The notes beneath the pieces were generated by a model. The model was not told where the DNA came from and searched no databases. It saw only the letters and a list, made by a program, of their open reading frames with translations. A stretch of DNA of 64,000 nucleotides from Orbicella franksi (taxonomy: Eukaryota). The DNA is taken from contig OZ116701.1 of the NCBI GenBank assembly GCA_964199315.1, positions 7,254,001 to 7,318,000 on the forward strand. The letters are read 5' to 3'. Position numbers and translations under genes: made by a program. Shown piece by piece: positions 1 through 64,000 of this stretch. The first letter of the stretch is position 1, and every line of letters starts with the position of its first letter.

Positions 1-2
1 AG

Positions 3-1597
3 ATGGAACAGGACAGAGAGAGAACAGAGCGGCTGGAAAAACACAAACAGAAATCAGAGTTGTCTCTTTCCCAAAGGGAGAACGAAATTCTTAATAAGAT
101 ACAAGAGGAGCAATTGCGACTTGATAAGTTAAAACAGCAGAGGAAAGAACTGGAAGAACAGGAGAAACAGCAAAAGGAAGAGCATGAAAAATGGTTGGCA
201 GAAAAACACAGTTTAGAGGAGCATGCCATCTTGCCTCAGCAACATGATCCTGCTGAAGATTCTAAACAGATCAAGAGAACAGTCTCAAAGAAGGTGCCAA
301 ACCCCACCAAACAACCAGTGAAAAAAGAAACTCCCCCTCCTACTCAGACACTGGAGGACGAACTTGATCAAAGCGAGAATATCCATGACAATGCATACAA
401 TAATTTCTATGATGAAGCAACCAAGGATGTTAATGAGGTTTTGCTTGATGTCTCCCCCTGCTCTATCTGTGGACGTAATTTTGCTCCAGACAGGCTGGCC
501 AAGCATGAAAAAGTGTGCGCAAAAACTGCAAACACAAAACGGAAGGTTTTTGACACAAGAAAGCACCGAAGTGTTGGTACTGAACATGAGAAATATGTAG
601 AGAGTGGAAAATACCTGGAGGAACCCAAGAAAAGGGTAAGTTGCATTTCCATACTACCTGCACCCTTAGATTTTAATAGCTGTTATCAAAACACTATGTG
701 GAGGTGCAGTGGCCTCACAGTTATAAACACACTCGCCTCCGGATCAAACAGTCTGGGTTGGAGCCTTGGCCAGGGAGATCGTGCTGTGTTCTTGGGCAAT
801 ACACTTTACTCTCCGAGTTCTTTTCTCCACCCTGGTGTATAAATGTGTACTGGCAAATTTAGTGGTGGAAGGTAACCCTGCAATGGACTAGCATCCCCTC
901 AAGGAGGCAGTGGGTATTAGAAATATTCCTAGTCACTTCATGCTAATGAAACTGGAGATAAGCCCCGCCCTGATGGGCCACTTGGCTCACATGCAGACTT
1001 AACCTTTACCAGTCAATACACTGCAAATAGATTAACACATCACCTACATCCATCCCCCAAAATGCACACAGGATGAAAATGTTAAGGGTCATAATTTACA
1101 TGAACCACCTCAAAGTTATTAAAGAAGAATCCCAGCACAAGGCAATTGAATTACTCAAATCTCATTATCTATTATGACTCACTATATACCCCCATCCTCC
1201 CCGAAAATTGTTCTGGTAAAAACCTTGGCACAAAAAATTTCTTAATAAACAAAAAATCATCTGTCAGTGTCATAGAATCAATCATCCTTCACACCTGTCC
1301 ATGACTTTTATTCCCGGGTATACCCCTCCAACTGAGACAATGCCAAAATAGAAACTAAGCTTGATTTTATTTTCATTCCAGCCCAAAGCAGACTGGAGAA
1401 CTCAGCATGAAAATTTTGTCAAAGCTATCCGGTACGCAAAGGGAGTGAGCAATGAACCTCCGCCTCCAACAGAAAACCCAGACTATGTCCAATGCCCTCA
1501 TTGCGAGAGGAAATTCAATCCTGCTACAGCTGAAAGACACATACCAAAATGCAAAGACATTAAGGCCAAGCCTGCTCGTTTGAAGAAGAAACGATGA
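3..1597 (+). CDS. ZC2HC1C: Zinc finger C2HC domain-containing protein 1C-like, 3' portion (probably 5'-truncated by the window edge); exons <=3-635 and 1382-1597
   Basis: Coiled-coil-like E/K/Q-rich region, then two C2HC fingers: CSICGRNFAPDRLAKHEKVC and CPHCERKFNPATAERHIPKC, with the linker WRTQHENFVKAIR typical of the FAM164/ZC2HC1 family. Phase-0 intron 636-1381 (AGG|gtaagt ... ttccag|CCC). Stop 1595-1597; AATAAA at 1935. Confidence 0.85.
697..1010 (+). mobile_element. tRNA-head SINE, near full length, in the ZC2HC1C intron
   Basis: tRNA-like head (gtggaggtgcagtggcctc...gggttggagcc), body gtgttcttgggcaatacactttactc...gtaaccctgcaatggactagcatccc and tail gatgggccacttggctcacatgcagacttaaccttt; clearly homologous to copies at 52913, 53554 and 60634. 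Confidence 0.8.
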
Positions 1598-1621
1598 AGA
1601 TTAGACAGTTCGGTTTTTAGC

Positions 1622-1740
1622 AAGACTATTTTAGAATTTATCAAAGTGTGAGGAGCTCAAGACATATTTTTATTTTAATTCTGTAAACTTTGGTAAGACT
1701 ATTTTAGAATTTTATCCAAGTGTGAGGAACTCATATTTTA
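1622..1740. repeat. Direct duplication with ~72-bp spacing in the ZC2HC1C 3' UTR
   Basis: aagactattttagaatttatcaaagtgtgaggagctc (1622) and aagactattttagaattttatccaagtgtgaggaactc (about 1694). Confidence 0.8.
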
Positions 1741-2404
1741 TGCGGCCCAAGATGAAATTAGTTTTTAAGAGTGGAAATGAAAGAGGAAAGAAAATACACA
1801 TTAAAGAATTGATCACAATGAGACAGATATTGTAAAACACATTTTAATTAATGTTTGAGAGGCAAACAAAACACACTCTTGCCGAACTCTATGTTGTGTT
1901 TTGAACAAACAATGTACATGTACGTCTCGGTCCGAATAAATACTCTTCTAAGTTTCAAACTCTCAGATAATCTGACTTACTCTTTTGTAGTTATAAAATA
2001 CATATGTACAAAATATCTGTATAAATATACTTAAGTAGATAAATATTAAGTCTTCAAGTCAACAAACTATCAGATAAAGAGGACAATTTAACAAGACCTT
2101 GTTGTAATGGCTGTTTCACTTAACCAAAACTTGAAAAAGACCTTACTTAAAAGAAAGAAATTATGGGTGCACCTTGCTACATGGGCTCAATAACCAGTCA
2201 CTATTTGGGAAAGGAGCCTGCAAGGAAATCCAGCTTGCTTATACCACACTGTATCAAAAAGGGAAGGTTGGAAAAATATAGACCTGGTGTTAAAGAAAAC
2301 TTAATGTAATAGGTTAATGAAGTGTCCAAAGTGAAAAAGCCAAAACAATTCCATACCTATTCTGTAAGAAAGAAAATGTGAAGACTTATAACACTCTCTA
2401 ATGT

Positions 2405-2555
2405 CAGGCCCCAGTCATTCAAAAGATGGATAACACTATCCACCGGATAAATTGCTATCCAGTGGACAAGTGTTCACAAAACAAGCTATGTTATCCACTG
2501 GATGGTGAAGTCTCCAATAGATAGCGTTATCCACCTTTCAAACAACCCAAGTCAG
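2405..2555. mobile_element. Degenerate MITE with internal ggata/tatcc palindromes
   Basis: Imperfect inverted ends caggccccagtcattcaaaagatggataacactatcc / gatagcgttatccacctttcaaacaacccaagtcag. Confidence 0.6.
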
Positions 2556-2931
2556 ATCTCCATGTCTATAGGCACACATAAACAAACAAACTTTAGATAG
2601 TTGCAGTATATACATTGGAGTATATACATGCCCCAAACAACAATGGCTTTACATGATGAAATGCACCCGATCAGATTTACATTATCGACATAAAGCAGTT
2701 ATGAGAGAAATCCCTTGGATTTTACAATCAGATTTTATGTGGGAAAACTTGACTAGTAAGACATGAGTGCATATCATTTCATGAAAAATGGTTGATATGG
2801 TTGGAAAAAATCACAGAACCTTTAAAATAATCAGTGACCAAACACTTATCAAGTGACCCTTTCTGAGAAACTCCAAACTATACAATACCAAAAATACAAG
2901 CTAGTTCTGATGAAAACAAACTACATCCCTA

Positions 2932-3175
2932 GACCAGATTGCTCAAAAGCTGATGAACACCAAAACAGGGTCATGGTTTGAAATTCTCTGGTATAAAAGT
3001 GTTTCTCATTGCTAAATGTTTTGTTTAGTTTGGCATGATCAACATCAAAATGGAAAACAGAAAATAAAAGCAAAAAATAAACAAAACCTCAAAGAAAAGT
3101 TACAAAACTGATTTCAACATTCAGGCTTACAATTGTTATGGATCAACTACTCATGCTTTTAACAATCGAATCCAA
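2932..3175. mobile_element. Decayed copy of the MITE family seen at 59353-59599
   Basis: Shares the internal run tgtttctcattgctaaatgttttgtttagtttg...aaacaaaacctc...aaagttacaaaactg with the 59353 copy. Confidence 0.5.
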
Positions 3176-4874
3176 GTAAAAAAAAATTACTTTAGAATTC
3201 AGATCTAACAAAATTACAACCACAGGATACAAGTCTAAGTGATGTACACATTCCCAAGACAAGTTGATACTGGTCATTGTATCCTGCTATATACCATTTT
3301 AAAGGTGAAAATCTTTGCTCTCTCCACACAGGTGTTAAAACTTAAGTGAGTACTGTAAGAGTTCAGATGAAAGGAAACGCCAACATGTTTATGGTAGTTT
3401 AAATCTAACAAATTACAGCAGAAGTCAGAGGGAGATTGCAAGCTGCTAAATCTGGTAAAAAGTGTATGTTCACTTGTTTGTTGTTTTATTAATTATTTAT
3501 TCACATTTAAACATTAACTTGGGTTTCTATCAAATTGAATGTGCCATGTACTCTTGAGCTGGAGTGAAATTTGACCTACATTTTCCAAGTTTACTTTTCA
3601 ATATCCATCACAATCTCCCTCATTCTTCACTGAGTTACTATCACTTCAAAAGTGTATTCTATCATTGAAAAATCTACCACCCTCTGATCTAAAGCTAGCA
3701 TTGTACAATTTTCAGTCTGCATTTCATGACAGTTTTTGACAGTCATCAGAAATACTTCCTTCACGCATTCCAACAACACAACAAAGCTTGATTGGTAGCT
3801 TGCCATCGTTATCAGCAATCCCACACAGAGGGTGACGGAAGCCTGCTTCCCTCATCTGAGATAAGAAAACACTGCCACCAAACTAGCCATGTTTAGTACT
3901 GAATCGAACCTTACACCCTCTTTCTGTACAACAGTTTTCAAAAGACACAGAACTGGTTAGAACAAACACAAGATTATTTCTCTCTCTTTCTCTCTGTCAA
4001 CCATTTGCTAGATTATTGTAACCTACAAGCAAGACTTTCCAATGACGATTTAAAGAGAAGCAAAAAGCTGATCAATAGTACTGCTAAGGCTCAAAGGGTT
4101 GTAAAATGGTTGAAGAAGTTTTCATGTGGGATCAACGTGTCAGATCTTTTGTCGAGAATCAGCCACTATCATTTTAGATCACAACAAATGTAAGCCCAAG
4201 ACAAAGGCATGCTGCAAAAACCAAAAGATAATCTTGAGCATTTTTGGACATCAGAAGTGATGCAGCACAGAAGCAGATAACAAGTTACCAATCAAAATTG
4301 GTAAAAAGTTCACCTGCAATACTGCTTTCCTAATGGAAACTTCCTACTTCTCCTGGCTAGTCAAGAGTGACCAATGAACAGAATGAAATAAATCGCTGAC
4401 ACAAGATGTTCGACTTGTGAAAAATGTGGCTGGTCACCTCTACAAGACCTACTAGTAATTTGGCCATCTTCTGAGTTAATTATGTTGGTATCACAAGGTA
4501 TTGTAACCAGCACATGACCAATTGCACGAAAACTTTCATTTATACATACATATCTAAATGCTCCGAAAATTGAGCAACCATATATATTAAACCGAGAATA
4601 AATGAGAGCTAACTTTACTCTGAGTCTAAAGTTGCAAAATGCAAAGCTCAATTAACTGATGTCAACTTGATACAACCTCTGGGCTCTTCTGCCGCTTGTA
4701 GGCAACCAGTGACGACACATAAGGTGGGTTAAGACCTGTAAGGTATCTCACTTGTATCCAAGTAATCTACCTTTTTAACGTTCTGTGTGCGACACACACG
4801 ACTTGTAAAAGGTTCCAGAGTTAGGTACTAATATGTAACCAATAACAGCGTGGAAACACGCCGGCTGAAACATG

Positions 4875-7800
4875 TTAATAGGCAAAGCCTGGTTCTTCGA
4901 CTGGTGCAAGACTGAATGATGGGTTCATCTGGATGGGCTTGAATGACAACACAGCTGGGTCACAGCCCCGACCATGTCTACCACTGGAGATACTCTGCAA
5001 GGAACGCAAGACGAAAACAGGGAAGGTTATTTAGAACAAGCTGGGAATTGTCATCGGGGCTGTTGTTTAGTTTTGAGTCACCTGTACCCTTGTTCTCCAC
5101 ACCCATAGCAAACTTGTTACTTTGTGGGTGAATTCTTTCAACAACAGGCAATTTCACCTGTAGCATGGAGGGAAAATTAAGCACACTCAGCCGTAACAGG
5201 TGTTATGGGTTATGGCCCTTAATGGCAGCTCTGGTCACGTTGCTGATGAGTAACAAGTCCTATCCATTAATATTAACAGAATGATGTGTACTTTCAGATT
5301 TGTCACAAACAGTCCTTCAAGGTAACAGTATACTACATTTTTTAGGGACACCATGGGTACAATAACTTTAGAAATTACAAAAAATAATAATAATAACAAT
5401 AGTGCATGCATGTTTACAGTTAACAGCCTGACACAAACACTTGAACAACTCCAAACTGCATACAAAGGTTTACAATAAGTACTTTGAACTTCTCTCAAAG
5501 TAACTCAAGTGTTTGTGTCAGATTATGTAAACACAACATGATAGCATAAGTGTCATTGACTACATGTAGGTAAAATCTGAGAAAAGTTGACAACATTACG
5601 TTTACACAGCCTCACACAAACTCAACTGGAAACCTGTCACGTCAAGGGTCACCACTGTATACCCATTATTACCCACAAAAATAAAAAATATATATATAGA
5701 CTGAATAAAATAGCTAGGGTCTAAATTGTATCTCTAAATACATGTATACATGGTCTTGGAAGGATTTCCATATAGCCATGTATACCCGACTTCAATTTCT
5801 TTTATAGTACCCAGGGGCTTCATTACACGTTTCAGCAAGAGGTCAACTGGTTTTTACAGGCGGGCAAAACTTTTTGAACTGAACTACTTTATAAGAAAAA
5901 CTTTCCTTTTGATGGTCAAACCAGGCAGGCAAAATCATCCTCGCAGCTGGTCAATTTGCCTAGTTCTTAATGAAACCCATGACGGTATCCACCACGAGTA
6001 CACAAAATAGTCATCATGAATACTGACAATGAGACTCCCAAAATTTCATGTACAACTAAGTATGGGATTTTATGGAATCTTACCCAGACTTTTTGTAGAA
6101 TGACCATTGCATATCTGGCGTGTATTTTTTACATTAAAATGATCCAACGCTAGGCCTATTACAAAATCATTCATTGCTATTCAGAACATGTACAGCACCA
6201 CACACAATTTTGTCACAAGTACACCCTTCCTACTGGTGGATCTGTGATTTGACAGATGACAATACACAGAAAAATTATTCTTACAGCATGTTAGCAAGCA
6301 CATAACTTACCCTTATTCTTACTGGTCTCGGTCTCGACAGGCCATGTGTATGCTTCTTTATTAGCACCGATTTCTAGAAACAGAGAATTTCAGTTAATCA
6401 AAAACAACTTGTATACATCTCTTGACAGCACATTGCTACCTATCAAAATTGGTCACATCATAAGCTCTTCTTATTCTCTGTCTTGAGACTGAAGTTCATC
6501 TTGAAGGATAGTTGAACACTTCAGTTGACATATGTGAAGATGCGGTGTATTTAATTAATGACCCAAGGTCACGGAAAAATACTCAACCACCTTCAGCCAA
6601 GGTGACTGTCACTGGCAGACACTGTTTTTTGACTTTTTTATTCTTTTAGGAAAGGGGACCAAGACAATCACTCAATCCTCTTTGTGTCCTTCGGCGGAGG
6701 AGGGGGGGAGGGGGACAAGACATACTACATATATATTTTTCAAGGCAATGCATGTCATTATGTTTTGACAGTGGACAGACAGTAAAGAACCTATCTGGTT
6801 TGTGATGGACTACCATTAGTGTCTGCTAATAAAGAATATTCAGTTACTCCAGGCTTGAAATTTGGCCTACTCAACTCATATGACTTTGGGACAAAGGGAA
6901 TTCCAGACTGTAAGAGGTATTATCACTTTAGACAAGGGCCCTTACTAGTTATCTCTGAGTTTGATATCATAAGCCACCAAAAAAGTTTTTTTTTTGTTAC
7001 ACAGTTCTTCGTTATTTCTTCTCATGCAACACTAGAAATTTTGTATAATTTAATGAGTAATGAGCACAACTAAAATCTGCTATTCAATTTGTCAGCCAAT
7101 CAGCCTTGATTCTTATCAATCCTGACACAAAGAATTTCAGCAAATTGCATCAGCCTGACATTGAAACACAAAAGGTTCTTTGCACAGGAATTTCTCAATT
7201 TCACAAGACGTAACGCCAGCATATCTCAGATTACCCGTTACGGGAACATAAACAAACAGAACTCACGAGGCCAGTGGCAACAACGCAGTCAACCGCAACT
7301 CTGCGCGAGTGTCTTTGGAAATAACGAAGGCAGGGCGTTGAATTGCCGCCTCTCAACAAATTGCATCAAAAAGAAGCTGCAGTTCATTGTAGGTCATTTC
7401 AAACGGGTTTTTGGTGTCATAATTGTTGTGGTGTTTACACTGTATGCAGGTAAATCATCAGAATAAACACTGGCAATACCACATTTACATGCACGAGTAG
7501 GCAGAAATATTAAAACAATGGAAGTTATTGTTTCGACCAAACGAAGGCCTGATAATCTTTACCTGTTGCATCTTCTCGAAGTTTAATGACGGCCTAGAGA
7601 AAAATCCATCATCTTCGGCGAAAACGACCCGGTGTTTTTTCCTCGAGTGACCCTCTCTTGTGTATGTCGTTGGCCTCACTCTTGCAGAAAAAGCAGAATG
7701 TTTTGATAAAATTGTGACTTTGCCAGGCGGACTTGAGCTGAGCACCAGCGGGCCACTCTTTTTAGAACAAAGTTCTTTGATTTCATCGTCACTCGATGAA

Positions 7801-8402
7801 CTATCGTTGCCAGATGCAAATTGTTGAAGCAGCTTGTGAGTGTTCACTTGAGACCACTTTCGCTTTTCCGCGGCACCGCTTTCTCTACTGGGAATTTCTA
7901 TCGGCAAAAAACCTCTGTTTTCTTCCCTGTTGTCTCTCGCCGTGTAGATATTCTCCTTTGTCGCCTCATGTTCAACTTGTCCTGCGAAAGATGACTTGAT
8001 CTTTATAGACTCCTCGTGTATGTTATTGTTGCGGAGTGCTTTGTCGGCTGATGGGGCCAAGTTAAAACGACAAATATTAGTGATATCGATGTTGAGACTG
8101 AATAAAACAGAGCAAATTTTTGATTACCTCCATTTATCTCCCTCAGTTCGTCATCTTCGTCTGCACTCTCCTCTAAGTCGGAACTTTCTGGTAAAAATAC
8201 CTGAAAAAAATATATTGACGAGAAGAAATTAAAAATTACGCTTACCCAGCGTCTATGATACCAGCTATAAGAACAAATGAGTTCGTGTCGACACTAGAGT
8301 TATTGCGAAGAAAGGAATCGTTAACTCTTTTACCTGTGGCTCGTAAGGCTTGACTTCATTGATGGATTGGTTCTTGAACTTGAGAGCCAAAAATTTCAGC
8401 AT
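4875..8402 (-). CDS. 269-aa low-complexity protein with two FAM53-like motifs; exons 8402-8334, 8200-8128, 8047-7563, 6373-6311, 4994-4875
   Basis: All four introns are GT-AG with consistent phases (0,1,0,0); 810 nt open. Starts MLKFLALKFKNQSINEVKPYEPQ, has a Ser/Asp-rich middle and RPSLNFEKMQQ at the end of exon 3. Family assignment is by motif recall only. Confidence 0.75.
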
Positions 8403-11234
8403 TTCTTTGCTGATAAGTCGCTGGGTGAACTATTGGATGGCGGGAACAAGAACGTATTTCCCGCGAGTTCCTGTGGCGTCAAGTTGACGTCGCGGCGCCC
8501 TACACGAAGGAAAGGAAAAAAAACAAAAATATATCGGCATAAAAATTTATTTCTCAGACAACGTAATCATTAATGCTTTAAAATCTACGTTCTTCCAAAT
8601 TCTTCAATTACACTCAGCGAGGGTCCGAAACTCATTGAAATGCAGTTCTTGCGGTTGAGCAGCGATCACAGAAACAAGTCAAAAATGTCAGCTAGAATTC
8701 GTGTTTTGCTGCACGGTAAATTTATAATCCCCCTCAAAAATCTAGTTCAACGTGAAATTATAATTATTGGCCCTTCGTCTGAAAGAGAGAATTTACCTTC
8801 AAATGAGAGCGACGAGCTAACAAGCTTACGCGCTGAAAACACAACACACAATTCGAAATTGTACATGCATCTAACCGAGCTCCCATCTTCGATTCGCTGT
8901 CGTTTTACTTCCAAGGGCTCGATAAAGCAAGGTAAATTTCGAGGAATAAACGAAAATGTCATGAGACGCAAGTAACGCTTAATCCATGAGAGACCTACAA
9001 AGGTTCAAACGGAGACGACAGACAAACGCGTTCTTTTTAAACGAGAAAAGTCGGACATTTCGGAAGAGCATAAAAAATTCAGCGGAAGGACGGGTGGTTG
9101 TACCCTGCGAAACACCACAATATGTTCAAGATAACTTAAAAATACACACCAACCGTTTGACCACGCTGAAATATTAAGCCCTGAGTAAGACACTGAACTA
9201 TTCAAGCAAAAACCCTGCCTTCGTTTAACTTAACTAGCGGACGCCAAAATTATGAAATACGTAAGCTCATTTCCAACTCACAATGAGGGCCAGGTGCCGT
9301 TGACAAAGAAATGCGTGTTCGTTTCTACTCCTTCGCTCCCCTGCGGCAAGCTACATTTTCGCTATATTTTACTGAGCACTACCAAGGAGTGGAAACAAAA
9401 CATACTGGAGATACAACAACTCGTAGAATTCTAAGAACGTCAAGCTTCAAAATAATGCCGCAACGAAGAAAATTTCATTCTCAAAGTGTGTACGAGCACA
9501 ACCATATTTATACATGTTCAACGACGTTTTGAAGCATTAAGGCGAGTCAAAGAGCTTCTGATATCAAGTGTGCACAACGGGATAACGAGAAAAATCGTAA
9601 TAAAAGGAATACCTTGAAGCGAATCCCGGAAAATCTACCGTGTAGGTTTCATGGTACGTTACAGCTTCCAGTTTGAGTTTGCAAAGCGACGTAAATGAAC
9701 ACCAGGGAACTAAATAAAACTCTTGGGACTGAATTGGAGCGATCTGATTGGCTACTGGCCGTGAAGACAGCCCATTCACTGCACTGACAGTAGTACAGCC
9801 GGTGAAAGCCAGTGACATGACAGCCGGCCGTGCGAGCCATGACCCCAGCGATTATCATAAATAGCAAAAAGTACAATTGAGTAATGGTATCAACTTACCT
9901 ACACATATCAGACATTCTATATTCCCACAAGTTTAGGCACGATACGGCAGCTTTTGTGAAGCGCATATATTGAATTTTCAATGACATGACCTGGACCTAA
10001 ATCCCTGCTTTATCCAGGCTTTATTGAAAAATGGTCTCCAAAACAAAAGAGAGCACTTCAGTGTGGCAGTGGGGGCGGGAGCCAACAAAAGAGATCACGG
10101 TACGATGATAATTTTGAAAGCTGCGCAGAGAACGCGCAATTTCCGCTAGTCTCGTGTACGTGTCCGGCGTTCTTGTTTCAGTGATAAGGGACTTACCTTC
10201 GTGGTTTAGTTTTGCCATCTGTACTTTTTCAGTCACAAATGTGACCGAAACATTATACCATACTCTCTGCTAGGTGTACACGATGCTGGACAAAATTTGG
10301 TCACGCGAAACAAATGTCAGACGCATCTCGTTAACAGTAAATTTGATTAACTAATAAGTGCGGAATTTTTTCTTCTGTTTTTTCATATTTTCGGGCATTT
10401 TCGGGGGAGGACGAAGTACATTAAGAAAACAAAAACTTTTGTTAGCATTTAGAACTATCAAAAATTATGGAGATCAATAGCAGAGCACATGGCAAAACAG
10501 ATCCGGTCCTTGAATTCGGTTTTGTACCAAGAAGGTCCTTGAAGTCGCTCGAGGAAATTGATATAACCCTTTTGGTACTGGTTCCAAATGAAAAGCTGTC
10601 GTTCAAAAAGGCACATTTCAAGGTTTTTTTAAAGTCTTTTTACGAACAACAAGTCAATGTATCGGTGTATTGTACGATAGATAGGCAGGTGGATACAGAG
10701 TACTTGAGAGATATACATGTTTATTTTAACCAACCAATTAACATACTACAGATCTGTCCCAACAGTCTGCTTTATAAACGAACTCTGACCGAATAGCAAC
10801 AACTATAAATAGCGCTCTGTTTAGATTCTTGACATTTGAAAAGGCGTGCCTTTAATTGAGGCCAGTCTTGGGGCATACTGTATGTCCATACTGAAACGGG
10901 CAGTCATTAATAGATCTCAGTCGTATAGCACTGGGCTGGAAACAAGCAATTTTTTTTGTTTAATCTAGACTCGATTCTACGACGATGTAATTACTACCTG
11001 GTCAGCTATTCATATTTCGTACAGTCGAGCCTAAAAACTTTCGAAGATTTCAGTTACTCCGTGCCTGCAATTCTTCTCATGTTTATTAAACTTCATCCTC
11101 GGAGACCTAGGGACTACTAGTCGGAACGATGCGATATTTTCGGGCGAGCGATATTTTCAGGCGAAAGTTTACTTCAAGAGCGGACAAGCCCCTGGGCAGT
11201 TATTCTTACCGAACCAGTTCCAGAAGTGTTCGAA

Positions 11235-11291
11235 TCCCGTCCCGCTGATTGGCCAGAAAAATATTTTTTCTGGCCAATCAGCGGAACGGGA
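11235..11291. repeat. 57-bp near-perfect palindrome with inverted CCAAT boxes
   Basis: tcccgtcccgctgattggccagaaaa-atatt-ttttctggccaatcagcggaacggga. Confidence 0.8.
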
Positions 11292-12248
11292 CAAACCGTG
11301 ACAAGTTACGGGTACCCCAAGCGTAGGGTAATACATAATATATGAATCTAACGAATGCAATTAAAAAGTTAGTGAAACAAGCCCCCGTGTTGGAATGTCG
11401 ACCTAAAAGATCCTAAAACATCTCCAGTGCTGAAGAAATAGCCTGAAGATCAGTCTGATTGCACCACATGTAAAATGCACACTGTCTACACTAAATTATG
11501 CCCTTTGTTTGCCTTGCATGGCTGTGTTCCTGGTAGATTCTACTCGCCTTTTTAGGTGGTTTTATCCTTGTTTTTCATTCTTCACCACCATGAGCGGAGA
11601 TTATGACGAATTCTCCGTCATCGAAAGCAAAATGAAAGTGTAATGTGGTGTATGTATTAAATTAAGGTACATGACATCATTAAACATGGCATATTATCAA
11701 TTTGTGTCGGATCACTGATAGTGAATCTCACCTCCAAATCGAGCTCTAAGCCTGATCGGACAGTGCTCCGAAAACAGTGTCAGAACATTGTTCAGCCTCC
11801 ATCTCTTTATGAATTCATGATGTGTAAACTATATATATATATATATTGTACTTGATACTTCACGAACATGTCTTGTGAGCAAAGATAACAGATCTACACC
11901 AAGCGCTGACAGATACTCGCTTGAAAAAACAAATTTCATACTGTGTTGAAGAGTTACAGCTGTTTTGAATTCTCGGCGGCGCTCCAAACAATCCGAAAAA
12001 AAAAAAATTGAAATCTTCCCAGTGGCCTAACCAAACAGAACCGAAAACACAATTTATAGTTTTTAACTTTTTTCCTCTCAAGGAATGAAAAATGTTCAAG
12101 GAATATTCGACTGGAGCAAAGGCAGGTAATCGATCCGTTTATAGCTTGGGACTGTCCACAAAGCTAGGGTCATCTGACTGCATACAACACACGAGTTCCT
12201 AAAATTTTAATTTAAAAAAATTTAGCTTTGTTTAATTTATTTTCCTAA

Positions 12249-12415
12249 TAGAGCGTTTTCACTCCCGTGGCAAGCACCCGTGTAAATTTATTGGAACAAA
12301 AGGAAGGGTTTACATGAGAAAAAAGGTCAACTTTGATTGGTTTGGTACACCAACATGGCCGCTGTTTCATTGTTTTGGAATACCAATATGGCTGCTGTGA
12401 CGTCTTGAGAAAAAA
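12249..12415. mobile_element. Short non-autonomous DNA element (tagagcgttttca family), right end decayed
   Basis: Left end tagagcgttttcactc resembles the ends of the 33731 element; internal duplicated caacatggccgc/caatatggctgc motif. Confidence 0.5.
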
Positions 12416-12445
12416 AGAGGACCAAACACAGCTCGGGAATTTTCA

Positions 12446-12471
12446 ATAGACAGACAGACAGACAGACAGAC

Positions 12472-12502
<31 letters not shown>

Positions 12503-12590
12503 TAGACAGACAACCTTTATTTAAGACACGCCTATGATTAAAGCTCAGTAGCTTATGGGGTCGTGCGCAATAAATTAAAATTAAATTAAA
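12446..12590 (-). mobile_element. Probable 3' end of a non-LTR retrotransposon with a (TCTG)n tail
   Basis: On the minus strand AATAAA (forward tttatt) is followed directly by a (GACA)n microsatellite at 12446-12513, the usual layout of CR1/L2-type 3' ends. Confidence 0.5.
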
Positions 12591-14764
12591 TTAAACCTCG
12601 GTACAAATAGCTGTACACAGGACGCCCTACAACTGAAACAGACAGCCGATACAGTGACGATTTATACCGGCTGATATGATCACACCTGAAGAACTTTGTT
12701 CGGTGAAGAACGAAAGCAAATTAATGGTGGTGCACGTGATAAGTTAAACGCAAGAAGTTGTGTGGTTATGGTCTAGCCTGAATCCTAGGCCTCGACATCG
12801 ATATTTTGTCGCGGCCGCTCGTCTCGGATACGTCACTGAAATGAATCGACCATGATGGCCTGAGAAAAGGCCGTACTGGATCTAGGCGAACGCCAGTCAT
12901 AAAACTACACGGTGAGTTTGATGTGGTGTTTCTCTTCCTAATTTACCACCAGTAACTAGTGTGGGTTTTGTGATTGTCCTAAACCTAAAGTAATCTCAAA
13001 CGAAAAGTCAAAAAACTTTACGTTGAAGTAATTCAAGTACAGCTTGTTTCAGTTTTCCTGTTCTTGAGCTTAACTTGCTTTTAAAACTCCTGACCAGGAC
13101 ATTTCTCTCCCCAGCCAATCATCCCAGAGCTTTTCTCTATTAAATCCTTCTGTCGCGAAAAAGCAGTGGTCGAAGCGACCGCGAGATATGAGAGAAAATA
13201 AACAAACAACCCAGCTTGTTGCTTTAGAAGGGCACCGCCCCTCTTAACCGTCCTCGATTATTTTGACATTTTCAAATACTTTGCGCTGTTATGTATTTCC
13301 ATAATGTCTGTTTCTGATTTTGATAGAAATCGAGCGAGAAACTAGATAAGACGTCTAATTAGTAAAGGTAGGTATAGTGATTATAATGAGTCAGCTTTTA
13401 GCCAAGGTGAAGTTTGCTTTTTACTCCATCACCTGGACATTTATGTAAAAGAACCTATTCTTTCAGCCTCAACGCCGGTAACTTAATAAAAAGCATTTTC
13501 CGTACTTCCCAAAGGGCATTCTAATAGTCTTAAACTTTTTAAATAATTTTCGAGCTATTTTCAATTCAGAAACAAACTTTCCTTAATTAGTTTCTGGTTG
13601 ATATTTTGCTTGCAGTAACGTGGGGTGTTGGAGAAAATGAAAACAAGCCTGGAAGGCAGTTACTATAACATTGATTTCGTTGCTGCGTTTACGAGATAAG
13701 GAGTTGAAATTCGACTTTAATTGAGAAGATCCGTTTTTGCAATGCATAAGCCCTCGAGGAATCGCCAATAAAAACATCATTAAAAATAAATAGAACGAAG
13801 CTGAATTAAAGAAATATATTTAAAAACAGACTAAAGCATAGAATTGTGGCTTTATATCGTGACTACTGAAATATTTTTGATTTGTATTTGCACGGGTCTC
13901 TCGTAAATACAACCAGATCATAAATATAAAATTATGTCAGCGAATAGCATAGCGACCCTTGTACGAATTCGGTCGAATTCAATTCCCGAGCGCTTAAATA
14001 GATAATAAAATTCGAATAGACTTCTATTTTAACTGAGTCTAAAATTTGTTTGTTCTTAAAAGCAAAGTGAGTTTAAAAATGGTTCTTGCCGTTTTATTTT
14101 CGTGGTCATGATAACTGAATTGAAGACAGGAAAATCGGAAGCAATATCGAAAAGTTGATAGCACTCCAGTGATAAATCAGAGACATTATGAGAAACCTGG
14201 CTGAAGGACACACTTTTATTTGTGATGTTAGTTTTTGTCTAGTTGCCTCTTTATTATTTACCTAACACAAGGAGCTTCAACGGGTTTTCAGCGGAAATTG
14301 TGATATACTTGACGAGATAATCACGGATAGAAACTATAGACTGAATATGTTAAAATGGACTAAAAATTTAAATATGGCGAGTGATGATACCGACCTAGCT
14401 CAAACCTTCTAATTCTGATTCCAACGAAAAATTCTACATAATTGGATTCGCGTAGAGTAAAGATTTCACCCCAAACGAGCGGGTTTCTTGTCTTTAATTT
14501 GTGTTTGCATGTCCGTTTGTTTGTTCACTGAGCCATAATTTCTGATTTCTATGACCACTGGGTCTGATGTCTGGTATTTCATTTAGCATAATTGAAACCG
14601 AATGAAAACTGAAAACCCGTCTGATGACTGAAGAACTAGAAGGTTCGGAAGAGGAACTAAGAGATGGATTGATCGATTCATTCGATATGAAAAAGAACAC
14701 CAACTTTAAGTAGTGCGGTGAATGGAAGAAAAAAGTAACATTTGCCTTGAATTGTCTCCTCCGT

Positions 14765-14797
14765 AATAAATAAATAAATAAATAAATAGATAAATAA
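14765..14797. repeat. (AAAT)n microsatellite
   Basis: aataaataaataaataaataaatagataaataaa. Confidence 0.9.
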
Positions 14798-17349
14798 AAT
14801 TGCTAATGACCCTTGTGTTGTGATTCAGTGACATGCAATTCGCGGGCATCACTGAAAAGTTTGAATTTAATCCCAAGCTTTGCAAGGTTTTGAGATCTCA
14901 AATTAAATTATGACTGAAAAAATTCGAAACACCTATAAAATATTTGCTATTCCGGACTGGAAAAGAAAACGAACTCGCTGTTTTTCTTATTATTTGGCGC
15001 GAGCTCAACAATTAATTTTAGCAAATTAATTTTAGGCGTCTTTGGCCGCCAGTTCCAAGATCACAGTTAACAAGGTCTTACAATAACGTCGTTGATATTG
15101 TAGAATGTAGTTAGTCTTCAGGAAAATCTACAACCAGGGCTTATACATATAGTAAATAAATACCAAAACAGATGCATTTTAAAATCAAACGAAAACGAAA
15201 AGAAGGTGAATTTACAAAACGTAACTTAACATAACTCGGTGGCGGGTTTTCATAACTGAATTCACAAAATAACTAATTTATAACCAGACATGCAACGTTT
15301 GAAATTTTCCGGATTGGTCAATGGACGAAAAATAACATCAGGGATCGGAAATTCGCCAAAGTAAAACATTAAGTTACCAATTATGACTGCGGAAAACGCT
15401 GATGAGAATTCGGGGTTTGAAGCGGGTGAGGTGCCGAAATGTGTTTCACAACAAAACCTGCCAAGGGCTGCCGTATTTTCCCATCCCTTTGTCACGAAAC
15501 CACAACCATTTAAACTGAAGGACAAGTCATAAATTAAATATGTTCGTATAATTAACAGTGTTTGTTCAGACGGGCTTCCCTGGCAACTCGCGTGGTTAAA
15601 GCGAGACGTGCGTGGAACGGGTCCGTGGAACGTGTACTACTTTCTGCCGAAAGGCCATCAACTGGTATCGTCAGCTTTAATCCTAGCAACGGCATGAGCC
15701 CCGCTGTTTGGCGCAGCAGAGACCCCCAGCATCTCGGAGAGAAATAACTTGAGATCTGTTTCTTGCAGGTGAAAAACGAGAGCACGGTAAATAATATGCA
15801 AGTTATGCTTGTGACAACGAGATCTCTATCGGCCATGCCGGTGATCGATTTTTTTACGGCAAATAAATAAATAAAATAAAATAAATAAGTGGGATCTGCG
15901 CCATTTAGCGGTGGCACAATCACTCTTTGTCCACTGCTTTCAGACCAATTTGGAATAAAAAAATGTTTTTGTGGAGGGAGGAAAACCGCACAATCCGCGG
16001 TCTCTTTTGCGATCGGAGAAAGCGGGGTATTCAAAGGTCAATGGCCAAACAAAGCACGGGCGCGTGGTGAATCTTATGACGATAGCGTGGGTACAAAAGT
16101 TAAAGTACTCTACTCGCAAACTTTAAGTACCTTGTGATCTGAATTAATGGAATTTCTAGTAGATTTTTCCATCTTCGAAGTCAGGGATGTTTTTTCCTCT
16201 TTCTATTTATGACCGTAGCTACTGTTTTGAAAACAGAGAGCAATAATAAGTGGAGCAAATTTTAGGCTGCCAAGTTGCTAATTCGAACAAATTCTCCTTG
16301 CCCCAGACATAGACCTGATACCTACCGGAACACAGGGCATTTAAATGTAAGAAAAGCCTTTAAAATGATTGTAGTTATTTGTTTGTTGGTCTTACGTTCC
16401 AACAAACGTGATTTTTTTAATGCTCCACAGTGTACTGCAAAATATTGAAGAGTCGAATACAAGACCTAAAATTGGCATGTCACGAAAGATATGTGCTGTA
16501 TAAGCAGGTATAAATGTTCCGAGCTAATACCGCGCACAGAGATCGAATACTCCCCGATTTCTAAAGAGATTTGCTAAATTCTGAGGAAAACTGGGTAGGA
16601 AATGTAGAAATGATCGTTACCTTGGAATCCAGAAGGCTCTTCGAAAAGGTAACAAAGAAGTGGAATGCGTCCCTCCAGGACAGGAATCGAAAGCGATAGT
16701 AGTGGGTCAATCAGGGCTACCGTAAAAATAGTGTAACAGATTGATAGGATAGGGTTTTATCGTAAATGATATACGAGCCGTTTAAATGAAAACACAATAC
16801 AGATATAATTGACACCAGCCTAATCCGGGGAAACGCGCACGGAAAGCACATGAGGAAAGAAAAGCATGCTAAGAATTATTTTGGTAGGCTTTGTTTTCAA
16901 GCGAGGAATTAAACGAAGTGTTGACGTCTTTGGTTTGTAAAATACACGAAAACCTGTGATGCTCCCTGAAGGGTCCTGTAATATTGCTTCATTCAAGACC
17001 ATGCCCCACCCAGCGGATCGTTTTAACTGTCACGCCATATTTTGAATCTCTCGAATTTATCAAAAACCATCCTGGCTATAGCACTAGAAGTGAAATACTC
17101 ATCCAAAATACAGCTTTTTACGAGAAAGAAGCTATTTACTCGGCCGTGTACAATTTAACTTCGTTTTCGAGGTGTTACATGGCATTAAATCAGCGAATCA
17201 GAATACAGAATTGACTCTTTTGACCAATGAGGTGTATCCAAGCTTATTTCGGTTTCCCGCGGTGGACAATCTCTTCATACACCGACAAGTACTCGTGCGT
17301 TACAAAAACTGGGTAACTAGGTATTTGCCGAGTCAGATTCAACTTACAC

Positions 17350-17782
17350 CGTCCAACTTCTCTACGAAGTGGCCGTTGTAGAGAGGTGGCCATTACGGGG
17401 AGGTAGGAGTGTAATATGACTCCATTTTTTTTTTCCGGGGTGCAACGTTTTTATCCTTGAAAGATGCTTATTGTAGCATGTAAATACGTAGCACAATCAA
17501 AATATATCGATAAAACATTAGCCAAACAGAAACAGATATACCAAAAACGCGCGGTATGGATCAAACTTTGTGACCTTCTAGAAGAAAAAGGGATTTGTAC
17601 AAACCTGTTCCTCAGACGTTGATTAACTGGGCGTTTTCAAGAGGTTATTTTGGTAAATGTGATGGGCCTCAATGGCCGTTACCGTTGTGGAGAGGTTAAA
17701 ATATGAGTGAAGGTATGGACTGTCCGCCGGAACAGAAAAAATGACCTTAGCGGAGAGGTGGCCGTCAGTGAAGCTTCGACTG
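17350..17782. mobile_element. Tc1/mariner-type non-autonomous element, left end degraded
   Basis: Right end ...gaagcttcgactg|ta resembles the TA|CAGTGGAACCTCG terminus at 44447; repeated gagaggtggcc subterminal motifs at both ends. Confidence 0.55.
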
Positions 17783-20700
17783 TAGACAATCTAACTAACT
17801 GACCGAGCGATCGATGATGAAGCATTCAGTGAATTAATTAAATGAAATTATTTAACATCAGGCGGCGGCTGTACGTGAAAACAGACGCGTAATTCTGTGA
17901 ACTGTCGCTGATCGACAGCATCCCTCTATATATTTGCACTCGATTGAGATTGCCCCAACGTTTTACAGTCTTTTTGTTATTTGAATATATTTTATAAGAA
18001 TATCGAGGTTAAAATTTGCGAAGTTTTAAGAATATCTTAAGAACAAGCCCGAGGCTGAGATTTTGAAAAGAATCTAATTTTGTGCGTTGAAAATTTGTAA
18101 ATATAATACAATTATATGTTTCTAACTAAACCGTATAGAATCCTTCCTTTCTCTAAGCGGCAAAAATAGCCAAAAAACAACACAGTCGGTACTAGCTTTA
18201 TGTTCGATGCTAACGAATTTTCTGCAAGACGTTTTGTGTTCTGAAGTCTGGTTCCAAAACGGTGTTATTTTAATTTTTTTCTGCAGTCTGGCTCCAAAAT
18301 TACTTCAACGCCATCAATGTCGTGATAGGACAGATAATCTGACGGCATCCACTTTGTATTCCTTTTATTTAGACCATAGTTAGTTTAGGAGACTACGTTC
18401 AGACTGGGCCATGCCAGGAAAGCAATATTCTTATAGAAAAAGAGGGTGTGCAGGAAAACACCACTGAACTAAATTTGATTATGTTGGGTCTTGGTGTGCT
18501 TTAAAATCGTTCTATTTAGACTATTCTTACATGCAAGTTCACTAACAAAGTGGAACCACGCCTATATAAGATCAGAAGCATTATTCGTGTGTGATTACCG
18601 ACCCCAAACTGCTACAGTTTCAGGTTTTTTAATGGACTAAAAGCTGCGAAATGAATAAATTACTTGAAGACTAAGGGATTGTCTCAAAAGCTGCCGATAT
18701 TTTGTCAGAAGACTATCTTGAAACCTTTATAGTTGCGTAATACACTTTGCTTCCTTCGTCGACGCGTTACACCTCAAGTGAAAAGCCACGAACAAATGCT
18801 CTCACTGAATTTCCTCAGCGTTATCATTAAAATCCAGCTAGTAAAAAGAATAATCATAATATTGGTTGTCTTATAACTAGGTGCGGTTAAACTCGGGTTT
18901 TATTAAGAGTAAAATTTAAATATATTTGAATTAACAAACAAACCTCAAGGTAAATAAATATTTTGTTATCTTGGACGGAATAAAATATTAATTGATAAGC
19001 GTTGCTTTGGCAGTATTTTTGCTGTTGATACAGTTGTAGCATCATGAAAAAAAGAAGACATTTTTTCCCTATTTATCTGGGCTTAAGCGGTCCCTGTATC
19101 TTATCGTTCCTACCTATATAATATGCTATTATAACAATAGTCCTTCGAAAACTATTTCATTCATTCAAGTTCGCCCAGATGTGATAAAGTTTGCAAACTA
19201 ATTTACTGAATTTCTTCGGGTAAAGTCTGTAAAATTAATCTTGTTCTGTTATATTTCCACGTGAGTCGGCAAGGAGACAACATCGCAGCGAAACACACAA
19301 AAGAACAGAGTATGGGCGAGAAAAGCTTTTGCGGAAAATATTCCTCCCCTTACAAAGTGATGCATTATTCAGACCGTTAGGTACATCGGTTACGGCTCAC
19401 ACGAATCAAGAAGGAAAACTGTTCTGGGTGTATTGTCCGAGAGGATTTAGCGGAGGAATTTTAGTGAATATAAACGTTAAAAATACTCACGGTTTGTTCA
19501 GAGAGAAAGGTTGAGCCGGAAAGGAAAATTCTCGAGAGCTCCTCGCTTCCCCTAGTCGTTGATTAAAATTAGGAAGTCTGTGAAAAGTTTCAATTTTAAT
19601 TTAGTTCTCTTGACAAATATCGCTTTCGTAAAACAAATAAAGCGGTGTTTTAAATATAAATGTAAATACACATGGCCATTATTTCAACAGTGCGACCAAT
19701 CACCGCCGTAATATTTCCATCGTAACAGCATAATTCAGAGCGATAACTCAGTGATAACAGTATTGTTTGTAGTGTCATCCCCGAAGGTTCTAGATATTCC
19801 CAGACGACGAAGCCAGAGGAAAATTTGGCGAAATGCGAATTCGCTTCTCTCGCACTATTATGGCTGCAATAAAGTCTCCCGGCTGTAGACCACACAAACT
19901 TTGTGTTGTGTTGTTCGAGGAGACAAAAGTCTTTCCGTGACTGCTTTGGATACGCGACGTGAAATTAAATTAATTAGTTCGCGGAAAAGGAAGTTTTCAT
20001 AGTAACAAAAATATGACCCTGGGCTATTTAAATCAAAAACAGAAAGTCTTGGAATATATATCTTGTCTTCTGTTTATCGTTTTTTTTATTATTATTTCAG
20101 TCCCGTATATACCTTACGTGGAGATGCATGGCTTTTCTGCAATGATGAAACTAAGACTGTTTTGTCATCGGCTTAACCTTTTTGGGCCGGAAAGACAAAA
20201 ATAAACCCTGATTGGGCGGATACGAAGACTAGTTGTGATTAAGTCTATGACTTTCTGATTTCGTTCTTTTCCTTTATGGAGATGATTAAACATGGCAAGA
20301 GTAGACTCCGCCAAACACTGATAAATTTAAAAGTAAAAAAAAATTAGATTCAACTTCTTACTTTACACATGTTGTCAAAATACTCAGGAGTGTTTAGAAT
20401 TCTGTTCAGAATTGTCTTTTGAAATATTGTACATGCTGCGCATCAATCATACTTGGCCAAGTCAATTTTTGCAACAAGGAAAATAACTTAATGCTAATTA
20501 TTCACTGCTATTAGCCTTATTTGTAGAGATATTGAATCACAAAAAAAGTAGAAAATTTTACGTTACCAAATTTTAAACGCAAAGAATAAAAATCCCCAAT
20601 AAAAACTGGTTGGTCTCAAGGCTTTTCCCTCCCCAGGCCTCAGCTAAGTTTGAACATAATTTTTTTTTAACCCGAGGCTTTGGGAAAGAGACGAATAAAA

Positions 20701-21159
20701 TCTGGTCCGTGAGTGATTTTTGCAAAGGGAAAGCTTATTTTCTGAAACTAAAATGAAAATAGAAAACAATATATATATATATATATTTTTTGCACTTTTG
20801 TCAAAGCCATGTAAAACATCTATAATTTGCGTGACTTTTTTCAACAGGGAGCTTGAAACAAAAGCACAGATAATCGGGCTTCCGTTGTAAACAAATGAGC
20901 AATCATTTTAACGACTCTGGCATTGTGATTTTACGGCAGGAAATGTTGAGTTTCCGGCTAAAACTCACTTTGCAGCTGCTGCTAGTTAGCTCGAAAAAGT
21001 ATAGTAAATGGAACTGAATTAGTTGACGAACAATTTAGTAGTCATATAGAGCCTTTTAATGGCTTTCAGTTAAAATTCTTAGATTTCAAATAAGTTAAGT
21101 TTCCCATTTCTCCATTCCAGTTGTTCAAGTAATAGTTTCTCTTTACTCATTCAATACAG

Positions 21160-24100
21160 ATTCTCGCAATTAGGTGATGAGAATGAACCGGTCGTATCAA
21201 TGTACTTCGGAGATGTTCGTCATATGCACTTTCCTGATGATCCGCGAAATTCTCCGCAAGTAGAGGTAGCTGTACTGTAAAGCTAAGAGAATTGATATTT
21301 TGAGAGTTAGGTTATTTTCATCATTGATTGCCACACAGATGCTTGGCTTCGTTTAGTGGTGGTTACCTAGTAGTAAATCAAGACAATACAAGGCTCGTTA
21401 ATTCTTTTACAGGCTTTTACCCTTGACTTGCTTGTGGCTTTTTTCACGACTGACGGTATCACAAGCCGGCCCTTTTAAACTAGTAATACATATTGATGAG
21501 TTTGGATAGAGTCACGAACTAGAAATTTTAGACATGCATGGTGTTATCTTTCTTTCCACTGTTTTTTTCCTGCTAATTAAATTTTCGTAGTTAGGTAGGC
21601 TGATTCTACGAAGACGGAGATACTCGTCAAAAAAATACTTTACAAGATTATGGCGGTCACCAAAGCAAGGAAATCTGGATGAATCGAGAAGGGCGATATA
21701 ATACAAGCTTTGTTTCACGTTTGTTCGGTAGTTCCCGAGGACCGGAGATCTTACCGCAGGAAACATTAATAGCAAAATTAATACCCTAAGGGCACAGATC
21801 TCTCCAATTGTGGACATCACGTGCATGACCTTCGCATCGTGTCCTTTCCACGCCGTTTCTAGTCGTGAAGCGCGTGCAACAAAGACAAGTGAGAATGACA
21901 GGCCATTTAAATATATTTTTTAAGTTTAAAGCTCTTTTCTTACAGTTAATTATTAAAGAAATTCAATAGTTACAAGTGAATGTTCCCGACTTTCCCTAGG
22001 AAGAGAACGAGAAATTCAGAAAGAGGCTTGATTTAAAGGAGTCATAGCACGATTTGTTCGTCTTGAAAAATGTAGCCTAAGTCTTTCAAGCAGGTAATTC
22101 ACATTCCGCGTAATCTTTTCCATCCTTTACCATCCTCGCTTGTTCTCTGGTTCAAATTACCACTGTGGTATTTTTCAGCCTTAGTAAACTGTGATTTCGA
22201 AGTTTCCACAAATTGAAAGCGATGTTTTCGTGGCAAAACTTCGTAACATAGCCCTTTTAAATACGCCTCAACGACTGATTAATCCTACAGAATGTACCTC
22301 ACAACCGAGTGCGAGAAGTCTGCGTCTAACGCAAGATTCCTTTACACCCGCCTTTTAAATATATTTAGCACCATCTCCGCAAAGGATAGACAGCATAAAT
22401 ATTAGACTTATTAAATTTTAATAGAACTGCTAAATAAATACATCCACTGAACCCTTTTAATCTACCAGACACTGATAGCCTGAACTGCCAGTCACCTCAC
22501 GCCATCAGCCTACTACGATTATCAACTGAGTAAGACGAGAGCTTTGACGGAGTTTTGGTGACCAAGTTTTGGATTCAAAATTATCGTGTTGCCACAGGCA
22601 ACCTTCCTCGCTTCTAATGGTACCAATACCGTCGCGTGCAATTTCGTGCTCTTTGCTGCCAATTACGTCAAAGGCCGAAGTCGCAACTAGAAACGGAGCT
22701 AGTTGCCCGTGACAACAAAACAAGTTGAATCTTAAAACCCGGTCACCAAACTTTCGTCGCACCTTACTCAACTGATAATCGTAGTAATTACCGTCTCTCG
22801 CCCGGAGATTAGGCCGAGGGCGGGGGAGATGACTGGCATTTGAGGCCAAGACACTGACCACCCCGTAATAAATACAACATTGACCCAGTGTGCAGTAAAT
22901 ACGTAGGGTCATGAGTTTTGAACCATGACATTAACGATAAATAAATTACATGACGCTTCCGTCTATGCACTGTCCCATTATCTTCAAATATTAGTTCATT
23001 CTGTAACAAATAAAATATTCCCTTACTCCAATCCTTTCCCTCCCTATACCCAATGTAAACTATCTAAAAAAATTAACAATAATGAATTTAAAACCGACTA
23101 ATTATTGATAAAATACTATCATAATAACATCTCTTTGCTAATGGCAATATTTTCAGAGGAAAGAAATGCCACATACAAGCAAATTGTCAAAGAAATTGAC
23201 ATAAAGGCTTCATTTCCGCGTTTCAACATTGAGTTTCTAATTCGTGACAATATCTCTGAAAAGTCACACAAGTCTAGTCACAAAACTCTTGCCAACAATT
23301 CTAACCAATTAGGAGCAATGACGGCGTATTTTTAACCAATCAGGTTCAGCATTTTGAACCAATCGTGATAAGGCGCACGCGGCATTTCCCGTGCTTGTCG
23401 CTAGTTTTATTTCGAGTTCCAATTGATTCATATTGGAGTTATGGTCTGGCTCGGTCACGCAATTGTCACGCTCTAGAATGACGCGTGACAGAATCGCCTT
23501 CTAACGTAGCATGACCTAGCTTCAAAGAATAAATGTTATGATACAACATAAAGTGACAGAAAACGCCTGAAATACGTGATCTAACTTGACTGGAAAGCCT
23601 TAAATAGAGTGAGGTAACATGAAGTGACAGACAAGCACGTGACCTATCGTGACAGAAACGTCTATTGAAACGTCTACAATAGAGTGAGCAACCATGACGT
23701 GACAGACAAACACGTGACCTAACGTGACAGAAAAGCCTAAAATAGATTGGCTACCATAAGATAATCGCGTTGGGGGACCTAAGGCCCACTTAGTACCCAC
23801 GGACTAAATAATGCCCAATCTGACCGGGACATATAATTTCCCCATATTTTATTTACCTCGGGGAAATAAATAAGTCACTGCTATTATGTAATGCAAGCTA
23901 TGGTCCACGATTTAGGAGGCCAAAAGCTGCATCCCTTTAAACAGCGTCCTGGATAGCCTTCTACCGCCAGGGAAAACGTACATCCATCAATACAACTTCG
24001 GTGACTTTGAAGGAAATAACCTTGATATCCACTGGCATGTCAGACCTCCCACGTATCGTCAGATGAATCTGTCGAGCTGTGACCTGGGCCGACTCGATCC

Positions 24101-24912
24101 ATATCCTAGTGATGTAATGAGAGACACGAATGTTTCAATCGTTCATCGTTCACGACCCATACCTTTCATTCTGACTACACGAACACGAGACATTCAGTGT
24201 GAAAAGTTTATTGAGTATGCGTGCGTTAGTCAGGTCTGATGCAAACGTATCTTAATACCAAACTCTGCATCCTCACAAATTACAACTATTGGTTCTACGC
24301 CCCTCCGGGGGGGGGGGTACTCCCTGAAAAATTGGGTGGTGGTGTGCGACCCGCTTCCCAAAACCCTTACCCAGTTTATAACCAAAATCTGCGACATTCC
24401 CTACCCTATTTATGACCTGACCAAAAATTCGAAACCCTACTTATGACCTGACCCTTAAATCAAAGCCCTGTTCCAGACTTGCGTTATACTTAGTTTCCTA
24501 GTTCAGACCAATGTTAAATTACCGTAAACATAATTTGTGAAGGGTTTCCGTTGATTTTCTTTTCGATAATGATGATAAAGTAGCTTCTTCTTAACAACTT
24601 ACCCATATCAAGGCTAGAGTGCAAAAATCATACCCTATTTATGACCAAAATGGCCAAAATCAGCTAAAATCGATACCCTATTTATGACCAAAACGGCTGA
24701 AAAATCATACCCTTTGGGGTCGCACATACCTATATAGCCCATATAAGGGAGTAAATCCCTTCCCCCCCCCCCCCCCGAGGTTCTAAGAGACACAATAAAC
24801 CACTAAAAAATCACCCTTTTAGACGTGGCCAAGAATATACATGTGGAAACGTATTCCTCATCTAATGCAGGTCATGCAGTCGCACGAGACCCCACGGAAG
24901 GGCACAGAATAA
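21160..24912 (+). CDS. Candidate unannotated multi-exon gene, C-terminal part; putative exons 21160-21265, 21413-21455, 21614-21727, 23157-23262, 23945-24233, 24823-24912
   Basis: Six GT-AG-bounded stop-free segments with compatible phases (2-0, 0-1, 1-1, 1-2, 2-0, 0-stop). The frame at 23916-24236 is open for 107 codons; the final TAA overlaps AATAAA (24908-24917). The acceptor at 21614 is weak and no homologue was recognised. Confidence 0.4.
22037..22256. mobile_element. TTAA-flanked MITE (Kolobok-type ends), related to 31054-31286
   Basis: TTAA|AGGAG ... CCCTT|TTAA; internal aaaatgtagcctaagtctttcaa...atcttttccatcctttaccatcc matches the 31054 copy. Confidence 0.6.
22513..22784. mobile_element. 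MITE with TA flanks
   Basis: TA|ctacgattatcaactgagtaag ... cttactcaactgataatcgtag|TA, plus inverted ttggtgacc/ggtcaccaa. Confidence 0.75.
23540..23760. repeat. Degenerate tandem repeat (~70-80 bp unit, about 3 copies)
   Basis: Unit aatagagtgag...catga(a/c)gtgacagacaa(g/a)cacgtgaccta(t/a)cgtgacagaaa repeated. Confidence 0.75.
24305..24778. mobile_element. Non-autonomous DNA element with poly-G/poly-C ends
   Basis: ccgggggggggggtactccc ... gggagtaaatcccttccccccccc; internal repeats of accctatttatgacc; related ends at 39742 and 59833. Confidence 0.7.
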
Positions 24913-25368
24913 ATAAACCACAACACTTTGACAATCTCCTGTCAAATGCTTCAATAAGCCGTAAGCAGCCCATGACACCCGCGAGCTTCTCATTCGTACC
25001 GTTAGAATATCAATTTCAAACTAATTCATTGTCACTCAACCGTCAGAAATTACATATTCTAACAGAGAATACGATAACTGAACAACGTTTAAGTTCATTC
25101 CAACCACAGGGATTGATAGACCAAAAGCTGTGCGTAATAAATTCCATACTGCAGCATGGAATTCCTGCTGTTACCGCCTAACACTTAGTGTTAATTTGCT
25201 TCTCGTATCGTTCATAGTTGAACTCAAGCACGTTTACAAAAACAGTTACTGCAGGCTAAAGATCAATGTAAATTGCTTTTGTACATAATTTGAGTACTAA
25301 CTAGAATTAAATATTTCTTAGTATGGTTTCGCTATGAAGGCAAACGTAAATGTGTTTCTTAGAACAGA

Positions 25369-28300
25369 TCATACCTTGCTGTTGATGGCGCCCAAAGAAG
25401 AAGCCTTTTGACAATCCTTGTGCCATGAATCGATTAACTCCCAGAACTTCCTCTGGTTTGCAACAAAAGTAACGTTCTGGGGAAGAAGACAAGAAACGAA
25501 CCGTTTACAAGCGGAGCGCATTTCCGATGACGACTGAAACTGATTGTGCGGTTGTTTTGATTTTTTCTTCGTGAACTCTTACATTAGTTTACAAAACTGG
25601 TGCAAGTGTTGCAACTGGAGCAACCAATCATAACAAAGAAGCGATCTTCGCACCCAGTCAGATACAGACTGATGGGGGGCCATCGTCTACTTGTCACAGC
25701 CTCCCGCGGACTATTGATCAGAACGGGAAGCTAGGACCAAGGAATCCTGGCCCATGGAAGTTATAATACTAAAATGACAATCACATTCCACGTAAAAATC
25801 TATACATCTTGGTTATTCTTGAGGCAAGCCTGTCGAGACCTCATTACTTGAATGTTCCCCCAACTATGTCCCCAAAGCATTTTCAAAAACCTACCTCTTG
25901 TTGTAAGATCTTCATTTTAGCATTTTGCTGTGACAACTTTCCTCGAAGCTAGATAGCAAATGAAAATTGAATGAGAGAAACCAGCATTATTGGTAGCTTA
26001 TGTTACTTTCCTAGATTTCAAAATTCCCAGTTCCTTTTTCGAACACCCCGTCTCATCTGGCAAACAATCCAAAGACTTGCAATTACCTTGGTATTCTCCT
26101 GCTCCAACTGTAATAGACGGGCCTTCATTTCCTCTACATTGCCTAAAAGGACAACGACACTATGTTTATTTACGTTCCAATTTGCAAAACAACGACAACA
26201 AACACAACAATGCTAATTTTGAGAGTCCATCGTTATTTTGGTTCTTTGTGAACTTAAAATATTCAACAGGCAATGTTTTTACCTGGCTCCAGATCGCATT
26301 GGACCGCTACAGATGTCGTGGATATTTCCCTGAAATGTCAGAAAAAAAAGAAAAGAAGTCAAAGGCAAGGAAGCCGATTAAAAAACCAACGTGATACTCT
26401 AAAGTACCCTATCGTATCAACCGATCGACATTCCGTTTGCTTAAAATGTTATGATAGTTACCAAATTTTACCAACTAGGTTAAGGTCGATTACCAGCCGC
26501 TGTTCGGGAAAGTAGAAATCGATATTATTGAAGTATCCAAGAGGAACGGAGAGGAATGTAGACCGGAATCGAGAGAGCGGCGGAAATCGAACCTAAGCCA
26601 TGGTGGGACCACTTTCAAATCCTCGCCTGAATTACTATGCAGTAACGATCATGGGATAACTCCTAACTCACGGTCAGCAAATAAATTCGATTCTCATTAA
26701 CGGTATCTAATCATTTTTGCAGTAATAGATGGGAGGATTAAGGGCCTGTTTATGACCCTCTTGGAAGGATTACCCTTCTAGAAGGGTCAAAATGTAGCCC
26801 TCTTTTACTTCCTCTTGGTGATTAGCTTTTTAATTCTTATAACTGCATTTCTGACATTGTATTGATATAGTGAGGGCAAAATGATTGTTTTAACAATTAA
26901 GTAATTAAATTACTTACTTGTTGTTAAGAGAAGGTGTTGGAGGCTTCGCCTGGCCATGTATAGGAATATACTCCGCCTCACGAAGCTCCTAATACGAAAG
27001 CATTGACAATTTGAAATATCAAGCTTGGAAATTTTTGTCTCGAGCGGGGAAGCAGCTGGGCTTAATTACCAGCCGCTGTTCGGGAAAGTAGTTCGCGCTC
27101 TTCTTGCGGAGCTAGAGAGGGCCCAGGTAAATCAAGTCTAGAAAGCCGCGAAAACAGTTTGATTAAGACCGCCAGTTTCGGAAGAGATGTTACTAAGAAA
27201 CATGGCGACATTTAAGCTTTTGGAGCGTTCATGCACTTTAAAAAATTCAAAAACAATTCTACAAACACGGTACTTGCCCAGAAGAATGATTCTGAAGCGA
27301 AGAACGTTTTGAGAATATGTTCTTAACTTAATTAAAGGTAATTCTACTGACATAAAAGTGAACACCCAGGCGGAAAACAAGGCATCATCGAGCTGAATTC
27401 TGATCATCAAATATCCTTTATCAACCTCGAAAGAATTTTTTTAATTTTTGGTGCGAGAAAAAACAACAGCTCTCTCCTGAAGAAATTCTTTGCCAACGCG
27501 CACGTCAAAATACCTATTTTTGTGTCCAACTATCATAATTAAGGAGAGCGGATTTACTACAAACCAAACACATACATTTTTCAACCATGCTGGCACATTG
27601 CTCTCTGAACTGGAAAGAGAACGACCATAACTGGACGCGCTAGCCTGGGACGGGCTTCTGTTGGAATCGTGTGAGCCACTCGACTCAATGGAAATGTACT
27701 CCGCTTGGTCAAGTTCCTGTGGGGGAAGGAGAGAAAGGGATGTTTAGAAGAAAGAAGTATTCAAATTGTCAAGTACCAGCAATAGGTTACAGAAACTCTA
27801 GAAAATGTTGAAACATTTTCTCAATGTCCATGCGTCGAAAGGCCTTACTTCGTTGATGGTGGACCTTGAAAAATAAAGCCTATATATTCAGGTTCCCATT
27901 TCGTCATCGATCTCAATTTCAATCTTAAACATTGCTGATTCTTCTTAGTTAGTTATTTTTCTATCTTGGCAACCCATTATTTTGATACTTTCATCTATCT
28001 GAAGGTAACTTTACACGTTACAAAAACAACTTCATATGAAGAAGGCGAGAAATGGGTGCTTCAAAAATTCCCTTTTAAAAGTACAAAAATAAAAGCACAC
28101 TTACGTCTTGAAGCCAAGCTGGTGGCAAGCTACTCTCTTCCAGACTCCTGGGGTCAGAGCCAGACCCTGGTGCCCGGGGCGAGCGACCAACACCAGAGTC
28201 CTTCGTATCACCAAACGGATCATTTGGATTGGCAGGTCCACTGTCGTGATTGAGGTTCAGTCTCATCGGCTCGGAGAACACAGAGTCCGCACCATTATCG

Positions 28301-31300
28301 CCCGCTGTAGAAGACAAAATATTGGTTTTATCATCTGCTCAGTCGTTCTTTTTCTACTGGAATCTTCTAAGCAAACGTCTTTAAATGAAATATTTGTAGA
28401 AATAATAAAAACGAAACCCACTGTTTAAGTTGTTGATTGACTTTGAATTTTTGTTTGTTTTCCAAACACTCAGCCAATTAAAAAGGGGGCAATAACACAG
28501 GCATTTTAACAGCACGAGGCTACTTTCTCCGCCAAGGACCTCTTCATATGAGCCCGGTAACCGGGCTGGCTCGGTTACCGGGACGAATTTTGTTGTCTGT
28601 TCATATGGGAAATTTCAGCCCGGTCTACCGGGATAAAATCCAAGAAACACAACCAAAATGGTAGAACATAAACTTGTATCGTTCGCGGCTCTCGCAGCTT
28701 TGTGGACTCTTGTAACTTTACCAATAAAGCTAATTCGCCTACTCCTGAAGTGGAAATACATACAAGGCAAAAATTATGTCATTCTAGCCGCTATGTTGCG
28801 AAAGCGAAGTTATTTCGTCTAAAAAGTTGCGTCCCGGTTACCCGGGCTGGAGTGTTCATATGGGAAAATTTTCATCCCGGTTACCGAGATCTCGGTAACC
28901 GGGCCAGCCTGGCTTCTCATATGAACACATCGAGATTTTTATGAAGGAAAGAGTGGCCAGGCGAGATCCCGGAAACCGAGCCAGCCCGGTTGACCGGGCT
29001 CATATGAAGAGGCCCTAATACTCTGTCCACACTACGCCGGGGGGAATTTGAAAACGCAACACTCACCAGTCATTAAGGATTTGTGGTTGCGGAAAACTCA
29101 GTCAGAGAAACCACATGATTATCGAGATGTCACCGTTCCCGAAAAGCTTCGTTTTCAAAATGTTTTCTGTCCACACTTAAACCCCTTTCTACCTTAAACT
29201 CCTTACGAAACCGACTTTGTCAGACAGACTAAAGATTGTACTAAAAACGACAAGGTACTGAACACTGCACTTACATGACTGAGACTCAAGCGACCGTCCA
29301 GATGACCCGCCACGTTTAACAGTTCGGGAACTAAGAACACGCTCTGTGAAAAAAAAAAAAAAACAACGAAGGATGAGTTAATTTTGATGTGTTATCTTTA
29401 TTCCAAATATTTAGCAATTATTGCACGAGGTTGACCAAAATGTCGTGATTTGTCAGTGGCGAGGAAAAATTGTACGACCAAAGAAAGCGTCTTGTTAAAT
29501 TTTAAGTTTGAAACAGTTCAAATATTTTCAGTTACCTGCCACTATTAGAGAGTTCCAGTGTCTACAAGCCACACACGACAACACGTGGAGGGCGCCGAAA
29601 ATAGGTCGCGGGACAGCCGTGCACGGGATTCCACCCTTAGCCCGGGCGAGGCTGTCAGTCAATACGCCAAGCCGACCATTGTCACCCCTTCCCCAAGAGT
29701 AGATCTGATTGTCTGTGGAAAAGAAGATGTAAAACATACATGTATTGGAAGATTACACATCACAAAGAAAATTTAACCACTAAAAAAAACCGAGAAGAAA
29801 AAAAGAGGTACAAAGCTGAGAAAGGTTTAGTTCCCGATAAGATACAAAGGTGTTTTATTTTGCGTAGTCAGATATCATGTAAAGGATGGAGGGTTCATAC
29901 CTGCAGTGGCCACCACAGTGAAGTCATCTCCGCACGCCGCTTGCACAATTCGTTTGCCGACCATTTCCCCACCAATGACACAAGGTCCCGTTCGGGATTT
30001 GAAGTCTCCTACCCCCAGCTGACCGAATTTGTTGGATCCCACTGTTATTAGGCGCCCATATGCTGCGAAAAAGTCAAATAAAATAGTTGAAATTACAGCA
30101 TTGTGATTAAAGGCTTTGAATTTTCCCGCGCAATTAACAACCAATCAGGGACATCACTAAGGATTTTTTCAGATTGAACGTCTCTTGAGCGGGGAAAGAA
30201 TCGAGAGCGCAGCAGGAAAGGCCTCAGTTCTGTAAGTCAATTTTACACCATTTTGGTTGTAAAGCTTAATTAAAAGTATCATTAAACCCTAGTTCAAACT
30301 CAGCTTTGACACTTACCATCTATTACAGCTGAGTGCGATCTACCAGCGGATACAGACGCGATACTGTATCTGAAAAACACAAAACACCCATACATGAAAG
30401 GGAGACAAAAAAAAAAAAAAAAAAAAAAAATGAAAAGAAAAGAAAAACGCAAGGCAACCATATTGCTTAATTCAATTACAGAAAGAAAATTGACCTTCTC
30501 CCAAAGGAAATTATTAAGCCCAGGTCAAACGTCAAACTTAACATGAGACGAACTAAATTGCAACTTGAGTCCATACATACGGGTAAAGCTTGACTGTTGG
30601 GTCAAACGCCGAACTTAATCCGAACTTAGATGGACCAACACGTTTCATCCGTCTGCTCCAGTCAAACGTCGAACTTACCATGAACTTAATCCGCTCAGTT
30701 TAGTTCGTCTCGTGCGAAGTTCCACGTTTGACCTGGGCCTTTAATACCAGCATTCAAACACAGATCGAATAGCAACTATTTGCTGATGATCAACCCATTC
30801 TTAATCGCCCTTTTCCCCACCCTCCTTGAGGAAGAGATGGCTCACGTGATGGGTAAAGGACCCTATAAGGACTACTCGTTCCATGAGGCTAAGAAGTTGA
30901 AAGAGAAGTCAATGTGTACTCACTTGTTAAGCGGCATCACAGGTTTGGGAAGAGTGACGTACGGAAAATGGCCTGTGGTAGACTAAGAGTAAAACAGAAA
31001 GTAATATTACAGACTGAAGAGCAATGTTCATGTAAGTCAGATTAACATGTTAAAGGAGCTCAGTCCCGGTTTGCGCATATTGAAAAGTTTAGCCTCAATT
31101 TTTCAAATTCTTCGTTTGTAATCCGTGTTAATCTTCTCCATCCTTAGCCATCCTTGTTCCTTTATGGTTTATCATTATGTCTTTGGTGTTTTTCTATCTT
31201 ATTAAACTGTTATTTTCAGGTTTCCTTCAATTTAAAGGTAATTTTGTATGTGGCCAAAATAACTCAAAATACCGTGACTGAACCCTTTAAAAACTGGCTC

Positions 31301-34300
31301 AAAGAGTAGTTACTCAACATCAAAATGAAAGAAAACCAAAACCAAAAAAGAGGAATCGATCCCAAAATGAACGTCGAACAAATTCAGTCATCAGCATACC
31401 TTAACTTGTCTTTTCCTCAGTGACTGGGGTGTGTCAATTCCTAGTTGATTTTCATCGTTGTTGCCAAAACCCATCAGTCGTCCAGTTGATGTCAGCAAGA
31501 AGGTGAAGTCAGAACCACAGCAAACTGATACCACCTTACACTGCAATGGAACATCAACCTGGAACAGAACCAATCATTTTGGTCACTGTTGTACACGTAG
31601 CCTATTTCAACTCGCGGATAGTTTCCGTTGATACATAGCTCGGGAGATTTCCTTATTCAATGAGAGCCATTTTATCGCCAGTATCAAAAAATCGCTTTAT
31701 GAAGAGGCCAATCACACACGACTACACAGATCCTAGTAGTTCGTTGGGGGTCTCGAACAAGAAATTGTGCACTAATTCGCTGACGGAATTTACACGGAAA
31801 TTTCTGTCTGTAACGCTGGCTACTATACTATACATGCTGCAAAGATATGAAACGCAAAACAAAACTTTCCGGTATGGCGGCTGCGATATAGCCGAAGCAA
31901 GTATGCCGGTCCACGCATGGGATCATATTCAAGGGAGCGTGATACTGGAAGGTTTTTAGGAGACTAACTTTCATGAAGGCGTATTTTCAGAAGTTAATGG
32001 TATTTTACAAAGACACTGTTATCCGCAGATTACTAGTGGATTAAACAGAAGATCTGGACATGCTTCAGAGTATGGTGCTCTATATTGCAAATACCATTAG
32101 CCTGCGAGCAGGCTGCTCTTCGCGGGAAAAATGACGGAGGAGAGAGAGGCGAAATCCGCAAAGAACCTGAGTTCGTAACGAACCTGCTCGCAGGCTAAAA
32201 CTACCACGGCCTCCACAGCTCCTTGGAGGACGTTCCCTAAGTCACACAATATCCCGTCCACCGATCGACACGTTATAACTGCCAATCTTGAACCTTGCAG
32301 CTTGGAAAAAACGTTTCGGTAAAATAGCTAGATTGTAGGTTGACAGCGTCAGTATCACCACAAAACGACATCAGCGTAGTGAGGTGCAAACTCTTACCTT
32401 CTGAGGGGCAGCACAATCGTCTTCATTTCCCAGGCCCAAACGACCTAAAAAGACAAAATACTGTCCAAAATGCACTTCTACTCAATAACACAAGAAAATT
32501 CTATTTACGGTTTCAAGTAATATATCAAACACGAAAGACCGTGTTTGACCACATTTCCAACAACCCAGAAGAGAGTTGAAAATACGACGTGTAACGGAGT
32601 ATTTTTGACGAATTTCGAGGTGTTTGGAAATGTGGTCAAACACTCTCTTGAGTGTTTGATATATCTCCTCAATCGAGTGTAAAACTGAGGAGAAAACGGA
32701 GAATTAAACTCGTAAAAATCTATGCAATTAAGGTCAGATATCCAAACACTCTCACGGTCATGATTTACTTTGATTAAACTTGATGAATTATTAATGAGTT
32801 TGAAAAAGACTACTGAAAAATCATACACTGCAATGAAAATGATTTTTAAAAACAGCTTCTTCTTTTTCAAAACATCCTGTTGGAAACAGAAAGCTGAACA
32901 AATTCCAAAATTACATATCAGCAGGCTTACCATACTCTCCACAGCCCCAAGAATACACTTCCATTGAAACTGTATGAAGAAAGAGAAAAAGAACTGAGGT
33001 TTAGACGAACAGACAGCAAAGTGTGAAGCATTATATGCACGTCTAGGTTTTCCTTAGTAAAGTTTTCACGTCAAGACCTATTTGGTCACAGTGAAACATA
33101 TAATAATGTTCTCCGTTGAAAAGCAGAACATCTAGCAATTTACGAGACTAGTCTAGACATGAAACAAGCGACGTGCTGTGACTACACCATCGGTTCACCC
33201 CAAAACGTTTCGCACTGAAGCGGTAGTGTTCCTGCGAAAAGGATAACTTAACTTGAATGGAAACCATGAGCTTACAAAACTAATGCAAGGGCAGATGGAT
33301 TTGCTTTGCAGAAGAACAAGGCCCCGTTTGGGGAAGCTACTTTTAGCCAGCGTCCATACTACGCCAGAGAAATCTGAAAACGCAGTTTTATTTCTACGGT
33401 TGTGACTGGCGTCCACACTGATCCGTCACGAAAACAGAGCTTTTCGAAACCGCTCTTCAAACCGAAAGAATTTGAAAACGCCGACTTTGCGTTTTCGTGA
33501 GTACGGAAAACATTTTGAAAACGGAGCTTTCCGGAAACGATGGCGTCGCGAGAATCATGTGATTTCCCTGACCGAGGTTTCCTCAAACACAAATCCAAAA
33601 TTCTCTCGACCAATTAGGAACGGTAACGAAACCAGTCGTGAATAGGATTTGTGGATTGCTACGTGCGCGGTTTTAATAGTAAGCCCTGATTGGCTTGTTG
33701 CACTATTCGACTACGTTGTGGTAAGTCAGATAGAGCGATTTTCAGTTGAGCATCGTAAAACCAAAACCAAACCAATAACTTACCAATTAGACTACTCAGC
33801 CAATCTCAAACCGTAGGAAAACAAAACCAAAACCAAAGTAATTGCCTGATTACTTTCGAGTATCAATTGTAAACCGCTCTATGGTCAGCTTTCTTCAGCT
33901 GCAGACACCTGAAATAACTCTAGTCTAAACGAAGCCGTTAAAACGAAACAGCAGGAAGCTAAACCAACCTGTAAGAGCCACAATATGGCACTCTCCACAC
34001 GCTACTTGTGACACAGGGTTTTCAGCAAAGAATTCCACTCTGTAAGGCGTGGTAACTTCCTCGTCCAACTCATTGTTACAACCAATGCAACCCCAGTAGT
34101 CTGACCCAAATGTGTACAAGACACCTTCCTCTGGTCGAAAATAAAGATATATCAACATCGAAATTATCTACACCACCTTAGATATTTATATTTCCTATAT
34201 TTTCCGGCTCGGAGAATTAGGTGTTGGATGAAGACTTTACTTCTGGCTTGTGGATTTGATCCGCCTCTATCATCCAGTCTCGGTCAGAGACGCCATTTGG

Positions 34301-37300
34301 ATGTAATTTATAAGACACGAGAGACCAAGTTTCAACACATTTCCAAACACTGAGAAGATTTGTTGATGGACGAATTTACACTAGAGCCAGATTATTCGAT
34401 GCTGAATTTGTTTCAGGCGACGAGTTATCCTTCTGAGACGATTTATTCGTCTGAGACGGAAAAACGGTCTACACCATGACGCGACTGCCTCAACAACAAC
34501 AGTTTATTTCTACTACTGTAAAACCACTGTAAACAACTAAAAGAATATGTGACACAAGCTATGATTGGCAAATCTGCGGAAAGGAATGCAGATCGGGTTA
34601 AAGCAACTGTAAGTGGGGAGAAGCGTTGCGTGACGAACGCAAATAACGGCTTCGAAGGGGAAAGAAGAACAAAAAGTCATCTCATGTGGAATTTCTACCT
34701 GTAACACATGCGGTAAACTCATCTCCACAGGCCACTTGTTTTATGGCGATTCCATGCATTGCCTCAACTGGTTTAGGAATGCGATAAGCTGCAGTGTCAC
34801 CATGTCCCAGCTGACCCACCATCTGTTTACCACCATGAGCATTCTGGAAAAATCAAACAAATAATATAAACTTCAGAATGTACAGTACCAGCTCTAGGGA
34901 ATACACTCAGAGGACTCTTTGAACAAGAAGCACTTTGAACTCAACCACACAATACCTGGAAGTTGAATCACGTTTTCGGCTAATGCCAGAGAGCTTAATC
35001 AAACCACGAAGGCGATGGCAACGAGAACGCCACCAAACAAAAGGTATAATAAGTAGAACAATGGCTGTGCAAGTGCGCTATAAATCTTTGTTCATTTCTC
35101 TGCCGTCCTCTGGAAAATAACAACGTGAAATGACTAAGTTCCGCGTATTTTGTAGAATGAGAACGACGGCCGCTAATTTTTCGTATTTTCGTTTGGAATT
35201 GAACACTGGCGTTATATATTTAGCTTGAGCAAGTTCTGAGGCCAATAGGTTCACAATCGCGAAATTCAAAGGTAAAAGTAAATCCATTTTTTTAGTAGGC
35301 GTCGTCCTCTGGGTCACCCTTCTCATTGCTTAAGCTATCTACTAACATCCTGTACAGTGTCTGAAATAAAAGTTTACTTTGTACTTACAGCCCAAGTAAA
35401 GAGTTCATTTTCTACAGTGACAACAGCAAAATGGGACTGACCAACAGCAAGCTGAAATTACAAGAACGACATCATTACAGGGTGAAAAGCAGTACTGTGC
35501 GAGTACGTTCAGAGTATTATTGAATGGCTGAGAAGATGCAAAACTCGTAAGAGATGCGGCTAGAAACATCTGAAAGTGCTGTTCCCACTGAATGCACAGT
35601 AAATTCAACCAAACCTGCATGAGAAACTAAAGATGGTCCTTCTTAAAGTGCACCTAACCCCAAAAATTTTTTTTCGCTAGAACGAATCTACTTATTATTT
35701 GAAATAGTTCTGCGAAAAAAAATTTGGATTCCGTTAAATCCTCGATTTTCTGTGCCACGACGAAATCTCGAAAATAGCTCCAAAACACCGCCATTTTGTT
35801 TCACGACCGAGTTTGAGGAGAATGGGTCCAGCGGCTCTTGTGACGTCTACCCAGGAAGGTTGGATATCTCATTTCCTCTCATTTCCTTCAGGATGGTGCA
35901 ATACACATTCGAAAAGTGCGCAGAAACGCCTTCCAGAGGCGCTATCGGCTGTTGCAGCAATATTCCAGATTTAAAGAAAGATATACTGTACAATTTACTG
36001 ACAATGATCGGCTAATGGTGCAATAAAGACGTAAACGATGGTTGATTTTGTCGAACCGAAACAAGCGAACTGAATCTGTGAGAACCATTGAAGAACTCTC
36101 ACTGGAATTTGTTCCGCAGACTTTCGAACGCTATTTTCATAAATTTTCTGCTTAAAGCTAACCAGCAATTTGTAGAAATACCACCGACAACCTATATCTT
36201 CCAATCCCGCAGTATTTATAACATAACCGGCAACGTTGTGTGATCCGGTCATGATCAAGAAGCGTTATACTGATATGTAAATAGATCGCAACTGTACGCC
36301 GCTAACCAACACTTATTTCTCTTTCGATTTAGATGAAAGTCGAAGATTAATCCTCTAGAATTACATGATAACAAAATTGTTAGACTCACAGAGTTTTTCG
36401 AAGGTTTGGAAATCAGCAGTGTGACAAAGATTCTGTGCAATAGCGTCGAAAATATGACCGCGTAACATTATCTGCGGACCGCTTAGGGAACACACCCTTT
36501 CCGCTTATCCGACGAATTTCACTGCAAACTTTGAGAACAATTTACATTGGTTATTTGGAGTTACGACTTAAAACGTGTGACAATGTGAAATCGGTAATTG
36601 CATGAAATGTTTCCTTCCGCCTTGCTTCCCGCAGCTTCAAAAATACAGCTCCAAACAATACGATTTTCAATCGATCGAAGCCAATGTTTTGGAGGTCATC
36701 AAGTCTCGAAAACTGCAACACGTACGTCGCTCTTATAAACATGAAGCATTCAACTGAAAGTAAAACACAAACTGGATTTAACAGAACCTTGACAAAATAC
36801 ATTCTCGGTAAGGGGCTATAAACACGCGTGGGAATCTTATGTTTAGTTGACGAAATTACCATCCAAAGCAGTCCTTGAGTTTTCTTTCCTGCTGTTCGTT
36901 TGCCTGCTCCTCCACTTCGTATCTAGCTTTCCATTCCTAATATACAAGCAGCTCGTCCGCAAAGACGTCTTCCCCGTCGTCGCTTGAAATATTGTAAATT
37001 GCTCTCAAAGCTCTAAGCAGTGAGTTCAGAGTTGTCGAACGTGCTCGATCGAAGTTTATTTCGGAGCCTTCCGAATCGAAACTTAACTCTGACTCCAGTG
37101 ACGAAAAAGAAATCATTCTGAGACAAAACTTGGACGTTTTAGTCCCAAAATACATCGGTACGATTAGTTTTGCATTCTATTTTCTCGAGCAAATACAGTG
37201 AGTTGACTGAGGCGCTATTGTGTTTGGTTCCTGGGTAGACGTCATCAGGTACCGCCGCCCCAGACTCCCTAAAACGCGGTCGTGAAACACTTAATCGCGA

Positions 37301-40300
37301 CTTTGAAAGGGCATAGAAAATCGAGGATTCAACCAAATTCAAAAATTTCTTCGCCCAAATGCTTCAAATAAAGCCTAGATTTGTTTTAGCGAAAAAAAAA
37401 TTTGGGGGTTAGGTGCACTTTAACGCACTTCATTTTGATTACAGTTAAAGAAAACTGAGACAACCAATCAGAGAAGCTACACAAAAGTCAGTTAGGCTGT
37501 GTCATCAGTATGGAAGTATTTGAGTTGAAATTATACATGTAGCCGGTAGTCTCTCGAAAATGGGAAGACTAAACATATGAAGGGATACGCAGAATCATAA
37601 AAAATACTCAGTTAGGCTTATTTTAACATGATGAAGGGCTAATGCATAAAACGTCTGCTTCACAACTGTTTCACCTAACTGACCCAGCTCAACACTTTCT
37701 TAAGAAACTTTAATGGTTTTGCACATGTAATTTCAACATATGTAATGAATACCTGTAAAGCAGAATGTCCTCCCTGGAACATGTCCACTTTATGTGGTGT
37801 TTGTTTACCACCTCCCCAGTAAAATACCTGTTATAAATTATGACAAACATAAGCAATGAAAAACCAGGGATGATGTAACTGAACAAGCAGTATTCTGCTG
37901 TATCATTGGACCACAATGCATCCAAAGGACTACTGTTACATATTCCTTTTTGGAAATAATCCTTGTTTATCATGCTAACTAGAGTTACAATATGGTGGTA
38001 GAGTACTACTACCTAATTGTTACAAATATACTCTTTGCCATGACGTATCACTAATTGATTTTATTAGTAAGAGAAGTGAATGACCTGTAAACATTGTTCA
38101 CTGCTTTAAGTCTCAATATCGAGCTACCTAAAGGTCTACATTAACAATGGAAGGCCGGAATATTCATGATGTGAATGTTACATTCTCACCTCACTGGTTT
38201 TGGATGTAATCACAGGCACAACTTCAGTCAAGCCACTGGCAAGTCTGAAAAAAAGCATTTAACAACTTACAAAAGGCTTGAAAATAATAATCATCTTTAT
38301 TTGCCCTAGGCAGTACTTATTTATAACACAAAGGCTAGTGGGGCTGAGCAAACGACTGACATAAATAATTCAAATTGAACATAACATTGTTATGAATCCC
38401 AACCGGACAGAGGGAAACCAGTTGGCTACTTACAAGTGTGCTGAGAATCATAACAAGCCTACTGTTAGTATTCAATGGGTGAAGAAAATTAAAATCACAC
38501 CTGTGAGCCATTGTAACAAAGGCCCTCTTACAATTATTGTTGCCTTTCTCGTTTGTTTTCAATTCAGATCATGCACTGCTATGAAGGAACATGTTTCTCA
38601 ATGTTTTGGTTTAGCTATGAAGCCCTCCTTTGGGTTCTGCACTAACTATGGACTGTATTTTACAAGTCGTTAAGAAATATTTACTAAGTTAGCTACATGT
38701 ATCTCCAAAAATCTAGTTTTTACATAAACACACGACCCTTGTAAAATAAGTCTGCGTTACTCTAACCTGGCCCTCCTGGTTGTAGCATTCAATTCCCAAA
38801 CTTTCTTTTCCATCTCTCTTTGAACATTGGAAAGAAAAGATACCTTAAAGAGTAAGTATTAAAAAGTGGAAAACTAGTGTCATAGAAGTACTTTTTTTCC
38901 TTCCAGCATAATTCTTTCAGTGTGGTTATATATAGTTCCATATACACTCAGTGACTTATTATAAGTACTGCAGGCTGTAATAATAAATTACACTTTTAAT
39001 GTTAATTACCAAACTCAGTATTTTTCCAAAACGTAGTGACTTACCTTCCTAAATTGCTCAACAGCGGCATGGCCAGAACTGCATCAACTGTTGGCCTGTC
39101 ATCTGGATTCTAGTATTAACATTGTTTTACCATTAACAACAATTTTATATTTGATTTTTCGGTAGTCTGATCTATATAGCACATGTTCATATATTAATCA
39201 AACATGAACCTAAGGCATTAAGTAAAATATAATGGCTCCCAATAAAATATCATATTGTTCTTACAAGGCAGTGGTCTGCTTTTGTGGAGTAAAAGATGTT
39301 GATCCTTTAAAAACTGAGACTGGTGTTCTCCAAAGTGTAATGATATGGGCCTCAATTTTTTGGTGCTTAGTTAGCTTACAGCTTCCACACGCATGTCAAC
39401 AATATATCGTTAAATTACATGTCCACACTGGAGGCTTATTTACAACTTTATACTGGGTCAGACTTTTTTGTGTTACCTGTGACAACAGTATTGTTACCAG
39501 GCTGCTCATCTCACTTGTGTACTGTGGGCTGATATCTTCAAATTCTCCCTTTACTATATCAGAAACTAGTCTAAGAGGATTCTAAAGAATAGAGAGGTGG
39601 TCTCACTGTTTTGATCTACACAAGAATTATACAAGATCAGATTAAGTGATTTGTATGTGGGAAGAATCAATCAAGTCCAACAGATAATGTAGAATAACAG
39701 TATGTTATAAAGTAGCCAAGCAAAGCAAGTTAGAAAACTAGAGGGAGGGAGTTAGTTCCTATAATAGCCTATATGGGTAGGCTCCACCCAAAAGGGGTGC
39801 CTTTTTCAGGCTTCAGGTATATAAAAGGGTAGGGATTTCACAAGTTGAGGTATACAAAAGGAGACGGAACTCTGTCATGTAATTATTTAAAAGGGCCTTA
39901 AATTGAAGTGCTTTGAACAAATGCACCTTATGGTGGATCATTTTTAAAAGCACTACATAAAAATAACAAGAGGACACTCACTTTTCTGGCAAATTATTCA
40001 TAATACATCGGCCAGTTATGAAAGTGTTTAAAACGGGTACATTTTTACTAAGACGTATACAAAAGGGATACCTTTTCAAATGGTATACAAAAGGGTAAGG
40101 GGTTGGGCTCATGGGTGGAGCCATATTAATCTGTGTTGAGTACACCCCCCCCCTGGAGGGGGGAGGGGTCAGAAACCATATGCACATGGAACTTAAGGTA
40201 CATTTTACTTACAGTGGCATCAAACACTTTTCTTAAGGTGAGCATTTCGTACAAGACACATCCCATTGCCCACATGTCGCTCTTCTGGTTGTACCTATAT

Positions 40301-43300
40301 GGAGTGGACATGTATTTCTTAAAAACCAGTGAGGGCTGTACCACAGCAGATTATCACACATGGATCAATTTGACATGAAACTGATAGTTACAGAAATGAA
40401 ATGGTAAGATGACAAATGGAACAGAATGGAAATAAATAGATGGGCGTTGCCTTTTTTCAGGGTACGTACATGTACAACCTCAAACAGTACCCAGGTTACC
40501 TAGGGCTGCTGCTCAGCCTTGCTAATTCCTGCACGTGCAAGGTTCCGACAATTTACTAAACACTGGGTTTTAAGTGGATTGTAAAAAGTACTAAGAATAA
40601 GCAAACTACTTGCAGTATGAACCTACTTTTGTCCTTGAACTATTTCTGGTGACATGTAATATGGTGTTCCAACAACCTGATGAGGAGAAATATTCAATCA
40701 GTGACTATGTGTAGACAGTATAACTTCAATCTACATTTCTCTGGTCCTTCTATCTGGAACAATTTGGATGAAGAGATAAAAAGTTTATCTGCAAATTTAT
40801 TTAAACAAACCTTGACTAAGCAATTTCTAAGTTCTTACCCTTAATGCTAGCTTACCGGTAGTATTTTTTCTTTAAGTTACTATCGCTCTTAATTAAACAA
40901 TGCTCTGTCTATAACTGGTACTGTTAATACTTAAATTGTATATTTCTTTTTATATTTATATCTATCTATATTTTTTTCTCTTTCTATCTCTTCTTTTCTT
41001 TATTTTTCCTACAACTGATTTCAAGCGTAATAATTCTTGTAACTACTCAGCTTGTTTAGTTTTCACTATTTTGAGTAGTTTTTTTTCGCTTATTTAAGTT
41101 TAATGTATTCTTTTGCTGAATGATATTCTCTGTATTTAATGCAAAATAAAATGGTTGACATTGTTGTTGTTGTTGTTGTTGTTAGATGTACAGGTAGCAC
41201 AAAGAGGGTGATCTAATATAAAATATGAGACTTAGAAAGAAAATTTCCTTCTTTTATTATTCTTCTGGTTCAATGTTGTTATGCTTGAATTACGTAGTGT
41301 ACAAGTACTAATTAAGTAGTTCTCGACTGGCACTTTGAAATCTTATGTTTAGACTTGATTAATAATCAAAAGAGTATAAGAATGACACTATTTACAATGA
41401 ACATCAGTCAGAGATTATACACTGTACATGTACTTACAGATTCTGCCATATATTCTCTTGAACCTTTCAACACAGTTGCAATACCAAAGTCTCCAAGCTT
41501 TACCAAGCCAGTTTTAGTCAAGAATATGTTTAGGGTTTTTATGTCTCTGAAAAGGGTTGACAAAAATGAGAGGCTTGCTGCAAAATGTAATTACTTTTAT
41601 TAATAAGAGTAAATGCCTATGCTGCCAATGAGGGTTGGATGCCCAAGAGCCTGGCAGGGCTGGTACCACCGCCACAAATATGGGTCAGTACAACACCCCA
41701 TAAGCTTGCCTACCAGTACCCCAACCATGAGCCCCACATGACAAACCCATCCTCAGCCTAAGCACCCATCACAATGATACTAACGTTCAGTGAAAAAATT
41801 ACAAACAGAAGGGAAATAACTTTGAGAACTGACAAACTAACTAAAAAGATACTTTACTAAAGCTAAAAGGAGAGGGAGGGAAAAAAAAAGAAAAATGAAA
41901 GTCTTGAACACTACAAATGCTAAGCAGATTAAAACAATGACAAACAACATACAGTACCTGTGAACTATACCACACTCATGAATGTGACTCATACCAGAAC
42001 ATATTTGGAAAAAATACCAGATCACAATCTGCAAACAACAAAGATCAGCCATAGCGAGATACTTTTATTAATTCATCAATCTGTAACTTGAGAGTGATTT
42101 CGTGAAAAACACCATCTTTTATTAACAGTAGCCAAATAGAGGCAGTGTTGTGAAAGTTAAGGGCAAAACGCATTGCTATCTACCCAAAGTACCTCTCTGA
42201 GCATCATAAGACAACTTGGCAAGAAGAAAAATGATTATCATAAATACCTCTTCTGCAAATAGTTCTTTTTGACTGCATATCTTGTCATTGAGTGTTCCAC
42301 CTGAAATTTAATATTAATATAACATAATTTTGTAAGGTTAGGAGGCAGGATGAGAAATATTCAGCCCTCTAAGCATTTAAGGGTGGCCCTCAACCTAAAA
42401 CTGCCCTTGATTAGCCTAATCAAATTGAAAAGTGCTTCCCAGTTTTCTGGATTGTCCAATAAAAGGTCAGAGAATTAAGTAATACGTACAGTAACACAAT
42501 ACTGTAAGGTTTGACAATGTACATGTCATATGATGGATCAAAGAAATCTTCCAGAAAAACAAGATGCCTAAAAATCAGCATACAGATAATTTACTCATCT
42601 GTAACTTACTAAACTCTATGCAGAAAGAGGCCTGACCTGAAAATTCTCTTTCAATAGACTTGACAGAAAAATGGGTGTCAGTTTATTCTGTTACCTAGCC
42701 ACTTTTGAATTGGTAATAAAACATTATTGCAAGCACTTAATCTTCAAGATTGTACTATAAACATACCATTGCAATATTCCATTTCAATCAGTAGTGATGT
42801 ACCATCAATGTAATGATTAAAGTATGTCACAATATTGGTGTGATTCAACAAGGACAGGATATCAACTTCTTTCTCAGCATCGATTCTTTCCTTCTCACTT
42901 GCACGACTTAAGTTCACTTCCTTAACAACCACAAGGACATTGTCCTGAATGAAGTAGCAAAAAAATAATTTAAAAACAACTCATAACTGTTCTTAACATC
43001 AAATTAAAATCATTTCTTTTTATTTTAAAAATATTTAGTATGGATATTTGAAATATTTGTACATATTAAAAAATATATATTTATAAAAATTAAAAATATT
43101 TAGCATAAATATTTAAATATAGTACTTAAAAGTACTGTACATGTATTTTTAAAACAAGTAATAAGTTAGCAACAAGATTGATGTGCACTATATATACTGT
43201 TTTTTTGGAGCAGGGTAGCCACATGTAAAGTTTAAATTTCGGGGTTTTTCCTCATTAATCTCCATGTTGAGCCAGATTAACTTTTTCAAAGCATTAATTT

Positions 43301-43663
43301 AGTTTTCATAAGAGAACTTAATATTCTACTGACATTGATTTCATACATTCTGCTTTTCAATGATAGAAATGATCGAATTATTATATAATTTCATGTTTCT
43401 TTCTCGGCAACCTATTCTTGGTGCCAGGAAGCTTTATTGAGGGTTGGTGCTAGTTTTAATTTAAGAAAAGCAGTATTCATGTATACGTACATCGTCATTT
43501 GTTTCCAACTGATCACGGGCTGATTCATTTTAACTTGAGGAATTTGGATTTCTAGATGCTTAGTAACAGTAATTGGACTGAGTGGAGTACAATTCAGTGA
43601 GTAATTCGGCCTTGCGAAGTGCGAGGTCGATTTGAAATTACGAGCATGATTACATGTACTCCT

Positions 43664-43701
<38 letters not shown>

Positions 43702-45470
43702 TATCTATAACAAATTTCGCAATTAAAAATGTCTTTTGAGAACCTCGTTTGAGCAAAAACGTCTGTAACGTTTTTCATAAGCTTTGAAAACTGTAGAAAA
43801 CATTGCGAAGGAAGCCATTAAAGCGCTCGTAATTGATGTGTGAATAACGTGGTATCCTGTTACGGGTATCCAATCTCAAAAAGTTGAAATTGGATACCTG
43901 TAATTGGACACTCACATGTTTGCGTGCTGATTATGCCACAAATAGGCACAGGGAGAACCAATCACGCTTGAGAATTTTGTTATAGATACGATTAATGTGA
44001 CTATATAATTTGATTCTTTAAGGTTGAAAAGATCATTCAACTGGCCAATTACCCAAATTTTCATTTTGTTAACTTATTGCAAAATCTTATATTATTTGGA
44101 CAAATGAAGGGGTGCGTGGAAAAAAGCCATAAGTGACTCTTGATCTCACATCAAATTCTCCTTTTTTGTACAAGGAAGCGATTTTTTTTTGGAAATTTGC
44201 TTGGAGAATCTTGTAATCCATCAGATACCACTTAGGGTCTTTCTCCATGCATCCCTTCAAATATTATCACATGCATGATTTTAGACCAAATTGCACTCCA
44301 AGTCAGTTCAATTATCATTATGAACTAAAGATTACATGCTTAATTTCTTCAGAGCAGTGTGATACAGATCTGCCATCTTGTTCTGCATGATCATTGCCAA
44401 ATAAGAGTGACCTGATACAGTGGCCCATAACTTTAGAATGTGACTACAGTGGAACCTCGATATTACAAAGGGTGAAAGGACTGGCAAAATATGTGCGCTA
44501 CAGCGAGGTTTTGTTGTATCAAGGTACTTTTCCTTACATTTTACTATTGCTAGGGTGAAGAGTATCATTTGTTATACCAAGGACTTTGTCATATAGAGGT
44601 TCGCTAAATCGAGGTTCCACTGTATTAATTTTATGATCTCCAAAATTGCGATAATTTTGAATTGCAGCTTTGTCATGCAACCAAACCCATTCATGGTACA
44701 GCTAAAATTATAAAAAATATTGTCCATTCAATTTTAGTTACTGTTTTCTGTGATTGATGAGCTTAAATTTGTCATGATTATGATTTATTTCATCCATCTG
44801 GCTGACAAAACATCAAAACTACAAGGGGAAATAAGACATGTTTCGGCCTTGAGAGGAAGCTTGGTATCTGTTGCACATTTTTAAATAAAAGTAAAATAAT
44901 ATTTTTGTGGCCGGACGATCGCGAACAAAAATTCTCTAAAATAGCATGCATGTTTTTCCATAAGGAATATTTTTTCTAGGAAGAAGTCAACTGAAATAAG
45001 AGGGTCAAACCACCATTTTGACAAATGTAGCTACAGCTGTGGTCATTATAAATGATTAACGACGAGAATTTTCAACCAGGGAATAACTTTTCCCGCAATC
45101 AAAAACAATTCCAAATTATCAATAATCTTAAACACCATTTCCATAATGATAATTTCAGCAGCAGTCGTAACTTGCTGAGAAATAAATTCAAGCTTATGGC
45201 AACCGAAACGTGATTTACATGTACAACAAATTGTTGGAGAGATTACTACAAAAAATCAAAATGGTAAAGCTTAGTTGACGTTTTCTAGGAGCCCACAACA
45301 TCGTGTGCACCATATTCGATTTCTCGAGCAGCTGCCGTCAGCTTCAATGGATAACTCACCTCCGTTTTTCGATATAGCACCGCTTCACCAAAAGCTCCCC
45401 TTCCTAGAGTTCGAATCCTGGTATAAGGTTCTTCCGATGCTCTGCCATCGTTAAAAGAATCGTCCGCCAT
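25369..45470 (-). CDS. NEK9: NIMA-related kinase 9 (kinase + RCC1 repeats + NEK6/7-docking region + coiled coil), 30 exons, ~938 aa
   Basis: Exons (minus): 45470-45360, 42944-42767, 42300-42248, 42028-41958, 41546-41438, 40676-40627, 40294-40213, 39581-39477, 39109-39045, 38817-38767, 38244-38190, 37827-37753, 35451-35389, 34843-34699, 34130-33969, 32969-32931, 32444-32398, 31558-31400, 30982-30924, 30369-30317, 30062-29901, 29712-29536, 29343-29275, 28304-28105, 27716-27576, 26988-26918, 26329-26283, 26142-26087, 25948-25895, 25476-25375 (or read-through to TGA at 25369). All GT-AG and in phase. Motifs [60 protein letters not shown] and [10 protein letters not shown] match vertebrate NEK9. 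The last exon is uncertain. Confidence 0.95.
28536..29015. mobile_element. PIF/Harbinger-type MITE, ~480 bp
   Basis: TIRs ggacctcttcatatgagcccggtaaccgggctggctcgg / ccgagccagcccggttgaccgggctcatatgaagaggccc; flanks CAA and TAA (TWA-like). Confidence 0.8.
29022..29180. mobile_element. Fragment of the gtccacactacgccgg (Harbinger-like) family
   Basis: gtccacactacgccggggg-aatttgaaaacgca...cgttttcaaaatgttttctgtccacact; homologous to 33350 and 63521. Confidence 0.65.
30517..30739. mobile_element. MITE with ~40-bp TIRs
   Basis: agcccaggtcaaacgtcaaacttaacatgagacgaactaaa / tttagttcgtctcgtgcgaagttccacgtttgacctgggcc; TTA-type flank. Confidence 0.8.
31054..31286. mobile_element. TTAA-flanked MITE (Kolobok-type AG...CT ends)
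   Basis: TTAA|AGGAGCTCAGTCCCGGT ... ACCGTGACTGAACCCT|TTAA. Confidence 0.75.
32515..32795 (+). repeat. Hairpin-headed interspersed repeat, copy 1
   Basis: 5' ~150 bp is an imperfect palindrome (atatatcaaacac...tgtttgaccacatttcc / ggaaatgtggtcaaaca...gtgtttgatatat) followed by a unique tail; second copy at 62328. Confidence 0.85.
33350..33605. mobile_element. Harbinger-like non-autonomous element fragment
   Basis: gtccatactacgccagagaaatctgaaaacgcag...gaatttgaaaacgccgactttgcgtttt; matches 63521. Confidence 0.7.
33731..33881. mobile_element. Short MITE
   Basis: Inverted ends tagagcgattttcagttgag / atcaattgtaaaccgctcta. Confidence 0.7.
35647..37419. mobile_element. Internally deleted Kolobok-like DNA transposon (1773 bp) in NEK9 intron 12
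   Basis: TTAA target duplication (35643-35646, 37420-37423), TIR AGTGCACCTAACCCCAAAAATTTTTTTTCGCTA, ~200-bp imperfect subterminal inverted similarity, a decayed THAP-like reading at 35893-36135 (+) and a convergent second ORF remnant at ~37110-36860 (-). Confidence 0.8.
39742..40157. mobile_element. Poly-G/poly-C-ended non-autonomous element, opposite orientation to 24305
   Basis: Ends ...gagtacaccccccccctgg; internal repeats of gtatacaaaaggg mirror the cccttacc/accctattt repeats of the 24305 copy. Confidence 0.6.
40850..41182 (+). mobile_element. Possible LINE 3' UTR remnant with (TTG)n tail
   Basis: T-rich tract ending in AATAAA (aaaataaaatgg) directly followed by (TTG)7. Confidence 0.4.
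43569..43996. repeat. Composite element of two adjacent inverted-repeat modules
   Basis: Module 1 gtaattggact...gtacaattca / tgaattgtac...ggtccaattac (43569-43691); module 2 attaatcgtatctataacaaa / ttgttatagatacgattaat (43694-43996). Confidence 0.75.
44447..44622. mobile_element. Tc1/mariner (pogo/Tigger-like) MITE, 176 bp
   Basis: TA|CAGTGGAACCTCGAT ... ATCGAGGTTCCACTG|TA, perfect 15-bp TIR with TA duplication. Confidence 0.9.
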
Positions 45471-45830
45471 TATGTAAGCGGAAGGAACTCATTAATCAAG
45501 TTCTTGGCACAAAATTTAATTCCGAACGGGAGGGGACGCATTAGGAGTCATCTTCCTCGCGAAATTCCCGCGCGCACTCTCGTGCTCAAAGATATCCACG
45601 AAACGGTCAGTTTGAGAACTGATCGATCATTTTAAAAAGTGTTTGTTATACGAATGCTATCAAACAACAAAGGAATAATTCTTTTGCGTACTTGTACTAC
45701 TGCAAGCCCGCAGGCCAAAGCCAATTGGGTGTAAACATGAGCATGTGGTGTATACGGTAAGCGGTAGTTGCTCCAAAGGACACTACATTATCACGACATG
45801 ACGCACTGATTTCCGTGTTTTGAATCAAAT
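45471..45830. promoter_or_regulatory. Bidirectional promoter shared by NEK9 and XPO5
   Basis: Divergent start codons 360 bp apart (45470 minus, 45831 plus); CpG-rich; both starts read ATGGCGG (YY1-like core); E2F-like TTCCCGCGC at about 45565. Confidence 0.75.
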
Positions 45831-48800
45831 ATGGCGGCCGAACAAGAAGCCGCGTTGCGAATGACTCAAGCTGTTGAAACGGCGTTAAATCCGTCAACAG
45901 CGCAGAAACAGAGGATAGAAGCTTATGAGGTATAGATTTTTCAAAGGTATTTTCATATTGAGAACGAGTAAATACTAATCTAAAAGAAAAAGAAAGCAGT
46001 ATTTCCCCACCTCTTTAATTTAATAATAAGTGTCGCTTGCGCATAACTAGAGCCCCATAAGGTGATATAATCAGGTGGTTTCAGTTTGTAGTCTCGGACA
46101 TTGGTTTGCACATCAGATTTTAATCCTGTATAGTTTATCAGCTCTGTCAGTAGTGACAATTAGCGAGATTTCCCTCGAGAATCGTTGGCAAAAACTGGTC
46201 CATTTCGTTTTCTAACTTTCGTCAATGTTTTTTGTACAAACAAAAGCAGGTCATTAGAAATCTTTTGTTAATGATCACCAATATGGCAACGGCAGTGTCA
46301 CATGAAAACCAAGAAATAATTTATTACAAAAAATGCTAAGCTTGATGCTTGTTCTTTTGTGTGTTATGCAGTTCATCGAGCAGTTCAAAGCCAGCTCTCC
46401 ATTATGTGTTGCTGTGGGGCTATTGATGCACGATCGTCAAAACTCTGCTGTGGTACGCCATACCGGACTTCAGCTCTTGGAGCACGCTGTCAAGTAATGT
46501 GGATTCTGAGGATTGTTTTCTTTCTAGATAATTATTTAACATGCTAAAACCAAGCTCGGCATCTAAATTCTCATCATCATCATCATCTTTATTATGTTGG
46601 TATTTAAGCTGATGATTTAGGCTTCACATCAACTGTTAAACCAACAGAAAAGCAAACATATAAAAGACCCAACACAAAATGAAATCCAAGCCTATCTAAT
46701 GTAAGAATCTTATTATTTCCAGACATACTCTTTAATTATCTTGGAAAGAATTCAGTTTAAGATCTACATGTCTCTTTAATAATTGAGCTCAAGGACTCTA
46801 CTGTAAAATATTTCCTGTAAATTTATGAGCCATACTGTGCAAAAATTATCAAAACGAAATGAAGATCCATGTTTCACTGACAGTAATAGGTCATGACCGA
46901 GAAAATGAGATTAAGAAGATGTTTATTATGTATGTACATGCAATAGATGGATTCCGCTGATGTGTTTGCATCCTGGTTGCCAGGTGATGATTCATTTGGG
47001 AGGTAAAATTGTTCTGTTTGTTAATACAAAAACATGCAATCAGTTGCATGTGGCAAGTTGCACAATTTTGTAACCCCTAAATGAATCATCACATGGTCTG
47101 AATTGGGTGGCAACAAGGATACAAACACCTTAGCCAAATCCATCTGTTGAACACTATGGAGAAAGAAAATTTGTTTACAGGAAGAGCATGTTCATGTAAG
47201 CTTGACCAATCCCAGCATGTGTGCCATCTGAGAGATATTAATAACTACAAACCCCACTAGTCTATTTGAGAGACAATAATTGGCTTGCCTTTTATACCTG
47301 AAAGGATTTTTCATATAGAATGCATAAAGCAAGTACAATGTAGACACTACAGTGTGTCATCAGTTTTTGAGGTGCCAGTAGGCGCATAAGGCCGTATGCA
47401 CTGTATGTTCCGTAGTTTAATTCAAATATTTATAAATTCACCAAAAGTTATTGAAGTGTTGATAAGATTTTTGAGACTTGAATGTTTTTATAACATAATA
47501 TCTCTGTTATATAATAACAGGTTCAACTGGAACTCAATGAGCAGTGATGATCAAGCAAGATTGAAGGGAATCTCTCTTCACCTGCTTGCACAGGTACAGA
47601 CTTCGAGAAATTAATTAAAGCCATTAGATTGTACCTTCATCATGATTTTTCATGTATACTTAAGGATGACTAGATGTGCTCGTTAGTTCTCCTCTCCTTT
47701 TTCGTTGTGTAGGGACACAACTAACAATATGCAAAGTGCTGGAATTCGTAGAAACATTTTTTACATGTAACTGGTTTGGAAATCAAATTTGAACCATAGT
47801 TGATCAATGTCAATGACAATGTCAATTGCTTTGTGCAGGGAAGTGGCTCTTTGCCAGATGAACCTCTACACATCAAAGAAGCATTATCACGACTGATTGT
47901 TGAGATAACCAAGAGGGAATGGCCACAGAAATGGGGATCACTTCTTCCAGACCTTAATAGTATCTGTGCATTAGGGGTAAGCTGAGTTTTACTTACAAAC
48001 TTAAGGCCTTGTGGTCATGTGGTTAACTTTTCTCATGAATCCTAAATTGTACTTGTTTCGCTGACCTTGTGACCTAAAGAAATGAGGACTCCAGGAACAA
48101 GAATGGAGTTCTGATGGTCAGCACTCTATGCTGTCAAGTTGTATACGTAGACCTGTGTTTAATACTCACTCTCGTTAGCATTTAATTTTAGTTACAGTTG
48201 TAATGACGGCTTTGTACGTTTTATATCTATTCTTTGTCAGGATGTTCAAACTGAAGTGGTTCTAATGATTCTACTTCGACTTGCGGAAGATGTGATCTCA
48301 ATGGACAGCAACCTGCAACCGACCAGAAAGAAACAGATCACACAGGAGTTACACACACATATGGACGGATTGTTTACCTTCTTTATCGAGACACTTCAGA
48401 AGAATACTGCAAAGTTTAGAACTCTAAAGGTGGTCCGACTGCATAATTGCTTCATTTATTAAACTTTGGTGATATTTTAGCAATACATTCAGTTAAACTC
48501 AAATATCCATAGCGATATTCTTCTATGCATTACTCCTGAACTGTACAACATGATTGTATGACTTTCTGACTAACTGTATGACTGACCACTTGACGATCTG
48601 ACAAGTGAAATGGATCCCTTGTTTTGATGTGTGATTTTTTTTTAGAACAACCTTGTCGATATTTTAACTGCCAATTATTTATTCCCAACTCTATTTGATC
48701 ACTGTTTGAATTTTTGTGATGCAATGTTTATCCACAGAGTGAGATACAAAGCGGAGATGTTAGCTGTCAAGCTCAGGTTAGTAATATGTTTTCTTAATTT

Positions 48801-50547
48801 TTGTTGTTGGGAAAAAAATAAGACTGTTAATAATGGACAACTGCAAGGGCTTACTGTATATCAAGTCACATGTACATGTAGTCAACCATTCTTCTCCTCA
48901 ATACAAGAATTTCACAGGTTGCAAGAAAAACTTTCAATTTTCATTTCCATCTTTAATTTGTTCTCAGCCGTGAGAAGTTAACACTTTGGTAATGGAATAC
49001 ATGTACAGTGTATATGATTTTTGAAACATAATAGTCGTAAATTAGGCATGGCTTAAAAGCTCTGTCTAATATTTGAGTATTCTCCCTTCTTCCAGGCAGC
49101 AGTTCATCAGCGTCTAGCTGAGCAGACACTGTTAACACTGACTGGATACTTAGACTGGGTAAAGTTTGGAGTGCTGTATGTTCAGGATTGCATCATTCTA
49201 CAGATGCTGTGCTTGTTACTAGAGGAAGATGCACTAAAAATACCAAGTTGTGAATGTCTTCTCATTATTGTTAGTAGAAAGGTAATTGAAATCAAAGTTA
49301 TTTTCAGCCACATTTACGTAACAATTTTCATATAACACACTTAGGGCTCAAAAAAGGGTTGTCTGGTCATCCAGGACAAGTACATGTAGATTTTCCTGCT
49401 GGACGAGTAACTTTTCATTTTTACTTGCCTGAGGGGCAAGGGCCCAGGCAAGTCATCTGCCAATTATTAAGTATTTAAAAGAAGTAAACCAAGACTTTCC
49501 TAGGGCAAGCCAAACAAATCACTATTGAGTAATGAACTTTATATTATTGAGCTTTGAATCTATTTTACATACCTTAAAAATCTGCTAAACGTCTGCAGAC
49601 TGCCATATTTACCCACATACATGTACCTGTGTAATACAGGCCTGTGTACACACACCCCAATAATTTTGAGGTTAATTCTTGTTATGAACCATGTGATAGG
49701 TCTACTGTAAATGCATCATGTGACTGAATATGCCCTAGCTAAATCTGGTAAATAACTGTCAGTGATATCCCCCAATTGTAAAAAGACCCTGCATGTTTCA
49801 AAAAATATTTGAAAGATGATAAACACAAGTAGCCTCCTTTTGACTATAAAAAATTATGTTCAGATATTTGTCCTTCAACATTATCTGTTACTTGAAGCTC
49901 ACAGTTTTCCTTGAGCTTCATTTTCAGAAAACTGTTCACTTCTCAGAACAGGTAATGCCCACGCACTAATATCTTTGGAGCACATTTTCATGCCAAATGG
50001 AAGCAATTTTTTGTTTATATATGAATTTGCTTTTATTATTGAAAAACTACTAACAGCGTACACAGGGTATAGTACCTCTTGAAACTTTAATTTGTTCCAG
50101 GGAAAACATGAGCAGAGGACACCAATGTTGAAGCTCTTTAGTGAGGATGCCATGAGCGTTATGCTGTCCGCTGCCCAGTAAGTATGAAATAAGTAACCCA
50201 GTTAGTGAAGATACACATATAATTAAATTTTTCCAGCTCTGCTGTTGCTGTGTTGCAGTGCCATTACTTTGCTGCATCTTTTCCTGTGTATAATTTTGCA
50301 ATATGTTTGTCACCTCGTCCCTTGATGAGTTTTTGTTTTGTCAATTTAGTACGCCAATTTCAATACACAAAGGCTTAGGGAAACAAAACAAAAGAAACTG
50401 TATATTTATAAATTCATGCATTATCCTGAACGTGATTTCTTTTGTGTTAGTCCCATAAGCCTTGGCGCCTGTTAGGATCTTAAAGTATTGTTAAAAATTG
50501 TTATGACTTCTTTTTCTCTCTCTCTGTTATTTTATTAAATTAATATT

Positions 50548-50605
<58 letters not shown>

Positions 50606-53600
50606 TAACCAACCAACCAATCTACTCTTATATCTAATTTTGTGCAGCAATTTTTCTTTGTGTACTCCATTGCTATAAGGTTGTGCGTGGTCCTTCTCAA
50701 GATAATAGGGGTGGTGAATGGGTATTGCGAGACTTTGTGAGTAGGCAAGACTTTCTTTGCGAGCCCAAGACATTTTTACTTCTTCATATGTGAGACCGAG
50801 AGGCATTTTAAATACAAGCTCAAGATGTTCAGGTTCTAAGACATTCAGACATCATCTATAAAAAAATAAAAACAAATTGTTACTTTGAGACTTTCTTATA
50901 TCCTTGCAAAAAAAAATTGAGACTGCAAGATGCACATAACCACTAAAAAATGAGACAGCGAGACCCATGGTTTTTGAGGGACAATTTGCTACCCCTAGAT
51001 ATGGTGGGTGTAATCATGAAGAATGGTTTGAAACTGTTGTAAAAAACAAATTGGAGATGTATTAAAAGTATTGTCTTTTCTGTTGTCCTCCAGGAAATCT
51101 ATTACAGCTGAATTTGATGAGAAGCAGTATCTTTTTCTGAAAAGGCTATGTCAAGTGCTTGTCAATCTAGGGGAAGTACAACTATATTATTTATGGGTAA
51201 GAAGAGGAAAAGTTTGGAATCATTTTTTTCCTCAATATTAATATTTAAGATGATTTCTGCTGAACATATGAGCAATATATAATGGCAAAAATAAAGTTTC
51301 TAAAAACCCTCAAAGCATGGTTGTAGTAATTTGAATACAGTTAAGAAGAACTTATTGAGACTTAAGCTCTCAAGCTGACCCCATGAGAGAAAACTGTTAT
51401 CCATATTTTAATTCAAATGGACATTTCAAATCAGTTCAAAACAGCAGGCTTATGAGGTTTCACATTAACTTTCTCGAGAATGCTTGAGAATATAATCACA
51501 GGGTCCCTCAGAGAAATGAATTAAAGAGACAGAGATATTTCAAATAGTCATTATTCAAACATTACCATGCTATGAGTATATTTTTAGTAATTTTTGTGCT
51601 TACCTGTATTGCTTGAATTTTGAGTGAATTCATCGTGATATTTAGTCAGCTGTGGTACATAATTAAAATGTTGTCTAAAATTGAATGATAAGCTGAAATA
51701 AATTAATGTTGTTGATGATGATGATGATGAATAAATCTCTACACCTTTAAATGTAGTTTCTGATACATGTATTTATTATTAATTATTCTTCTCAAGCACT
51801 TTTCTGTTTGTTTAGAATGCTGACAAGCCTAAAGAAAGACCTCCAAACTTCAGACAGTATTTAGAAGCACTGATAGCATTCTCAAAGCATGAAAGCTTGG
51901 TATCTTAGTTAGGTTTTTCCTTCTTTACACTGAGTGACCAAGGGTATAGCTACATATGCATAAAGCACAGACACAATTGTATTCTCTATAGATCATGCGA
52001 TCATTAATACATGTAAAAGAATTAAGGATGACGTGGAAGTGGCTGAGAATGATTATTAATAAATGAATCAGAGTCTGAATTGCATAGTCCAGGTTTAACC
52101 AAAGCCATGGTCATTGTCTTAACAAGATCTCCACCTTGACCAGGTTCTTTTGGTGCTGTTACACTGGGTTCCCATTGTTTGAGGTTTTAGAGTTCCATGT
52201 CTCCTTATTACAAGGTGTTCTACAAGCTGTGTGCTAACACAAAGGAGATTATTTGCAGATATTAGTTATAAGAGAGATATGCTAGGACAGGGTGCAAAGA
52301 AAAAAAATCTTTGGACTGAAAATCATTCACACTAGTCCCACCCCAGCCCCCCCCCCCCCCCTCAAAAAAAATTGTCTTTTTGTCTCTGTAATATTAATTT
52401 CTTCAAAAAATTTTCCTGAGGTACTATTTCATAATCCCTTCCCAAGTGACAGATAGAATTTAGTAGCCCATCTAGAAAATCCACCAGCCCCTGGCTATCA
52501 GACAGGACTTTCTTTGCACACTGTAGGAGTGACATCAGTAATAATTACCCTGATCAATAAAATTTTAGAGTTGTTACAGTAGTGATTTTCTTTTGTTATT
52601 ATTTCCAGACTCTGCCACACTTGACAAATGGACTCTGGCTTTCGTTGCTGAGAAATCCTGTTATCGCTATTGATGAAACATTTCAGGAAATATTTCCATC
52701 ACTTCTGGAGATAGCCAAAGCTAAACTTTACAAGGTACAAGTATTTGAGTGTGTGTATAATCAGTTACTGCATCATATCATTGCTTTCAAACAGAATGAA
52801 TGAATGAATTGATTCATAACTTATTTGTGAGCAAGGTGTTGCATGCTACAGGGTGTTTGACACCACAGTGACAAAATTTCAAGAAATATGTACAGAATGT
52901 AATGATCATGTAAGGTAGAAGATAAAGTCTGCATATGAGCCAAGGGGCCGAACTGGCCAGAGCTTATCCTGGTGTCTGTAGCATGAAAAGACTAGGAGTA
53001 TTTGTACTTCCAACTGGACGGCATGCTAGTCCATCACAAGGTTACTCACAGCATTATCTTTGCCAGTACCCATTTGTCCACCTGAGTAGAGAATTAGGCA
53101 CTGTGGGAGTAAAGTGCCCAAGAACACAACATAATGACCCGGCCATGGCTCAAACCCAGACCACTTGATCCAAAGATGAGTGCACTAACCATGAGGTCAC
53201 CACGCCTCCCACATGTGAGAGCGTGTACTAACAAGTAATCAACTAACTAAAGATAGTGAGGTGGCCATAATACAGCAGAGGGTGATTTCATTTTCATGAG
53301 ACATGATATGTCACATAATTTTATTCCTGTTCTTGTTAGGTTGGTGATCCAGAAGAGGAGGATTCACCAGGAAGTGTTTTTAACCGAGAAGACTTCAACA
53401 GTGAGAGAGAATTCACTTCTGTTAATGGCCGTAAGTGTTAAGAAAAAAATGTAGTTGAAAATGTCCTTGTGTTAAATGTAACTGGTAAAAGGTAGTTGTA
53501 AGGAAGAGCAAAGTCTACTCACAAAACAAGTCATACAACAGCCATGGATAGCATGTGGAAGGCATGGTGACCTCATGGTTAATGTGCCTGACTCAGGATC

Positions 53601-56600
53601 GAGTGGTCTGGGTTCGAGCCCATGGGACATTGCGTTGTGTTCTTGGTTATGACATGTTACTCTCACAGTGCCTCTCTCCACCCAGGAGTATAAATTGGTG
53701 CTGACGGGAGGGGGGGGGGGGTAGTCCTGTGATAGACAAGTTTTCCTGAACAGTGTTTCTCAAATCAGGCCATCTCTATCTAGAGTCCTGAGTGCTTTCA
53801 ACCATCAACTTGTTCACTGTGCTTCCACAAGGAATCCAAAGACTTAAGAATGCATGAAGGTCTATATTTTCATAGGACTTAATTTTTGCTCTCTTCATGA
53901 GCATGCTATGCTCTTTGAGCAAATGGCAAGCATTAATGTCATGCTCTTTGAGCAAAATGTTCAGCATAAAATTAATGTGACAGTCATGCTTTTTGAGCAA
54001 ATGTTGAACATAAAATTAATATTATTAAAATAAAAAAAAGGTGATTCCTCAATTGAGATAAAGTTTCTCATTCTGTTATAATCATGAGTCAGCCTGTATA
54101 CAGTATATCTATAAACAATGAAACATTCTTCCTGTAGATATCATATATCAAAAACCACTTAACAGTGCATTGACCTTACCTGTATAATATTACGCTCAGG
54201 AACTAACTTAAGACAAGAGGTGTCTGCCTATAGAGGTGTTTGATAATTGAGGTAGGCCTGAGAAGTATATAAAAGCCATCTTAATGTCCTATTTCAGAGG
54301 TGCGAGGGGAAACCATGGACATCATTCGTCAAATAACAATGATACATCCTGTTGATACTTTCCTGTATGGAGCCGACTGGTTGTTACAGCGGGCCACACA
54401 AACCCCAGCAGCTGATGTGCAACGTATGTTACTTTGTAATGAAATTTATCTGTGATGTATTAAGTACAATAACTTTGTACACCTAGATGTCAGTGATAAA
54501 AATGTTTGAAGCCTTTATTTGTACTGTCATTAGATACTCTACAGTGGGTTTCCTAACAACACAAGGGTAATGAGGAAAGTGTACATGTTAAATTAGATTC
54601 CTAAACAGTGTTGGAAATTGGCTTGCACCTTAAGTTTTCAAGTGTTCTTAACAGACTAGTATCTAAATGTAAAATTTATCTCATTTAGTGAAAAACAAAC
54701 GCAATCCAATGGTCAAACGAAATTGTTTGATTACCATGGTGAACTTAGTCAAGTGCTAAAGAGAGTTGAGTTCCCTCAAAAAAAATTAAAAGCCACATGT
54801 ACCAGGCTATAGGCTTTGGGAAAGGGTGCAGAAAGCTTTTTAAGTAGCAATCGAGGAGCAAGGGAGGCTCATTATTAAAACTTTGCTGATCTAAGGATAT
54901 AATACCAGTATAACCTTAGTAGCAGTAAGACATGTAACTCCAGGTCCCTCCTGTTACCATGGCTCTGAATTTGTTAACATGATACAAGCCCCCACTCCCC
55001 CCCTCCAAAAAAAAAAAAAAACTAACCAGAAAAAGTGCGGCTGTGTCCAGGGCAGACTTTATTCCCTCTTGATGTACAACGACAAGATTTTTGCTCCCGT
55101 ACAAAAACTCATGCTTGTAAGTATCATGTACAAAAGCTTTAACACAAGTATGCACTGCAGACCTATATTTTTTCAGTTAGTGCAGCTGAAACAGAGAAGA
55201 TGATACATGAGTGGGATGGGCTTACTCGCTACTTGGATTCAGTGATGTCCAGATTTTTCAAAGTGGATAATTACGAGGTTAGTAGATATACAGCTCCTTG
55301 TTACAAAGGGAAATGAAGTGCTGCAAACTTGAAAGGTGCTAAGATTTACTTTGCAAGGTCGATGGCCCTTTTACCCAGCCCGTTTTATGAAGCTCGAATA
55401 GGTGTACAAGTTTTTGTAGAGCGCTACACCTCTACACCTCTTGCGTGTACATATACAAATACATATGTACAGTACATGTGTATTTGTGATGGTTTAATTT
55501 CTAAGTTATGTGATGATGTTGAAAAGGTTTGTCTTGTCATGTTCACTTGTCACTCATAGGAGATCATTCAAGGCCAGGTGACATTTCGAGAATCACCCGT
55601 GGCATTCGTTGAACTGGTCAGGAAATGCATCCAGTCAACTTTAGCAGTTGACTCAAAGGTAGGAGCAAGTGCTGTGTTTAGACTAGCTGTAAGTCTTTCC
55701 CTTTAACTCTGGTCTGTTTGGGTACATTTTTTCTGACATTAAAATTTCGGACGTTTAAGCTTGGACTCTTTGTATCTCAGACACTTTGCTGAAACATAGC
55801 TAAGAAACGTAAACGGCATTTTAGAATGAAACAACATCTGTGAAAATGTTAGGTTTACTGCAACCTCAAGGTTTTACAGGTACACTGACAAAAAAAGAAA
55901 ATATATATGTATATTTATTACTTTTTATTACTTATATTGCCCTTTTTCTATAAAAATAGTCAAAATCAAGATTTGATGACTATCAAGCCATTACGTATCT
56001 CATCTAGAGTTCATGCTATAAAGGAAAGTAGCAGCTGTGGAGCTATTCAAAAGTTTCATACCGTACTGTAAATAATTATTTCGGACGCTTAAAAAATTTG
56101 GACGCTTTTTTTTTTCAGACACTTTTTTGTCCGAAATTGAAATCGTCCGAAAGTTTTTGCAAGTAATATACAGTGTCTATTTGTTGACATAGTCAGCTCT
56201 GGATTACAAGACCAGCTTCTCAACCACTCTGTCTTGCTGCCTCCTTTTACATTTCATGGTCAAAGGTCATTGAAAATAATTTTTCAACAGGTCCCTGATG
56301 TGTTGTCTAGTGTGGCTGATGCTACTCAAGCCCTCTATCCTTTCCTTACGTACAACAAAGACTTGGTGATGGACGTCCTTAAAAAGGTAACTAACTTAAT
56401 GCAAATTCACCCCCAAAATTTCTGCTTACGATAATTATTTCTATGTACTGTCAATCAGTCAGGTGAGGAGAAAATTGAAAAGATCAACTAAGGGACATGA
56501 GTATGTTATCTTGATGAACCTTTAACTTCTCAACATTAATAAAAAATCCAGTCAGAATGATCAGTTAGGACTAGTAATTTTGAAGTTGGGATGGACGGTT

Positions 56601-59600
56601 TTGGGTAAATATGTGACTTTCATAAAAAGCGCTCTACAAATACTGTGGCTCAGCACTTCAAACCTATGCCTTTTTTGTTATTGTAGAAACAATCTTGACT
56701 GATAGTGATTCTTAAAGGGCCCCGTGTGTCAGACAGCATAGCATGCAGAAATGTTTGCCAAGTTAATCAAAATAGTATTAATAATTTAATCTAATTTACT
56801 TTTGTTCTATGCTTTGTTGATCACACATCATTTACCCTTTTGTAATTTTTTCTTGTGTAGATGTTTCAAGTGATTCTGTTTAATACAACTGGTGATCCAA
56901 AGGTATGCACAATGATTAATAAAAGTTGGCTGTATGGGTTGTTGATCAAGCATGTGGCAAGATGGCAGAGTTTTTTACCAATAACTAATAAGTAATAATT
57001 CTTTTTGTGTGTGTTTATCCACCAAGACTTAGCCAATGACCATGAACACACGCAAAAAAGAATTTAAGGTTAATTTCCAGCCACCTGGTTGCATTAGTTA
57101 GTTAAGGTTTATGGGCGAATCTTTACTTTGCGCAGAGAAGGCTTCATGTTAGGCACAAATTGACTACAAACATTTACACGTAAAGAGCTTCTGGAACTTA
57201 GTAATGGGTGAAATGTGTGGGTCTTTGGGTGTAATATTCAAGGAGAAATTGGCATTCAAAAACTGCAAAATTTCTAGATGGCAAAAGCACTAAATAAATG
57301 AGCTCATACATTCTTTGTAAAATTTCGAGCTTTTAAACCCATTTTGGGCTCAAATTCCTCGGACAGTTAATTGTGCTGTGCACTTTCAATATTCAGAACT
57401 AATGTTTTTGTAGCTCCATCAGAAACTGTATTGCTTATGCTAATAAGGTAAATATTTTAGACAAAGGTTCTTCCATTATGTGGTATAAAGAACACCATTT
57501 TTTGCAGGACACAGTGGACACTCCTAAGCAGGAAAGAAGATAGCTGCATCTTTCCTGCTCAGGTGGCCAATCACTGTTAAGTATCTGGTGACCATGTGTT
57601 AATTATTTTTTTCTATAGGGTCCCTGGAGTCCTGATGTTCTCCATGCCCGTCGGCATGCATGTGCTGCAGTCATAAAAATTTGCAAAGGTTTTGGAGAGC
57701 TACTTGTGGTAAGACTTGGCTTATTAAACTAGTAAACTATTTGGCTTCCTAAATGGTCAAGGTTATCGCCATTGTCAACAACAGAAACACCGCTGTGGCC
57801 AGTGTCACCACACATATGTAGCTGGAACATTTTACAAGCTTAGTCTTAAAATAATTAATTATTAATCATTTGTTTACAGTTTCTTTGTTTGTTTCTTTCA
57901 GCCAGTGTTTGATGCCCTAAAGCAGCATGTTCAGTCCTTGTTTGTAGGAGAGCTAGTTCCTGTGAAAGACAGATGCACTTTAACTGAAGCATTGGTCATT
58001 GCCAGGTTATAATAATGTCTTTCTATGTACAGCATTTAAAGCTTAGAATCTACAATGTTCACATTCTGTGTAACTGCTCCAGACCTTAAACCAGGTCGAC
58101 AAAAACCTAAAAGGTCTTTATCTCTGTCAGCAAAACTGTTGGGAGGAGGTAGTTTAACTGTTATTTAAGAGATTGAGTAAAGCATTCAAAAACTACTCTT
58201 GCTAGGTGTAAGCTAAGTTGTGCTTTTACACTGTTAAAATGAAGCGTTTGCTTGTGTTGTTTTAATTTCAGCAATAAGCTAAGTAGAGAAAAACAGAATG
58301 AATTTCTGATTGAGCTGTTGACTCCCATCAGAGACATCTGGCTTAGTGACAAAATGCAAGGGTAAGTGAGTGATCTGTATTATCACAAAAGGTTTTTTTT
58401 TTAAAGAAATATGATCATTTTTATCGTCTTATACTTTATCTTAGGGCAATCTCATCTCCAGAAAATTTTCTTTCATTCATTGGAATTGACCAGGATCCAG
58501 CTTCTTACTTTCAAAATGGTTTGGAAATGACAGTTTTGTTTTTAAATTTTGTTATTGTATTTTAGAGCAATATAAACTTAATTTTTGTTATGAGAGTCTG
58601 CACAACCTTTGTGACAAGCATTGTGACAAAGGCAATACTTTTATGCCAACACTACATTACAAACTATTTTACAAAAGCTGGGTTATAATAAACAATTAGA
58701 TTATGATCACGTGATAGAAATCGAGAGCAAATTAATAATCTAATTGTTTTAGTCTTTAAATCTACTAGTCGTTCAAAACTTTATCCAGGGGGCCACAAGA
58801 ATCTGGCTTCATTAACTGCGGCTGTATTTAGGCATTCCTTAAATAAAGCAATCACTGACTGACCTTTTGTTCAGGTTAGACGAAAATGGCGGTATTAACA
58901 AGCTGACTGTAGTAATGGGTGGTTGTAAGGCATGGTGGGATTGTACTTAATTTTGCAGATTAAGTTAGATACACGGTCACATAGTTTTAAAATGTTTTGA
59001 CTTTTTAATAATTACTGTTCATTTTATAATGAACATTTCAGCTGAGTTGAAAGGAAGGAGATTTCAAGTAAGTGAGCTGTTAAATGTAATAAAAATTTAA
59101 TACGCCACACTGATAATGCAAAGAAAAGTCTTTTTTGTACAGTGGAGCTGAATTGTGGAAATTGATCAATGTTTATTTTATATTGTTGGTACAAGCGGTC
59201 AGTCTCGATTTAATTGATTTTTATCCAGGTCATGTTGTGTGTCACCACTATAATGGCCGTTGTTCGAAGCTGTGCTTTACTCAATACCCAGGTGGGTTAA
59301 TGATTGCAGTTTGATCCTATTGATTACATGAGCAAAGTTTTGTAACTAAATACCAGAGCTGGGTTGTTCGAAAGCCGGTTAATGCTAATCCGGGATTAAA
59401 AGTTAACCGAAGTAACAATTTTCCTCCACAGAAATGTTTTTCACTGCTTATGTTTTGTGTAGTTTGAGATTACACAAGCGAAAAAGTGAAGGACAAACAA
59501 TATAAACAGAAAACCTCATCGAAAATGTACAAAAATGAAATCAAAATTCTCGCTAATCCTGGGTTAGGGTAATCGGGTTTTTGAACAACCCGGCTCAGGC

Positions 59601-62600
59601 TAGCAGAAACATCTGTGAAACAATTTCAGAATGTGATTAGTCAGTGTTTTGTCAGCATGCTTTTGTAAGAATTTACAGTTCGATTCGTTGCTAAATTGAC
59701 ATCAATAGAACCTGCATTATTTTGGTTCCAAGGGGTAGCACAGGTTTACCAACCTTCTCTTATACTTTTGAATAAACGGGCATTGCTTAGCTGGTTCTCT
59801 TCACAAGATGGCAAAATAGAATGGTGCTACAGCCCCCCCCCCTCCGGGGGGGGCGAACTCCCACATAAAAAGGACAGGGGTGCTCGTTGGAAATTTTGAA
59901 AAGAACTCTTATGAGGTACCAAGATCTTGTTTCGTGGGTGTGGCTTGAAATTTTTCACCCCTAAGAGGTACGACACATTAACTCCTGTCATATTTTTTTT
60001 CGGCTCAACACCCTGAAAGGTACTGCAAAAGCTCCCACTGTGGAGGGGGTACCAAATCTGCGTTTTAGCCCCTAAAAGGCATGACAAGCACCCCCGTCCT
60101 TTTTATATGGGAGTTCCCCCCCCCCCCCCCAAACAGCACTGCACGATAGTAATAAAAAGAGGGACGATTAGAACTGTTCTAACTCTTCCCTAGTCCTTAT
60201 GTTATTTTTAATTGTTACATGTATGTAAGACCAGAAGCATATCGCCATATATGCTTCTGGTATAACTGAATGATCTCTCTAAAGGTACACTCCAGTTATG
60301 TATGATTTTAATCAAGATGTATTTCTTCGAAGGTTGTTACAAGTTTTACTTTGATATTATTGTTGGCTTGCATTTGATAAATAGATTTAGAACATGAGGA
60401 GTAAGTGATTGATTTTTCCAAGATTCTTGTTGATGGAAGTCTGTTGTAAACTGGTTATAACTTGTTTCTGTGCAGACGGCGACCAGTGAGGGGCTGTCCA
60501 TTGGGTCGATGCCCAATGGGACTCCTTATGTGCACAACCCGTGTGCACCCCATGTCTTGCCATTACTCGGCAATATTACGGTGTTAGCAAAGTAAGTATT
60601 GCAGCTACCTTTGTTTATTAGACTTCCACTCACTCTGGGAGGCATATAGGGGCAGTGGACTCCGGATCGAGTGGTCTGGTTTCGAGCACTGGTGGGTGGG
60701 ATCTTTGTGTTATGCCTCTCATGACGCAGGGGTAGACAGGGGGATCGGCCGATTGTCAGGGCGACCAGACATGATGCCGTGGGATTTAGTATGTTACACT
60801 TGCATGTCATCCAAGGGAGTAGGAGGATGCAGTAGTGCCTGTAAAAGGTTTCGTTTTACTTTAAACGTCCCAATCTCGTGAGTGCTTTTTATATCAGAGT
60901 TGCGTAATTAAAGGTGCTTATTCTTTGATCTTAAGTCCGAACCATTCTGTGATTGAGAAATTGAGAAGTAAACATACATGGCATACAGAAGTTTACTACA
61001 TTACTTGCAAAAAATTTCGGTCGATTCGGATAAGATTGAGTGTCCGAAGTTTAAAGCGTCCGAAATATTTACGGTACCGCATAAAAGTTTTGATTAGCCC
61101 CCAAACTCTTCCTTTATTTTATGGAGCGAACTCTAGTTGACACACTGCGTAACGACGTGATAGAATTTGTGTTATTTTCTCATTGGTGTATCTGTGTATG
61201 GTTTGGGTGAAACAATGCAGTCATGGTTTCTAAAATAAAGATTTTTGCTTTGACATATTACATCTGTATGTTTGGAATCTTTATTTCTCAGGTGCCTGAA
61301 CAGTCTGTATGATCCTGTGGTAAAATCAGCCATGACTCCTGCTTACACCGCAGCCCTTGACATGCATGATCTTGATACAAGCGCAATTTATGGTATGAAT
61401 TACATGTATCAAACATCACGGTCAAAGTTATAAAAGCATAATCTCCTAAAATACTATAATAAAGAATGGTCAAATAGTTGTCAAAAAATAGTTCGTGGCG
61501 AGTCTAACGCGCCGTTTCGCCCCATTCAATAGACTCTTCAGGGACCTGCCAGAATTTGCCGTTTTAGAGTTGTGGTTTGCTTAAGGTCCCTCGTATTACA
61601 GGACAAGGCGTGGTTAAGCCGTCTATATTTGTTCAAATAAGATAAATGCTGTCTCTTCTTATTTCTTTTCCAGTGCTGCCTTACGAAAGGGTCAAAAGTG
61701 AAGTGCCAACTGTCCAAAACCCTCTTGCAGCAACAAGAAGCTTTTTATATCACTTATCTGACACATGGTGAGGATGGAAGTAGGGGAAACATTGTCCCTA
61801 AGCAGTTAATTGCTGGCCCCACAGGAAACACCAAGTTCTGTTTCTTCACGACTCTCATTATTCCTGCGCTAGTTAACCTTTCGAATAAAAGCTTTGGGTT
61901 GGAACCCTGGAGGGGATTTCCCAAGTAAGAGCGATTTAAGGCTCGGCTAATCAAAATGGTTAAAATCTATGTTCTGTCTCGGGACCAAATCGTTTTGGTC
62001 CGAGACAGAGGAAAGATTTTAACCATTTTGATTTGAAATAAGATCTGTTTTACACTCTGGCCTGGAATTTAATGTTTTGTTTAGATGAGACCTGTTTTTG
62101 TTTTCCCTGATAAAACTCGAGGAAATTGAAGTTATGCAAATGCTTCAGCCATTCCTGATTAGCCGAGCCTTAAAGACTTACTAATTTTAGAGGTAAATTG
62201 GCTATCAGTGTTCGGGTTAAGGCTGAATGAGGGTTACGAAAATCACATATTTTGGTCTGAAATGGGTAAGAGTCGCAAGAAATGTCCAGCATCCCACCAC
62301 CAAAAATTTGAGTTACGTACTATAACTTAATATATCAAACACGCAAGGTCATGTTTGACCACAATTCCAAACACTGAGAAGAGAGTTGAAAATACGATGC
62401 GCAGCGGAATATTTTTGACGAAAGTCGAGGTGTTTGGAAATGTGGTCAAACACTGTCTTGAGTGTTTGATATATCTTCTCAATCGAAACTAAAACTAAGG
62501 AGAAAACGGAAAATTAAAATCGTGAAAATCTATGCTATCCAAGATCAGAGATCCAAACACTCTCACGGTCATGATTTCTTTTGTTTAAACTTGATGAATT

Positions 62601-63355
62601 ATTCATAAGTTTGAGAAATTAGTCATTAACAAGGGACTCATCACAAGAACTCTTGAAACATCTGTGATCTGATTTACGTTGGATTTTATCTCTAATTTAG
62701 TTACCATGCACTGGGGTATTCAGCGTCTTGTCTTAGCCATGATTTCTACAGTATTCCTGACTTGTCGCGTCTTCTCGCGGACAATGTCATCAAGTCTCTA
62801 CAGTATGTTCCAAACTATAGACTGAGGTTTGTTGTGCGTATCCTTTGAACTTCCGCAAGTCCAATTTACACCGACTGATATACGGTTCTCGATCCGTAAC
62901 AGTTTGACAGATCGTAAAAGACAGTTTTCGGTCCGTATACGATCGGAAAATTGTATCTCATCAGGGGTACGTGGAATATAAATCACGTGTTATTTGAGTG
63001 AAGGGTGAAACGGTTTGTACAAATCCTGCAGCCTAACCACTGGGCCACACCACCATTACATCCACAATGCTGTTAAAAAAGTTTTTTTTTATTTACTGGT
63101 CATTAGAACCTAGGACCATGTAAAAAAAATAAAGTAAAAAAAAAACAAAAAAAACTGGATATGTGTTTGACCGAACAGGTTAAATGTTCTGATACTTATT
63201 TATGTTTATGTTATGCTTGTCTTTCTGTGTGTCCTTGATTTCCTTGACATAGCTCAGGTAATTTTTTAAAGTTGTTTATCCTGCACTGCCCCGAGTGTGA
63301 CTATCAAGATGTAATGATACCTGTCTTGTCTCCATTCTTCTCATTCATGCTTCAG
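45831..63355 (+). CDS. XPO5: Exportin-5, first 28 exons (928 codons); gene continues beyond the window
   Basis: Exons: 45831-45929, 46372-46493, 47521-47593, 47839-47976, 48241-48429, 48738-48776, 49096-49281, 50101-50177, 51094-51196, 51816-51899, 52609-52734, 53340-53430, 54298-54423, 55177-55277, 55560-55658, 56291-56386, 56861-56902, 57619-57708, 57902-58005, 58272-58361, 58445-58518, 59042-59067, 59229-59291, 60476-60591, 61292-61392, 61674-61767, 62701-62837, 63258-63355; all in phase. Motifs HIKEALSRLIVEITKREWPQKW, ILLRLAEDV, YLFLKRLCQVL, RRHACAAVIKIC, NPCAPHVL and VPNYRLR match vertebrate XPO5. Confidence 0.95.
50550..50604. repeat. (CAAT)n microsatellite
   Basis: About 13-14 perfect CAAT units. 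Confidence 0.95.
52913..53213 (-). mobile_element. tRNA-head SINE, near full length, antisense in XPO5 intron 11
   Basis: Reverse complement begins tgtgggaggcgtggtgacctcatggttagtgcac and ends ...ttggctcatatgcagactttatc, matching the 697-1010 copy. Confidence 0.85.
53554..53735 (+). mobile_element. tRNA-head SINE, 3'-truncated, sense in XPO5 intron 12
   Basis: tgtggaaggcatggtgacctcatggttaatg...gggttcgagccc (B-box)...gtgttcttgg...ttactctcacagtgcctctctccacccagg. Confidence 0.85.
53880..54025. repeat. Degenerate ~45-bp minisatellite (about 3 units)
   Basis: Repeated catgctctttgagcaaa(a)tg...cataaaattaat. Confidence 0.75.
59353..59599. mobile_element. MITE with ~28-bp imperfect TIRs
   Basis: ccagagctgggttgttcgaaagccggtta / taatcgggtttttgaacaacccggctcagg. 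Confidence 0.75.
59833..60130. mobile_element. Poly-G/poly-C-ended MITE
   Basis: gggggcgaactcccacataaaaaggacaggggtgctcgt / gacaagcacccccgtcctttttatatgggagttccccc are inverted. Confidence 0.8.
60634..60830 (+). mobile_element. Degenerate SINE of the same family
   Basis: gactccggatcgagtggtctggtttcgagc head and gcatgtcatccaagggagtagg tail fragment. Confidence 0.55.
61940..62169. mobile_element. TTAA-flanked MITE with internal hairpin
   Basis: TTAA|GGCTCGGCTAATCA ... TGATTAGCCGAGCC|TTAA; internal palindrome aaatggttaaaatct...ctgtctcgg / ccgagacag...agattttaaccattt. Confidence 0.8.
62328..62615 (+). repeat. Hairpin-headed interspersed repeat, copy 2
   Basis: Colinear with 32515-32795 over ~285 bp, including the tail atccaaacactctcacggtcatgattt...aaacttgatgaattatt. 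Confidence 0.85.
62838..63257 (+). other. U12-type (minor spliceosome) GT-AG intron in XPO5
   Basis: 5' site GTATCCTTT; branch point TTCCTTGAC at 63240-63248, 9 nt from the 3' AG; no polypyrimidine tract between branch point and AG; splicing restores the frame (RFVV-R-NFLKLF). Confidence 0.9.
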
Positions 63356-63520
63356 GTATGGTATCCACATCGAGCGAAGAGAGAAATTGTCGTCTTATGT
63401 TTGTTTGTTTTTTTGTTTTGGTTCGTTGTTCATCTCATTGTAACTTTACTCGCTTCTTCTGGAAATTGTAGGGTGCTTCTTTAACCAAACCAGGACGGTA
63501 GCGACAACGAGAACGTCTCT

Positions 63521-63710
63521 CAGTCCACACTACGCCGGAGAAATTTGTAAACGCAGCTTTAATTTTTTTTCTACGGTTAGGCCTACCGTCCACACTAATC
63601 CGTTTCGTAAACTGAGCTTTTCGAAAACGCTTTTCAAACCGGAGGAATTTGAAAACGCCGGCTTTGCGTTTTAGTGTGGACGGGAAACTTTCTGAAAACG
63701 AAGCTTTGAA
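63521..63710. mobile_element. Harbinger-like non-autonomous element fragment
   Basis: gtccacactacgccggagaaatttgtaaacgcag...gcgttttagtgtggacggg; matches 33350 and 29022. Confidence 0.7.
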
Positions 63711-64000
63711 CCCTTTGGATGCCAACTACGCATACGCGTAATTAATGGTCGTGCTCTTTGTACCACTTTTGACGTCATCAATTTAAATGTCATCAGATAT
63801 TCTTGATAAGCAGATAGTAGTGCTAGGCTAGCCCTTTCCGCACAATGGTCAGGTTTAGATATCGACGACATTCCGACGTCGCAAATCGAAAAACAACGTT
63901 ATCAGTTTTGGTGCAAAAACGGTGGTAAAATGGTCCACAACGCCTATGATTGGTCAAGGTCCATTTCTAGGCTTCGCCCGTAATTAACATCCAACTTTTC

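What the first reader, a model, noticed from the sequence alone, without database searches (positions are those of the whole stretch)
26918..28304. NEK9 carries two tandem copies of the NEK6/NEK7-docking helix, each split by an intron at the same position
Seen: spliced exons 24-26 give SLPPAWLQD|[11 protein letters not shown] and, 47 aa later, NVPAWLKN|[11 protein letters not shown]; both have a phase-0 intron at the same point, which indicates duplication of an exon-intron-exon unit. Known: human NEK9 has one such motif (about 810-828, GWLRKELENAEFIPM), the peptide that binds and activates NEK7; W, L, L(+5), aromatic(+10) and I(+11) are kept in both copies here. Inference: this NEK9 may dock two NEK6/7 molecules per chain, changing the NEK9-NEK6/7 activation cascade; I am not aware of this being described.
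Basis: partly seen in the sequence, partly recalled or inferred. Interest (0 to 1): 0.72.

Follow-up and report, generated by a model that had tools for sequence, protein, structure and literature searches.

The report
Doubled NEK6/7 docking motif in coral NEK9
This stony-coral NEK9 kinase gene really carries, and transcribes, two tandem copies of the short peptide that in humans docks and activates NEK7. The doubling is old and shared by all the reef corals I looked at, by hydrozoans and by amphioxus, and whether two kinases bind at once is still untested.

Summary
On the minus strand the NEK9 orthologue (CDS 45470..24040) has exon A (28304..28105, ends PPAWLQD), exon B (27716..27576, 47 codons) and exon C (26988..26918, starts [10 protein letters not shown]).

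- **Structure:** both motif copies are split by a phase-0 GT-AG intron at the same residue pair (human K814|E815).
- **Chance:** the repeat scores 60 against a shuffled mean of 23.4 (0 of 5000 shuffles reach it).
- **Expression:** one RNA contig and raw reads join A-B-C.
- **Key residues:** both copies keep every residue whose mutation abolishes NEK7 binding in human NEK9.
- **Partner:** the genome has one NEK6/7 gene, with the docking groove and Tyr97 intact.
- **Distribution:** all scleractinian full-length models have two copies. Octocorals keep the three exons with a decayed copy 1. Two hydrozoan-lineage sequences and amphioxus also have two copies. 144 of 167 orthologues have one.
- **Intron age:** the intron inside the motif is also present in Lingula, Patiria and Takifugu.
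- **Splicing:** a Montipora predicted isoform lacks exactly exon B, which leaves one hybrid motif.
- **Binding:** two-kinase docking is plausible but not shown; the complex prediction gave no answer.
- **Literature:** I found no paper describing this.

It is a new variant of a known docking system, of moderate interest.

The parts
24040..45470 (-). NEK9 orthologue, coding span. The start Met is at 45470 and the TGA stop at 24042..24040. [quoted passage not shown]
   Evidence: Exon-by-exon tblastn of P0311 (Orbicella faveolata Nek9-like, 958 aa) gives 91-100% identity. The last exon and stop were located. The cluster representative has precomputed Pfam kinase and RCC1 hits.
28105..28304 (-). 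Exon A. It encodes a Ser/Gly/Pro-rich linker and ends with the first half of docking motif copy 1 (LPPAWLQD, 28128..28105).
   Evidence: Sequence; RNA joints 28304|29275 and 27716|28105.
27717..28104 (-). Intron 1, 388 nt, phase 0, GT-AG, inside copy 1 between the residues equivalent to human K814 and E815.
   Evidence: ('skips 388', CT..AC on the + strand).
27576..27716 (-). Exon B, 141 nt (47 codons), phase 0 at both ends. It holds the second half of copy 1 ([11 protein letters not shown], 27716..27684), a 28-residue Ser-rich linker, and the first half of copy 2 (NVPAWLKN, 27599..27576). It is the exon created by the duplication and is compatible with cassette splicing.
   Evidence: It is identical to residues 781-827 of P0311.
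26989..27575 (-). Intron 2, 587 nt, phase 0, GT-AG, at the same position inside copy 2.
   Evidence: 'skips 587'.
26918..26988 (-). Exon C. It starts with the second half of copy 2 ([11 protein letters not shown], 26988..26956). The donor is CAA|gtaagt. An in-frame TAA (26916..26914) follows if the intron is retained.
   Evidence: joint 26329|26918 seen in 3 raw reads and one contig.
25375..26329 (-). Four downstream exons: about 26329..26283, 26141..26087, 25948..25895 and 25476..25375. They encode the coiled coil ([25 protein letters not shown]...) and a conserved FWELIDSW element.

Best explanation
The window encodes the coral orthologue of NEK9. In the ancestor of eumetazoans the NEK6/7-docking motif (human 808-825) was already split by a phase-0 intron after WLxx.

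A tandem duplication with breakpoints in the two flanking exons copied 'end of exon, intron, start of next exon'. This created a new 47-codon middle exon and therefore two complete motifs about 45 residues apart. It happened before hexacorals and octocorals separated.

Shown: both copies are in the main mRNA. Both keep all residues needed for NEK7 binding in humans. In stony corals both are far better conserved than the linker around them. The partner kinase, its docking groove and its autoinhibitory tyrosine are present.

Inferred: each copy can dock one NEK6/7 C-lobe, so one NEK9 chain can hold two NEK6/7 molecules and a coiled-coil dimer can hold four. Human NEK7 is activated when dimeric NEK9 forces back-to-back NEK7 dimers. 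The tandem sites would therefore favour or strengthen that induced dimerisation within one chain. Because exon B is phase 0 at both ends, skipping it restores a single hybrid motif, so splicing could set the number of docks.
For: - **Anatomy, significance and RNA chain:**
- **Key residues:** P809, W811, L812, L816, F821 and I822 abolish binding when mutated, and E815 makes a salt bridge (PMC4632185). Both coral copies carry P, W, L, E, L, Y and I at these positions.
- **Constraint:** mean pairwise identity among 7 scleractinian sequences is 0.95 for motif 1 and 0.86 for motif 2, against 0.61 for the linker between them and 0.44 for the 20 residues after motif 2.
- **Same three-exon structure:** found in Porites lutea and in the octocoral Xenia.
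- **Old intron:** the same phase-0 intron is inside the single motif of Lingula and Patiria and Takifugu.
- **Partner:** the genome has one NEK6/7 locus with A116, R131, L132, K140, Y141, N90, K96 and Y97 conserved.
- **Mechanistic premise:** the isolated peptide does not activate NEK7; NEK9 self-association does (PMC4632185).
- **Splicing:** Montipora isoform X4 lacks exactly the exon-B residues and has one hybrid motif.
Against: - No binding data exist for either coral motif.
- In octocorals copy 1 has decayed (Xenia W to S; both species lack the aromatic-Ile pair), so two working docks are not required in all anthozoans.
- Copy 1 has Ser where human has P823, and Glu where human has P825.
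- No exon-B-skipped read was seen in this species, but the depth was only 2-3 junction reads.
- Simultaneous occupancy and cis-dimerisation are inference only.
Confidence: 0.6

Rival explanations
1. Only copy 2, the one most like the bilaterian and human motif (IP at 822-823), is the working NEK6/7 dock. Copy 1 is kept in stony corals for another partner or purpose, or binds much more weakly.
For: Copy 2 shares 12-14 of 20 residues with the single motif of Lingula, while copy 1 shares 8. Octocoral copy 1 has lost W (Xenia) and the aromatic-Ile pair, while copy 2 is retained. Copy 1 lacks P823 and P825.
Against: Across the scleractinians sampled, copy 1 is at least as conserved as copy 2 (0.95 against 0.86 mean pairwise identity). 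It retains every residue that abolishes binding in the human alanine scan. P823 was not among the residues reported to affect binding, and P825A only reduced it.
Confidence: 0.2
2. Both copies bind NEK6/7 but not two kinases at once. They act as alternative or re-binding sites for one kinase (avidity, local concentration), or they are used one at a time through exon-B skipping. The stoichiometry of the cascade would then be unchanged.
For: Exon B is a phase 0/0 cassette, and a predicted Montipora isoform skips it. The W-to-W spacing is only 39-47 residues in all two-copy taxa.
Against: All six Logan transcript-derived proteins of the Orbicella cluster, the RefSeq model and the X4 contig include exon B. 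A linker of about 30 disordered residues is long enough in principle to separate two kinase C-lobes; this is my inference and was not computed.
Confidence: 0.15
3. The repeat is a chance resemblance or a gene-model artefact.
For: None found.
Against: 0 of 5000 shuffles reach the observed score. RNA joints support the exon chain. The feature is conserved across corals with the same exon structure.
Confidence: 0.01

Closest known systems
Human NEK9 residues 810-828, the minimal NEK7-binding region (crystal structure of NEK7 Y97F with the NEK9 peptide; Haq et al. 2015, PMC4632185)
   Same: Both are in the same protein (orthologue) and in the same place: the disordered region between the RCC1 domain and the coiled coil. 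The motif is P-x-W-L-x-x-E-L-x-x-A-E-aromatic-I, with all binding-critical residues. The same phase-0 intron lies inside the motif, shown in Takifugu, Patiria and Lingula. The partner groove residues in NEK6/7 are conserved.
   Different: The coral has two copies in tandem on one chain instead of one. Tyr replaces F821. Copy 1 has Ser and Glu at 823 and 825. The vertebrate insertion aligned with the LC8 site (aa 940-949) is absent from all invertebrate sequences aligned.
NEK9 of Clytia hemisphaerica, a related hydrozoan-lineage transcript (P0033), and Branchiostoma lanceolatum
   Same: They have two full motifs 39-42 residues apart at the same place in the protein.
   Different: The Clytia gene has lost nearly all its introns. 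The copies are not clearly orthologous one-to-one with the coral copies. By parsimony amphioxus is probably an independent duplication: 2 gains against 1 gain plus at least 3 losses.
Paired neighbouring docking motifs for PLK1 on CENP-U (PMC13161223, abstract only)
   Same: The general idea is shared: two adjacent short linear motifs that recruit the same mitotic kinase.
   Different: The kinase, the motif and the recognition domain are unrelated. I did not read that paper beyond the start of its abstract.

Membership tests
NEK9 (Nercc1) orthologue | N-terminal NEK-type kinase domain followed by an RCC1-repeat propeller | tested here: met
   The window's exons match P0311 and P0179 along the kinase and RCC1 parts at 91-100% identity. 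Those proteins carry precomputed Pfam PF00069 and PF00415/PF13540/PF25390 hits and are named Nek9-like by NCBI.
NEK9 (Nercc1) orthologue | C-terminal disordered region with a NEK6/7-binding motif, followed by a coiled coil | tested here: met
   The motifs are in exons A-C. The heptad-like [25 protein letters not shown]... lies downstream.
NEK9 (Nercc1) orthologue | Single-copy orthologue: best hits are the NEK9 proteins of other animals, and there is no second copy in the genome | tested here: met
   The top hits are NEK9 across Metazoa. In the own genome only the window locus matches the NEK9 kinase domain above 80% identity.
NEK6/7-docking motif of NEK9 (human 808-825) | Residues whose mutation abolishes NEK7 binding (P809, W811, L812, L816, F821, I822), plus E815 | tested here: met
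   Copy 1 is [14 protein letters not shown] and copy 2 is [14 protein letters not shown]. All positions are kept, with F821 as Y.
NEK6/7-docking motif of NEK9 (human 808-825) | Contributing residues C808, M824, P825 | tested here: not met
   Copy 1 has P, I and E at these positions; copy 2 has V, I and H. In humans these mutations only reduce binding. Many single-copy invertebrates also differ at these positions.
NEK6/7-docking motif of NEK9 (human 808-825) | Physical binding to the C-lobe groove of NEK6/7 | not testable with these tools
   The complex prediction gave no answer. Indirect evidence only: the groove residues A116, R131, L132, K140 and Y141 are conserved in the single coral NEK6/7 gene.
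Cassette (alternatively skipped) exon | Length a multiple of three with matching phases, and transcripts both with and without the exon | tested here: inconclusive
   Exon B is 141 nt and phase 0/0. A skipped form exists as the predicted Montipora isoform X4. No skipped read was seen here at a depth of 2-3 junction reads.

The most novel reading that the evidence does not exclude
In cnidarians a single NEK9 chain dimerises NEK6/7 in cis through its two tandem docks. Release of the Tyr97 autoinhibition would then no longer depend on NEK9 self-association through the coiled coil, and inclusion or skipping of the 47-codon exon B switches NEK9 between a bivalent activator and a monovalent one.
Probability: 0.25. 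Interest if true: 0.6.

Novelty: new variant of a known kind. Interest (0 to 1): 0.45.

Why it matters
The current model for NEK7 and NEK6 activation holds that NEK9 works by bringing two kinase molecules together. In that model the docking peptide alone does nothing, and dimerisation of NEK9 is required (PMC4632185).

A natural NEK9 with two docks on one chain is a ready-made test of that model. If the model is right, a coral C-terminal fragment without its coiled coil should still activate NEK6/7.

The case also shows how an intron sitting inside a short linear motif makes the motif easy to duplicate by tandem duplication and easy to return to one copy by exon skipping or loss.

It changes no major picture of mitosis, and the sequences are already in public databases, so its value is as a tidy, testable evolutionary variant.

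Tried and rejected
1. **Complex prediction.** I submitted two copies of near-own NEK6/7 (P0423:29-304) with the NEK9 fragment P0311:768-842. The score was 0.31 against a mark of 0.34, giving a verdict of no answer. It counts neither for nor against binding.
2. **Sequence search of solved structures.** Searching with exon B and with the C-terminal fragment found nothing. The NEK9 peptide chain is under the 20-residue limit of that library.
3. **Finding a NEK6/7 protein id.** The representative search with a kinase exon gave mostly exon fragments and no NEK6/7. P0078 turned out to be NEK2. Own-genome candidates L005, L007, L008 and L009 were other kinases, and L006 is the NEK8 kinase domain. MAFFT misplaced several short NEK6/7 exons. 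A reduced alignment (A6) finally brought P0423 into the list.
4. **Genomic loci not obtainable.** Branchiostoma, Dendronephthya and Montipora were not on record because the proteins in hand are not the longest products. The Ptychodera gene is too long. I therefore could not read the amphioxus exon structure or the Montipora exon B.
6. **Degenerate second copy in single-copy bilaterians: rejected.** MAFFT placed stretches such as LPAGL or LPYEEL under coral copy 2. In Patiria that stretch lies in one uninterrupted exon, and the resemblance is two or three residues.
7. **Coral FWELI as the tetrapod LC3-interacting WCLL: rejected.** It matches instead a W-x-x-I element at the end of the coiled coil that fish and sharks also have.
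8. **One-to-one orthology of the motif copies between anthozoans, hydrozoans and amphioxus.** The 20-residue identity matrix is too weak to decide this.
Full report
**What is in the window**

The feature lies on the minus strand. Reading the reverse complement gives three exons with canonical GT-AG borders.

| Part | Coordinates | Size | Content |
|---|---|---|---|
| Exon A | 28304..28105 | 200 nt | ends ...SLPPAWLQD |
| Intron 1 | 28104..27717 | 388 nt | phase 0 |
| Exon B | 27716..27576 | 141 nt, 47 codons | [11 protein letters not shown], Ser-rich linker, NVPAWLKN |
| Intron 2 | 27575..26989 | 587 nt | phase 0 |
| Exon C | 26988..26918 | 71 nt | starts [13 protein letters not shown] |

Both introns fall between the same two motif residues. 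The best 19-residue self-match in the translated exons scores 60, against 23.4 +/- 4.5 in 5000 shuffles (maximum 47), so the repeat is not chance. At the DNA level the motif halves are only about 50% identical, and the introns do not align. That points to an old duplication.

**The gene**

A kinase-exon search of the representative library led to full-length NEK9 proteins. Searches with those and a cluster look-up showed that the closest public protein is Orbicella faveolata 'Nek9-like' XP_020614459.1 (P0311, 958 aa).

- Exons B and C of the window are identical to P0311, and the other mapped exons are 91-100% identical.
- The CDS runs from Met at 45470 to a TGA at 24042..24040.
- The protein has a kinase domain, RCC1 repeats, a disordered region with the two motifs, a coiled coil and a tail.
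- No second NEK9-like locus is seen in the genome.

**Expression**

I laid three raw poly-A RNA runs and one set of RNA contigs on 24900-29800.

- A 2453-nt contig of run X4 carries the uninterrupted chain 29715..29536, 29344..29275, A, B, C, 26329.., 26141.., 25948.., 25476..25374.
- Raw reads of X23 cross A-B (2 reads), B-C (2 reads) and C-next (3 reads).
- No A-C joint was listed, but the depth is too low to exclude a minor isoform.
- Six Logan transcript-derived proteins in the Orbicella cluster all contain both motifs.

**Comparison with the human motif**

Haq et al. (PMC4632185) mapped NEK7 binding to NEK9 810-828.

- P809A, W811A, L812A, L816A, F821A and I822A abolish binding.
- E815 makes a salt bridge and a hydrogen bond with NEK7 K140 and Y141.
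- C808A, M824A and P825A only weaken binding.

Coral copy 1 ([17 protein letters not shown]) and copy 2 ([17 protein letters not shown]) keep every essential position, with Tyr in place of F821. The intron sits between the equivalents of K814 and E815, inside the helix.

**The partner**

- The genome holds one NEK6/7 locus (G000:C1, about 9266976-9279023, minus strand, ten exons).
- It keeps A116, R131, L132, K140 and Y141 of the docking groove.
- It also keeps N90, K96 and Y97 of the autoinhibition and back-to-back interface (read).
- A Logan protein (P0423) is identical to nine of the ten exons.

**Distribution**

Among 167 NEK9 orthologues of at least 800 aa in hand, 144 have one motif, 17 have two, and 6 fail the pattern.

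- **Two copies:** all scleractinian full-length models (Orbicella cluster, Oculina, three Porites, Acropora palmata and A. digitifera), Clytia hemisphaerica, an unnamed transcript that is 67% identical to Clytia, and Branchiostoma lanceolatum.
- **Porites lutea:** it has the same A/B/C exon structure.
- **The octocoral Xenia:** it also has three exons with introns at the same points, but copy 1 has decayed (W to S, no aromatic-Ile). Dendronephthya copy 1 keeps WL only.
- **Timing:** the duplication therefore predates the hexacoral-octocoral split.
- **Hydrozoans:** the 20-residue identity matrix cannot tell whether they share the same event, and the Clytia gene has lost its introns.
- **Amphioxus:** parsimony favours an independent duplication, because echinoderms, hemichordates, vertebrates, molluscs, annelids, nemerteans and a brachiopod all have one copy.

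**Age of the intron**

The single motif of Lingula and Patiria and of Takifugu is split by a phase-0 intron at exactly the same place. The intron is therefore ancestral. A tandem duplication with breakpoints in the two flanking exons explains exon B as a fusion of 'start of the downstream exon' and 'end of the upstream exon'.

**Constraint**

Among seven scleractinian sequences spanning both major clades:

| Region | Mean pairwise identity |
|---|---|
| Copy 1 | 0.95 |
| Linker between the copies | 0.61 |
| Copy 2 | 0.86 |
| Next 20 residues | 0.44 |

Both copies are islands of conservation in a fast-evolving disordered region, which argues that both are functional in stony corals.

**Splicing**

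Exon B is phase 0 at both ends. The predicted Montipora capricornis isoform X4 lacks exactly the exon-B residues and so has one hybrid motif: the first half of copy 1 joined to the second half of copy 2. The architecture therefore allows a switch between two docks and one. I could not verify the other Montipora isoforms.

**Mechanism**

*Shown:* two intact, expressed and conserved motifs, and a conserved partner.

*Established for human proteins:* the peptide alone does not activate NEK7. Self-associated NEK9 (through its coiled coil or a GST fusion) induces back-to-back NEK7 dimers that release Tyr97.

*Inferred:* each coral NEK9 chain can hold two NEK6/7 molecules, which would favour that dimerisation within one chain, and four per coiled-coil dimer.

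The single complex prediction returned no answer and is not used as evidence.

**Novelty**

Full-text searches for NEK9 together with cnidarian, coral or amphioxus terms, and for tandem or evolution terms, found no description. The sequences themselves are public. I class this as a new variant of a known docking system, of moderate interest.

Noticed in passing
window 29000-29330: RNA depth here is about ten times that of neighbouring NEK9 exons (up to about 400 in X4). There are many loose ends and 'goes back' joints at 29140-29176, and polymorphic sites at 29149 and 29168. It looks like a transcribed repeat element next to, or overlapping, the small exon 29344..29275.
   Followed up: no
window about 28203-28168 (minus strand, inside exon A): The element [12 protein letters not shown] upstream of copy 1 is almost invariant in stony corals, and its DSG core recurs in octocorals, amphioxus and Lingula. 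It could be a phospho-dependent motif. Its function is unknown.
   Followed up: no
window 26916-26914: An in-frame TAA lies directly after the exon C donor. Retention of that intron would give a NEK9 that has both docks but lacks the coiled coil.
   Followed up: no
window 25476-25375 and 24105-24040: A FWELIDSW element just after the coiled coil is shared by corals and hemichordates. Amphioxus, Lingula, ray-finned fish and a shark have related forms (IWALIDQW, IWSLISRW, RLWAAI). It is not the tetrapod LC3-interacting WCLL. Coral NEK9 ends in DDTWEV.
   Followed up: partly
alignment A4: The vertebrate insertion that aligns with the LC8-binding site of human NEK9 (aa 940-949, cited in PMC4632185) is absent from every invertebrate NEK9 aligned. 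LC8 control of NEK6 binding may therefore be a vertebrate addition.
   Followed up: no
G000:C5:9046983-9047771 (L006): The NEK8-like kinase domain of this genome is encoded in one uninterrupted exon of about 270 codons. This contrasts with the many small exons of NEK9 and NEK6/7.
   Followed up: no
Part of the RNA signal there may be the NEK9 3' end.
   Followed up: partly
L001 (Clytia hemisphaerica NEK9 locus): The hydrozoan NEK9 gene has a single intron (3254 nt for 945 codons), against more than 25 exons in the coral. This is a strong example of intron loss.
   Followed up: partly
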